DNA from: Ascidiella aspersa
Lineage: Eukaryota
DNA length: 64,000 nucleotides
Direction: 5' to 3'
Assembly: GCA_963924565.1 (NCBI GenBank)
Contig: OZ004610.1
Span: 4,216,001-4,280,000, forward strand
The notes under the pieces are model-generated. The model had not been told where the DNA came from. It saw only the letters and a list, made by a program, of their open reading frames with translations, and did not search any database. Each line of letters starts with the position of its first letter. Within the stretch, counting starts at the first letter, position 1. A program made the translations under genes and the position numbers. This document shows positions 1 through 64,000 of the stretch, piece after piece.

Positions 1-3000
1 AGAGTCAAATAAAGTGAAAATAATTCAATTGAAAAAGGGCCATATACGCACAAAAGTAAGGGGCAAATTAAGGGTAAAAATCAAGTCGAAAATCCGCAAA
101 TTAATTTAAAAATCGCCCAATCAGACTGAAAATTGCCAAATCCTTCCAAAAAACTGCCAAAAATAGCCAAATCGGGCAAAAACAGGCCTCCAAATCTAGC
201 TGGCGCCACAAAACCACGCAAGAGCCACTCCAATAGTACGAGGCGACGAATCTAATCAAATCCCGTTTACTTTCCCCAAGGGAACTGCGCTATTGCGGCT
301 ACTCGAAAACCGAGCGGGCAAATTGAGGAACTACAACCCCCTTTGAAGCCCCCGACCCTAGAAACAGCCCCAAGGGCCATTGGCGCGATCTCAAGACGCG
401 ACAGCGGCATTTCAGCGATGGCGCAATCGCAATTTTCGAGTCGTAACGCGATTCGAGTCTTGTCGCGTCATTTTTGAAGGGCGCTTGAAATTCCGAAAGG
501 CGCCTTCCTTATGACACTGTTTCACATTTACTTCGGGAGAACCGCTGGCACTTCAGAGTTGCGGTAATGGCAAAATTGATTTGATTGAGCGGTTATAAAT
601 AGAGTAACTTGTAAATTGAAAATCATAAGTTGGAGAGGACACATTCAGAATTTTTGTTAATTTTTTTTGTGACTATTTGCTGAAAATGAACCGTTTACGA
701 CCGTGAGATTATTTACAGTAAAATTAATGGAATTAATCCGCAATCAACGGATTTAAATAAAAAAATGCTCTAACTTTAACCTGTTTCTCGGTTTGCGCTA
801 ATGCTGCAAATTAGCAATTATTACGAATGTATTAGGTTAATATTAAACATAGTTTTGGTTTATTTAAAACATTTCGGTTTAAACCACTTCTGCCTTTTTC
901 AAGCAACATGACAGGAATGTTACTTTCAAAGTATCAAGTTTGCAACATCGATTTTAAGAGGAAACGAGAGCGGTTTTCTTCGCGGGTTCAAATTTCACCA
1001 AACTTCGCGCGTTTTGCTACTTCAAGGACCACTAGCACCTGCGTGCTGGGTACCGCATGTAACACCGTGTGCTTTTCAAAGTCATACAAACACGTAGAAA
1101 GATGCAAAACTGTTGCAGCCAGTTGTTGGTTTCACGCATGGCGCGAAATACCGGTTCAAACCGGATTTAAGCAGCGGAAAGCGGTTTGGTGTCGAAACAA
1201 GCTTCATCCGGTCACGACCCAATGAAATACCACTTGTGTGTTCGCATGTAGATTGCAAGGCAGTCGGACATTCGATATCGTTTGCAAGGGAGCTAAGAAA
1301 CGCTGATATTTTATTGAAATGGCTTTGTCTGAGATGTTTGCCTGCCCTGAACCGGCTAAGGTAAATAAAATAACGTGAGTTTGGGCATTTTGGTGGTTTG
1401 ATATGACATTCAACAAAGGTGTTAACGCCACTAGTATGTTTTTCATAACTTTGGCAAATTTTTGCCGAAACTGCCTAGATTCGTTCCAATCACCGGTTTA
1501 GGAATATCCAAAAAGAAAAACATCTAAAAATTGGATTTCGAAAGAAATATTTCGTCTTTATCTTACAGTTTGAAGTTTACTTTCTTTCTTTTTAATAACC
1601 TAGGCGAATTGTGCCACAATTAACTATCTGGTATGACGTTTACCTATAAATTCAATCAGGCGTTTTTTTCAAGGCTGTATGGTAAAATTCTGTCGCAAGT
1701 TCGACTCGATTTACAGCGAAATCAATTTGCAGCTTTTCACGCGACGTAATGAGCGCTCCAAACCGGTCATTTTCACACCGTTTCGCAAGTAAACGCCAGT
1801 TTACCAGAAAACTTGCCCGAAATTCGCGACAAACCTCGCCGCGGGCTGTCATTAGTTGTTAATCTGAAAGCGAAGCGACGAAAAGCCGTAAATTTCCCAC
1901 AACTATATAGGGCTATACTGAATCACACACAAAACGATTGGGCAGAGATTTTTTCACGAACTGTCAAAGTTTTTACGTGTTCCTTATTATTCATTTGAAT
2001 CGTGCAAAAAATCACGCTGTTTTTAACATTTAAAACTGTATACCAGTATTTCGCAGCCTTGTCATAAATTGCATCACAAATTTAGATGGTAATTAAAAAG
2101 CTGTAATTACATTTAAAATGGTTTATTTTCCCGAATTAATGAAGTTTAGATCAAATTTATAATAAATTAATAAAATGTGCTGCTATCCATTTAATTCAGT
2201 TTGAAAAATAACAATATTTTATCAGCTAAAACTGGACAGCAGTATTTTCGCCTGACACATAAATCGCTTTAGTAGCTTGGTCGATTTTTTTTCGCCGTCA
2301 TAGAAAAGCCGTGAAACGTATTTAAGGGCGCAGCATAATAATCGATTTTCACCGGCGATGAAGCGAGATTGGAAAGGCATATGCGCGTTGGTCAGTTTGC
2401 ATAGCGATATAAGCCCCCCATGACGCACATATTGGATCGATAAGACAATTAAAACGCTTCGCTTGTGGCAAAATCACGCCTCCTGCTCATATAGAACGAA
2501 AGGCTTAAGGCGTGAATGATTTTCTGGTGCGCTTTTTATTTAAAACCGTCTCCCGTGTTTTTTAATAAAGCTGGCGGTGGTTTCAAAATAGCCGATTTTT
2601 GATATGGCTAATTATTAGAAGCATGATTGAATACCTAATGCAACCTCAAGTCAAAAATGATTTGAATTTCATAAAATACTGGTCTTGTAATTTGTTTTTT
2701 TACGGATGCCTATTAGAAGAGCGTAGTAAGGTTGGAAAAAACAAATTTTGGCCGTTAATTCGCAATTATATAGGAGCGTGATTCTATTTCTAGCACTCTT
2801 TCAAATCAAAAACGTCCAGCGTAAATTCTAACAAGGTGGTGGTTATAAAATTGTCTTTTTTGGCCGTTAAGGCTATTTATAGTTTTCAAATTTGTCCAAC
2901 GTGAATTCTGAACGCAATGTCGATTTAAAATTTTTTTGGGCCTTTTTTCGCGGTGGCCAATTAGCCGGCAGGTGGTCGTCCACACAACACCGTCATGTTA

Positions 3001-3527
3001 AGACCGCATTTAAATCCGTGGATTACACAACAAACGTGTGGGGGGAGGGTCCTTTGTGCGCTTTGAGGGGATTTCACAATTACGCGTTTGGTTTGGTTCC
3101 TTTGGAGACGATATTTGAAGGGGCGAAATATTTTGGGCGATTAGAAAATTGGCTGCGACGGATTCTTTTTAAACACGTGTTTTTTTTGCCAAATTGGTGA
3201 CAATTTTTATCAACATTTTTTTATCCAAGAGCAAATAAGGTTTCGAATATCACGATCGCTTAAACCTAATAAGGTTCTAAACAAAAAGTTAATTAAAATG
3301 GCGCCTTTTTAAATATATAAAAAGCAAATCTATTTTCTTTTTATCTGTTGTCTCTTACTTTACTCAGCTGAGAAGCAAAGGAGAACCCTAAAATTTGCAC
3401 GCTATTTTTACCAAACCAAAAATGCAGCAGTATCTCGTTCTGAACGAAATTAACACAGGCTACCTTGCCTTATATTGCAATGCTATTTAACTATATAGCA
3501 AGCCAGTAAGAAACCAGCAATTTGGCA

Positions 3528-3615
3528 AATTCCTCAGATAACTGTTTGCCGTTCTCATAAAACGCACTGCGCGTGTTCGGTTTTATGAGAAAGTCAAACA
3601 GTTATCTGAGCAATT
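3528..3615. other. Long intronic hairpin (also at ~57948-58035)
   Basis: CTCAGATAACTGTTTG / CAAACAGTTATCTGAG and TCTCATAAAAC / GTTTTATGAGA stems around a 16-nt loop. Confidence 0.7.
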
Positions 3616-6600
3616 AGGAGCATTAAATTATGCGCACAATAAGCAACGTTAAGGCGCAAAAGTTATTTTCGGCTTAAAATATGTGTAATGGACTCCCAGC
3701 AATGCCTAGAAAGTGCCAATTAACATGCTTGCCAGATGTGGCGAGATTGATTCGCAAAAATTCGACCGGTTTTGGCTGAAATGCAATTAAATCCGGTTTC
3801 GAGTCGCTCAACGTCCAAAAAGAGACCAAAATCGGTTTCTTAATCAGCCTTAAAAGACAAAACGGTGCCTTCGGGCGCCAAAATGTCAATTTTGCCATCT
3901 TAGTGAAAGTCTGAGCATGTATTAAGCAGCATTTGGCTCAAAATCGCAAGTCAATTCGGTTTAAGGTCACACAAAGTGCAAAGCAATTTAATCCGCTCGT
4001 AGCTAAATCAACACAGCGGCCAAATCGTCACGTTTCGACAAAAAAATCCGAGGTTTCCCAAACCGGATGAAAGCGGTTTAAGGTCAAATTAGACAGGTTT
4101 TTATACGAGGCAATCTTTAAACTATTTGTGACCCCATCACTAAAACAAAGCGAGAAAATTTGAGTTCGGTTGAAAAAAAGACAACTTAACATTGTTTGTG
4201 GTAGGTTTTTGGTAAAATTGAACGCATTATTATCCGATTTTATACTTTATATAGGCAGTAAAAAGCGTTTTTTAAACTGTGTGTTTTAAAAAAAGCAAAA
4301 CAGTGCTTTAAAATTTGCGTTCAGCAAAATATAAGAAGATTTCTAGAAGGCTGCAAAGCACTAATATCACTTTAAACGCATAATTTTTTAACTCTTGACT
4401 GGAATAACTTGACAGAAATATAAACTTAACGCAAATCACGGTTATCGCAGCCCAAACAATAACACAGGGCCCTAATCTTCGCACTTAACCTTTACAAAAA
4501 GGGCGGCCAAGTTGCCTGAGGTCTACGGTTATATCAGGACAGAGCTCACATGCAGAGTGCGATAATTAACACCAGTAATAATCCGCTCCTGTTTACTTCG
4601 CATCCCGAGCGTCCTACATCACCGTCAGAGGCCCGATCTCTGTTATTTAATGTCACTCGTTCTACCGTCATTGCGCGGGCCAATTAGCCGCCCTTCTTAA
4701 GCTTGGCAGGCGGCTTGCGTTACGTCACAATGCCTTCGTTGGGGCACCTCAATGTGACGTAACAGCGGAATTCACGCCGCAAAGAGAGCTCCCCTAAAAA
4801 GCGCGTTTTTGTGTCCAAGAATTTATGGCTTGTATTTTTAAAGGCTTAGAAAAGTCTAACGACTGTCCTTATGATAGCAAACCCTATGGGTAATGAACAG
4901 GACTAACTGCAATTTGAATTTTGAAATTAAAGATCTGCAGTGGAATTTTTTTTAATTGCAAAGGTATCTGTATTGAACATTTTCAAACTAAAGAATATTA
5001 TCCCAGTTTGGCCTTTTGTAAGTAAATTAAGCAGTTGCAATTTGAATTAGTCAAAACAAATAAAAAGCTACTGGATTTGGTATTTTCGACGCTTGCTGAA
5101 AACGCTGACAGTTGCAAGTATCAGAATCTAATCCGTTCGACATTTACAGCCAAGGTTTCCTGCAACTTTATCCTGGCGACACAATAAACAACTACCGTTT
5201 TACGCGCATCAATCAAGGCTTATACAATTGACCGGGTCGCCTGCAAACCGCAAAAAGACACAGAAAGCAGTGATTTAACTACAGACTGAACATATGTGAG
5301 ACAAGGAAACTAGAAGGTTTCCAAGAAAAACGATAAAAAGGTGTTAAAACTTAAAATCTTGTTGTAAGTAAAAGGACACAGTAAGAATATCAAAGCCCAT
5401 ATACAAGTATGTAGCATTTTGAAAGTTTCGAATATCTTTTTATTTATTTTCAATATCATTTTGAACGTCGTTCACAAAATGCTACCTAATACAAGCAAAG
5501 AGAAGATTTATAACCCGAATCATGATTTTCTAAATATTCCCAGTTGAAAAAAACAGCACCGTAAAATATATCGCCATGAAAAGTACCCCTTTGAAAAACT
5601 TCCCACACTATAAATCCGACCCCGTTAAACTCTCGTCGTCATATTTTGCGATAAAATCTCTATTTGCCCATGCGTACAATGAAATTCTTGCGTCGAAGGA
5701 CAAAGCAGGATATAAAACGAGCTTACGCACACCTAAGCGTGTCTAAAACGTCCATCAAAACTGGTGAGGCAAATATGAATCTGGGACAATCAAATTTGCC
5801 AAGCTGGAATAGCCCAGTCAAAAGGGTACAATAGGATGCTGAAACCTATAAGCTGTAATGTCGACCGTGTCTATATATTAAAATTAAATTCAAAACTTGA
5901 TTTTTTATCTTTAGTTTTTTATCATTAGTTAGCAAGTTGTAACTGGTTAGTTAGCCAGTAATAACGTTTAATACAGTAAAAATTAAATTATAGCACAACA
6001 AAGCTGTATTCTAAAACCATTGTTTCGTTCAACAATTAATACAATGATTTTCATTTGTTTGTATAATAAAGAAAAACACATTTAAACCCTGATACCTGTA
6101 CTTATTTAATACTCAAAAAAATGTCGCAATATGTATAAGACTGTGGGCAAACCTATACGTTCGCTACACCCTGTATGCGAAGACGGCGTTATTGGCGCAT
6201 TTCTAACGTCAATATTTGCCCTTGGCTATCGTAATTGCAAATTGAAAAGCAATATGTGGGTCGCCAAAGCCACTAATCGGCTAGATTGCAAAGCCAGTTT
6301 GAAAGCGCAAGCCTCCATTTTATCAAAGCCTTTACCACCAGGTTTTGATGGCAGATTAAATGTAGACAACTTTTTCGGTAAATTTTTGAAACTCTGTGAT
6401 ACCCGGTTATTAACCTTTGTACGCTTTATAAGGTTATCCAGATCGAATGGCTGCCTTAAAAGCAGACCCTTTTTAACCTTGTATACATTTCACATTTTTG
6501 AGCGATACCAAATCAAAAACACGATCCCCAAAACACAAGTCGGCTTCTACAAAGTGGCCATGTAAATTGACCAACTGAGCGGATAAAAGAGCGATTTAAA

Positions 6601-7285
6601 AGGCTTATTTTGGGAAAGTAATGAGCCTTATCTAATTGCGTGTGAAGCAGCTCAGAGCAATAACCACCGTTGTTTGCTGAAGATAACGTTAGTAGGAGCC
6701 GACAGTGACTAGCACCGCCTATGTGTGTACACCTACACCTTTATGACAAGGGTGTGTAATGTACAAGTGGTTCCCATCTCGCGCCCTGTATTGAAAACTA
6801 TTTTCGAACCCTGCGGCGTGACCTTGCGCTTTTGTGCTGAAATTCAGTTCAATTTCATTTGAGAGTTCTTTGGTTTAATCTGCTTTTTGAAAATATATCA
6901 AAGTCATGAGCCGATTTCACATTGTGTAAAATGTAAGCTGTAAATCTTCTGCCAAAAATGTATTTTATGGGACCTAACAGCTCAATAACTTTGGAACCGG
7001 CAATATGAAATTTATAAAGTCAAGAAATCGGCTACTACTGTTAAGGTTCATTTTAAGTCGGGCCCAAAGTGAACAAAAACGCTCTGTTGATCGAATTTCG
7101 AGATTTTCTTAAGGTTTTTTGATCCTCCGGCCAAAAAGCAGTCAGTTCAAATTCGGATTAATGACAAAAGCGAAAAAGGTCAAACCACCGCCCAAAACTC
7201 AAAATTGCCCTCAAAACATACCCTTGGTCGAAAAACAACCCCATAAAACAAAAAGCAAGCAAAAAAACGCCCGAAATCAAATTAC

Positions 7286-7390
7286 CTTGGCATGCTGTTG
7301 CTTCTCTGTTTGGTTGGTAGCCTGCCCTGCATTGGCATGATCCGGTGGGTACGGTCCACTCGCCGTTACTGTTGCAGCGGTACATGGGTA
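7286..7390 (-). CDS. Eph: Eph exon 6 (sushi/cysteine-rich region)
   Basis: 105 nt; VPMYRCNSNGEWTVPTGSCQCRAGYQPNREATACQ; phase-1 donor gtaat. Confidence 0.95.
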
Positions 7391-10300
7391 CTGTGGGTGA
7401 AATTGGGGTTAATTTATGTTTCAGCATGAATGCCTTGCCTCGTTTTTTTTTGGTTGTGAGAAATGGATTTCTCGTGCAGGAATTTTGGTAGTTTTAGCAA
7501 TAAGTTGGCTGGCAATGAATTTTCAATTAAAGTTCTATTTATCAAGTGTTCTAACACAGTTACATAAGTTCTTACTTTTGTAAAAGTCAATTTGACTAAC
7601 TTTCCTCCAGTAACAATTTGATTGGCTTTATCCAACAAATTGCAAAATGAGAAAATCGAAATGTTAAAAATTAAGGCGGAATTTAATAATTTTCGCGAAG
7701 GTATTAGGAAGTTTGTTGCAATGAATCTATAACGGATATAAATATTTATATAGTCCATAAACAAAAGTCATCTTTAGTATTAACTTCGGGTAAAAAAACA
7801 AGTTCCCCATACTCTGCTTTTTATACAACTTAACAGTTTTAACCAGAATCAGTTGAAAAAAAGTTGCGGATCATATACCAATTAACAAACTGTTTTGTCA
7901 AAAATTAAACACTCACCTATATTGTTGACGTAGACAGCATTGGACACACACTTTCCATCGACGGGAACTAGTGACGCCACTTCACCCCCGGCCACGGTTT
8001 TGGGGAAATATGCGAGATTGTGGGTTGTTTCAGGGCAGTAGTGGAAATACAACTTCATGCTCATTATCGACATACAGGCGCCTTGGTCTTGGATAGCAAT
8101 GTAAAAACCGCGTCTGTTGGACAAATATACAAGAGTTGAGAATGCGAAATTTTCGGGTATTTTCTAATTTTTGCTGTGTCTGATACTTTGCAATTCCGAT
8201 AACCGATATTTGGGGCTAAATATATCGTCTTGCGATTACACTTCCAACATACCAGAAAATAGAAGCACAGTATTTCGGAAGTTTCGCGTAAAATTGAAAT
8301 TCTGTATTCATGCCTTATTATATATATCGAAGTGCATTTTTGTAACTTTTTACTTTTGTTATTTATCAGTGATGAAATATAAGTTGACCCAGCAGCCAAC
8401 CTATTGAAAGATATTAATTCTGACATATTGTTGGCAGGCGTATCGTCAAGTCCCTTAAGGCTCACAGGAAAAATCGGTAATGAGCAGCTATATTTAGAAG
8501 TGACGTTATTCGACAAACTACAACCTACTATAAAATGTATTTTATAAAGCAAAATATTGCAATAACAACTTTATATTGTCTCAATACTTAAACAAACATT
8601 ATGCCTAGGAAAGAAGTAAACTGACAATAAAAGATCACCACTTTTCGCTTTTTAAATGCAAAAAATCTCAATAGGAATACTTCACCTCTTTAGGGGTCCA
8701 ATCTCCAGGGTTTTTTTGTTAACCCCTCCAGGTCCGCTATTAGAGTCATCAAACCGTTCGCCAGCGGCCACAGTATCCACCTTAATGTACGGTTCTTCCA
8801 TCCAAGGGGGGAAAGTGGAGGAGGCCACATTAGAATCCGAAGGGTAATAGTAGATGCTGAAGGTCTCGCGGCATTCGCTGCACTTCATCACTGAGAACTC
8901 GATGTCAATATAAACTCGCTGCGCCGATCTGAACGAATCGATTAGGTCAAGTTGTGAAGGCAAAGTGCTTTAAGGTGTTTTAGTTACAGCCAAAAAAAGT
9001 AGCCAAGGAACTACTAAAACTGGTGTTATTGTTTTAGTGTTCCGATAAAACAATGCCCTCTTTGTAGACGTCACTATAGCTAGTTGTTTTGAGTAGAACA
9101 TGGAAACCATTTAACAGTCGCTTTATTTGAAATAAGCGCCATTGTTTTTTAAGTTCCAAAAAAATAAACGTTATCAAAGTCCGTACACAAGTTGTCACCA
9201 TTCTTTTTAAAGTTCCACAGAAAACAGTGGTCATTAATGACGTCATAAACGTAAGTTGAAGCTAAAGTTGGACGTAATATCAAAGTCCAAATAACAGTAT
9301 GCCACACTGTTTCAAATTATCAAAACAACAAGATTAATTGTCGGTTGCGCTTTAATTGTAAAAGAGCTTAGTAGACTTGCTATTCATCACAACGTGATCT
9401 GGTAAAGTCGACCAAACCTCGATTTTACACGTTGGTCAATGTTATGCTGTAGAAATATGGTCTGGGAACAATGGTTGTGTAAATACAAGCCTTATGCGCA
9501 TTTAGTCGGCATTTAAGCATACAAAGGGTTAGGAGCATAATAATTGCATTTGAACAAAGGAAAACGCAAAACCAACGGAGCACGGCTATATTCAGGGGCA
9601 CGAGAACAATCTCTTATAGGATAATATACATGGGTTTGCATTGACAAATGTTGCTTTGTTGGAACTCCTACAAAATACGGAGCGTAGATCACATTTCATA
9701 GAAATATGAATAATAGTTTTCTTAAATGTTGGATTTGAAAATATTCAATATAAGTTACACACATATATGTGTTTAACAACTGTGATGTGTTTCTGGCCTG
9801 TCTTGCTCACATCATTGATCGACTGATTCAGTTAGTCTGCGCTTGCTTTCGGTGTACTTTGAAAGTAGGGACAACTGTTAGAGGCTGTATGGCAGCCTTG
9901 GCTATAGAATTGACCTGTAATAACCCCTCAGAAACGCAACGTCATAAAAGAGGTCAAAAATATCGCCGGATTCTAAATTCTTCCCCGAGCATGTGTTTGT
10001 AGAATTAATTTGGAGGCTAAAACTTAATCGTTTTGCGTGGATGCATTGTTAAAATAAAGTGCGAAATTGCCGAAAAACCGAAATGTTCGTAGGCCGGAAA
10101 TGACTGGACACCGTAGGGCGGTTAAAAGTGTCTAGTTTTTGCGTGATTATCGATCGTTGAAGTGACGCGGTCTCGTCTTTGTAGAGTCATCGGGGCCGCA
10201 ATTGAGATTCCCAAAGGACAGAGTCACAAAGTTGCACTTCACTCGTCGAGGCGCGCCGATAAGCGGCTACTCATCACTTGCGACAGATCGAGTCCAATTG

Positions 10301-13300
10301 AGAGAAAGTCGACCCTTCAGTTTTCGTGCCTATTATGACTGGAGGTTGTAGTTGGGCGTAAGAACATATCAAAGCCCATACAGAAGTATAGGTAGCGTTT
10401 TGTGAAGGTTTCGAAAAAATCTTGAGATAATGGATGGAGGTTGTAGTTAGACGTTGAATAAAAAAAATGTATTTGAAAACGTTTTCAAAATTGTTTCCAT
10501 TCTGCACAGGCTTTGATATTTATTTTACCTCTAACTACAACCTCCAACTATTATCTTAAGATTGATAAAAACAATTTTTAGGACAAAAAACACACCTACT
10601 TTCAAAACAGGGAACCAAGGCTTAAAAATATATTTTTTCACGGAGGCTATGTCTTTTTTCTTGTCGTTTCACAACCATGTAAAAAAATTAAAAAAAGTAG
10701 GTTAAAAAAATCTGACCATGTAAATTGAAAAAAAAACGCTGAAAATCAGGCAAAAACACGGCTGAAAACGGATCATGTTACTTCTTAAATCGGGCTTATC
10801 GAGAGTACCTTGGTGCCGTTACGCCCAGTCACTTAAGTCGCGCGTGACTCACAAGGTTTCTGACGCCTCGTTAGCTGTCCTACTCATGCGCGGCCGAAAA
10901 ACAACTGTAATTTGCCCAAAATTTCCGCCCGAACTCATAACGTAGAAAGCCACGGTTATGCCACAAACTAGGAGCGGTAAAGCCAAGACACAAACAAGTT
11001 ACGGCGACCAAGCGTCAAAAAACACATGCCCACGCCTGTTTTTACATTGTGTGGGAGGTTAAGGTTAAATTCACCTAAAAATTTAAGAAACTGACGATTT
11101 TTAGACTATTCTGAGACTTAGAATCACTAATTTATTTGCCAAGAATTGAATAACAAAATCGCACAGGGCGGTAACTTGAACCGCCAGAGGCTTAAAAATT
11201 CACAAAACCCTAAATAAGGTATAAAGTAGCAAACTTACTTTGCGTCAATGAAGGGTGATCTCGCCCAGTTATCCTGGTTTGGCATATCCGTGTTGCAAAC
11301 CTGATAAGATCGGATTGTGCTTCCATCCAGATACAGACTGCTCAATTCTTCCCACTGAAAAAACATCGAAAAACAATTGTTATTTTCCACTTCTCAACCT
11401 GAATATAATTGTTAGTTTTTTCAACTAAATTTCCTAGTTTTTTCAACTAAATTTCAGAATACCGTTTTTTATAATTTTTTTAGTATAATTAAAGTTTTGT
11501 TTTAAATACCAATCGATAAAGTATCACTTTGTTTAAATCTTGCTCTAATAATAAAAATCGTTGTTTTTTTAGCAGTTTATTATTAAATTTATACAAAAAA
11601 GCGATTTTGTAAAAAATATGATGAAGTTATATTCTCTGATGTTTGTATATCCTCACACTGCTCAACCTAGATAACTTCGACTATATAAATGTTTATGGTA
11701 AGAATTCTATGGGCGCAGGTCGGATGCCCAATCAGCGCTCACTCACGCTTTCGCATAAAAACGCCAAGTTTTCTTATTTAAAGTGCGCAGAAAACCCGGC
11801 GGTCCTTTTGAACCGACTGCCGTTGCGACCGCAGGAATCTTAACCTCCCGAATGCTGACGCAATACAAACGTGACACGATAATCCTCGATCGTATCTCGA
11901 AGCAGAAGGTGAAGATTTGATCGCGAATCCGTGCCTAATTAACCCGCGCGACTTGCTTTTAACGATGCAAAAAGATGTCGCCCTGATCGTTTCGGAGCGA
12001 ATTTCGCCGAGTCTCTTTCGCGAAAGATCTAGCGTCGTTAATCAACTTGCCTTTTCTGTTCGGTTTGTTTACGTGTGGGGCGCCTATATACAGTTGGGTA
12101 GAGCGAAACGCGACTGAACCATGAGAAGCAAAAATTAAGAAATCAAAAGCCAACAGCGGCAATACCGACTTTGAAAGTTTAAATAATCAAGAAGTGATCT
12201 TCTTTCGGGGCATTTAAAAAAAAAATGATTTTTTTTTTCAGTTTAAATGATCTAAATGAATTTATCATCTTACGCGTTTTAAAAAATTAAAAAAAAAGAC
12301 AAATTCGCCTTGTTTATATTTTTTCAAGAAAAAAACGACTTTTCAAGTTGAAAAAAGCTAATTAGGTAATGTTTAGGCATATTTTTTAATTAGTATTGAA
12401 TTTTGAGTTCAAAGTAACCTAATCTATGTACCTTTTTCGGGCGTGTTTGACATGACGAGTCACATTTTGTGACAAATCGGTGATGAGACGCAACAGAAGC
12501 CGGAAAATACACGCCCTTAACAGCTCAACGTTATGAGTAATGTCAACATTACGAAACGAAATAAGTGAGAAGAAACGGATTTTTATCACTTTCGCCGATC
12601 GACCAATTATTGCCCGATCACCGTTAGCCAGTAGGCAAATACACCACGGTACCTCTTCCCACAAAATGAGCCACGGTGTGCTAAACCAAAGCTATCTGTG
12701 CCGTGGAAGACTGTGTAAAGCCCCAACTACATGGAAAGGCATGTGACCAAAATAGCAGCAAGCGTCCTTCGGAAGGATTAGGCTTGACCTAAACATGCGA
12801 GTTACATGGATACGGAGCGGCTTAACTTACCCCGGGCATTACATTGGCTGGATAGCGAGGCTACTTCGGAAACTCCACGGTTTAAAACGAAAAACTAGTT
12901 TCTAGCAATTTTTTTATTGAAATGGCGTTTGTAAGTTTATCTAGTAATGACTAAAACACGTTCGTATTTTTAAAAAGTCCCAAGGGTACGTTTCGCAAAA
13001 TTAATTTCACGCAATAGAATGAATATCACAGCCCATACAAAACTAGGTAGAACATTTTAAACGTTTTGAATTCAAACCGTTTACAATATTCTACCTACTT
13101 CTGTATGCGCTTTCATATTCATTTTACGTCTAGCTAAAACCTCCAGCCATTGTGGTCCAAAATTTCAAGCAGTTTTTTTTTTTTTTTTTAAGTCCTGTAC
13201 TCAAAATGGAGAAAAAATGGGTTGAAAAGGGTGCCTGGCCCGTTTAAAAGCGGCCCAGGTAGGGTGGCCAGTCTCTAGTATCGCGCGTCATACAAACAGC

Positions 13301-16300
13301 TTCGAGGTAAGGCGAGCCGTCGGCTGGAAACTAGACGGCAACCAAACAAACAAAGATGAAACGGAATGCGAGGAATCCAGCAGCGCCGGTCGGACAACAT
13401 TGAGCTTATAAATAACACACAGCAACCTTATGAGTACAGAGGTACCAGTCGCTGCCTTTGAATGTAGCTTTTTGGTGGCAAAATCTTGCCGGATCTTTTG
13501 CATTTGTTTGTAGACATGCCGCGTGTGGCACTTTACCGTTACGCAGAGTATACTGCTCTAAGCGTTTTAGCGTTAACGCGGCGGTTTAATTAAGGTTCGC
13601 TCGAAAAGATTACGTCGTTTTAAAAGGTGGTTACGTAATAAAAACGTCAAAATTGAAACAAATAATTAATCAGAGTCATTAATTTTTACCACAAACCAAG
13701 ACTTTAAAACAACTTAGGCGACCAAAGTAGGTATAAAGTCATTTCAAGGCTATGATAATTAAAAAGAGGGAAGAATGTATATCCAAACTTCTATTAAATT
13801 TATCAGCATGTTTATAAAAGTTTTTATATATATTATATATATTACCATGTTTTACGGTATATATTACCATGGTTATAATATAGGCCTTAAAACGGCAATA
13901 AAACACATTTTTTTACAAGCATAACTTGATGTTAATATTGTTTGTTAGTATACCACCGTTGGCTAATTTTTTTAATATCGTACCGGAACCGATACCCGAA
14001 TCGCCGAATCCGATATCGTAAAACAGTTGCACTTGTTGGACACTTCTGGGCTTTTTATGCCACTCCGACAGCAAATTAATCAAGCATTTTTACCATGACC
14101 ATTTGCTAGCTGCTAACGTACGTTTGTCGAAATATTTTCGTCAAATGATTCAAAGCATTACGGTGGTAATGTTATTGAGGCAGAAAACGCCACAAAACAA
14201 AGTTTCGCATGGGCGCGTGCTAAAATTGCAGGCTTGGTAAAAAGGCGGTAAAAACAGTTTTTGTGCGGCTAGTGGGAAATGAACGATATCGCGTGCGAAT
14301 TGGCTTCAGAAAAACAAGGCCCAGCCTACCAAAAAACACACAGAAATCCGGGACAAGTTTTGTCAATCGGTTTTAGCGAGAAACCGCAAGAAAAGAACAT
14401 ATAACTGGTAACCGCGGTATAATACACCACATACGGTATACCACCAGAAAAAGCGTTCGTTTTCGTTCTTTTGAAAGGCGCCAGCCAACCTTAGGAGCAT
14501 TGACGAAATTCTCCTGCGTTTGTGCGCCGCGCGACGCTGTTTGTTCGCCCCATTGTGTGGTCATAACGCCCCTTTTCAATTGCGCAATTCGTCGCTTTAT
14601 GAAGACCGTCGTAGTGAATCATTTAATAGTTCCGTGTTTGCCAACCTTAGCTGCTACGCGATTCAAAACCCAAGGTAAATTTTTTTCTTAAAGACGCACG
14701 CGTCGGCTGTTTAATATTCTCGAGCCGTAAATCGCAAAAAGGTGTGGTTTTTGTAAAGGTTTAATACCCCGGTGAAATATTATGACTGAAATCACTGGAT
14801 CAAACAGTTTTCGAAACGCTGGTTTCCAACGTCAAAGCACAAAAAAAACTTCTTAAACCGTTAACAAGGGTATATTTTGACGATGACACGATGTTCCGTA
14901 TTTAAGCGTTAAATAACAAGTGTTTCAAATTTAAAAGATTAATTAAAAGCAGCTTGTAATTTTGATAATTCTGATGTTGTTCTTTTGGCAATGGACTGCA
15001 TACTGTTAGAATTAAAAAAGTTGTAACTGATTAGGGGATTAATTAGGGGCTTGTTAAAGTTATGGTACCAAAAATGGTAAGAACCACTAACCTTTGACCA
15101 ACCAGGTAGGAATAGTGTCTGTCATAAAAGTCCTAGCTTTTGTCGACGGACGAGAATTTAATGAAGTACGCTCGCCAGAGACCGCTTGAATGACGTAACC
15201 GCTTTAATGTCGATATCGACTTTAAAGGTCACCGGATAGATGCAACTTAGTTGGAGCTAGTGTGTAAAGGGCCGTAACTCAATTTCCCTTACCTATCTAG
15301 CCATGGCGATATTGGATTTGAAAGGGGATCTTGGGCAGACAACTTTAGAATGCTGTAGGAAATGCTGCCGTCAAATTTTCGAGTTTTTTAGTATATTTGG
15401 CCTAAAAGCATTGGCTCGATTTAACAGCAAATGAAAACAAAAAAAGTTTTTTTTCAATTATTTCGCGGTTTGAATTCATGTTTATGACCAAGTGAAGACC
15501 GATGAGTATCAAGAACTATGACCAAGTGCTAGTAAGCATTGAGGAATACCAGTATCTATGACCAAGTGCCAGTAAGATTGAGGAATACCAGTATCTATGA
15601 CCAAGTGCCAGTAGGCATTGAGGAATATCGATATCATGACCAAGTGTTGTCGAGCGCTTCAACGTGTAAAAATGTTTTCTTCGACTTTGGCCAAGATATC
15701 AAACAAACCGCCGCGGGTTAAATTCATTCTTTCGCGTTTTTGAGAGCGATTTTCGGCTGAATTACTCCAAACAGCCTGGTAATCTCATGACTGGCTTTGA
15801 CGTCGTTTACCACGCAAGTATAACTACGTACTCCCTCTTCAAACTGCGCAAATCCACCGTCCGATGTGCACCTGTTCGCGTCTTAAACGCATTCCAAGCT
15901 TTGGAAGTCGACACGAAGCCAAATTGAGCGCCTACCTAACCTACCTACATACGTCGATTCGGTAGCAATTTGTCGAAAGTTAATATCGCGAATGGCGCGT
16001 ACGCCAAACAGACCCCCGGTCGTAAAAAGCTAGCGTTCCGTTTGATCTTGGCCCAAATCGATTAAGTGGTCGAAAAATCCTGGCGTATCGCGTCTCGGGC
16101 ACACAGCACACCGTTCGGTTTGTTTGCCTCAAAAGGCCACCTTAGGGCTTTCGCTTCTTGCTGTAATTTAACACCGCGAGAAAAGTGGACGAGATTAAGG
16201 CGACGGGCCAGGGTTTAAATGGCCACCGATCCCCTCTCTTTTTAAGGCTTTAAAAACAGTGTTTCTCAACCTATGGGTCGCGACCCAAAATTGGATGGCC

Positions 16301-19300
16301 GTTTGGTTTGGTTGGGTCGCCGACTGCAGTAGTTTTGTATGGTTGGATTTATTTGAGATTGGTTCTGAGCAAGATTTCAACAAAATTTGAGAAAATTGCG
16401 GGAGCAATACGCAGGAATGGCTCATGTCAATTAAATTCCAAACAAGTGGGGAAAAACACTCTGAGCACAAAAGTAGGGAAAACAGGAAGCATAGTCATCT
16501 ATATCGGTAAAGTATATTGATTATGCAGAGCACCGTGCCTTAATATAATTAAAAAAAAATTCTTTTTAAAATTATGAAAAAGGTAACAATCGTAAATTAA
16601 TTAAAACGACGTAAAAGTAGGCAATACTCCTCAACTCATAAAACCGAAAAAAAAAGTTTCAAGTCGAACCAGACGAATGTCTCGAAAAATGCGGCACCTC
16701 TCTATTAGCGAGTCATGCCAAATTGCTTCGCGTGTTGTCGGTAGCAAGTATGCACTTAAAACCGCCGGAATTAATCCTCGGTTTATTGCACACCAGGAGC
16801 CGAAGCTACCCTTCTAATTACAAGAGGCTGTCTCCTGCTCGAGTTTGCGCAGAGTTCAGTAAAATAGCTGACGAGTTTATTCTAAAGACCACTGAGTCAC
16901 ATGCTTAAAGTATTCGAGCCCCCAAGTCAACCGGACTGATTTTGTTTAGATTTCGGCCATTTTTTGGCCCTTTACACCTACAGATCAGTTTGAATGACCC
17001 CTGTGTCTCCTATTAGCTACTTTTTATCTATTTCCAAAAAGGTCGTATATTGCAAAAGGCAGAATCAACTAAACAATTTTACGTTTTCGTTTTAAAATAT
17101 TTTGAAATAAAGCAAACCTTCAATTAATATTTGTTATATTTCAATCATAAATAAATCACTTACGGCTCCGTATGCGGGGTGCAGGGCCCATTCTAAGTCA
17201 CTAGTGGCTGCCTTGGTGTTGTAGAGAACATCTGGAAAAACACAAAGTTAAAAATTCACTCCCTGTTATACTGTGCAAGTGTCGACACACTGACTGTGTG
17301 TTCTAAGCTCAATTAGGCATGAACTTTGGACATGGATTAAAATCGACTGAGTTTAGGTTTAACGCCCAAAACGCAGGTGCGTTATGAAGATAATCCTGAC
17401 TAGCACTAAACAACCTGGGCTCCTGAATTGGTTTCAAGCCTTCAACTTTTATAATTCCGTTAAAATTGCCATCTTGATTGACGTTTGGCTTAGTTTACAA
17501 AGACTGGTGTGGATTAAAATAAATTTCAAAGCCCATATGGAAGTGATTGATTATATCTTCGTCTCACTACAACCTCCGCCATTATCTTAGGATTTATTCG
17601 AAATGTTCAAAAAGTGTGGTTACCTACTTCTGTATAAGCTCTGATATTCATTCTAAGTTTAACCACAACCTCCAACCATTATTCTACAAAGTTCGGTATA
17701 GATTAGGTTAATAATTAAAATGATCCTAATTTTGCAATAATTGCTTTTGAAGCATTGGCTTTTATTAAATCCCGTAAAAGAACTCTTTGTAGGCTAATTG
17801 TTAACAGTTTTAAAGATTTAAAATCCTTACCATAGGCTAACCTATTTTATAAGGCATTCCTTTTAATTAATTTCATAAATTTTGCGTTGTTTCAAAAAGC
17901 ACAGAAAAACATCGCGTTCTCGTGTGAAATCAAGTCCAAATCGAGTCGCAGAAGTGAGCGCAAGTTTTAATCCAATCAAGGCACTATAGGCGACGCTGAA
18001 TGGCTGCCAGCCACGGCTAAGCGAGAAAGCTAGTTTGGTCGATTGTCGGCGACGCGCGCGTCCTTTGTCGCCATTCACGGCAAACAGCGAAAGGGTTTTA
18101 ATGAAGGGAGCAAAGTGGGTTTGGGAAGGCTGGGATTTAAGGACCACAGAAGCGACGTGTGCTTTGATTTTGCTTCGCATAAAGCGGACGGTGGCAGGTT
18201 CACATTAGGTTAGCACAATGCGCGGCAATTAGAAGCGAAACTTTAAAGGGAAAGAACATGGGAGTCATTTTTTATTTCACTTTGTCGCGACAGGAGACTT
18301 TGGTTCATATTTTAACAAAAAGCGCCATTTTTTTCGTTTTTTTTTCGACATTTTTTAAATTGTTTAAGTGGGTTTCGTACACAAAGAATGAGACCAGTAC
18401 ATTACAATACAAATAAGGATTTTAAAAAGTATTTTAAAAATGCTTTTTGGTGAAAAGACAAGACACAAAGCGGTTTGTTTTAAAATACAGAAAAAACGTA
18501 TTTCACGCATTTCGCAATAAAACGTAAAAACGTACACACGTTTAAAGTACGAATATCAAACGAAAGTTGCCAGAAAAAAACTCAATCGCGCCAACCTCAA
18601 AAAAAACGCAAAACCGATCGTGCGCGACAAAACATCACGCTGACAAACCCGAGTACACAGGAATGTTCGCATCGAAAAAAAAACGCCTATAGTTGTCTCT
18701 TTGCGTAAGGAAAGGCGGAGATAAGAAATCAGAGCGACGTAAAATTCCGCGCGTAAATAACCGAGGCGTCGGTATGAGTGACGAACGTGCGTCAGTGCCA
18801 AGAACGTTTAGCACTGATTTAACTTGGAAGGGAGAATTGATAAGTTACTTAGATGCGTCTACGGACAACGTTGAAATATGCGGTGTTTGACGCACTGGTA
18901 ACTGTAGTTTTTAACTCGTTCGCTAATGTTTTAAAAACTGATGTTTTATGCCATAGGAAATTAAGCCATTTTGTCTCGAAAAGCCAAATTGATAAAGACT
19001 TGGCCATTTTTATTTCATTTTTTTAGCAACGATTTATATTTTTGTTGTTTTGAGATCAGGTGCTTATGCCATTTTTCCTTCATTTTCACAGTAATTCTCA
19101 ATTTTCTTTACTAAATTTAAGTCAACTATAAATTGGATAATATTATAGAACCATTACTTTTCGCCATCAATTTGATATTTAGCATTACTAGTTCAAAAAA
19201 CAAACATGGGAAAGTATTTAAATCAAATTAGGTGCACTTAGCGAATCGACCCTCTCTTATCTTGAGCCAATTGGCACATGTTAGACTTTAAACATCGGAG

Positions 19301-20631
19301 CCGGGGTTTGCTAGGCACGAGCGAGCCGTTCAGGACGATTTTAGCAAAGTTATCGACACTCCCCGCGTACCAGCCACTGCCTGGACCCGAAAACTGCAAG
19401 CACACATCGAAATTTCCCTAGATCCGCCGATTTTGCTACAAAGTATCGCTTCGCGGGGCACACGTGTTGTTAGAAGACCACAAATCGTTCGGCAATTTTC
19501 GACGAAATCATGAGGTTTAAACTTGAACGAAATAAAGTGCACTTTCACTGAAAATTCACAGCTGATTTATGCGTAAAAACCGCTGTGATTTTTGTCTGAT
19601 TTTCTTTAAAAAAATTAGCCTATAGTTTCACGTTTATTTTGGAAATTGTGATTATACAGCAAGTTGATTTTCCCTATATTTTAGGTAGACAGTTCTAATT
19701 TTGTTTAAAAGATCATTAATAGCTAATCAATGAAAATTGTTTCAAAATTTATAACGTAAAAATACGCTAGTGTTTTTAATAAACAGGTGACATCATAAAC
19801 TTTCTACAAACATCTTGACTTCTTTCAATTTTTTTACGCGCAAACTAAAGCGTACATACTCTATGACGTAGGCAAACTTCAGTTAAACGTAACGCGGTCA
19901 CGAAAATCGCGTCGGGCGCCAAAATCGCCCTCAAACAATCGCCTTTGATTCGTCATAGAGGCTAGAACGCGGAAAGTCAAACAATTGCTGGAAAGGCACG
20001 CAAAACGCTGCGTTTGATAAGGCATCGAAGCGACAGCGCCTCTTGAAACAGACGCGACGGCGTAGGTTTGAAACGACGGCGGCTTAAGAACCCCTTTCGC
20101 TTGGGACTTACACGCCTTGAGCACACAAAAAAGACCGATTCAATAATAAGTCGGGTATGGAATGGTGTACGCTTTGCCTTAACTAAATATAAAGCTAAAA
20201 GAAAAGATTAAACTAGGTCTTTATTATTGTCGGCCATTTTTAACTCGGAAAAGTAAATATTGATCAAAAATCTCGCTTCATCCTTGCAATAATTTGTTCC
20301 AACGACTAAATAGAGTGACGATGTGCATTATGTAAAATATATATTTCTCTCTTCTTGTTTTTCAAGTGACTGACTTTAATGGTATTTCAGAATAGTCTTA
20401 CGTATATTTGCTAAGTTAAACTTGTTTGACGTCAAAATCTTATTTTAAACCATAAAGTACTTCAACACAAAACAAATATTTAAAACAAAATTAGTTGACT
20501 TTTAACTTTGGTCAAAATCAAACCATTAAGAAACAAAAGTAGTTAAACAACTTACGTGTTTCGCTTGAGACTTCCGTTGATAATAGTAGCAATGCCGCTA
20601 ATAAAAATAGCGATTTTTCTAGGTTTCCCAT
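7286..20631 (-). CDS. Eph: Eph receptor tyrosine kinase, copy 1, 5' part (coding exons 1-6: 20631-20556, 17231-17164, 11354-11239, 8928-8686, 8113-7917, 7390-7286); gene continues left of the window
   Basis: Six GT-AG exons join in one frame (805 nt): MGNLEKSLFLLAALLLLSTEVSSETHVLYNTKAATSDLEWALHPAYGAWEELSSLYLDGSTIRSYQVCNTDMPNQDNWARSPFIDAKSAQRVYIDIEFSVMKCSECRETFSIYYY...YIKVDTVAAGERF...GPLKRRGFYIAIQDQGACMSIMSMKLYFHYCP...NLAYFPKT...SLVPVDGKCV...PMYRCNSNGEWTVPTGSCQCRAGYQ. These match Eph LBD and sushi motifs (WEE, YQVCN, KVDTxAA, GFYxAxQDxGAC, CxxxGEW). Confidence 0.96.
7917..8113 (-). CDS. Eph: Eph exon 5 (LBD end, sushi start)
   Basis: 197 nt; RGFYIAIQDQGACMSIMSMKLYFHYCP...; donor gtgagt. Confidence 0.95.
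8114..8400 (-). mobile_element. ~287-bp insertion at the exon 5 acceptor, copy 1 only (GT...AG; GTTGG/CCAAC ends)
   Basis: Copy 2 has ccgcgc|ctattgaaag directly at 62495-62510. Copy 1 has the same ctattgaaag displaced to 8401. Confidence 0.7.
8686..8928 (-). CDS. Eph: Eph exon 4 (LBD)
   Basis: 243 nt, AG/GT bounded; SAQRVYIDIEFSV...CRETFSIYYY...YIKVDTVAAGERF...GPLK. Confidence 0.95.
9750..9862 (+). repeat. Fragment of the same SINE-like family in Eph intron 3
   Basis: catcattgatcgac.gattc.gttagtctgcg...ctttcggtgtact matches 50032-50080; agttacacacatatatgtg matches ~50137-50157. Confidence 0.7.
11239..11354 (-). CDS. Eph: Eph exon 3 (LBD)
   Basis: ttttcag|TGGGAAGAA...|gtaagt; WEELSSLYLDGSTIRSYQVCNTDMPNQDNWARSPFIDA. 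Confidence 0.95.
15484..15646 (+). repeat. Minisatellite, ~39-40-bp unit (atgaccaagtg...), ~4 copies
   Basis: ATGACCAAGTG occurs five times, spaced about 34-40 bp apart. Confidence 0.9.
16257..16340 (+). mobile_element. hAT MITE left-end fragment
   Basis: CAGTGTTTCTCAACCTATGGGTCGCGACCC, related to the end at 23554; no matching right TIR found. Confidence 0.6.
17164..17231 (-). CDS. Eph: Eph exon 2 (LBD N-terminus)
   Basis: tttttccag|...|gtaagt; 68 nt; (H)VLYNTKAATSDLEWALHPAYGA matches the Eph 'LLDT...LGW' segment. Confidence 0.92.
20556..20631 (-). CDS. Eph: Eph exon 1, signal peptide
   Basis: MGNLEKSLFLLAALLLLSTEVSSET has a hydrophobic core, followed by a phase-1 donor C|gtaagt that is in frame with exon 2. 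Confidence 0.9.
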
Positions 20632-22269
20632 TGCCAGTAATGCGGCAAATCAGTCGTTGAAATGGACGCGAGGTCTTTCTTTCGACTTCCTTTTTAATAA
20701 AGCGATTTTCCGCAGGGTTTGTAATGCCTTTGTAATCCGCGAACGTACAGATATAAGTGTTATGTGCAGTGGTGCTGCTATTGTTTGCTGTCCTACTGTG
20801 TTGTCGCGTCTGTAACACAAAAACAAGGGGTGCCGTTTAATCCGTGAAGGCCGTAGTCTGCTATACGGCGTGTTATCCTGGGGATTTCGCCAGCTATATC
20901 TGCTGCTGTCGCATTGCGCAGAAATCTGATCACAGCCTTTAAAAGCTTTAAAACAAACAGTATTTTTTAGATTTAATTTGCACCTACAAGTTTTCAGTTT
21001 TTTTACGATTCACATAAAAATTTTAACCGATGTATTTTCAGCTGTTTTCCGATTACAAAAAGTGAACACTTACAAGTTTTTTTTTTTTCAAGTCTACACC
21101 TACATCATTTTAGTAAAATTTCCAAAATACTGCAAATGTACATTTTGACATTCAAATCTATTTTTAATGTTTTTTTCACGGTTGGATGTCAAAACGATCT
21201 TTAAAAACTGAACTTTACCGTAAACACTAAAGATCGAAAAATAACTCTTTTTCTCGTTTATTGACAGTAAAATATTACAGGTCGAAAAACAAACTTGTAA
21301 ATTTTTCGATTTCTAAAGCCAACGTTCTGCTTTAAATCTGTAAGTGTAAAACCTCTTGGTGTCGGTTAACAGCAAACTGCGCCAGGCTGTTTGGACAACC
21401 TGTATTTGACTGCTTTAAGCAAACAAAAGCCATGGGCCTGTCTAGCTATGCCGAATAAGTAAGGTCTTCAAAGACAGTCGCGTCAAAATTAATCTGTTTT
21501 CCTAATGATTTGTATCTAAACAACTAATCCTATTACATTGAAACACAAACGATACTGTTTTGCCTTTTATAAACGACAAAATATTCCACTTTTGGCACAA
21601 TTCAGCCAATGCCAAGTTCACAATACACTCGCATAAAAACAACTGTTTTTCTAAATGACTCGTATCAGAATAACTTCTATTTTAGTATTTTACTAAAAAA
21701 CGAAAGCTACTGTTTTTGCAATTTAAAGACAAAAACAGATTCTACCTTCAACACTGTCCAGCTAAAACCGCCAACGACAAGTTTTAAACACAGTGGCATT
21801 AAAATTCAACTGTTTCTAAAAACTCGCATCAAAATATATTTTTAAAACTGCAATTAAAACAAAATTCAAACGATACTGTTGCTAGCATTTATACAAAAAC
21901 AACCATTTTCCTTTGATTTCAACTGTCTAACAGTCCCAGATAGTCCAGTCTGTTATCTAAACATAGACAACAGCACCTTGACAGCAAATCCAACCAGACA
22001 CTGTGGGCTGAAACATGGTTGGCGCAAATCCGGCAGCGACTGACAGATAAGTGCGCCCAAGGCTCGAAGCAAAAGCGTGTCGGCGTTTTTTCCTCGTTTC
22101 TCTCCCGCGAAATCCTTTCTCCTGCTTTTTTCGCCGGCAGCCGACTGCCGCGCCAAGTGGTTCTGTAATGGTTTCTACACGTCTGACAATTGCGACTTTA
22201 CTGTCAATAAGTAAACTGTTCTTTTTGTCATAGAAGCAACAAAATGTAACTTAACTTGGGATGAATACC

Positions 22270-22605
22270 AATTTTACGTCTAACTACAACATCCTGCTAG
22301 TATCTTAAGATTTATTGGAAACATTTACGAAATGCTGCCTACTTCTGTATGGGCTTTGATATTCATTGACGTTCTACAGCTAACTACAACCTTCGGCCAT
22401 TACTGTATCTTACAATTTATTCAATATCGAAAAGTTCAGTAAATTCTCGCTACTTATCTATGCACTTTCATATTTATTTACGTCGAAACTGCAACCTCGA
22501 GCTATTATGTTAAGGTTTATTCGAAAAATTCACAAAATGCTACCTATACTTCTATATGGACTTTCGTATTCATTTTATGTCTATTTCTAACTTCAGCCAT
22601 TATGC
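22270..22605 (-). repeat. Three tandem copies of a ~120-bp dispersed repeat (gaatatcaaagcccatacagaagtaggtagcattt family)
   Basis: The same unit occurs at ~5383, 10330-10562, 13018-13150, 17520-17690, 23127-23255 and ~59803. Confidence 0.85.
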
Positions 22606-22740
22606 TCCGATCTAACAAAACTGCAAGCGTAAAAATTCTCAGTAGCTTAGAAGCAATAATTTGACCAACACTTCTATTGGATTAATCCTGTACTTTCTCC
22701 AATTCCAAATTACATTAGTCACAAATGCGAAAGCAAAAAT

Positions 22741-24669
22741 GGTTATGGCCAATTTATCAGTCTATTCTTGTTAAAGCTATGGAAGCGACAAAGCGTTTTT
22801 CTACCTTTTTTGTGGAATTTTGTGAGAAAATCACGCCCAGCCTTTTATCTCGTGCGTCGGGGCAAAGCTTAGGTGATGTAACCGTCGAAAAATTCGCACG
22901 AAATTGTGTATTTTAGGGCGTCGTTCTTCGATCTTCAGTTGCGTGCATCACATGCTCTATTACGCAATGGAAAACGTGGTATGTAAAGTGAAAGCCTAAT
23001 CGGTTTTAAATTGTCCTTGATTAAAATTGAAATTACCGTTGCACGACCAAGTTTGCATTTAGTGGCAACACAAGCTTTCCCTTATTCAGTAAATACGTTG
23101 TTTATTTTCAATTTAATATTTTGGAGCATAATGGTTGGAGGTTGTAGTAAGACGTAATAAGAATATCAAAGCCCATACAGAAGTAGGTATCATTTTGGAC
23201 GTTTCGAATAACTCTTTATTCATTTTCAACATGTTGGCTTTGATATTCTTATTACAATTTAATATTGTTCGTGTATTTTGAATTTAAACAGCGTTGCACG
23301 CGTCAGTTAAACGAAAACTGTAAAATTAAAAATAAAAATGAAAACAGCTAAATTAAAAAAATAAGAATAACAAATTCAAATAAATACAGCAAAATTTGAT
23401 GGAGCAGCTTTAGGCTAATAAGAATCATTCTTAATTATTTCTAAACAGAAATCCAATTTCACAAACTTGCCTTATAGTAGGGTACGCAGCGTACAAAGTT
23501 TAAGCGTGATATATCAATAGAATTTTTAAAGTTCCTTCGCAAACTTTTTAGATCAGTGGTTTTCAACCTGGGGGTCGCGACCCCCGGGTGGGTCGTTTGC
23601 CTTTTCTCTGGGTGTCGCGAAGACGACAATTAAAAATACAAATCACTATTGCTAGAAAGCGAATTAATTAGCTCAAAAAAGTAACTTGTAATGATAGTGA
23701 ATGTTCAAACAGTGAGCAGCAAGGAAGAAAGTTGCAAAAGTGCCCTTTTCATGAAAAATGATATATTGCTTTCACAACGTTAAATATTATGCGACCGAAA
23801 TCATAAAGCAGTGTTGTACACGCATTTTTTTATAAGAAACTTGGCTCAAGCCGAGTACTAAAAGTTTCTTTAAATTTTTTAACATTTTTGGTACCATTTT
23901 AAGCCAATCTAGAGGGCGTGGCCGCAAATTTTTTCCGGGGGAGAACCCCCGGACCCCCCAATATTTCGGCTCGCTACGCAAGCCTGCGGTCTATGTTGCC
24001 CTTACCAACAAAGTCGCCCCCCTTGCTCTGAAATCGATCCAGCGTTCCTGAGGGTTATGGTCAATTTGTCAGTCTATTCTTGTTAAAGCTATGGAAGCGA
24101 CAAAGCGTTTTTCTACCTTTTTTGTGGAATTTTGTGAGAAAATCACGCCCGACCTTTTATCTACTGCGTCGGGGCGAACCTTAGGTGATGGAACCGTCGA
24201 AAAATTTGCTCGAAATTGTGTATTTTAGGGCGTCTTGTTCGTTCTTTAGTTGCGTGCATCACATTCGCTATTTATACGCACACAATGGAAAACGTGTTAT
24301 GTTAAGTGAAAGCCTAATCGGTTCTAAATTGTCCTTGATTAAAATTGAAATTACCGTTGCACGACCAAGTTTGCATTTAATGACAACACAAACTTTCCCT
24401 TAGCTGTCGTGTAGAAATTTAAATAAATACAGTAAAATTTGATGGAGTAGCTTTAGCTAATATCTTGGGCAGGACTTTTTTCAAATAAATAAAATCAGTC
24501 CTAATTATACAATACCAAAAACAATAAAATTTAAAAATCTTTATAATTGTTCCTAATTATTTATAAAAAAAATAAAGGCATTTTCATCAATTTGCCTTAT
24601 AGTACATAGCTAATAAAAGTTTAGGCATCATGTGCCTGTTGAATTTTGTTCCTTCATAAACTTTTTAGG
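22741..24669 (+). repeat. Local direct duplication (22741-23552 vs 24053-24669)
   Basis: ggttatgg.caattt.tcagtctattcttgttaaagctatggaagcg...ctttccctta and aaataaatacag.aaaatttgatggag...aaactttttag each occur twice in order. Confidence 0.88.
23554..24050. mobile_element. Composite hAT-MITE-like fragment
   Basis: Left end CAGTGGTTTTCAACCTGGGGGTCGCGACCCC; GC-rich right part ending ...TTCCTG; ends do not match each other; no TSD. Confidence 0.6.
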
Positions 24670-27600
24670 TTATTGACGGCATTACCTCTTGCAAAAGACC
24701 GGAATTATATCGGCGAAGTATTGGTCGATATACTGATCGAGCAGGAGTAGAGAGTTTGTGATTAATTTTGAAAAGTAACAGAGATAATTTTATGAGAAAC
24801 CGAAATCTTTAAAAGTTTGACCACAAGAAACTAAATAAAAAATGTGTGATGAAGAAACTGGTTAAAGTCAACATTTTTAATTCGAAGGAAAATATGATCA
24901 AGACCAACTAAACTTGAACAACAGCCTATTGAAATTGAATGACCGCCAAAAGCAGTCAAAGTTTGCACAATATTAAAAAAACTAACAAATATATTTTTAA
25001 AGACCACAGTCAGGTTTTAAGTGCATGAGAAACCCAGGGTCTTTGGCGCAGCTTATACAAATTAAGTCAGACTTTGCCTTTCGGAACCAACTGTACGCCA
25101 AAAATGCAGTCTTCAAGGTCGCCATCGATCATAATTAAGCGCGCACGCTTTCGCGGCAGCTAGTCAAATACAGACCCTGGTTTTCGCCCTTTCGTGTGAT
25201 CAAAGCTAGGTTACATTTGCAGAGTGACGGGCGCAAGCAAAACTAGCGGTCACTCGACGGTCAAGGCCCCTGGAAAGTTTGCTCAGTTGGTCACCCGCTG
25301 GTATTTCTTGATAAGAAGCCAAACACCTTGCTCTCAATTCACTACCAGCCGTGCTTTTACACACGGGGCTAGGGGTTGGCGTTCACAAATACTGTACAAA
25401 TTGTACAGTCGCAGCTGTACGGGTTTAATGTGGTTGCTGTACAGTAGAAATAGCCTTGGCTCAATGCTTTTTCCAGCAGCGAAAACTTAGCAAGGTATTT
25501 TATACAGGAGTGTACATGAAAAATACATTTCTATTAACTACCAACTGCATGTGATACATTATGACCTTAACTGTATTCTATTTCAAACAGCAAAAAATAA
25601 AATAGTTTGCACGGCCATTTTAAAGGTATTGAACACGTTGTTATTTTAACTACCAACGGTGTAAGCAGACTATAAATCAGAGGCGGCCTTAGGTGGATTT
25701 TACTTCAAGCTGCGAAGAATAAACCACTTTTTACGACAGTTTTACAGGGAGTAAATTTTAACCCTATGAGAGCATTGAATACCTTGTCCTATTTTACAGC
25801 GAAAAAACTCTATAAATGCACCGAATTGAACACCTTGTTCTAATAAAGCAGACCCAGTGTGAGTAAAACACAGGTGACCTTGTTGAATTCTGTTACCAGC
25901 ATCGAAAAATCAAACAACTTTTACGGGGCATTTCTGGCATTGTTCACTAGTATAAAGCATTCTTCACCTTGTATTTTAGTTGCCAACTGTGTACAGAGGT
26001 GACCTTAGGTGCATTTTATTTCCAGCTGCGAAGAAACAAACATTTTCCACAGCTTTTTCAATTGAGTGTTGCTTACAAAAGTATTGAACATCTTGTTCAA
26101 ACTGTGTGTTCAAACAATGGCGCTCTTGTTTGTTACATTGTTAAAAACTCGTCACCGCACGACACTTCAAACATTGTTGCTTTTAGGTTGGTTTGATCAG
26201 GTGAACGATCATTTTAGTTAACTGAACACGAGAAACAAATTGACTTTAATTTTAGACTGGATGTGAAAATGAATAGCTATCGAGTTATAAGCTCAAATTC
26301 TAATATAAGTGTTTTCTAAGTGTTAAAAAGCTTTTGTTATTTTTTTCCAAAGGCGTTTTAAAGTCTAACGTGACTGTGTAACATTGTGTTATAGCGACAT
26401 CGCATGGTTAAAATTATTGCAACATGATGGCGACTGAAATGCTGTACAAAACATTTTTTTGTCAAGTGATCGAAAAATCTTAGATAAAAACACTTATTTT
26501 ACTACATTTAATTTTATAACATGCTAAAAAGTTCGTTGGAAATCGTTTACTGTTCAAGATTAGTCAAATAGCTAGTTTTATTATATGTTTAAATTATGGA
26601 GAATATTCTCAATTTAAATTGGCTGTGTATTTAAGTTTTTTCAAACTCAAACAGTTAGAAATTCATACTGTATTTAGAAATGTTAAGGTTGTTTGTCATA
26701 AAGTATATGACTCACTGCCTAACCCTTATCTAAATACCAATTGACATTACTTTTACGACCTGCCCCATTAAACGAACACGTAACTGCATTTGTTAAATAT
26801 TTGTGTGACAGTGTTTGTTGGCGAAACAATTCAGGCATTGTTAACATTCGAAAAATGTTTTTACACAAAACTTTGTCGTTATTTGGTAATTAAATAATTG
26901 TAGGAAATCATATTGTTGTAAATATATAAAAAATAGCGCAAAGCAATAATAATCTATTTCAACTAATCTGTTTTAAAACAAAGGCGAAAGTAAAAACTAC
27001 TTCGTTTTATAAAATGGTATTTTTATATTAGGCAAAGTAGCTAAAAATAAGGACAAAACTTCGAAATAATAATGGTATTTCGGCTAATCGCATTAACCGT
27101 TCTATGTGTCATGGGCCCACGCAATCATCGCTTTCCTAATTTTGTCCGTTGGCGTGAAATTCGTAGATGACTTTCCTTTTGTGTTCTGCGGGCAATTAGT
27201 CAAGTCTGTCGCCTTAGCGCAAAGGGATACAATGAAAACATACACAAACAACTCTTATTATACAGTGAGATTACGGACCGACACATACAGTTGCTAATTT
27301 TCGCTCTTTCGCTTCTGGCTATAAGTCTGTATACACCGAAACGCGCAACACAATACGCGGTTTATTTTTGTTTCACGAAAAACCCGCCGAAATGAATCAT
27401 GTTTCCAGAAAAGCGAGAAAAAATGAGATTAAATTTAGCTCCGAATTCCAAGCGGGCGCCTCTAAATAAATATATTGAAAAATTGAAGCAAACAAGTAAA
27501 TGATACTTTTATTGGATTTCGAGGATACCCCAAAGACTCTTTAAATCCTAAAACACGAGTACCACAGACGCTACTATTTCCCTACCACTACCCCCTCCTC

Positions 27601-28079
27601 CTAAGCCCAACCCCAGAGCCACATAGAAAGGTGGGGTATAACTTTAACCGCCAGTTTACGGCGCTATTTATAGAAAGTTCCCGGCGATTTAAGCCATATT
27701 CAGTCCTTTGTTGGCGAATCTATTTTTGGTTTAATCCCAAACCGTGCCGGGTACCCAGCAAACACAAAACGTTTAGACAACTTTCGCAACGTTGTATGTT
27801 GGTGCTACAGAAGTTTTTGACAAAATATTTTCTATCTAAAAGTTGTTGGAAAGGTTTTGACCAACGTTGAGTATATTACGTTGTACAGCGGTCTCAATAT
27901 AACGTGAAGGAAACGTCAACCAACAAACGTAAAAAATATCGTTTTACCAAAGTTATTTACAACGTTTATACAACAGTGTTGGAGAACGTTTGCTTCTACA
28001 ACCTTAAAATAACGTTGCTGATGTCCCCAATGGAACATTTAAACGACGTCTAGCATTCTGGTTTTGCATTTCGTTAAAC

Positions 28080-30830
28080 AAACGTTGTAGAAATACTTAT
28101 ATGACACGTTAACTGTAAAACCCTAAACAGGACACTGCCACAACGTTTATGAAGTACGTTTAAAAAACGTTGGGTATAAAAGGTAAGTTGTAACGCCAAA
28201 CATACGTTGTTAAAATACTTATATGACACGTTAACTGTAAAATCCTAAACGCAACACTGCCACAACGTTTGTAGAGTACGTTTATAAAACGTTGGTCGCA
28301 AAGGGTCAATCATAACGTTAAACCAACGTTGTAAAGTTACTTATATGACACGTTAACTGTAAAACCCTAAATGCAACACTGCCACAACGTTTGTAGAGTA
28401 CGTTTATAAAACGTTGGTCGCAAAGGGTCAATCATAACGTTAAACCAACGTTGTAAAGATACTTATATGACACGTTAACTGTAAAACCCTAAATGCAACA
28501 CTGCTACAACGTTTGTAGAGTACGTTTATAAAACGTTGGTCGCAAAGGGTCAATCATAACGTTAAACCAACGTTGTAAAGTTACTTATATGACACGTTAA
28601 CTGTAAAACCCTAAATGCAACACTGCCACCACGTTTGTAGAGTACGTTTATAAAACGTTGGTCGCAAAGGGTCAATCATAACGTTAAACCAACGTTGTAA
28701 AGTTACTTATATGACACGTTAACTGTAAAACCCTAAATGCAACACTGCCACAACGTTTGTAGAGTACGTTTATAAAACGTTGGTCGCAAAGGGTCAATCA
28801 TAACGTTAAACCAACGTTGTAAAGTTACTTATATGACACTTTAGCTGTAAAACCCTAAATGCAACACTGCCACAACGTTTGTAGAGTACGTTTATAAAAC
28901 GTTGGTCGCAAAGGGTCAATCATAACGTTAAACCAACGTTGTAAAGTTACTTATATGACACGTTAACTCTAAAACCCTAAATGCAACACTGCCACAACGT
29001 TTGTAGAGTACGTTGATAAAACGTTGGTCGCAAAGGGTCAATCATAACGTTAAACCAAGGTTGTAAAGTTACTTATATGACACGTTAACTGTAAAACCCT
29101 AAATGCAACACTGCCACAACGTTTGTAGAGTACGTTTATAAAACGTTGGTCGCAAAGGGTCAATCATAACGTTAAACCAACGTTGTAAAGTTACTTATAT
29201 GACACGTTAACTGTAAAACCCTAAATGCAGCACTGCCACAACGTTTGTAGAGTACGTTTATAAAACGTTGGTCGCAAAGGGTCAATCATAACGTTAAACC
29301 AACGTTGTAAAGTTACTTATATGACACTTTAACTGTAAAACCCTAGATGCAACACTGCCACACCGTTTGTAGAGTACGTTTATAAAACGTTGGTCGCAAA
29401 GGGTCAATCATAACGTTAAACCAACGTTGTAAAGTTACTTATATGACACGTTAACTGTAAAACCCTAAATGCAGCACTGCCACAACGTTTGTAGAGTACG
29501 TTTATAAAACGTTGGTCGCAAAGGGTCAATCATAACGTTAAACCAACGTTGTAAAGTTACTTATATGACACTTTAACTGTAAAACCCTAAATGCAACACT
29601 GCCACAACGTTTGTAGAGTACGTTTATAAAACGTTGGTCGCAAAGGGTTAATCATAACGTTAAACCAACGTTGTAAAGTTACTTATATGACACGTTAACT
29701 GTAAAGCCTTAAATGCAACACTGCCACAACGTTTGTAGAGTACGTTTATAAAACGTTGGTCGCAAAGGGTCAATCATAACGTTAAACCAACGTTGTAAAG
29801 TTACTTATATGACACATTAACTGTAAAACCCTAAATGCAACACTCCCACAACGTTTGTAGAGTACGTTTATAAAACGTTGGTCGCAAAGGGTCAATCATA
29901 ACGTTAAACCAACGTTGTAAAGTTACTTATATGACACTTTAACTGTAAAACCCTAGATGCAACACTGCCACAACGTTTGTAGAGTACGTTTATAAAACGT
30001 TGGTCGCAAAGGGTCAATCATAACGTTAAACCAACGTTGTAAAGTTACTTATATGACACTTTAACTGTAAAACCCTAAATGCAACACTGCCACAACGTTT
30101 GTAGAGTACGTTTATAAAACGTTGGTCGCAAAGGGTTAATCATAACGTTAAACCAACGTTGTAAAGTTACTTATATGACACGTTAACTGTAAAACCCTAA
30201 ATGCAACACTGCCAAAACGTTTGTAAAGTACGTTTATAAAACGTTGGCTCTAATCGGTAAGGTGTAACGCTTAAGATACGTTGTTAAAATGCTTATATGA
30301 CACGTTAAATGTAAAACCCTAAATGCAACACTACCAAAATGTTTGTAAAGTACGTTTAAAAAACGTTGGTTAAGGTAAGGTATAACGTTAAGAATAGCCT
30401 ACATTGTAAGAATACTTATGTAAAACGTTAACTGTGATAACCTGAAAGCAACTCTATCGAAAAGTTTGTAAAGTATGTTTAGAAGACGTTGGCTCTAAAA
30501 GGTAAGGTGTAACGTTAAACCAACGTTGTTAAATAACACTGTCACAACGTTTATAAAGTACGTTTAAAAACGTTGGACAAGGTAAGGTATAACATTAAAC
30601 ATAGCCTACATGGTAAGAATACTTAGCTGTAATAACCTAAAAACAACTCTATCGAAAAGTTTGTAAAGTACGTTTGTAAAACGTTGGTTCCAAAAGGTAA
30701 GTTGTAACGTTAAACAAACATTGCAAAAATACTTATGTGACACATAAACTGTGTGGACCTAAAAGTAACACTGAGCAACGGCAAAGTTTGTAGAATACGT
30801 TTAAAAAAAACGTTGATTCCAAAAGGTAGT
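28080..30830 (+). repeat. Left subterminal tandem array, 122-bp unit, ~22 copies
   Basis: gacacgttaactgtaaaaccctaaatgc... recurs at 28347, 28469, 28591 and onward; homogeneous centre, degenerate edges. Confidence 0.97.
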
Positions 30831-31711
30831 ATATATCGTTCAGTTCACTTTCCTGGTAAAAATAACACAATAAATACAGTATATGGATTTATAAGTTAGT
30901 TTTACCCTGAATACTGGTTAGGCCAAAACATATTAGATTTAGTAACATAAACATTAAATCTGAATTGAAGAAATTTTATAAATTAGAATTTTGCTTTAAT
31001 AAAATTTATTTAGAAAGGAATATGGAATTGGCAATTAATATGAACCACAATTGTTTGGTTTTCAACCTTACAAAAATATTTGTAACGTTGCGCCCTCTAG
31101 CTGTAATATTGCCAAAAACTGGACGATGATGATGAATTCCTTTCTCTTCAGCGCGGCTGTCGCATGGTGAGTAGGATTTTCTCGTTGTTGGTTTATAACT
31201 TATCCGAAATAATCTTATTAATTGAAACATAAATCTTCTTGTAACTGTTTATGTTAATTAATGCATTAAGTTAAAAAAGGTTTAAAATATGTTTTTGTTG
31301 GCTTGAATTTAAACAGTTCTGTTTGCGTTTTAGCTTAGGGTTGGACTTTGCGTTTGGGGTTAAGTGGTATCAGGGACGGTTAATTCAGTTTGCGTTATTC
31401 ACTAGATTTATTAGCGTTAGTCCAGAATCCTACCACATTTTGTTTCGGGATTTATTTTGCTAACATTTTTTGACTTCACAAAAGAAGTCGCAATTTACAT
31501 CTTAGGTCAAAATTTAGCTTTCTAAGCGGGGTAAATAGCTTATTGTGTAAAGTTTGGTAAAACACCAACATCCGTTATTTATTTAAAAGCCTTTTAACAA
31601 GTTTGAAACGATTTAATATGTCTTTTTGTAATATGCAGTTTATTGTATAGTTACACCCAGACTGACACCTGTACTTTTTTTTAAAGGTGTCTGTTATCAA
31701 TATTCGAACAA

Positions 31712-32120
31712 GGCGCTGTTCTAGTATCCTAACACAGCGCACAAAATTTGAATTAGGTTGCGGGTTAGTGTTTAGGTTAGGGTGGGTCAAGTATTATTAT
31801 AAAATATTATAATACTTTACCCACCCTTAAACCGACCCTAACTGACACCCTAGGGCAGTGGTTCTTAACCTTTGGTAACTTGTCGAACACCTATGTTATT
31901 GTGCAAGCGTTCGTAGAACCCCTAATTTTTGCACAGTATTCGTTTCTTCCTTCTAGCAGCTGAAACTGAGTGAATCAAATTATAAACTCGCATTTAGGTT
32001 AAATTGCCCAAACTTACCACAAGGGTTTGATCGAACCTTGGTTAAGAACCACTGACCTAGGGCCTAGTCCAAATATTGTGCATTGCTCTATTAATTGTGG
32101 TAGGATTCTAGAACAGCGGC
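31712..32120. mobile_element. Older MITE-like element hosting the Charlie-like MITE
   Basis: Imperfect TIR CGCTGTTCTAGTATCCTAACACA / TGTGGTAGGATTCTAGAACAGCG; internal TTAGGG-like tracts in inverted arrangement; no clear TSD. Confidence 0.55.
31856..32054. mobile_element. hAT (Charlie-like) MITE
   Basis: TIR CAGTGGTTCTTAACC / GGTTAAGAACCACTG; TSD CCCTAGGG / ACCTAGGG (7 of 8 match). Confidence 0.88.
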
Positions 32121-32217
32121 TTAGAATAATCTTACGCAATGAACATCCATGAATATCTTTAATATTTTTTTTTAGAATTTTGCATAGTTTTGTTGTTTAT
32201 AATTTCTGTAAAATAGC

Positions 32218-33653
32218 ATGGATCGAACTGCCTATAGGCGTCACTGGATGAGAGCAAAAAGATCTCGAAATTCAACCCATTTTTCAAAAAGTGTCCTTTA
32301 CTCAGTATAGTTTTATTTCCCAATAAAAGGCATTGTACTTCTAATGTAGTTGATTCGACAAGTTTAGATTCTAAATTCAATACTTCAAGATGTGCTACAA
32401 CCTTGCTGAATTCCAATACTGAAGCATTAGACAATCAGTCATTTTTATGGTCACCAGAATACAAAACAAGGGAATTATCTGATACTTCCGCATCTTCTGA
32501 TGCAGAGAATAATTACTGTAATGTAACATGTGATTTGATTGACTGGGTTAATAAATTTCAAGTAAAGCAAAATGCGGTAGATTCTCTCTTAAAACTGTTG
32601 TCAAAGCATGGCCTAGAAAAACTGCCACAGACTTGTCGGACCCTGATGACTACACCAAAAGAGATAAATGTTGTGCGTAGGTCTGGAATGGAATACTTTT
32701 ATTTTGGACTAGATTTTCAATTAACAGAAGTGATTTAAGCAGCATGTTGATTTACAATCGAGTTGCCTGAATGTAGTTGAACTGTCTTTAAACATAGATG
32801 GGTTACCTATTTTTAAAACAAGTGTTTCTGGCCAATACTTTGTTCGGTTGTAAATATAGGTAAAGCAACCGTTTTTCCAATTGCTATTGCCTATGGTTCT
32901 TCTAAACCTACTAATCTGGACTTTTTATTGGAAACTATAGATGATTTAAAATTACTCATTACAAATGGTATCACTGTTAATAAGTGTCATATTGGGGTTG
33001 TTTTGCACAGTGTCGTATGTGATGCACCAGCACGCTGTATGGTTAAATGTACGAAAAGTTTTTCTGGTTATTATGGTCACTTTGCACACAAGCTTTTAGT
33101 TAATTTTGTTTCGAAATGTTCTTCAATTTATGGTGATGAATTCTATGTATACAATGTACATAGTTTGACCCACTTGGCAGTGGAAGCCAGGAACTTTAAA
33201 TCTTTGGAAATGTGCAGTGCTTTTAAATTTGAAAATTATATGCAGAAGCTAAAAAAGTTGATTCGTTTAGAAAAGAGTCCACTTATTCAAGTCATAAAAC
33301 GAATAAAAGAAGAAAAAATCTTTACTATTCCTAACGTTTCCAAGTTAAACTGTTTGTCTCAGTTTTATCCTGACAATACATTTATTATAATCACTAGTTC
33401 AAATAACCGATGTGTTGAAATAATCGATATATATAATTCTGATAAAGTTCAAAATTATAAGTGCAGGGTGTATACTAATTTGCAGTCAATCTTCACTTAT
33501 CCGTGTGACTCTTCTGTGATAGGTGCTTACTGTGGTTATTTTTGTAACACCTATATTGAATATTTTCCTTCAGATGTCTTAAAGTGCAAAGCTATTTGTT
33601 TTAAGAACAACAAAAAACTATATTTTTTAGCCATACTTCATGACGAAGCTTAG
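32218..33653 (+). pseudogene. EnSpm/CACTA-type transposase pseudogene
   Basis: Motifs LNIDGLPIFK, FWPILC, VCDAPAR..K, SGYYG, YNVHSLTHL and SAFKFENY..LK; several frameshifts and stops between 32218 and 32930; in-frame jump SGYYG/HFAHKLL at ~33077 implies a large internal deletion. Confidence 0.88.
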
Positions 33654-35432
33654 ATAAACCATTCTATTTTTGTGACAAAAGCATATTGTTCTCAAACTTT
33701 ACACAATGTAGCATGATAATAAATTGCAAAGCCAAAAAGGTTGAGTAGATCGACATCATCAGAGAACTTTGGGTTTGCAAAAATCAACCTTATGATCGGA
33801 ATGTTGCAGAAGATGGCTGTAGACCTCTGATTTCTCATTGGCTCTGTGTTCTTTGACCCTTGTCAATTGCTTCTCTGTCACATTAACTGAAGATGATACA
33901 AGCTTGTATCGAAACGTCTTAATAATCAATAAGATCGCGATCAACTTTACCTTTTTGGCTATGCAATTTATTATCAAGCTACATTACAGATCTGAGCATA
34001 GTGTACCCATTTACACAATGTGTCATGAAACTTTCAATAACTTTATAAAATAATGTTTTACAATTAGATATTCAAGCATACTATGCCTAAATATACACTA
34101 CAGGTTAACTGCCAATATTATAGTAATTAACTTCTTGCGTATAATATTAAAATTTATAATTGTATTTTTATTGTTATGTTATGTTGTTAATGTTAGTCTG
34201 CTGTAAGTTGTGAGGATCACTTGTGTAATCATTCAAGCCCTAATAACAAAACTGTACGTTCCTTAAATATCAGTGCTTGTGTTTTAGTATACCTATAAAT
34301 CAATAACATTATAATTAAACCTTGAATTAATCTTACTCACACTAATGTGCAACCTTTAATCAATACCAGGTAAAATTAACTTGAAAATGGAGCTGCCCTT
34401 TTCGGTTGTAGAGTTTATTGAAGAAGGAAGCGTAGACATTGTGCCATCAACTTGGATTGTGCAAAGAAATGAGCAGGTTTTTTTCTGTTTTAAGTTTTAC
34501 TTAGATAACTGTTAAATCACATACACATTCAAAGGTGAAATGTAGGTAAATTTTTTGGGAGTTGACGGAGATGTTGCATGATTTTGACACCATAAGATTT
34601 GTGTAGAATAATTTATATACTTTTTAGTACAGTTTTACACCTAAATATCTATTTTAGCTAATATTAGCGCATTTTAAATTATGCAAACATTTTAGTTTAA
34701 ATCCTACTGGCCAAACAGCTCTCCTAGGCAAAAAGCAAAACGATTGGAAACACCAGACCCTAATTGGAAGTTGTTCAATGTTCGAATTTTTAAGTTTGCA
34801 GGTAAATTATTAGTTTGTATGTTTGATGTATTATTGATGCCTGACCGTGGTGTGAAAGTTATTATTTCAGCATTTGTTTATTTTAAATATCTGTTTTTAT
34901 ACATGTTGTCAAATAATAATTTTTGCATAATTTTGTTTTGAGTCTTTACCATTATATTTTTCATTGTGATTAGTGGTTTATAAAACTGTGGGTAACTATA
35001 GATTCTCAAGTGTGCATTTTAGACCCTTTCTGTAATTTTTGAAACTAGTCCATTTATTTGAAAAGGGTGTACAAGCATTATCATATTGCTGTGTAACCTC
35101 AGATTTCAATAATATTACTTTTTTCCACAGATAGCTTTGAAAAAGCTCAAAAATTGTGCACTAAGGCTGTAGAGACGTCAAATTTAGAAAGTGATGATGA
35201 AGTCCCAAGTAGGCGTTTAAGAGTACAAAGTCCAATTAGTTTTCTAGAAGGTATTAATAGTTTTGCTTTATGTTTTTGCCTGTGTTGTAACATGAATAAA
35301 ATCTTTTATCAATAACAAATTTGGTTGAAAATGTTTTGATAAACACTTTGAAAATGTTTTGATAAACTCAAAATATGTACATTGTGTTATAGAATTTTAA
35401 GCAGGGCTGGGGAGCCACCATAAAATAGCATT

Positions 35433-35580
35433 GGCTCCGGCTCCAGCTCCGGAGCCATCAGGCACTTGTCCAATAGCTCCAGCTCCGGAGTCGTCAAACT
35501 CATATCCTTTAGCTCCGGCTCCAGCTCCGGAGCCATCAAACACACACCCAATGACTCCGGCTCCAGCTCCGGAGCCACCA
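35433..35580. repeat. hAT left subterminal GGCTCC/AGCTCC repeats
   Basis: Repeated ggctccggctccagctccggagcc blocks. Confidence 0.9.
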
Positions 35581-35951
35581 GTCACTTATCCAATGGATTC
35601 AGATCTATAGGCATACAATTTTGAAAGCTGCTTTCGTCCTGGCTATATTAAATATGTTTTGTAGGATTTTACACAATAAAATACATCAGTTTAGTAGTTT
35701 GCTTTGTATCAATTTCAAATTCTGTTAAAAAAAGAAGCAGTTTACATTAAATTAGGAAAAAATCCTACTCTTGAATGAACTCTTTGTTACTCAATATCAA
35801 AAAATCATGAATCACTAATTCCAACACTAACGAAAATGTAATAAAAAAATTAAACAAGAGCAATGAAAGTTTAAAAACGAATAAAATGTAGGCTTTATAG
35901 TGCTCGTACTGTTAAACATACCGCTAATAATTGTTTCAGTTAAAACAAGGT

Positions 35952-37943
35952 TTATCGCACTAAATTTGATCTCAGAAACAAAATGGCTTCCAGCAAATCC
36001 TCCCTCATTGAAGCTCTAAGGTCAGACCGAATAATACGCAGAGCTGAAAACAACCGTTCCACACTAACTTGAGTAGGAGGAAGAGCAGTTACAGTGTAGG
36101 CAACCTTCTTAACATTTTCTGGATAGTGCTCTATTGCTTGAAGAACACTAAGTTTAGAGGACCGGTCAATCTTTTCCAATTCAATTAATGACTTTTCAAA
36201 GCATGCTTTAAATGCAGCTTCTGGATTTGGTTCTTCTCTTTCATTTGCAAGGCGCTGCCTTTTAGCCTGTTTATCCAGATGCTTTTCAAAATCAAACGAA
36301 TCGTCAGATAGAGAAACTGTTGAGGATGTTTCATGTTCACTCAATGAAGATGTGGCATTTTCACATGTTTCGTTTGTTCTTGAGAATTGATGCATACGAA
36401 AGGCTATATCAACTAATGCACGTTTGCCTCTTAGTGCTTGTTCCCTGTTTAAGGTTATTCTGTACATAGGATCAACATATATCGCCGACAAAAGCACATC
36501 ATTGTTCATAAGTTTTGTCTCCCGGTGTTGCATTGAGGTCCTGATTGCATCAGCTAACTTTCCACCAATTTGGGAAAGCTTAAAAATGAGTGTCTTCCAC
36601 TCTTTGTAGAAAGAGCCTGGTGTTAAATGTGCAGATTGCATTCGTTTTGTTGCAAGGAAAGGGTGTCGTAGCAATTCTTCCAGCTGTTTGATTTCATTCC
36701 ATTGATTTTCTGTTAAAGTGATATTAGGGTGTGCCAGATCCAGTAAACTGTTCTTTAATTCTAATAAACGTTGAATCATGAGATAGGTACTGCCCCACCT
36801 TGTTGCTTGGTCGATAATTGCACCTTTTTTCAATTTCCGTTTTAGAATTGCATCTATCTTGGGTGTCCTGGCTGTTATAGCAATTTGACGAACTTTACTA
36901 ATAAATCTATCCATATATTTGTCCTTAAGGCCATCTCTCACAGCTAACTGCAGTGTGTGAACTGCACAACGCATATGAGCTGTTTTTGAATAATCTGACA
37001 TTCCTGGCAGACACAAAACACTATTCAATACTTCATCTAAATCACTATTATTTTCATCGGCTTCACTTTCTGCTAAAACTCCCCTTATGCTACTGGTTTC
37101 ACCCATCTCAACTTCAGTTAAAACATCCAACTCAAAGCTGTCTTCTTCAATCTCAGCTTCTGTTAAAATATTTGATTCATTGTATTTTTCGATTGAACTT
37201 GCCATGTTTGAAGCGTTATCAGTAACAATGGCTAAAATTTGTTGTTTTGTCAAATTAAATTCTTTGAGAACAGTTTCAAGTGTGTACTGAAGAAAATCAC
37301 TGTTGTGTTGTGCTCGAGTATCGCGAACTGCCAGCGTTTGAATATCTAGCCTGTTGTTGGAATTAACAAACTGCACATTTATTGCAAGATAGTTAACTCT
37401 GTGCCTTGTGCAGCCATCCATCTTAAGAAAGACAAATTTGTCTCTTAGTTCTTCTTTTAATACCTTTTTTGGATCTGCTGCTGCCCTTATAACCATCTTT
37501 CTAATTTCATGCCTTTCCAAAGACACTCCAAGTTTACCTGCCAGTTCTCCATTTAATCCTTTAAAACCTCTTGAAGAAAAGAAAGTTAGTGGAATACTAT
37601 TTTCTACCACCATTTCAATAATATGTTGTTTAAACTTATTCTTCGTCATTGATACAGTAACTTTTTCATTTGAAAAAAAATTATGAATCGTTTCTCTTGA
37701 CATTCCTTTATCTTTTAAGGATTGATTTCCAGACCCTGCACAGCTATTTTCAGAGTCTTGGCCATCCATTTTCTGGTAAACCTCTGGATGATTTCTTTCT
37801 AGATGTCTTTTCAAGTTGAAAGTTTTTCCTACTAATTTGGCACTGCAAATGGTTTCACTCACCTTGACTTGACAAATGAAACATCCTGACATATCACATT
37901 TTAAAAAATATTTAAAGACTGCAGACTTCTTTCTTTTAGCCAT
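35952..37943 (-). CDS. hAT transposase (BED zinc finger, DDE core, dimerisation domain), 663 aa, intact ORF
   Basis: VFKYF..C..C..NLKRHL...H (BED); MDGCT, TDNASNM, CAVHTLQL, TRWGSTYLM, SVERLFS; single uninterrupted ORF. Confidence 0.96.
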   Translation of the reverse strand: MAKRKKSAVFKYFLKCDMSGCFICQVKVSETICSAKLVGKTFNLKRHLERNHPEVYQKMDGQDSENSCAGSGNQSLKDKGMSRETIHNFFSNEKVTVSMTKNKFKQHIIEMVVENSIPLTFFSSRGFKGLNGELAGKLGVSLERHEIRKMVIRAAADPKKVLKEELRDKFVFLKMDGCTRHRVNYLAINVQFVNSNNRLDIQTLAVRDTRAQHNSDFLQYTLETVLKEFNLTKQQILAIVTDNASNMASSIEKYNESNILTEAEIEEDSFELDVLTEVEMGETSSIRGVLAESEADENNSDLDEVLNSVLCLPGMSDYSKTAHMRCAVHTLQLAVRDGLKDKYMDRFISKVRQIAITARTPKIDAILKRKLKKGAIIDQATRWGSTYLMIQRLLELKNSLLDLAHPNITLTENQWNEIKQLEELLRHPFLATKRMQSAHLTPGSFYKEWKTLIFKLSQIGGKLADAIRTSMQHRETKLMNNDVLLSAIYVDPMYRITLNREQALRGKRALVDIAFRMHQFSRTNETCENATSSLSEHETSSTVSLSDDSFDFEKHLDKQAKRQRLANEREEPNPEAAFKACFEKSLIELEKIDRSSKLSVLQAIEHYPENVKKVAYTVTALPPTQVSVERLFSALRIIRSDLRASMREDLLEAILFLRSNLVR

Positions 37944-38029
37944 TTTACATATACGCTACTATGTCTAGATTTCTGAAAAATAAAACGTAAAATTAGCTAC
38001 ACTAGGATAAAACAGATACAGAAATCAAG

Positions 38030-39433
38030 ACCAAAAGCTAGCCAACACACTAGCTAAACGAAGAAATTTCAAAGGCAAAAAAAACATATTTAGCCTCATT
38101 TTTTTAGAAAAAAAATTTTACCACAACAATAAGAATGATCTATATTTACAAAATAAAAATTAAAAAATTAAAAATTAAAAAAAATATTAATATTCAAAAT
38201 TAATATTCGCAACAATTTTTAATAAAAAATAATTTACGCAACTAGAGACCAACAAAATCGCATAGCGCTTGATAATACCTTTCCAACGATGCCACACATG
38301 ACTCGGTAAAAGTTGAGGCCATACGCTTTTATCGTCGATAACCGATCCTAAAATTCATAAGCGATCGCGGTAATTTTTAAACGCCCGTCACTTGCCCAAT
38401 TTAAAGTGCAAGTGAACGAAATTTTATCAAGACATTTCTACAAACCTTATAATGCCATAGAAAGAAAAAATAGTAAAAAATTTTAATGTTGAAAATATTT
38501 CAAATTTAGCATTTGTTATGCGTAATATCGAGTTTTTTCATCCCACCAACATCCGACCAAAAAAGACCCAAAAATCAATTTACGCAACTAGAGACCAACA
38601 AAATCGCATAGCGCTTGATAATACCTTTCCAACGATGCCACACATGACTCGGTAAAAGTTGAGGCCATACGCTTTTATCGTCGATAACCGATCCTAAAAT
38701 TCATAAGCGATCGCGGTAATTTTTAAACGCCCGTCACTTGCCCAATTTAAAGTGCAAGTGAACGAAATTTTATCAAGACATTTCTACAAACCTTATAATG
38801 CCATAGAAAGAAAAAATAGTAAAAAATTTCAATGTTGAAAATATTTCAAATTTAGCATTTGTTATGCGTAATATCGAGTTTTTCATCCCACCAACATCCG
38901 ACCAAAAAAGACCCAAAAATCAATTTACGCAACTAGAGACCAACAAAATCGCATAGCGCTTGATAATACCTTTCCAACGATGCCACACGTGACTCGGTAA
39001 AAGTTGAGGCCATACGCTTTTATCGTCGATAACCGATCCTAAAATTCATAAGCGATCGCGGTAATTTTTAAACGCCCGTCACTTGCCCAATTTAAAGTGC
39101 AAGTGAACGAAATTTTATCAAGACATTTCTACAAACCTTATAATGCCATAGAAAGAAAAAATAGTAAAAAATTTCAATGTTGAAAATATTTCAAATTTAG
39201 CATTTGTTATGCGTAATATCGAGTTTTTTCATCCCACCAACATCCGACCAAAAAAGACCCAAAAATCAATTTACGCAACTAGAGACCAACAAAATCGCAT
39301 AGCGCTTGATAATACCTTTCCAACGATGCCACACATGACTCGGTAAAAGTTGAGGCCATACGCTTTTATCGTCGATAACCGATCCTAAAATTCATAAGCT
39401 ATCGCGGTAATTTTTAAACGCCCGTCACTTGCC
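38030..39433 (+). repeat. Left TIR arm: ~200-bp AT-rich outer domain plus ~3.5 copies of a 346-bp unit
   Basis: aatttacgcaactagagacc at 38231, 38577, 38922, 39268. Confidence 0.96.
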
Positions 39434-40162
39434 TATTGTTCGAAATGATTTCAATAATCTCATATAGTTTTAAGAAAAAATGCCTTTGTTCTAACAACGT
39501 CCTCGCATTCATTGTCATTCTTTACGCTTTTAAAAGTCTTTGCGCCGGCTATTGTTCCCGGGGTAAAGGGCTGTTATCTTTTCGCACCAATTTCTAGAAC
39601 CAAACATGTAAAGCGAGAAAAGATTCTAGGAATGTTCTCTTTAAAAACTAGGTTTTGCTGTTGATAATTCAAATAGCGAAAAAGTTGTGAACATTTGCTT
39701 GTAAAACGAAATCGATATATTCAGGGGTTGTACTAGCGTGAAATAGTATTTTGATGTATACCGTTATTTTAATCCTTAGTTTTCCAGGTTGAGTATGCGC
39801 CATATCGCAATTTTCTTTAATAGGAGCTTCTTACTCAATACAGAAGACAGTTTACTTAAACTAAAAAAGTCAGTTGCACATTGTAATTTAAGCATGATTT
39901 TTGTAATTGTTTGAAATTAGAAATAGTACATACTAGAATGATGAAATAAAATTTAAAATCATAAAAAATATTTAAAAGTTAGATTAGAATGAATTTCCTG
40001 GGTTTAAATGTATATTAAGTCTAAAATGTGAATTGCCAGTTCAAAATATGTTTTACCTTAGGTAAGATTTTGGGTCAAGATGTCGTATTCCTATTTTTAA
40101 GACCAGATCCAAAAATATGTTTAATATTTCTGGTATTTTAGAGTTTTAACTTGGTTCAGCCT

Positions 40163-40215
40163 AGTTGTTTACCCAAAGTTGTTTACCCAAAGTTGTTTAC
40201 TCCGAAGTTGTTTAC
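40163..40215 (+). promoter_or_regulatory. Four tandem AGTTGTTTAC motifs (Forkhead-type TGTTTAC) upstream of the cargo gene
   Basis: Copies at 40163, 40177, 40191, 40206; function is inferred only. Confidence 0.4.
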
Positions 40216-40428
40216 CAGTTTTTAATTTGTTTGTTAGCATGGTCGGTATCAGCGACTGATCGGCCCGCTCGGGCTCAAGCGCCTGTAATCAATGGCTCAA
40301 GCAATCAACGAGACGCCTTCCATATAACGCGTGTGTAAGTACGTTTCTAATTCTAGTCTTTACGACATTCTCTACAGTGCAAATATACTGTCAAAATATT
40401 CAAAGATCATTACTCTTACTAATCAAGA

Positions 40429-43400
40429 ATGTATATTCAAACCGACGAAAGTACTTTCCGCTGGAGCAAGGTAAGAGTAAAATGAAATTTGTATTATTAT
40501 TTTCTTAAAGTAATTTACATTTTAAAAGTAGCTTACATCCTGTTATTTATCACAGGTTAGAGCCTTAGTTAAAGGTATTCGGCCTCCAGTGAAGTCCTAT
40601 GGCAGAGGAATTTGCGGGAAGCAAGTGAGCTGGAAGGTTCCTTTACCGAGCTCCCGCAAACGGCTCCTCTATGTTTCCGACAGCAATGCTCGGAACTTGG
40701 TTGAGCCCTGCCTCGTAAGGCCATCGTCCAACTTTGCGTTCGACGTTTGTGGCCTCAGTATTCCCGGGGGTACCACCAGGCATGGTATTACCGAGCTGTC
40801 AAACAGCCGAATACTGGATGGAGTTGCTGCCGTCGTTATTGGCCTTGGCACTAACGACGTGGTCAACAGCAGCCCGGAGGAAGCATCAGCCTATCCTTCG
40901 AGGTATTGTTTGATAATGTTTTATAAGTTTACCCTATAGACTTATTTCTTTTTACTATATTTCCTTTTAGACTTATTTCTGAGATCTTGGAGGATACGAG
41001 AGCGCTGATCCGCCTCACTAAAGTGTTGTATCCAGGAGCGAAGGTTGTTACACGTTTCTTAATGTGTAGTTTTAGTGTGTAGACAGTTTTTCATATACAA
41101 CTAATCATTGTAATTTGTTGCACTTAGATCTTCCACACCGGAGTGCTGCCCCAGTTGACGCCCCAGGGCTGCATGGTGCAGCAGCTGAACAGCGCGATGA
41201 GGATCGGCGTCGAGGAAGAAGGGGCGGAGTTCCTCGGCCTGGACGTCCCCTTCGCAAATGGGAAGTGGTCCGACAAACTCCATATTTCCTTGAGTGCTCT
41301 CCGTGTTTATTTTTTACAGATTGAAGAGAGAGTCACCAGGATCTTGGCCGAGGAGGAGAAGAGAGCTGTCCCGATCCCCCTGATGCGGGCCCTCAGCAAC
41401 TTTCCGACTCTTCCCACAACGGAGGCCCCGATTCCCCTGATGCGGACCCTCAGCAACTTCCCAGCTCTTCCCACAACGGAGGTGAGAGTATTTGCTTGTA
41501 TATGTGGTTTTTAACACAATTTTATTTTTTACGTTTTGTGTGTGAAAGCGATTATAGTACATTATAAACTTAAATATCCCTATTTCAGGTGTGTCACAAG
41601 ACGACCATGGAGGTAGATGTCGTGCGCACCACACAAAGTGCTGTTTCGCCTGTGGTAAGTGAAGCAAATATATTTTACCTATCTTTTTTGCAAATATTTG
41701 ATGATAATTTTCGTATTTGCAGATCTTTCCGAAGGCATTTAGAGGAAGCACCCCTGTTTCGTCGATGCTGGAATTTGGTTTTTCCGCAAATGAGGTAGGT
41801 CTTAAGATAACAAATTAATTCAACTTTATGCTATTCAAAATTATATTTCTTAAAGGGGAAGAGCGGGGAGTGGAAAATCATGGCAACGAGAAAGCCAGTG
41901 GCATCGATCGTCGGGGCCAAGAAGGACCTCCAGCCTGCAGTAAGCGATTTTGTAAAATCTTTATCATTTATCAATACTTAGTTAAGTTGGACCTTCAAAC
42001 GGAATTTTTTTGTAGACGACCGTTGGAGCACGGGTGTCGGCTCCATCGAGCAGTTGGCTCAAAAAGGTCGTCCCTAAGCCTGCGGTAAGTGATGCTGTAA
42101 AGGTTTTTTCAATACTTGTTTGAGTTGGACTTTTAAACAAAATTTACTTGTAGAGTGATGAAGATGAGTGGACTATCGTAGGATCACGAAAGTTCACTCG
42201 ATCGAGCAGCAGGATTAAAAAGGTGGACCCCAAGCCTGTGGTAAGTATTGTTGCAAAACTCTTTCAATACTTGCTAGATTTGATGCTCTAACGCAGTTTA
42301 TTTAAAGACGACTGTTGGAAAACTTCCTTCGTTTCCATTGAGCAGCGGGCTCAAAAAGGTGGATCCCAAGCCTGCAGTAAGTATTGTTGCAAAACTCTTT
42401 CAATACTCGCTAGATTTGATGCTCTAACGCAGTTTATTTACAGACGTCCGTTGGAAAACTTCCTTCGTTTCCATCGAGCAGCGGGCTCAAAAAGGTGGAT
42501 CCCAAGCCTGCGGTAAGTATTGTTGCAAAACTCTTTCAATACTCGCTAGATTTGATGCTCTAACGCAGTTTATTTACAGACGACCGTTGGAAAACTTCCT
42601 TCGTTTCCATCGAGCAGCGGGCTCAAAAAGGTGGATCCCAAGCCTGCGGTAAGTATTGTTGCAAAACTCTTTCAACACTCGCTAGATTTGATGCTCTAAC
42701 GCAGTTTATTTACAGACGACCGTTGGAAAACTTCCTTCGTTTCCATCGAGCAGCGGGCTCAAAAAGTTGGATCCCAAGCCTGCGGTAAGTATTGTTGCAA
42801 AACTCTTTCAATACTCGCTAGATTTGATGCTCTAACGCAGTTTATTTACAGACGACCGTTGGAAAACTTCCTTCGTTTCCATCGAGCAGCGGGCTCAAAA
42901 AGGTGGATCCCAAGCCTGCGGTAAGTATTGTTGCAAAACTCTTTCAACACTCGCTAGATTTGATGCTCTAACGCAGTTTATTTACAGACGACCGTTGGAA
43001 AACTTCCTTCGTTTCCATCGAGCAGCGGGCTCAAAAAGGTGGATCCCAAGCCTGCGGTAAGTATTGTTGCAAAACTCTTTCAATACTCGCTAGATTTGAT
43101 GCTCTAACGCAGTTTATTTACAGACGACCGTTGGAAAACTTCCTTCGTTTCCATCGAGCAGCGGGCTCAAAAAGGTGGATCCCAAGCCTGCGGTAAGTAT
43201 TGTTGCAAAACTCTTTCAATACTCGCTAGATTTGATGCTCTAACGCAGTTTATTTACAGACGATCGTTGGAGCACGGGCATCTACTCCTTCAACCAGCGG
43301 GCAAGCGAAAGAGGTATTAACCCCAGCGGTAAGTGTATATTTTTGCGAAACGTTTAGTGGTCAAAACAATTTGTGGTCGATCATCTAACTATATTTTCTT

Positions 43401-44378
43401 GTAGAAGACCGTAGGAGCACGGACATCTGCTTCTTCAACCAGCGGGCCAAAGAAAGTAGTATCCAATCCTGTGGTAAGTGTTGTTGAAAATAACATCCAC
43501 ATTGTGACCTTGGTTTTATCAACGTATTTATTTTTTTGCAGCCAAAGCAACGAATTTATGGTGGGGCACGTATGGTAGAAAAGTCGGATGATAAAATTAA
43601 ATTAATAAAAAGCGCAATTGATACGTTTGATTTTGACCGTTCGTGCAGTGCTAGTTGGATAACTTTGGTAGGCAAATTAAAAAAACGAAAAATGGCGAAA
43701 AAAGAGATTAGGTGCGAAGTTCGTAGTCTACAAAATTTTTTTGCGCAGCATGCTGACGAGTTTAGTGAAAATCAAGGTAATGAGAGTTTGTCAGTTCAGT
43801 GTGATAAAAATAGTGGCGCTGTGTTTTGTGCAGACAGTTGCGGTAGTAGCAATGGTGCTTTGTTGAATGTTGAGGATGTGTCTCGTATGGATATTGTAAA
43901 AAACGTGGTGAAAAGTAAGAGTCTTGACGTTAAGCAGAATGATAAAATAAAATTGATAAAGAGCGCAATTGAATCTTTTAATTTTGATCGTTCGTGCGGT
44001 GCTAGCTGGAAAATTTTAGTTGGCAAATTGAAAAAACGAAAAATGTCGAAGAAGGAGATTAGGGATGAAGTTCGTGGTCTACAGAATTTTTTTGCGCAAC
44101 ATGCTAACGAGTTTAGTGGAATTCGTGATTTGTCAGTTGAATGTGATAAAACTAGTGGCGATGTGTTTTGTGAAGACAGTTGCGGTAGTAGCAGTGGTGC
44201 TTCGGTTGTTGAAATTAGTGAAGATGAGTTTTGTAGTGAACCATTGTTGTGTGAGAGTCCAGTTGATCAATTGTCGTCGTTTGACGAAAATGAACCAGCT
44301 TTGTCTAACAGCATTAGTTGCGAGTTTTGGACTCCTGACACTAAAATATCGCTATTTTTTCTTTCTATGGCATTATAA
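40429..44378 (+). CDS. Transposon-borne SGNH/GDSL hydrolase-domain protein with 23-aa repeats and a duplicated C-terminal domain, ~883 aa, 19 coding exons
   Basis: Exons 40429-40470, 40556-40902, 40971-41043, 41128-41481, 41589-41654, 41723-41794, 41856-41939, 42016-42084, 42154-42240, seven 69-nt exons starting 42308/42444/42580/42716/42852/42988/43124, then 43260-43328, 43405-43473, 43542-44378. All are GT-AG and join without a stop. SGNH blocks: YVSDSNAR, IPGGTT, GLGTND, DKLH. The start codon is uncertain. Confidence 0.82.
42241..43260 (+). repeat. 136-bp tandem repeat (69-nt exon plus 67-nt intron), ~7.5 copies
   Basis: tttacag|ACGACCGTTGGAAAACTT...CCTGCG|gtaagt at exact 136-bp spacing. 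Confidence 0.97.
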
Positions 44379-46525
44379 GGTTTGTAGAAATGTCTTGATA
44401 AAATTTCGTTCACTTGCACTTTAAATTGGGCAAGTGACGGGCGTTTAAAAATTACCGCGATCGCTTATGAATTTTAGGATCGGTTATCGACGATAAAAGC
44501 GTATGGCCTCAACTTTTACCGAGTCATGTGTGGCATCGTTGGAAAGGTATTATCAAGCGCTATGCGATTTTGTTGGTCTCTAGTTGCGTAAATTGATTTT
44601 TGGGTCTTTTTTGGTCGGATGTTGGTGGGATGAAAAAACTCGATATTACGCATAACAAATGCTAAATTTGAAATATTTTCAACATTAAAATTTTTTACTA
44701 TTTTTTCTTTCTATGGCATTATAAGGTTTGTAGAAATGTCTTGATAAAATTTCGTTCACTTGCACTTTAAATTGGGCAAGTGACGGGCGTTTAAAAATTA
44801 CCGCGATCGCTTATGAATTTTAGGATCGGTTATCGACGATAAAAGCGTATGGCCTCAACTTTTACCGAGTCATGTGTGGCATCGTTGGAAAGGTATTATC
44901 AAGCGCTATGCGATTTTGTTGGTCTCTAGTTGCGTAAATTGATTTTTGGGTCTTTTTTGGTCGGATGTTGGTGGGATGAAAAAACTCGATATTACGCATA
45001 ACAAATGCTAAATTTGAAATATTTTCAACATTAAAATTTTTTACTATTTTTTCTTTCTATGGCATTATAAGGTTTGTAGAAATGTCTTGATAAAATTTCG
45101 TTCACTTGCACTTTAAATTGGGCAAGTGACGGGCGTTTAAAAATTACCGCGATCGCTTATGAATTTTAGGATCGGTTATCGACGATAAAAGCGTATGGCC
45201 TCAACTTTTACCGAGTCATGTGTGGCATCGTTGGAAAGGTATTATCAAGCGCTATGCGATTTTGTTGGTCTCTAGTTGCGTAAATTGATTTTTGGGTCTT
45301 TTTTGGTCGGATGTTGGTGGGATGAAAAAACTCGATATTACGCATAACAAATGCTAAATTTGAAATATTTTCAACATTAAAATTTTTTACTATTTTTTCT
45401 TTCTATGGCATTATAAGGTTTGTAGAAATGTCTTGATAAAATTTCGTTCACTTGCACTTTAAATTGGGCAAGTGACGGGCGTTTAAAAATTACCGCGATC
45501 GCTTATGAATTTTAGGATCGGTTATCGACGATAAAAGCGTATGGCCTCAACTTTTACCGAGTCATGTGTGGCATCGTTGGAAAGGTATTATCAAGCGCTA
45601 TGCGATTTTGTTGGTCTCTAGTTGCGTAAATTGATTTTTGGGTCTTTTTTGGTCGGATGTTGGTGGGATGAAAAAACTCGATATTACGCATAACAAATGC
45701 TAAATTTGAAATATTTTCAACATTGAAATTTTTTACTATTTTTTCTTTCTATGGCATTATAAGGTTTGTAGAAATGTCTTGATAAAATTTCGTTCACTTG
45801 CACTTTAAATTGGGCAAGTGACGGGCGTTTAAAAATTACCGCGATCGCTTATGAATTTTAGGATCGGTTATCGACGATAAAAGCGTATGGCCTCAACTTT
45901 TACCGAGTCATGTGTGGCATCGTTGGAAAGGTATTATCAAGCGCTATGCGATTTTGTTGGTCTCTAGTTGCGTAAATTGATTTTTGGGTCTTTTTTGGTC
46001 GGATGTTGGTGGGATGAAAAAACTCGATATTACGCATAACAAATGCTAAATTTGAAATATTTTCAACATTAAAATTTTTTACTATTTTTTCTTTCTATGG
46101 CATTATAAGGTTTGTAGAAATGTCTTGATAAAATTTCGTTCACTTGCACTTTAAATTGGGCAAGTGACGGGCGTTTAAAAATTACCGCGATCGCTTATGA
46201 ATTTTAGGATCGGTTATCGACGATAAAAGCGTATGGCCTCAACTTTTACCGAGTCATGTGTGGCATCGTTGGAAAGGTATTATCAAGCGCTATGCGATTT
46301 TGTTGGTCTCTAGTTGCGTAAATTATTTTTTATTAAAAATTGTTGCGAATATTAATTTTGAATATTAATATTTTTTTTAATTTTTAATTTTTTAATTTTT
46401 ATTTTGTAAATATAGATCATTCTTATTGTTGTGGTAAAATTTTTTTTCTAAAAAAATGAGGCTAAATATGTTTTTTTTGCCTTTGAAATTTCTTCGTTTA
46501 GCTAGTGTGTTGGCTAGCTTTTGGT
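44352..46525 (-). repeat. Right TIR arm: ~5.7 inverted copies of the 346-bp unit plus the outer domain
   Basis: Reverse complement of the left arm with about two extra units. Confidence 0.96.
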
Positions 46526-47915
46526 GAAATCAAGTTGCCTTAACACAGTGGTTATCAAACTGTTTTTCTTTGGAACAAGTCAACGCCTTTGGAATAACAA
46601 TCTGTTGGATTTGATTGTCACCAACAATGGTCTTTTTGTGCAAACAAAGCCCATTTTACAACAAAGCCCATTTTATTTATTGTTTTTAAAAATTATAATC
46701 AACTGCTGCAGATTTTTGGAGCAATAATTTCAAATACAGATATCATGGAATAATAATATCTGCAAGGATTTTATTACCACAATAGAGTTTAAAACGAATT
46801 AATTGTGTGACGCCCTGTGTAAGTTCACTGTAGTGAGCCCTTTTTTAGCATTATATCCTGTTTGTCTTGTGCATTGTCTGTACTGAAGTTAACATTAATA
46901 TTTTAATGTGTCGCAACACGTCAGCACATCAAATTAATTCTTTGTTTTATCGCCTTAATGTTGCGTCATGAAAGTTTTTGTTTAAATTCGATTGCCGATA
47001 TCTCTTGCTAGAGTTTGCAACGAATGCCTTGTTACACCAATTTTTATGCGTCAGAGCTGTATGTGATGTTACGTATATCCGTTTAATGTGAGCGCTTTGT
47101 TTTGAAATTCGCCTTATTGTCAACAATCCATTATTTTTAGATCGAAGCGCTTTTGTTCAAGCCATATTTGGACAAAAATATTATTTCCGTCTATAAGAGT
47201 CGAGAGAAAAAGGTTTAGACCACGCCTTGTTATCACGTGATATTTTGTTAAGTATTATAAGAATTAATGACGTAAATCTTTCTTTATCGCAGAAATTTTC
47301 TTAACTGATTCTCGTCTATAAATAGCGTGTTCAATCAATATAAACAAGAAGAGAGAGAGGGAGAGAGAGATGAGGTTTTTATAGCTTCTACTCAGACAGC
47401 AAACTTGAGTGCTTTTGTGACTGAACCAGAAGAGAGGCTTTTTCAGCTTTGACTGAAGACAGCAAAATTGACTGTTCATGTATCTGAACTAAAAGAAAGA
47501 ATTGGACCTGTCTGGCCTCACGAAGACAGGCCATCTCAAATCTTGTAGGAGTGTGGTCGATTCATCTTGGCAATTATATAAATGAAGACTCATTAATCTG
47601 CCATACCCCCACAAATGTAATTCTTAGAACAGAAATTTAACTCTCTATTATAAGCTCTATGGCCTCTATAATTCCCTTTTGTACCTCTTTGCAATATATA
47701 TCATGACAGACAACCAGAAGAGATTAATATTGTGACACAAATTTCTCCATACGAGTTACAAAATCCCCCCTCCCCCCTTTATATTTTATATCAGTTTACA
47801 GTAAACTTGCTTTATTTCAAACCAAGGCCAGTTTTCAAAAATTGCTTTTGGCTAACTAATATTGGAGATGGAACAAAATGTAATTTCGTAGCTTTATCCC
47901 CTCAAATTGAAAAAT

Positions 47916-48066
47916 GGCTCCGGCTCCGGCTCCAGCTCCACATAAAATAATAAAACTGGCTCCGGCTCCGGCTCCAGCTCCACAAAAATAATAAAAATGG
48001 CTCCAGCTCCAGCTCCGGCTCCAGAGAAAATGCTTAGCTCCGGGCTCCAGCTCCGGCTCCGGCTCC
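47916..48066. repeat. hAT right subterminal GGCTCC/AGCTCC repeats
   Basis: Repeated ggctccggctccagctcc blocks abutting the TIR. Confidence 0.9.
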
Positions 48067-49822
48067 CCAGCCCTGATTTTAAGGTGTGTTTATATTTATA
48101 TAAATCCATAATCTTTTGCTTACTTTTTGTAGTGGAATTTGACAAACAAAAAGAAATACCAGAAGATGAAAATAATGGTCAGTAGAAATATAAAATTTAA
48201 GTTTTTACAATTTTTTTTAACCATGATAGGTTGACTTTTTTAAGAATTGGGTACCATAAAATAAGATGTATGATAATGAAGGATTGGAACCAATATTCTA
48301 TGCCAAATCATAGTAGTATTGGTGGTACTTGTCCGATACCAAATTAAAATAGGCATTTAGCGATGCCCCTATGCAGCCATTTAACTTGAATAACTTTGAC
48401 AGTAAAAAAAACTATTTTTAATTGTGTTGACCATCGGCATTTGCACTCTTATCTTTTATTTTTTCATAACATGGCCAGTGATCATTATTTTTTTTAAGTC
48501 TCTACTTGTAAATTTATTTCATAAAAATATGTAAATTTATTTCATAAAAATATGTGGAAACCCCAGAGTAATAATTCAATTTGTAACCAGATCTTAGACC
48601 GCTGTACCTTTTATCCAAAATTTATGCATTGGTATGGCATTGAAATAACACGAATACAACAGATCTGTCTGCTAGAAGTGTTTCTATATCCAAAAACTGT
48701 GTGCCAATTTGGCCTTTCACTCCTGCATCAATTTTTCCATGTTGGTTTTCTTGATATTTAAATTAGGTTGAATGTTTTTGCACTCTGGATTAAAAATTTT
48801 TCATGTTATTTTCTAATGTTAAATTGCTAATTTAGAGTTATTTTAAATCAGAAATGGATGATAGTTGTGCGTCACAACAAAAGGCAACTACTCAAGAGGA
48901 AAGACTAAATGGTAAATTTATTGTTTGTATAACACTTTTAAGGAAAATGTAATTTTTTATACAGCTTAGTGCAGTGGTTACAAACCTTTTTCTCCTGTGC
49001 ACCATTTTAGTCGATATTCAAATATAATTCCCCCTTACAAATTAAGTTTGCTAAAATATTGTTTACATTAATATTTTAATGTAATTCTTACAACAGAAAT
49101 TAAACTCTTGATTATATCTCTAGATATGATGTCACAAATCATCAAGTGACCTAGACTTGCAAATTAATAATTCGTAAACAAGTGCAAAGCTTTATCTTTT
49201 TTCTTTTCTCGAAATTTCTTTGAGTATCCACTTTAAATCAATTATACAAGAACTTTCATTTTTTTAGCTCATATATAGCGAATGCAGCAATAACACATAA
49301 CACAAATTCCCCCCTAGTGATTCAGTCCATTGTTGCAAATTGCAGTTATATATTAAGCTGTAAGTGCTTAGATACACACCTTAAAATGTAATTCTGTTAT
49401 TATTTCCTTGACAAAAACATAGAAATTGGGAAGAATTACTAAGCGCGTCCATGCCACCCAACAACTTAAGAAATGGTCTCCTTTTAAATTTCTGTAAACT
49501 TATATTCTTTTATGGGATGAACCCTTTTCAAGTTGTCATTCTAGAAAAAAATATACGTTGGGTAACTGTTTTCTCCTTTTACAGTCAAAATTGATCTTCT
49601 TCTGGAAATGCAAAAAGAACTGGACAAGCAAGTTAGAAGAGCTTTAGTAAATATTTTCAAAACAGACCAACCTCTAGAATTTGATTTACTTGAAGAGCCG
49701 ATGGATAGCATGTCACAATTGAATCAATTAGAAGAAAGTATAAAAGAAAACAAAACTCTTCGTCAAAACATGGTGAGCACAGGGTGTTATCAGCAGTTTA
49801 AAAATTATGATACTATATAAAT

Positions 49823-50078
49823 TACACCGAAAGATTTTGCAGATTACAGAATTGGTCGATCAATGATGCAAGCAAGGCAGGCTAGAGAAACAACTAGCCG
49901 GCAGTGAGGTTCGAACTCACGACCTCCGGCCATACCAGGACCGCTCTAATAGCAACTGAGCTTCACAGGCTTAAAAGGGAGCGAGTTCGAACCTCACGAC
50001 AGGCTAATTTTTTTCTAGCTTGTTTTGCTTGCATCATTGATCGACAGATTCCGTTAGTCTGCGATGACTTTCGGTGTA
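49823..50078. mobile_element. Head-to-head pair of tRNA-derived SINE-like copies
   Basis: Minus-strand 49970-49897 has an A-box-like AGCTCAGTTGC..AGAGC and a T-arm GTGAGTTCGAACCTCAC. The body repeats inverted at 49983-50078, and a related fragment lies at ~9790-9860. Confidence 0.75.
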
Positions 50079-50835
50079 CTAGTACGTAAGCCGTAATCGT
50101 TGGTCAAAGATATCTTTCATAAGGGCTAAATCACAGTAGTTACACACATATATGTGTGTGTAAACCAACTTAAATTGATCCATAGTAAAAGTACGTTTTT
50201 ATTTTGATGTTTGCAGGTAAGGTTTTTAACAGGAATCGGTGGAGGAACATTAGGCGACACCGTGCGAAGAATAATGAAATCTATTGGCACAGCTGGACTT
50301 TGGTCAAATTTTAGCTACAGGGGAAGACAGCACTCTGTCAGTATACATTGTGCAAAGTTATTTTAAGTAGGTTTTTGTTAATACTTTTTACCTACAAAGT
50401 TAAAGCTTGTGTGGTAATTTTGGTGATTAAAAAGAACCTTGTTGTTTTAGGAGGCTGTCATGCTCAGAACAAGGCAAATACTGTAATGGCCATTGAAAAG
50501 GAAGTGCAAGAATTTTTAAAGCATGCGCCATACAAGCCTGGCGGATCCTGTTACAAGGTTAAAAATTTTAATTTTTGAAGTCCGACTATTAAAATTTAAT
50601 TTTTTCAAATTTGATACTGTTAGTTGTAATACAGTTTTAAATATACTATTGCTTGATTTTGCAGAAAACTAAGTCTGCTTCGTCATCCAACAGTTCGTTT
50701 GAAACGGAAACATATCTCTCATCCTCTTCGGATTAGGGTATGTATAATCGCTGCGTATAATTTGCATTACCTTGAACTATAGTTTTGTTGAATATTGAAT
50801 ACGTGACTTCAAACGGTGCTGCCTATACTGTATAG

Positions 50836-51304
50836 CAGTGGTTCCCAAACTGTGGTACGCGAGAGGCTTTTAGGTGGTACGCGACTAACTTCAGCATACG
50901 TATAAATTTGCGAAAACTTACAACTTTTAAAACTTTAAGATTGGGTAATTTGTAATGTTGCGTTTTGGTTACCTTTAATTTGAGGTTTTACACGTTTATG
51001 ACGTAACACTTATCTTGTTCAAGATAATAAAACCCTAATTGTTAGCTGGTTTAGTATGCATGAACTGATAGCAGCAGTATAGTATTGTCGCTCGTATGCA
51101 TTGACCAGCTGTTTAATTTATGGCTTTTATGTCTATCTGGAATGACGTTTGTTAAACTTTAATACAGCTACATGCTCATTTTCTTATCTGTATGCTAAAA
51201 TAGTTATATTTTGAAATATTCTAGTCGGATGTTACTTAGGTGGTACATGGACACTGTACAAAAGCTCAAAATGGTACGCGAGAAAAAAAGTTTGGGAAAC
51301 ACTG
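50836..51304. mobile_element. hAT (Charlie-like) MITE, 469 bp
   Basis: TIR CAGTGGTTCCCAAACT / AGTTTGGGAAACACTG; perfect 8-bp TSD CTGTATAG; GGTACGCG subterminal motifs. Confidence 0.92.
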
Positions 51305-51629
51305 CTGTATAGGATGCCCAAAATAATGTGTTTTGTTTAGCTGTAATGTGCTGTGAAATTAATGGTGCTGCTTTAGTTATATTCAAATAATTTATGTTTT
51401 TTCATACAGACCTTCTTCGAAAGTGAAGCAGATTTCATTTTATGATTAATGTGCATTTGTTGATTGAAATAAAAAGAAGTTGGAACAAATCCAAAATTTT
51501 GTTTTGTAGTCGCCTTTTTTAACAGCGTCGGCAACTTAACTAGAGACAATTTTGAGACTTCTTGATTCACCCAAGGAAAGTTTATGACGGACTGTAGTAG
51601 CAGACACCCGTTTGCTTTTCCAATAGGCA

Positions 51630-52320
51630 ACATAAGAAATCAACGTTCAACGAACCTTCTTTTCAAATGTTACTTCTAAACGTTTATACAACCTATATTC
51701 GTTACGTTTGAAACTACGTATTAAAGTCGTAACTGGTTGTTCACAAAATCACGTCCGTACAACCTTTTAGCAAAACGTTAGGTAGCATAAGAAATCAACG
51801 TTTATACAACCTAAATTTATAACGTTTGAATCTACGTTTTAAAGTCGTAGCTGGTTGTTCACAAAATCACGTCCGTACAACCTTTTAACAAAACGTTTAG
51901 GTAGCATTAGAAATCAACGTTTATACAACCTAAATTTATAACGTTTGAATCTACGTTTTAAAGTCGTAGCTGGTTGTTCACAAAATCACGTCCGTACAAC
52001 CTTTTAGCAAAACGTTTAGGTAGCATAAGAAATCAACGTTTATACAACCTAAATTTATAACGTTTGAATCTACGTTTTAAAGTCGTAGCTGGTTGTTCAC
52101 AAAATCACGTCCGCACAACCTTATGTTTAAACGTTTAGGCAACCTAGAAGTCCAACGTTCAACGAACCTACTTTTCAAATGTTACATCTGAACGTTTATA
52201 CAACGTGTATTTCTAACGTTTTAATCTACGTTTTAAAGTCGTAGCTGGTTGTTCACAAAATCACGTCCGCACAACCTCATCTTTGAACGTTTTTGGTAGT
52301 TAGAAAAGTCTTAAAAAAAA
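51630..52320 (+). repeat. Right subterminal tandem array, 119-bp unit, ~5-6 copies
   Basis: gtagcat(a/t)agaaatcaacgtttatacaacc at 51782, 51901, 52020. Confidence 0.95.
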
Positions 52321-54410
52321 CGTTTAATAAACGTAATTTTGTTTGCTGGGTAATTGATGCTAAAGTTATCGCGTACGTATTCCACGCAGACACAAACAGT
52401 CATTTGTAACATTTTTGCAAACAGGTCATTACTTATATCGATTTAAAACTATTATTTCGATCAAATAGAAACTGCGCAAGAGAACTCTTGGAGGTGATGT
52501 AAAGTGATCACACTTAAAGTGTTAAATATTTCACCTAGATACTCATTTCCTTTCGTGGCCGTTCTGGCAAATTCAGCCGACATTTCGACTCTGCTAATCT
52601 CCATCGCAGTCGCTCTTGTGCTATATAGTGTCACGCTGCTGTTGGATAAAACACTACAGTCAACAGATGCATGCATTACTTGCGATACGTGTTTTTACTG
52701 CGCTGTAAGCTCTTTTATTGAAAGCGAACTATGCTGAATTATGTTACTTAAGGGTGTCGTTAGGTGTTAGGTAAAATGTCGCATTTGTAGCAACAAATAA
52801 ATAAACAGTAAACAGTAAGAAATACGGCATCGTAAAGCCTCAAAAAGCAAAAAATCCCTTGGTAAGTTGTTGTGCGCAAAATTTTCACGTATTTCCACCG
52901 TCCGCTGTTGGGTTAAACCAATTGGTTAAACAGGCGTGGTTGCCTGACACTGACTTGTAGAAACCGGCTGGGCAGGCTGAAATGAAAGAAAGTAGAGTTA
53001 GATACTCTGGTTAGACACGGAAAAGTTTATTTTTTTGTTCTTAGAGTTCGGTAAGACCAAAAAAAATAAAAAATTAAAACTAAAATAAATTAAAAAAAAT
53101 CGTTTTTTTTTTGCCAACAAGATGTAAGATTTGGATTTTTAGCATTTTTAACTTCAGCAACATACAAAATTTATGTTTAACTGTTTTTAAGGCTATGCCA
53201 TTGCATAGACAAAATGTAGACTTAGGTTTTTCGTTTGGGCGTAAAAAAATAAAAAAAAAAAGATTTATTTTTTGTTGTCTAATTATACTGAACGGATACA
53301 GATCAGATCCATTAGGACAGGTTTCCTCTTAAACTAAAGTATTTTTAAATCTCGAGGTGTCGCCGCAAACTGCTTGTATCTACGGGCGAGGCGATTTGAC
53401 TAGCCCGGGATGTAACCACAAGTAGCTCGTTTCACATCCCTAATCCACTTCTGGCGGTTTCGACATATGCCATTTCGTCGAAAACAGCATAAGTTACAAA
53501 ACGTAGACATATTTAGCCTGTTATGAATGAATACAACTTCCAGACACTCTTAAATCGGCCGGTGTTGGTTTTTAAAGGTTTAGGGCAAACAACGGGAAAG
53601 TTAGATCCTGTTCAGGTCGTCCAATCCCATTCCACATGGCTTACAGTTGTCGGTACACCCGCTAAGCCTTTCTGGTTTAAGTTGGAATTTCAAAGGCGCT
53701 GTCGTTTTCGCCTTGCTTTACATACGGTTTATTAGGAAGGATGTAATAACAGTAAAACACGTAGATTTAATTCGTTAAAAATACACATAGTAAAAACCCA
53801 GTCTCAGCAAGGGTATATGACGTCACAATGACCGTTGTTGTGATTAGGTTCTAGAGTTGCGAAACAATCAGCAGGCATTTTGCAAACTTGTACCAATTTG
53901 TAAGCCACACGGCGTAAAAAAACATAGCAACGTATACCATAGCAGTGTACGACTGTACTGTACGCCTACGCACATAACCTTTTAGTAACTGTTTGGAAAT
54001 GCGCAGGTTGTTTTATTGCGGCCACCCAACAAGTTAAGAGAACGGCTCCAGGTTAAAATCCCAAACGTAGACGTGACTTGACTGGCAACAATCGAACAGC
54101 CGGTCACGTTTTCTTTCTTAAACGGAGCCGGAAGACTTTTAGGGATGGTGCTAAATTAAACTAAATTAAAGAGTAGATCCCTGGCGAAATGGCTTTGTGT
54201 GTGTTTCAATGGCCGCGAGATATATTGGTGACAATTTGAGCTTTCTTATGTTGAAGGTGATGACAAATCTGACGAGTCGAATTATTGCGAAATACTAGTC
54301 TATGAAGTCAGCACGTTGGCATGTTTAACGCAATAGTTATGGCTTATGACATTGCTAAAATCACGATCATTGCAAAGAAAAGCATATCCTGTTAAACCTT
54401 AAATCAAGTA

Positions 54411-57400
54411 AAAAGAGTAAAAAAAAGAAAATAATTCAATTGAAAAAGGGCCATCTACGCACAAAATTAAGGGGCAAATTAAGGGTAAAAATCAAGTCGA
54501 AAATCCGCAAATTAATTTAAAAATCGCCCAATCAGACTGAAAATTGCCAAATCCTTCTAAAAAACTGCCAAAAATAGCCAAATCGGGCAAAAACAGGCCT
54601 CCAAATCTAGCTGGCGCCACAAAACCACGCAAGAGCCACTCCAATAGTACGAGGCGACGAATCTAATCAAATCCCGTTTACTTTCCCCAAGGGAACTGCG
54701 CTATTGCGGCTACTCGAAAACCGAGCGGGCAATTTGAGGAACTACAACCCCCTTTGAAGCCCCCGACCCTAGAAACAGCCCCAAGGGCCATTGGCGCGAT
54801 CTCAAAACGCGACAGCGGCATTTTAGCGATGGCGCAATCGCGATTTTCGAGTCGTAACGCGATTCGAGTCTTGTCGCGTCATTTTTGAAGGGCGCTTGAA
54901 ATTCCGAAAGGCGCCTTCCTTATGACACTGTTTCACATTTACTTCGGGAGAACCGCTGGCACTTCAGAGTTGCGCTAATGGCAAAATTGATTTGATTGAG
55001 CGGTTATAAATAGAGTAACTTGTAAATTAAAAATCATAAGTTGGAGAGGACACATTCACAATTTTTGTTTAATGTTTTTGCGAATCTTTGCTAAAAATGA
55101 ACCGTTTACGACCGTGAGATTATTTACAGTAAAATTAATGGAATTAATCCGCAATCAACGGATTTAAATAAAAAAATGCTCTAACTTTAACCTGTTTCTC
55201 GGTTTGCGCTAATACGGCAAATTAACAATTATTACGAATGTATTAGGTTAATATTAAACATAGTTTTGGTCTATTTAAAACATTTAGGTTTAAACCACCT
55301 TCTGCCTTTTTCAAGTAACATGACAGGAATGTTACTTTCAAAGTATCAAGTTTGCAACATCGATTTTAAGAGGAAACGAGAGCGGTTTTCTTCGCGGGTT
55401 CAAATTTCACCAAACTTCGCGCGTTTTGCTACTTCAAGGACCACTAACACCTGCGTGCTGGGTACCGCATGTAACACCGTGTGCTTTTCAAAGTCATACA
55501 AACACGTAGAAAGATGCAAAACTGTTGCAGCCAGTTGTTGGTTTCACGCATGGCGCGAAATACCGGTTTAAACCGGATTTAAGCAGCGGAAAGCGGTTTG
55601 GTGTCGAAACAAGTTTCATCCTGTCACGACCCAATGAAATACCACTTGTGTGTTCGCATGTAGATTGCAAGGCAGTCGAACATTAGATATCGTTTACAAG
55701 GGAGCTAAGAAACGCTGATATTTTATTGAAATGGCTTTGTCTGAGGTGTTTGCCTGCCCTGAACCGGCTAAGGTAAATAAAATAACGTGAGTTTTGGCAT
55801 TTTGGTGGTTTGGTATGACATTCAACAAAGGTGTTAACGCCACTAGTATGTTTTTCATAACTTTGGCAAATTTTTGCCGAAACTGCCTAGATTCGTTCCA
55901 ATCACCGGTTTAGGGATATCCAAAAACAAAAACATCTAAAAATTGGATATCTAAAGAAATATTTCGTCTTTATCTTACAGTTTGAAGTTTACTTTCTTTC
56001 TTTTTAATAACCTAGGCGAATTGTGCCACAATTAACTATCTAGCATGACGTTTACCTATAAATTTAATCAGGCGTTTTTTTCAAGGCTGTGTGGTAAAAT
56101 TCTGTCGCAAGTTCGACTCGATTTACAGCGAAATCAAATTGCAGCTTTTCACGCGACGTAATGAGCGCTCCAAACCGGTCATTTTCACACCGTTTCGCAA
56201 GTAAACGCCAGTTTACCAGAAAACTTGCCCGAAATTCGCGACAAACCTCGCCGCGGGCTGTCATTAGTTGTTAATCTGAAAGCGAAGCGACGAAAAGCCG
56301 TAAATTTCCCACAACTATATAGGGCTATACTGAATCACACACAAAACGATTGGGCAGAGATTTTTCACGAACTGTCAAAGTTTTATACGCGTTCCTTAGT
56401 TATTACCATTTAAATCGTGACAAAAAATCGCGCTGTTTTAACATATAAAACTTTTTTAAACCAATATTTTGCAGCCTTGTCATAAATTGCATCACAAATT
56501 TAGATGGTAATTAAAAAGCCGTGATTGCATTTAAAATGGTTTATTTTCCCGAATTAACGAAGTTTCGATCAAATTTATAAAACATTTATAAAAAAATGTG
56601 TTGGTATCCATTTGATTTAGTTTAAAAAATCACATTTTATCGATTCGTTATAACCAGGATAGGAATATTTTCGCCTGACACATAAATCGCTTTAGTGGTG
56701 TGGTCGATTTTTTTTGCGCCGTCATAGAAAAGCCGTGAAACGTATTTAAGGGCGCAGCATAATAATCGATTTTCACCGGCGATGAAGCGAGATTGGAAAG
56801 GCATATGCGCATTGGTCAGTTTGCATAGCGATATAAGCCCCCCATGACGCACATATTGGATCGATAAGACAATTAAAACGCTTGTGGCAAAATCACGCCT
56901 TCTGCTCATATAGAACGAAAGGCTTAAGGCGTGAATGATTTTCTGGTGCGCTTTTCATTTAAAACCGTCTCCCGTGTTTTTTAATAAAGCTGGCGGTGGT
57001 TTGAAAATAGCCGATTTTTGATATGGCTAATTATTAGAAGCATGATTGAATACCTAATGCAACTTCAAGTCAAAAATGATTTGAATTTCATAAAATACTG
57101 GTCTTGTAATTTGTTTTTTTATGGATGCCGATTAGAAGAGCGTAGTAAGGTTGGAAAAAACAAATTTTGGCCGTTAATTCGCAATTATATAGGAGCGTGA
57201 TTCTATTTCTAGCACTCTTTCAAATCAAAAACGTCCAGCGTAAATTCTAACAAGGTGGTGGTTATAAAATTGTCTTTTTTGGCCGTTAAGGCTATTTATA
57301 GTTTTCAAATTTGTCCAACGTGAATTCTGAACGCAATGTCGATTTAAAAATTTTTTGGGCCTTTTTTCGCGGTGGCCAATTAACCGGCAGGTGGTCGTCC

Positions 57401-60400
57401 ACACAACACCGTCTTGTTAAGACCGCATTTAAATACGTGGATTACACAACAAACGTGTGGGGGGAGGTTCTTTGTGCGCTTTAAGGGGATTTCACAATTA
57501 CGCGTTTGGTTTGGTTCCTTTGGGGACGATGTTTGAAGGGGCGAAATATTTTGGGCGATTAGAAAATTGGCTGCGACGGATTCTTTTTAAACACGTGTTT
57601 TTTTTTGCCAAATTGGTGACAATTTTTATTAACATTTTTTTATCCAAAAGCAAATAAGGTTTCGAATATCAAGATCGCTTATACCTAATGAGGTTCTAAA
57701 CAAAAAGTTAATTAAAATGGCGCCTTTTTAAAATATATAAAAAGCAAATCTATTTTCTTTTTATCTGTTGTCTCTTACTTTACTCAGCTGTGAAGCAAAA
57801 GAGAACCCTAAAATTTGCACGCTATTTTTACCAAACCAAAAATGCAGCAGTATCTCGTTCTGAACGAAATTAACACAGGCTACCTTGCCTTATATTGCAA
57901 TGCGATTTAACTATATAGCAAGGCAGAAAGAAACCAGCAATTTGGCAAATTCCTCAGATAACTGTTTGCCGTCCTCATAAAACGCACTGCGCGCGTTCGG
58001 TTTTATGAGAAAGTCAAACAGTTATCTGAGCAATTAGGAGCATTAAATTATGCGCACAATAAGCAACGTTAAGGCGCAAAAGTTATTTTCGGCTCAAAGT
58101 GTGTGTAATGGACTCCCAGCAATGCCTAGAAAGTGCCAATCAACGTGCTTGCCAGATGTGGCGAGATTGATTCGCAAAAATTCGACCGGTTTTGGCTGAA
58201 ATGCAATTAAATCCGGTTTCAAGTCGCACAACGTGCAAAAAGAGACCAAAATCGGTTTCTAAATTAGCCGAGAAAGACAAAACGGTGCCTTCGGGCGCCA
58301 AAATGTCAATTTTGCCATCTTAGTGAAAGTCTGAGCATGTATTAAGCAGCATTTGGCTCAAAATCGCAAGTCAATTCGGTTTAAGGTCACACAAAGTGCA
58401 GAGCAATTTAATCCGCTCGTAGCTAAATCAACACAGCGGCCAAATCGTCACGTTTCGACAAAAAAATCCGAGGTTTCCCAAACCGGATGAAAGCGGTTTA
58501 AGGTCAAATTAGACAGGTTTTTATACGAGGCAATCTTTAAACTATTTGTGACCCCATCACTAAAACAAAGCGAGAAAATTTGAGTTCAGATGAAAAAAAG
58601 ACAAATTAACATTGTTTGTGGTAGGTTTTTGGTAAAATTGAATGCATTATTATCAGATTTTATACTTTATATAGGCAGTAAAAAGTATTTTTTAAACTGG
58701 GTGTTTTAAAAAAAGCAAAACAGTGCTTTAAAATTTGCGTTCAGCAAAATATAAGAAGATTTCTAGAAGGCTGCAAAGCACTAACATCACTTTAAACGCA
58801 TAATTTTTTAACTCTTGGCTCGAATAACTTGACAGAAATAAAAACTTAACGCAAATCACGGTTATCGCAGCCCAAACAATAACACAGGGCCCTAATCTTC
58901 GCACTTAACCTTTACAAAAAGGGCGGCCAAGTTGCCTGAGGTCTACGGTTATATCAGGACAGAGCTCACATGCAGAGTGCGATAATTAACACCAGCAATA
59001 ATCCGCTCCTGTTTACTTCGCATCCCGAGCGTCCTACATCACTGTCAGAGGCCCGAGCTCTGTTATTTAATGTCACTCGTTCTACCGTCATTGCGCGGGC
59101 CAATTAGCCGCCCTTCTTAAGCTTGGCAGGCGGCTTGCGTTACGTCACAATGCCTTCGTTGGGGCACCTCAATGTGACGTCACAGCGGAATTCGCGCCGC
59201 GAAAAGAGCTCCCCTTAAAAGCGTGTTTTTTGTGTCCAAGAATTTGTGGCTTGTATTTTTAATGGCTTAAAAAAACATATGGACTGTCCTTATGATAGCA
59301 AACCCTATAGGGAATGAACATGAGCAACTGCAATTTGAATTTTGAAATTAAAGATCTGTAGTGGAATTTTTTTAATTGTAAAAGTATCTGTATTGGGCAT
59401 TTTCAAACTAAAGAAAATCATCCCAGTTTGGCCTTTTTTTAAGTAAATTGAGCAGTTGCAATTTGAATTAGTCAAAACAAATAAAGAGCTACTGGATTTG
59501 GTATTTTCGACGCTTACTGAAAACGCTGACAGTTGCAAGTTTCAGAATCTAATCCGTTCGACATTTACAGCCAAGGTTTCCTGCAACTTTATCCTGGCGA
59601 CACAATAAACAACTACCGTTTGACGCAAATCAATCAAGGCTTATACAATTGACCGGGTCGCCTGCAAACCGCAAAAAGACACAGAAAGCAGTGATTTAAC
59701 TACAGACTGAACATATGTGAGACAAGGAAACTAGAAGGTTTCCAAGAAAAACGATAAAAAGGTGTTAAAACTTAAAATCTTGTTGTAAGTAAAAGGACAC
59801 AGTAAGAATATCAAAGCCCAAATAGAAGTATGTAGCATTTTGAAAGTTTCATATATCTTTTTATTTATTTTCAATATCATTTTGAACGTCGTTCACAAAA
59901 TACTACCTAATACAAGCAAAGAGAAGATTTATAACCCGAATCATGATTTTCTAAATAGTCCCAGTTGAAAAAAACAGCACCGTAAAATATATCGCCATGA
60001 AAAGTACCCCTTTGAAAAACTTCCCACACTATAAATCCGACCCCGTTAAACTCTCGTCGTCATATTTTGCGATAAAATCTCTATTTGCCCATGCGTACAA
60101 TGAAATTCTTGCGTCGAACGACAAAGCAGGATATAAAACGAGCTTACGCACACCTAAGCGTGTCTAAAACGTCCATCAAAACTGGTGAGGCAAATATGAA
60201 TCTGGGACAACCAAATTTGCCAAGCTGGGATAGCCCAGTCAAAAAGGGTACAATAGGATGCTATAACCTATGAGTGTTATGTAATGGCAAAGTTTGCTTC
60301 AGTGGACAGTGTCTAAATATTAAAATTAAATTCAAAACTGGCTTTTTTTATTGTTAGTATTTTTATTATTAGCAAGTTATAACCGAATACTGGTTAGATA

Positions 60401-63400
60401 TCCTAAATAACGTTTAATACAGTAAAAATTAAATTACAGCACAACAAAGCTGTATTCTAAAACCATTGTTTCGTTCCACAATTAATACAATGATTTTCAT
60501 TTGTTTGTATAATAAAGAAAAACACATTTAAACCCTGATAGCTGTCCTTATTTGATACTCAAAAAAATGTCGCAATATGTATAAGACTGTGGGCAAGCCT
60601 ATACGTTCGCTACACCCTGTATGCGAAGACGGCGTTATTGGCGCATTTCGAACGTCAATATTTGCCCTTGGCTATCGTAATTGCAAATTGGAAAGCAATA
60701 TGTGGGCCGCCAAAGCCACTAATCGGCTAGATTGCAAAGCCAGTTTGAAAGCGCAAGCCTCCATTTTATCAAAGCCTTTACCACCAGGTTTTGATGGCAG
60801 ATTAAATGTAGACAACTTTTTCAGTAAATTTTTGAAACTCTGTGATACCCGGTTATTAACCTTTGTACGCTTTATAAGTTTATCCAGATCGAATGGCTGC
60901 CTTAAAAGCAGATCCTTTTTAACCTTGTTTACATTCCACATTTTTGAGCGATACCAAATGAAAAACACGATCCCCAAAACACAAGTCGGATTCTACAAAG
61001 TGGCCATGTAAATTGACCAACTGAGCGGATAAAAGAGCGATTTAAAAGGCTTATTTTGGGAAAGTAATGAGCCTTATCTAATTGCGTGTGAAGCAGCTCA
61101 GAGCAATAACCACCGTTGTTTGCTGAAGATAACGTTAGTAGGAACCGACAGTGACTAGCACCGCCTATGTGTGTACTGTACACCTGTCCTACACCTTTAT
61201 GACAAGGGTGTGTAATGTACAAATGGTTCCCATCTCGCGCCCTGTATTGAAAACTATTTTTACCCTGTATTTGAAAACTATTTTCGAACCCTGCGGCGTG
61301 ACCTTGCGCTTTTGTGCTGAAATTTAATTGCATTTGAGAGTTCTTCCGATTTCACATTGTGTAAAATGTAAGCTGTAAATCTTCTGCCAAAAATGTATTT
61401 TATGGGACCTAACAGCTCAATAACTTTGAAATCGGCAAATATGAAATTTATTAAGTCAAGAAATCGGCTACTACTGTAAAGGTTCATTTTAAGTCGGGCC
61501 CAAAGTGAACAAAAACGCTCTTGTTAATCGAATTTCGAGATTTTCTTAAGGTTTTTTGATCCTCCGGCCAAAAAGCAGTCAGTTCAAATTCGGATTAATG
61601 ACAAAAGCAAAAAAGGTCAAACCACAGCCCAAAACTCAAAATTGCCCTCAAAACATACCCTTGGTCGAAAAACAACCCCATAAAACAAAAAGCAAGCAAA
61701 AAAACGCCCGAAATCAAATTACCTTGGCATGCATGCTGTTGCTTCTCTGTTTGGTTGGTAGCCTGCCCTGCATTGGCACGATCCGGTGGGCACGGTCCAC
61801 TCGCCGTTACTGTTGCAGCGGTACATGGGTACTGTGGGTGAAATTGGGGTTAATTTATGTTTCAGCATGAATGCCTTGCCTCGTTTTTTGTGGTTGTGAG
61901 AAATGGATTTCTCGTACAGGAATTTTGGTAGTTTTAGCCATACGGTTTCAATTAACATTCTATTTATCAAGAGTTCTAACACAGATACATAAATTCATAC
62001 TTTTGTAAAGTCAGTTTGGCTAACTTTCATCAAGCCACAATTTAATTGGCTTTATCCAACAAATTGCAAAATGGGAAAATCTAAATGATGAAAATTTAGA
62101 CGGAATTTAATACTTTTTGCAAAGGTATTAGGAAGTTTGTTTGCAAATAATTTTTTTTAGCGAGTGTAAAAACACATCTAACTGTATACACAGTTATACA
62201 CAGCGTTTTGTACAACTTAATAGTTTAAACCAGAATCAATTGAAAAAAAGTTGCGGATCATATACCAATTAACAAACTGTTTTGTTCAAAATTAAACACT
62301 CACCTATATTGTTGACGTAGACCGCATTGGACACACACTTTCCATCGACGGGAACAAGTGACGCCACTTCACCACCGGCCACGGTTTTGGGGAAATATGC
62401 CAGATTGTGGGTTGTTTCGGGGCAGTAGTGGAAATACAGTTTCATGCTCATTATCGACATACAGGCGCCTTGGTCTTGGATAGCCATGTAGAAACCGCGC
62501 CTATTGAAAGATATTAATTCTGAGGATTATAATTTTAATCGCACATATAGGCTACCAGTACCACTGACGGAGTTTTTCTTTCATTACTAACATATTGTTG
62601 GCAGGCGTGTCGTCAAGTCCCTTAAGGCTCACAGGAAAAATCGGTAATCAGCAGCTATTTTTAGAAGTGACGTTATTCGACAAACCACCACCACCTTGTG
62701 TAGAATGCATTTTATAAAGCAACATATTGCAATCACAACTTTACACTGCCCAAAAGCTTACACTGACATTATACACTAAAACAAGGTAAACTGACAATAA
62801 AATATCACAATTTTTCGCTTTTTAAATGCAAAAAATATCAATAAGAAAACTCTTAAACGTATTTTCTAGAGACCCTTATTTATTTACCCAGAAACCAGGC
62901 CCCACACGCACCTCTTTAGGGGTCCAATCTCCAGGGTCTTCTTGTTAACCCCTCCAGGTCCGCTATTAGAGTCATCAAACCGTTCGCCAGCGGCCACAGT
63001 ATCCACCTTAATGTACGGTTTTTCCATCCAAGGGGGGAAAGTGGAGGAGGCCACATTAGAATCCGAAGGGTAATAGTAGATGCTGAAGGTCTCGCGGCAT
63101 TCGCTGCACTTCATCACTGAGAACTCGATGTCTATGTAAACTCGCTGCGCCGATCTGAACGAATTGATTAGGTCAAGTTGTGAGGGCTTTAAGGTGTTTT
63201 AGTTACAGCTAAAAAAAAGTAGCAAAGGATCTACTAAAACTGGTGTTATTGTTTTAGTGTTCCGATAAAACCCTCTTTGTAGACGTCACTATAGCTAGTT
63301 ATTTTGAGTAGAACATGGAAACCATTTAACAGTCGCTTTATTTGAAATAAGCGCCATTGTTTTAAAGTTCCAAAAAAATAAACGTTATCAAAGTCCGTAC

Positions 63401-64000
63401 ACAAGTTGTCACCATTCTTTTTAAAGTTCCACAGAAAACAGTGGTCATTAATGACGTCATAAACGTAAGTTAAAGCTAAAGTTGGACGTAATATCAAAGT
63501 CCAAATAACAGTATGCCACACTGTTTCAAATTATCAAAACAACAAGATTAATTGTCGGTTGCGCTTTAATCGTAAAAGAGCTTAGTAGACTTGCTATTCA
63601 TCACAACGTGATCTGGTAAAGTCGACCAAACCTCGATTTTACACGTTGGTCAATGTTATGCTCTAGAAATATGGTCTGGGAACAATAGCTGTGTAAATAC
63701 AAGCCTTATGCGCATTTAGTCGGCATTTTAAGCATACAAAGGGTTAGGAGCATAATAATTGCATTTGAACAAAGGAAAACGCAAAACCAACGGAGCACGG
63801 CTATATTCAGGGGCACGAGAACAATCTCTTATAGGATAATATACATGGGTTTGCATTGACAAATGTTGCTTTGTTGGAAATCCTACAAAATATGGAGCGT
63901 AGATCACATTTCATAGAAATATGAATAATAGTTTTCTTAAATGTTGGATTTGAAAATATTCAATATAAGTTACACACACATATGTAGTTAACAACTGTGA
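54411..64000. repeat. Segmental direct duplication, copy B
   Basis: Matches 1-9785 with scattered SNPs and indels. Confidence 0.97.
61723..63154 (-). pseudogene. Eph: Eph copy 2, exons 4-6 (63154-62912, 62500-62304, 61831-61723); frameshifted and apparently lacking 3' exons
   Basis: Near-identical to copy 1. Exon 6 is 109 rather than 105 nt because GCAT is duplicated at 61727-61734. No EGF/FN3/TM/kinase exons were recognised between 61722 and the start of copy 1. Confidence 0.8.

Follow-up and report, generated by a model that had tools for sequence, protein, structure and literature searches.

The window, a 64,000-nucleotide stretch of the Ascidiella aspersa genome, carries an 8.5-kb element that is bounded by long inverted repeat arms and encloses one long, many-exon gene (Table 1). 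The full arms measure 1.4 kb on the left and 2.2 kb on the right and are built of 346-bp modules. Their outer 854 nt (38030–38883 versus 45672–46525) are 100% complementary, in agreement with the near-identical, modular, kilobase-long terminal inverted repeats reported in a preliminary description of this DNA. The 16-nt tip was absent from the interior of the 346-bp modules when up to three mismatches were allowed. The 9-bp target site duplication reported earlier, GAAATCAAG, lies on both sides of the element and occurs a single time in each of L040 and L041, two paralogous copies of the surrounding repeat that are uninterrupted at this point. These two empty sites prove the insertion. Because they exist, and because many other copies of the element have duplications of their own, an assembly artefact was ruled out.

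Table 1. Features of the element and its insertion site, numbered from the first letter of the window
Feature	Position	Strand	Basis
Left 9-bp target site duplication, GAAATCAAG	38021–38029	.	Letters read directly; present once in empty sites L040/L041
Left terminal inverted repeat arm: 194-nt unique tip (38030–38223), then ~3.5 modules of 346 bp	38030–39433	+	Inverted pairs I1–I14, direct family D5
Left subterminal and 5′ region, repeat arm to start codon; presumed promoter and 5′ UTR	39434–40428	+	In long matches with other family copies, left arm through to 41783–43271
Gene, 19 exons, 883 codons; probable truncated SGNH-linker-transposase gene	40429–44378	+	GT-AG introns, open frame, exon/intron GC contrast, splice sites conserved in sister family
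Exons 1–9	40429–40470, 40556–40902, 40971–41043, 41128–41481, 41589–41654, 41723–41794, 41856–41939, 42016–42084, 42154–42240	+	Exon table
Exons 10–16	Seven of 69 nt, first at 42308, 136-nt period	+	Exon table
Exons 17–19	43260–43328, 43405–43473, 43542–44378	+	Exon table
Putative SGNH hydrolase domain across exons 2–4, blocks SDSN, PGG, GTND, DKLH	40556–41481	+	Exons tile SGNH domain of Styela and Ciona homologues
Tandem exon-plus-intron array (69-nt phase-0 exon + 67-nt intron, 136-bp period) encoding K/P-rich linker	42016–43473	+	Direct repeat families D1, D4, D6; exon table
Last exon: two copies of small uncharacterised domain; final ~9 codons and stop from repeat-module sequence	43542–44378	+	Homology to full-length gene stops at ~44348
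Probable internal deletion junction; transposase, Ulp1 and PHD coding sequence missing	44349–44352	.	Repeat module begins 44352; comparison with L032, L035
Right terminal inverted repeat arm: ~5.7 modules of 346 bp plus 194-nt tip	44352–46525	-	Direct families D2/D3, inverted pairs I1–I14
Right 9-bp target site duplication, GAAATCAAG	46526–46534	.	Letters read directly; empty sites

The internal 19-exon reading frame of about 883 amino acids proposed at the outset was reproduced exactly, with 883 codons, no internal stop and 18 introns, all GT-AG, and its GC content was 0.49 in exons versus 0.30 in introns. As also stated then, the window's copy encodes no DDE transposase, although the meaning of that absence is corrected below. 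In the proposed check of RNA-seq junctions, about 6% of one run from the same species yielded 4 reads (95–99% identity) over 40100–42260, upstream of the 136-bp array, and none of the four contained a splice joint. Such reads neither support expression of the gene nor constitute evidence against it.

A conserved SGNH domain

The SGNH serine, glycine, asparagine and DxxH motif recognised earlier were all found, as the blocks SDSN, PGG, GTND and DKLH. These blocks, in exons 2 and 4, align with the same blocks in homologues from the tunicates Styela and Ciona and in family L039. The window's SGNH exons, each searched singly against Pfam, gave no match to PF13472 or PF00657, and scores of 41.7 bits for P0014 and 41.6 bits for P0019 put these two homologues above the curated PF13472 cut-off of 32.9 bits. 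The fold was checked on the Styela homologue P0016, which is 40% identical to exon 2, rather than on the window's own protein; its predicted structure is that of an SGNH hydrolase (pLDDT 88.5). Among the top Foldseek matches listed for P0016, almost all were SGNH acylhydrolases, sialate O-acetylesterases or PAF-AH, together with three designed scaffolds, and the ZfL2-1 esterase ranked 32nd. Modelled on this homologue, the domain would adopt a three-layer alpha/beta/alpha SGNH fold. The dN/dS comparison suggested earlier, made here between the window's family and its sister family, gave 0.19 over the SGNH domain with the catalytic residues kept, suggesting that the domain is conserved and apparently catalytic.

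A search of 1.84 billion protein representatives recovered no more than 20 relatives; those with names are uncharacterised proteins of tunicates, some of them fused to transposase, Ulp1 or PHD parts. In Styela, an SGNH domain and the N-terminus of a transposase are combined in the RefSeq model P0015, and P0016 and P0019 are short SGNH-only models; in Ciona, P0013 joins SGNH to Ulp1 and PHD. In the literature we came across no description of a cut-and-paste transposase with a fused SGNH domain.

Fusion to a transposase in related families

The fusion is seen in full in a sister element (L035+L038), whose arms are 733 nt long with modules of 345 bp and whose duplication is GTCAAAAGT. Its exons and splice sites are the same as those of the window's gene and lead in frame into a final exon about 1,200 codons long, such that after the shared FWTPDTKI motif the sister family's frame continues for about 900 codons beyond the window's. 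In the linker region, the sister family has a 571-bp four-exon unit in place of the window's 136-bp array. The sister last exon encodes a NOF/Foldback-type DDE transposase, an Ulp1-like protease and a PHD finger; the family profile matches yeast Ulp1, and fish homologues of the exon carry Peptidase_C48. In L039, a family only 46% identical, the SGNH domain is also joined to a transposase, in a gene model whose second splice junction has no unique placement and many in-frame solutions.

The predicted structure of the sister transposase region (L035:4464-6362) has a pLDDT of 75–88 in its core and 63 overall. Foldseek matched this core best to the IS256-family transposase ISCth4 (probability 1.0), then to Hermes, P element, Transib and RAG1, with low TM-scores of 0.2–0.33, and as modelled the core shows the RNase H-like DDE catalytic fold typical of the IS256/MULE-hAT-P-Transib group. 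The protein of the sister copies matches an octocoral protein whose name derives from the NOF-FB 120.7 kDa protein (E 3e-27), and an Atlas cluster named after NOF-FB scores 0.77 with the sister protein, a lead only. A profile search of the protein collection found only three further relatives, and the Drosophila NOF protein was not among them. The Pfam MULE profile PF10551 had no match on L035 or L039 at E up to 1; it matched 21 other loci in the genome, none belonging to these families, and hhalign against one of them, a canonical MULE, gave a nonsignificant probability of 0.15. Because neither PF10551 nor the canonical-MULE profile comparison provided a link, placement in the Mutator superfamily rests on duplication length, repeat architecture, name-based NOF homology and fold. 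Two Foldback/MULE-NOF features are present, namely a duplication of about 9 bp (8–10 expected) and long inverted repeats with subterminal tandem repeats. The initial assignment to a Foldback/Mutator-type cut-and-paste element is upheld by the 9-bp duplication and the modular arms, with the superfamily drawing no support from PF10551.

A deletion series and its explanations

The 194-nt tip occurs 47 times in the genome at three or fewer mismatches versus zero for the control, giving at least 47 family ends in 308 Mb; of 13 pairs of ends, 11 are flanked by a perfect 9-bp duplication of their own. The locus thus belongs to a recently mobile, multi-copy family whose other copies have different duplications, as had been predicted. 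Copies of the window's family are about 1% apart and are cut at differing places, and several keep parts of the transposase: residues 428–920 in L034, 625–920 in L037 and 1–317 in L032, which runs on into the transposase at the very point where the window's last exon is cut. A full loop is otherwise present in L032 alone, where deletions of 1 nt and 8 nt interrupt exons 4 and 5, a sign that the truncated gene is not being maintained. The window's frame is probably still open because this copy is young. The longer, transposase-bearing copy that was to be sought exists in the sister family, and own-family copies hold pieces of one, but the assembly contains no autonomous copy or intact transposase of the window's own family. 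The best transposase outside the window's family is 87% identical, and that of the sister family 77%. Intact copies, 84% identical, lie at C8:12.35 Mb and C7:21.31 Mb.

On these sequence comparisons, the SGNH domain belongs to the gene of the transposon itself, of which it forms the N-terminal part, and is not cargo, because the sister exons run in frame into the transposase and own-family copies keep transposase pieces. The SGNH exons of the sister gene, the frame ending at the deletion junction and the transposase remnants in other copies together indicate a truncated transposase gene rather than a captured host gene. The element is therefore very probably a young, non-autonomous internal-deletion derivative of a Foldback-type cut-and-paste transposon (RepeatMasker class MULE-NOF, Mutator superfamily) that carries an SGNH-transposase gene. 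Complete relatives would have one long intron-rich gene whose product starts with an SGNH domain at its N-terminus, continues through a repetitive K/P-rich linker and a small uncharacterised domain to a NOF-type DDE transposase and an Ulp1-like cysteine protease, and ends in a C-terminal PHD finger. A deletion would then have fused the last exon to the inner 346-bp modules, with loss of the transposase, Ulp1 and PHD parts, leaving the 883-codon frame. As the window's copy has no transposase, it must, as proposed earlier, be mobilised in trans, and we infer that a DDE transposase so supplied inserted it. Recognising the tips, and probably the subterminal modules as well, this enzyme would excise the element and reinsert it with a 9-bp staggered cut.

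The central proposal of the preliminary description, an esterase cargo in place of a transposase, is not sustained. A Pack-MULE-like capture of an ordinary host SGNH esterase gene would suit a copy that has no transposase and whose sole long frame carries the SGNH domain, but it is highly improbable: the same exons form the 5′ part of a transposase gene, contiguous and in frame, in three divergent families, sister and distant, and in Styela P0015; deletion derivatives of the family itself hold transposase pieces; the frame ends within repeat-module sequence; and only 20 relatives, the named ones uncharacterised tunicate proteins, were found among 1.84 billion representatives. A one-off capture of a host gene fails on the same ground, that in relatives the SGNH exons belong to the transposon's own gene. 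It also seems very unlikely that selection keeps the truncated SGNH-linker protein of 883 residues as a product in its own right, for instance as a regulator of transposition like the truncated repressor proteins of the P element. The fully open frame, the intact splice sites and catalytic residues, and the short SGNH-only models in Styela (P0016, P0019) would fit such a role, but with copies differing by about 1% youth alone would account for the open frame, two frameshifts disrupt the one other whole-loop copy, other copies are cut at differing places, and there are almost no RNA reads (4, in about 6% of one run).

For the complete elements, the SGNH protein and the transposase could instead be separate products, made from two promoters or by alternative splicing and polyadenylation. 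Two-protein systems are common in DNA transposon families, PIF/Harbinger and CACTA being examples, and none of the 4 RNA reads from the one run joins SGNH exons to the transposase exon. We nevertheless consider separate products unlikely, given that the sister exon that starts with linker sequence, which the SGNH gene shares, runs uninterrupted into the transposase, that the sister exons upstream all keep phase and splice sites, and that Styela P0015 carries both the SGNH domain and the transposase N-terminus. A reading as retroelement ORF1 of the CR1/L2 LINE kind was rejected on the 18 introns, the inverted repeat arms, the 9-bp duplication and the relatives with a DDE transposase.

As a deletion derivative of a DNA transposon, the window's element is itself ordinary; the family behind it is less so. 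The esterases of LINE ORF1 and of rotifer LTR and Penelope-like retroelements are usually linked with RNA-protein particles or membranes. In the present family, a conserved and apparently catalytic SGNH domain sits on a DDE transposase that would use no RNA intermediate, which by analogy suggests that the esterase meets a need shared by very different mobile elements. More speculatively, and with considerable doubt, NOF-type Foldback transposases might carry swappable ‘eraser’ enzymes, SGNH in tunicates, a Macro domain in cichlid fish and a USP deubiquitinase in an octocoral, always with an Ulp1-like deSUMOylase and a PHD chromatin reader. On this view the SGNH domain would be an active deacylase aiding access to or escape from silenced chromatin. 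No esterase domain would have been shown to act for a cut-and-paste transposase before it, and it would parallel the unexplained esterases of LINEs and rotifer retroelements. Being very young and diverse in this genome, the family offers a practical system for testing the roles of the esterase, Ulp1 and PHD parts in transposition, and it may yield an active chordate Foldback transposase.

Comparison with known systems

Plant KI-MULEs carry an Ulp1-like (C48) protease. Ginger DNA transposons are reported to carry an Ulp1-like protease as well (PMC2836005). Like the window's relatives, both thus combine a transposon protein with a C48/Ulp1-type protease; unlike them, they belong to other transposase lineages and are not known to have an SGNH domain. 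SGNH/GDSL hydrolases with intact catalytic residues occur in retroelements, in CR1/L2/RTEX LINE ORF1p and in the GDSL ORFs of bdelloid LTR and Penelope-like elements (PMC3905857, PMC5408684). Those are intron-less, separate retroelement ORFs, whereas the domain described here forms a fusion with the DDE transposase of a DNA transposon. The parallel with LINE ORF1 esterases drawn in the preliminary description holds at the level of the fold but not beyond it; sequence similarity is undetectable, and recruitment was therefore probably independent.

A close likeness is to Drosophila FB-NOF (DNA/MULE-NOF), which shares the long inverted arms of tandem modules, the 9-bp duplication and the many non-coding copies, and after whose 120.7 kDa protein the relatives of the encoded protein, with Peptidase_C48 and PHD, are annotated. 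The window's family differs in its 346-bp modules, against tens of base pairs in FB-NOF, and in its many introns; none of the descriptions of NOF-type proteins that we found mentions an N-terminal SGNH domain. In root-knot nematodes, the Mutator/Foldback family Tm1 has 9-bp duplications and composite arms that vary in length, and its members include MITE-like and non-coding elements as well as some with a transposase (PMC3169594). The composite arms, duplications and mixed membership recur here, but the Tm1 transposase is of the Phantom subclass, 496 aa long and without accessory enzyme domains. Muta1 of Aedes aegypti, a type 2 foldback cut-and-paste MULE, likewise differs from the window's family in having a short canonical MULE transposase that matches PF10551, with no SGNH, Ulp1 or PHD. 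Its subterminal tandem repeats strengthen transposase binding and excision (PMC5499845), and by analogy they offer the best guide to how the 346-bp modules might function.

Insertion and recent movement of the element

We found the 854-nt arms of the element to be 100% complementary, with the 9 bases GAAATCAAG directly outside both tips. The flanks consist of another repeat, near-identical copies of which occur at other places in the genome. Because two of these copies, L040 and L041, cross the insertion point uninterrupted with GAAATCAAG present once, a bounded insertion that duplicated 9 bp is directly proven, as the preliminary description had held on the basis of the arms and duplication. 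Copies of this host repeat that are 99–100% identical lie at C2:6.139 Mb, C5:20.20 Mb and C9:11.75 Mb, and the host repeat is therefore very young as well. The window's host-repeat copy also differs by the ~704-bp stretch listed below, which reflects either a second nested insertion in the window or a deletion in L040 and L041.

The window is C4:4216001-4280000 of an assembly of 308 Mb, in which the 30-nt tip occurs 47 times (≤3 mismatches), compared with 0 occurrences for a reversed control. Paired ends fall into three size classes, MITE-like (0.7–2.6 kb), a single copy of 4.1 kb, and long (7.6–9.7 kb), and 11 of 13 end pairs have their own perfect 9-bp duplication, all different from one another. 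Family copies are 97–99.7% identical to the window's, and the family is recently mobile, as previously proposed. Two end pairs, C3:22914249/22921896 and C1:16929401/16930575 (L007/L006 and L026/L025), are without matching 9-bp duplications, suggesting inter-copy recombination or two adjacent partial elements.

Coordinates of features in and around the element
Feature	Window position	Remarks
Host repeat, left	37630-38029	
Element	38030-46525	
Left arm	38030-38883	854 nt
346-bp modules, left	to 39433	~3.5, inward of tip
K/P-rich linker	42016-43473	
Last exon, small domain	43581-44202	two copies, 84–92% identical, ~350 bp apart
End of complete-gene homology	~44348	
346-bp modules, right	from 44352	~5.7, inward of tip
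Right arm	45672-46525	854 nt
Host repeat, right	46526-46909	
Additional ~704 bp	46910-47613	missing from both L040 and L041
Short tandem array	47910-48078	outside element; ~42-bp units, rich in GCTCCGGCTCC

The spliced gene and its SGNH domain

The gene model was reproduced exactly, with 19 exons, GT-AG introns throughout, 883 codons and no internal stops; GC content is 0.49 in exons versus 0.30 in introns. Exons 8–18 lie within a tandem array of exon-plus-intron units; from exon 10 on, these repeat every 136 bp, each unit pairing a 69-nt phase-0 exon with a 67-nt intron. The K/P-rich linker is expanded differently family by family: the window's family uses the 136-bp unit, the sister-family element L035+L038 has ~3 repeats of a 571-bp four-exon unit, and the more distant families L039 and L047 have long peptide repeats within one exon, without introns. 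The small domain of the last exon (KIKLIKSAI..F.FDRSC.ASW) had no Pfam match, and is kept directly upstream of the transposase in L035, L039 and the Styela protein P0015.

The spliced protein was searched one exon at a time, with exons joined locally for frame and substitution counts. Taken singly, the exons gave no Pfam match. Among 1.84 billion protein representatives, exon 2 had only 20 relatives; the eight looked up by name were mostly uncharacterised proteins of the ascidians Ciona intestinalis and Styela clava, a distribution suggestive of a tunicate genome. Two exon-2 relatives passed the curated Lipase_GDSL_2 cut-off, and exons 2, 3 and 4 of the window together tile their SGNH domain, with all four catalytic blocks (SDSN, PGG, GTND and DKLH) present. 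The fold was examined on a Styela homologue (210 residues, pLDDT 88.5), whose predicted structure matches SGNH acylhydrolases, sialate O-acetylesterases and PAF acetylhydrolase, with the zebrafish L2 ORF1 esterase at rank 32. The earlier SGNH assignment is thus right, the predicted fold being that of the homologue's model.

SGNH exons are present many times in the genome. Since dN/dS between the window's and sister families is 0.19 (17.7 synonymous and 11.3 non-synonymous differences) and catalytic residues are retained in families as low as 45% identity, the domain is under maintenance in the working gene. Dozens of fragments of the same lineage are packed into <1 Mb at C2:37.0-37.95 Mb, possibly as a transposon graveyard, possibly as a small-RNA cluster. 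A further multi-copy family comprises L047 (C6:917000-925999) plus seven or more similar loci, with SGNH exons ~40% identical to the window's and a giant exon after them bearing PPSSAKGVGERPKPLSV-type repeats and PHD-like fingers, read short of the exon's end.

A truncated transposase gene

The preliminary description took the esterase as cargo carried instead of a transposase, a reading that we reject, as the same exons belong to a transposase gene in relatives and the window's frame ends in a repeat module. The sister element L035+L038 (733-nt arms, 345-bp modules ~69% identical to the window's, duplication GTCAAAAGT) has the same exons and splice sites, and its SGNH exons are 94–95% identical. 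Past the shared FWTPDTKI motif, its last exon continues for ~900 codons that contain a PHD finger and match fish proteins at 27–35% identity, most with Peptidase_C48 and one with PHD and Macro instead, as well as an octocoral protein named for the NOF-FB element's 120.7 kDa protein. Yeast Ulp1 was matched by the family profile. Alignment of the extension revealed the motifs D-A-T-G, C-D-G, C-x-x-H-x-x-K-N and N-x-T-x-G-x-x-E, which we take as characteristic of Mutator-type DDE enzymes, and a model of the transposase core best matched the IS256-family ISCth4, then Hermes, P element, Transib and RAG1. L039, only 46% identical, has the part order unchanged with fewer introns; the SGNH domain is joined to the transposase N-terminus in Styela P0015, and to Ulp1 and PHD in Ciona P0013. 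Among transposase relatives, a Macro domain separates the transposase from the Ulp1-like part in the cichlid Oreochromis P0001, and the octocoral Paramuricea P0005 carries a USP/UCH deubiquitinase.

In the window, complete-gene homology stops where the right modules begin, and the final nine codons and stop are module sequence. The search for transposase-bearing copies recovered pieces within the window's own family, with L032 running on into transposase residues 1-317 and L034 and L037 retaining residues 428-920 and 625-920, but no intact transposase of that family in the assembly, the nearest being 87% and 77% identical. In another copy, L031, the loop is partly inverted. The window's copy is thus an internal-deletion derivative within the usual deletion series of a DNA transposon. 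The original observation is confirmed, and the gene is now read as the element's own, in truncated form, and not as cargo. The truncated gene itself is not under maintenance, because the sole other copy whose loop is complete, L032, carries deletions of 1 nt and 8 nt in exons 4 and 5. The species' one RNA run was uninformative: it yielded four reads, all imperfect, and none crossed a splice joint.

Proposed mobilisation and relation to known elements

The window's copy was inserted in cut-and-paste style, duplicating 9 bp, shows recent activity and lacks a transposase. A related NOF-type transposase probably mobilised it in trans, and may have been supplied by a sister family that shares the tip ACCARAAGCTA or by an autonomous copy that the assembly lacks. 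The 346-bp modules may be extra binding sites, by analogy with Muta1, whose subterminal repeats were shown to act in this way (PMC5499845). The SGNH domain is predicted to be an accessory hydrolase; a membrane role has been proposed for LINE esterases (PMC3905857), and we weakly favour removal of protein or chromatin modifications instead, because relatives carry Macro or USP beside Ulp1 and PHD.

Sequence-level tests of the transposase against the canonical MULE domain failed, and putative Mutator superfamily membership therefore rests on structure, names and architecture. Canonical MULE domains (PF10551) score above cut-off at 21 loci of this genome (e.g. L043), none of them related to the NOF-type family by sequence. 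RepeatMasker includes a class MULE-NOF. We found no literature report of an esterase in a DNA transposase, with Repbase and Dfam outside the search. Esterases have been described in other mobile elements, namely LINEs and rotifer LTR and Penelope-like elements. In architecture and duplication length, the element resembles Foldback elements, most of which have been placed in Mutator (PMC4079207).

Follow-up and report, generated by a model that had tools for sequence, protein, structure and literature searches.

Introduction

Rehavkus transposons have been described from insect/arthropod and annelid hosts as elements with a 9-bp target-site duplication (TSD), one ORF, a PHD finger and a minisatellite (PMC6446971), and their long termini carry variable tandem repeats (bioRxiv 10.1101/2024.12.02.626372). 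In the available part of a further study they serve only as an outgroup (PMC13359780), and a 2019 review found scant evidence of MULEs in chordates. The Ulp1 and PHD regions of Mutator and Ginger1 transposases have been aligned, and Ginger1 genes contain 1-4 introns (PMC2836005). Outside transposons, the KIV-2 repeat of LPA is a 5.6-kb unit with two exons that is present in up to 40 copies (PMC11201333), while tandem exon duplication has been recorded in 7-17% of metazoan genes, where it is usually tied to mutually exclusive splicing (PMC3342872). An SGNH esterase domain is known from ORF1p of the non-LTR retrotransposon ZfL2-1 (PMC3905857).

The stretch analysed here, referred to as the window, comprises 64,000 nucleotides from Ascidiella aspersa (assembly GCA_963924565.1, contig OZ004610.1, positions 4,216,001 to 4,280,000, forward strand), and all coordinates below are positions within it. 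An initial annotation, made from the letters of the window, had drawn attention to a 136-bp tandem array as a protein repeat grown by amplification of a whole exon-plus-intron unit.

Results

The array lies in a foldback transposon

The host of the array is an 8.5-kb foldback transposon of Mutator type (Rehavkus-like) with a 9-bp target duplication. The left TSD GAAATCAAG, at 38021..38029 on the forward strand, is followed by the left terminal inverted repeat (TIR), 3.5 tandem 346-bp units at 38030..39433 on the same strand. The right TIR, 5.7 tandem 346-bp units on the reverse strand at 44352..46525, is followed by the right TSD, again GAAATCAAG, at 46526..46534 on the forward strand. Self-comparison gave 99.7% identity between the two arms, which measure 1,404 and 2,174 bp with their arrays included. 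Among 14 copies with both ends, the TSD was 9 bp in 11, 8 bp in two and missing in one; long TIRs with a TSD of 8-11 bp are a mark of Mutator/MULE elements. The 346-bp terminal arrays vary between copies as freely as the linker array described below. The foldback element is itself nested in a hAT transposon (35402-48075) that has an 8-bp duplication and a 667-aa ORF with BED and hAT dimerisation domains. A reading of the gene as a host gene was rejected, since it lies inside TIRs with a TSD and dispersed copies exist. Genome searches, whose counts are lower bounds, gave many relatives, of which 60 stretches (numbered with an L) were retrieved; among these there was no intact copy of the subfamily of the window (A).

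The window copy encodes a truncated predicted gene

The gene model for the window copy, all on the forward strand, has 19 exons and 883 aa, with no internal stops. The predicted first coding exon, 42 nt from the ATG (40429..40470), is the same as that in the relatives L025 and L030. Predicted exons 2-4 (40556-40902, 40971-41043 and 41128-41481) are SGNH/GDSL esterase-like, and the model contains SDSN, PGG, GTND and DKLH, so that esterase blocks I, II, III and V are all present; we take these four to be the SGNH/GDSL block motifs (Ser, Gly, Asn, DxxH). In Pfam, the ORF pieces of the window gave no match above cut-off for the esterase or for the last exon, and the esterase exon searched alone gave no match. 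The PF13472 cut-off was passed by the relatives P0008 and P0011, and the esterase exon of a more distant relative, L068, reached an E-value of 0.012. The atlas neighbour of the esterase was GDSL (0.91), a single-sequence structure model of P0011 had a pLDDT of 45, and the L068 esterase exon had no meaningful match among PDB sequences. The esterase exon gave a pN of 0.016 and a pS of 0.092 between the window and L030. The N-terminal domain is predicted, from its motifs and relatives, to be a putative SGNH esterase-like domain.

The linker begins with predicted phase-0 exons of 66, 72 and 84 nt (41589..41939), followed in the gene model by diverged linker exons of 69 nt (42016-42084) and 87 nt (42154-42240). 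These are succeeded by seven near-identical predicted 69-nt exons, each with a 67-nt intron after it (42308..43192; TRF and gene model), and by two further diverged linker exons of 69 nt each (43260-43328 and 43405-43473). The last predicted exon (43542..44378) encodes a helical module of 117 aa, present in duplicate, and then the beginning of a transposase, into which L023 and L025 continue. In the window this exon is cut by a deletion at 44351/44352 and ends within the right TIR. Since the window copy departs from the transposase sequence at 44351 and enters the right arm, it is a non-autonomous deletion derivative. L023 extends beyond this deletion point and is itself cut within the DDE core.

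Intact relatives are predicted to encode a Mutator-type transposase

In intact relatives a single protein is predicted, in the order SGNH esterase, basic linker exons, DDE transposase, Ulp1-like region and PHD finger. The gene models of L030 (11 exons, 1,619 aa) and L025 (20 exons, 1,838 aa) have GT-AG at all junctions and no internal stops, and in both the final exon of 3,654 nt encodes a zinc-finger-like region, the DDE core, the Ulp1-like region and the PHD finger. Residues D233, D306, C352/H355 (CxxH) and E547 of L025 were invariant in all eight aligned sequences; a CxxH after the second Asp is, we assume, a mark of MULEs. The structure model of the transposase had a pLDDT of 78 and its four best PDB matches were all the ISCth4 transposase (best E-value 1.7e-4, with a low TM score of 0.22), which we take to be an IS256/Mutator-type transposase. 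A DDE core with CxxH and an IS256-like fold, expected of a Mutator/MULE element, was therefore found in L025, and the corresponding region is absent from the window copy. The PHD finger of intact relatives scored above the Pfam cut-off, as did Ulp1 in the relatives P0001 and P0004, while Ulp1 fell below it in L025 and L068. For the transposase, pN was 0.086 and pS 0.327, and both the transposase and the esterase exon are more constrained than the linker exons. The nearest named proteins came from Styela clava, Ciona intestinalis and a fish, and in two ascidian records (Ciona and Styela), which are gene predictions and no proof of splicing, the same esterase is joined to Ulp1-PHD or to the transposase start. 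A word-indexed search, a weak method, for longer proteins containing the L068 esterase exon yielded none from 361 candidates, whereas HMMER found 20.

Structure of the 136-bp array

The initial annotation had described seven nearly identical 136-bp units, each with a 69-nt segment, a GTAAGT donor, a CTAAC motif and an AG acceptor, and this was borne out by TRF and by the coordinates. TRF placed the tandem repeat at 42201-43271 (period 136, 7.9 copies, 97% matches, score 2037), and the seven 69-nt segments run from 42308+136n to 42376+136n (n=0-6), each with AG before and GTAAGT after it and separated by 67-nt spacers that contain CTAAC. The acceptor of unit 1 is AAG. The peptide attributed to the units, TTVGKLPSFPSSSGLKKVDPKPA, is encoded exactly by four of the seven, but units 1, 2 and 4 each differ by one residue. 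The diverged linker paralogues proposed to flank the array were found at all four starts (42016, 42154, 43260 and 43405), although the one at 42154 is 87 nt rather than 69 and an additional related exon of 84 nt (41856-41939) had been overlooked.

Every 136-bp unit also contains a second CAG, 11 nt 5' of the in-frame acceptor, which if used would give an 80-nt frame-shifting exon. Control satellites in the window, scanned on both strands, had no GTRAG donors in two 346-bp TIR units, none in two 119-bp units and one in two 122-bp units. As seven identical units represent a single observation of splice signals, the chance test was moved to 16 diverged exon types. An assembly artefact is an unlikely origin of the array, given that other loci have other unit counts and that the units carry variants of their own.

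The units behave as coding exons

A profile started from five exons of the window detected linker exons in 24 of 61 sequences, and 18 of these 24 contributed the 111 units analysed. The sequences omitted were L028, L056 and L057, which are decayed and have stops and off-frame lengths, together with L031, L035 and L037; calls without GT, an inverted piece of L036 and two single calls were also left out. All exon calls demanded AG and GT. The acceptor score, being blind to frame, preferred the upstream CAG (and thus an 80-nt out-of-frame exon) in 38 of the 111 units. These were reassigned to 69 nt, because the upstream CAG and CTAAC are a mere 5 nt or so apart and that CAG is missing in subfamilies C and D, whereas the in-frame AG lies 16 nt from CTAAC, the same distance as in units without a competing AG; one further unit was changed from 92 to 81. 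From such signals we infer that the introns would be spliced at the in-frame AG.

After reassignment, exon length was a multiple of three in 108 of 111 units. The linker introns are mostly 67-81 nt and variable, and the sixteen exon types, less than 90% alike, stay at 69 nt. In the predicted frame none of these types contains a stop, as against 8/16 and 5/16 in the other forward frames; one antisense frame is likewise free of stops, as expected when third positions are shared. Identity across the types at the three codon positions was 0.77, 0.66 and 0.61, and pN/pS was 0.66 (codon bootstrap 0.50-0.87, from pairs that are non-independent). Stops were present in five of the 111 units, including one in L021 and one in L062. 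Judged by these sequence comparisons, purifying selection on the linker exons is weak, which is what a linker should show. The proposal that the exons are symmetric and phase-0, and had grown by duplication of the whole exon-plus-intron unit, was likewise supported by the exon models and the comparison of units.

Unit number changes between element copies

A comparison of unit counts across element copies had been suggested as a check, and within the subfamily of the window the counts were 4 (L021), 7 (window) and 9 (L023), without frameshift. Subfamily B had 1 (L030), 2 (L029) and 3 (L027) units, and in its member L025 a four-exon block of 571 bp is present three times. In subfamily C the unit is 149 bp (5 in L036, 2 in L039) and in subfamily D 150 bp (1 in L040, 1 in L065, 3 in L061, 4 in L054 and 5 in L062). 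Copy number therefore varies between element copies with the frame kept, as in a coding VNTR. Outside the expanded block, 10 of 5,264 compared sites separate L025 from L030, yet the two have 12 and 3 linker exons, respectively, both in open frames; that two near-identical copies are nine linker exons apart indicates a rapid turnover of unit number.

When 54 units from 8 sequences were placed in a tree, with ten other sequences omitted, the amplified units formed clades by subfamily (support 100/98 for A, 95/99 for C and 98/98 for D), which points to at least three separate bursts of amplification. An intron variant is distributed patchily along the A arrays, and units 1 and 2 carry variants common to the window and L023 arrays. 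Changes private to single A-array units comprised five non-synonymous (one of them a stop) and one synonymous. To judge from these sequences, recent changes within the A arrays look unselected, as in drifting inserted copies.

Sister families have intronless linkers

Sister families, with transposase identities of 53-55% and 30-32%, were also compared. At the same position, distant families have an intronless in-frame repeat whose unit of 54-87 bp occurs 4 to 38 times (87 bp x7; 69 bp x6.2 and x4.2; 75 bp x7.8 and x26.7; 54 bp x38.3). These repeats are basic, with K, P, S, T and A abundant, and an esterase lies upstream in four of the six elements; in the gene model of L068, esterase, repeat and transposase share one 1,540-aa frame in four exons. 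The presence of linker repeats in sister families, with or without introns, marks the repeated basic linker as a family trait. The L069 repeat unit and the starts of several 69-nt exons have KTVG in common.

RNA reads

About 6% of the RNA run X3 was read, and this portion gave 23 reads on 39600-44400, none of them at least 99% alike. The same portion had no read on 42015-43302 and no GT-AG joint, a depth too low to speak for silence or skipping. The only joint-like signal, near the esterase exon, was rejected, as its 10 letters match an unspliced intron of the decayed L056 and L058. Contigs from X1 and X2 span introns and behave as DNA.

Discussion

The coding nature of the exons and the change in their copy number are well supported. 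We consider it likely that the 136-bp repeat is an exon-plus-intron unit encoding a 23-residue piece of the basic, low-complexity linker between the esterase-like domain and the transposase, and that its count changes by slippage or unequal exchange. With exons in phase 0-0 and multiples of three in length, gain or loss of a unit would be tolerated, and selection in active lineages would purge frame-breaking changes while caring little for exact length. The count might be altered by slippage in gap repair after excision, or by unequal exchange, and the same error-prone copying would also alter the 346-bp terminal arrays; it is the equal variability of those arrays, together with the uneven spread of an intron variant through the A arrays, that suggests such an origin. 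Change in linker length would then most likely be, for the most part, tolerated slippage in a length-tolerant linker. Selection has probably ceased to act on the array of the deleted window copy. The initial annotation was largely correct in what it saw, while its interpretation is partly supported; it had omitted the transposase gene, the lost catalytic core and the apparently unselected recent changes in the array.

A different view would make the array a selected accordion, in which unit number or exon skipping sets the length of the linker and so tunes the transposase, the element gaining by variation; its targets could be the spacing between the esterase and the DNA-binding part, or a non-specific affinity of the basic repeats for nucleic acids. 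Basic repeats 18-29 residues long do recur at the same position in families whose transposases are only 30-55% alike; in four units that were measured, each had a net charge of +3 to +5. The linker consists of exon-intron units in one case and of intronless repeats in the others, and has been amplified at least three separate times. However, intact open frames carry either 3 or 12 linker exons, so no length is visibly favoured, the private changes in the A arrays number five non-synonymous (one a stop) against one synonymous, and the TIR arrays are equally variable; we regard selection for variation as unlikely. A bolder version, in which a chordate lineage of foldback elements with an esterase made an intronless coding minisatellite into a micro exon-intron array, gaining introns in bulk, and now sets a basic tether on its transposase through unit number and exon skipping as an activity dial, is to us a speculation with a small chance of being right.

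It could also be argued that the ancestral exons were real and that the seven-unit run arose as a satellite after the transposase was lost, untranslated in any working protein. All A copies with the array (window, L021 and L023) are indeed deleted or rearranged, one L021 unit has a stop, the changes within the arrays look neutral, and no RNA read fell on the array in the ~6% of X3. Nevertheless, the intact B copy L025 is similarly expanded within an open 1,838-aa frame, the variants shared in units 1 and 2 make the array older than the distinct deletions of the window and L023, and the esterase exon of subfamily A retains a low pN, so that we think this origin rather improbable; it may nonetheless hold for the window copy, with the exon-unit explanation holding for the family. 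Incidental splice signals, with the array a non-coding internal satellite or a portion of one large intron, could account for the lack of spliced reads in the shallow X3 sample and for the competing out-of-frame CAG in the unit, but are very hard to reconcile with open frames through up to 20 exons, with the way in which 16 exon types avoid stops and differ by codon position, or with the coding repeat that intronless relatives carry in that place. We give that explanation almost no weight, and continue with the exon-plus-intron unit as the preferred reading.

On that reading, the locus is a compact, countable case of introns multiplying through internal tandem duplication. Near-identical copies in one genome are up to nine introns apart and the linkers of sister families are intronless, which makes the rate, mechanism and cost of intron gain directly measurable. 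The locus further suggests that chordates harbour Rehavkus-like Mutator elements whose N-terminal domain is esterase-like, and repeat masking conceals the 5' half of these transposase genes.

Comparison with known systems

Neither an esterase-bearing Mutator nor a transposase with repeated symmetric exons was found described in the open-access main texts searched; an earlier description in Repbase Reports or a subscription journal is conceivable. As in Rehavkus, tandem repeats lie within long inverted termini (346-bp units, 3.5 and 5.7 copies) and the predicted model of intact relatives has a single ORF with a PHD finger. In contrast, the arms here are 1.4-2.2 kb, as opposed to 26-400 bp in the table of PMC6446971, and the host is a chordate, whereas the available text of that paper has arthropods and annelids. 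With TIR length and host both outside that table, the element is labelled Rehavkus-like and not a member. The esterase, the introns and the repeated linker exons go unmentioned in the parts of PMC6446971 and bioRxiv 10.1101/2024.12.02.626372 available to us, and the terms SGNH and intron have no occurrence in the available text of the former.

With animal MuDR/Mutator transposases (PMC2836005) the intact relatives share a C-terminal Ulp1-like region and PHD finger after the DDE core, and with Ginger1 transposase genes (PMC2836005) the presence of introns; unlike the animal MuDR/Mutator transposases, they have an N-terminal SGNH domain and up to 12 or more small repeated exons. The array resembles LPA KIV-2 (PMC11201333) as a coding unit that includes exons and introns and varies in count with the frame kept, but the LPA unit encodes a folded domain in a host gene, whereas here a 136-bp unit in a transposon has one 23-residue exon of disordered type. 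Tandem exon duplication (PMC3342872) likewise duplicates exons internally with their flanking introns, although here the copies are near-identical and apparently additive. ZfL2-1 ORF1p (PMC3905857) is similar as a transposon SGNH domain with active-site motifs kept and an adjoining basic, poorly conserved linker, while for the present element the prediction is a fusion of the SGNH domain with a DDE transposase of cut-and-paste type. Every ingredient has a precedent, and it is the combination that appears to be new.

Nested elements around the foldback transposon

The foldback element was found within a hAT transposon (window 35402-48075), which is bounded by an 8-bp target site duplication, ATTTTAAG, and carries an open 667-aa BED/hAT ORF on the minus strand (window 35952-37955). 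The foldback insertion site lies approximately 80 bp ahead of the likely start codon of this ORF. The hAT element is itself flanked by broken-up plus-strand ORFs and small exons (window 32238-35250 and 48130-49780), with a weak match to DUF4218 (E 0.021). These fragments and exons perhaps represent a third, outer, CACTA-like transposon, and together with the hAT and foldback elements this would therefore make three nested elements.

The window also contains a direct duplication of approximately 9.8 kb with 86-97% identity (window 1-9785 and 54414-64000), and two satellite arrays, with units of 122 bp (18.8 copies; window 28072-30828) and 119 bp (3.7 copies; window 51679-52292). Within the gene of the foldback element, two further in-frame internal duplications were observed, one of 57 nt (window 41370-41482) and one with a 351-nt offset (window 43588-44235).

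Rearranged copies and relatives

Two copies of the family are rearranged: in L021, from which the esterase is missing, parts of the interior are inverted, and in L036 the 5' part of the linker is present in inverted orientation at each end. Decayed, broken-up copies of the family (L027, L028 and L056-L058) cluster at G000:C2:37.1-37.95 Mb, and letters in two RNA reads match the unspliced intron of L056/L058.

A related, larger family (L073, L074 and L075) consists of single ORFs of 2,300-2,900 aa, with a repeat linker, PHD, DDE core and Ulp1-like region, and also with Cys and His boxes of ubiquitin-protease-like type. PF00443 and PF02902 both occur on the related protein P0005. Among fish relatives, the Betta transposase P0004 has an acidic 20-residue repeat at its N-terminus, and the Nibea SGNH protein P0018 bears a W-V-T-V-basic motif, which resembles that of the predicted diverged 84- and 87-nt linker exons (window 41856-41939 and 42154-42240).
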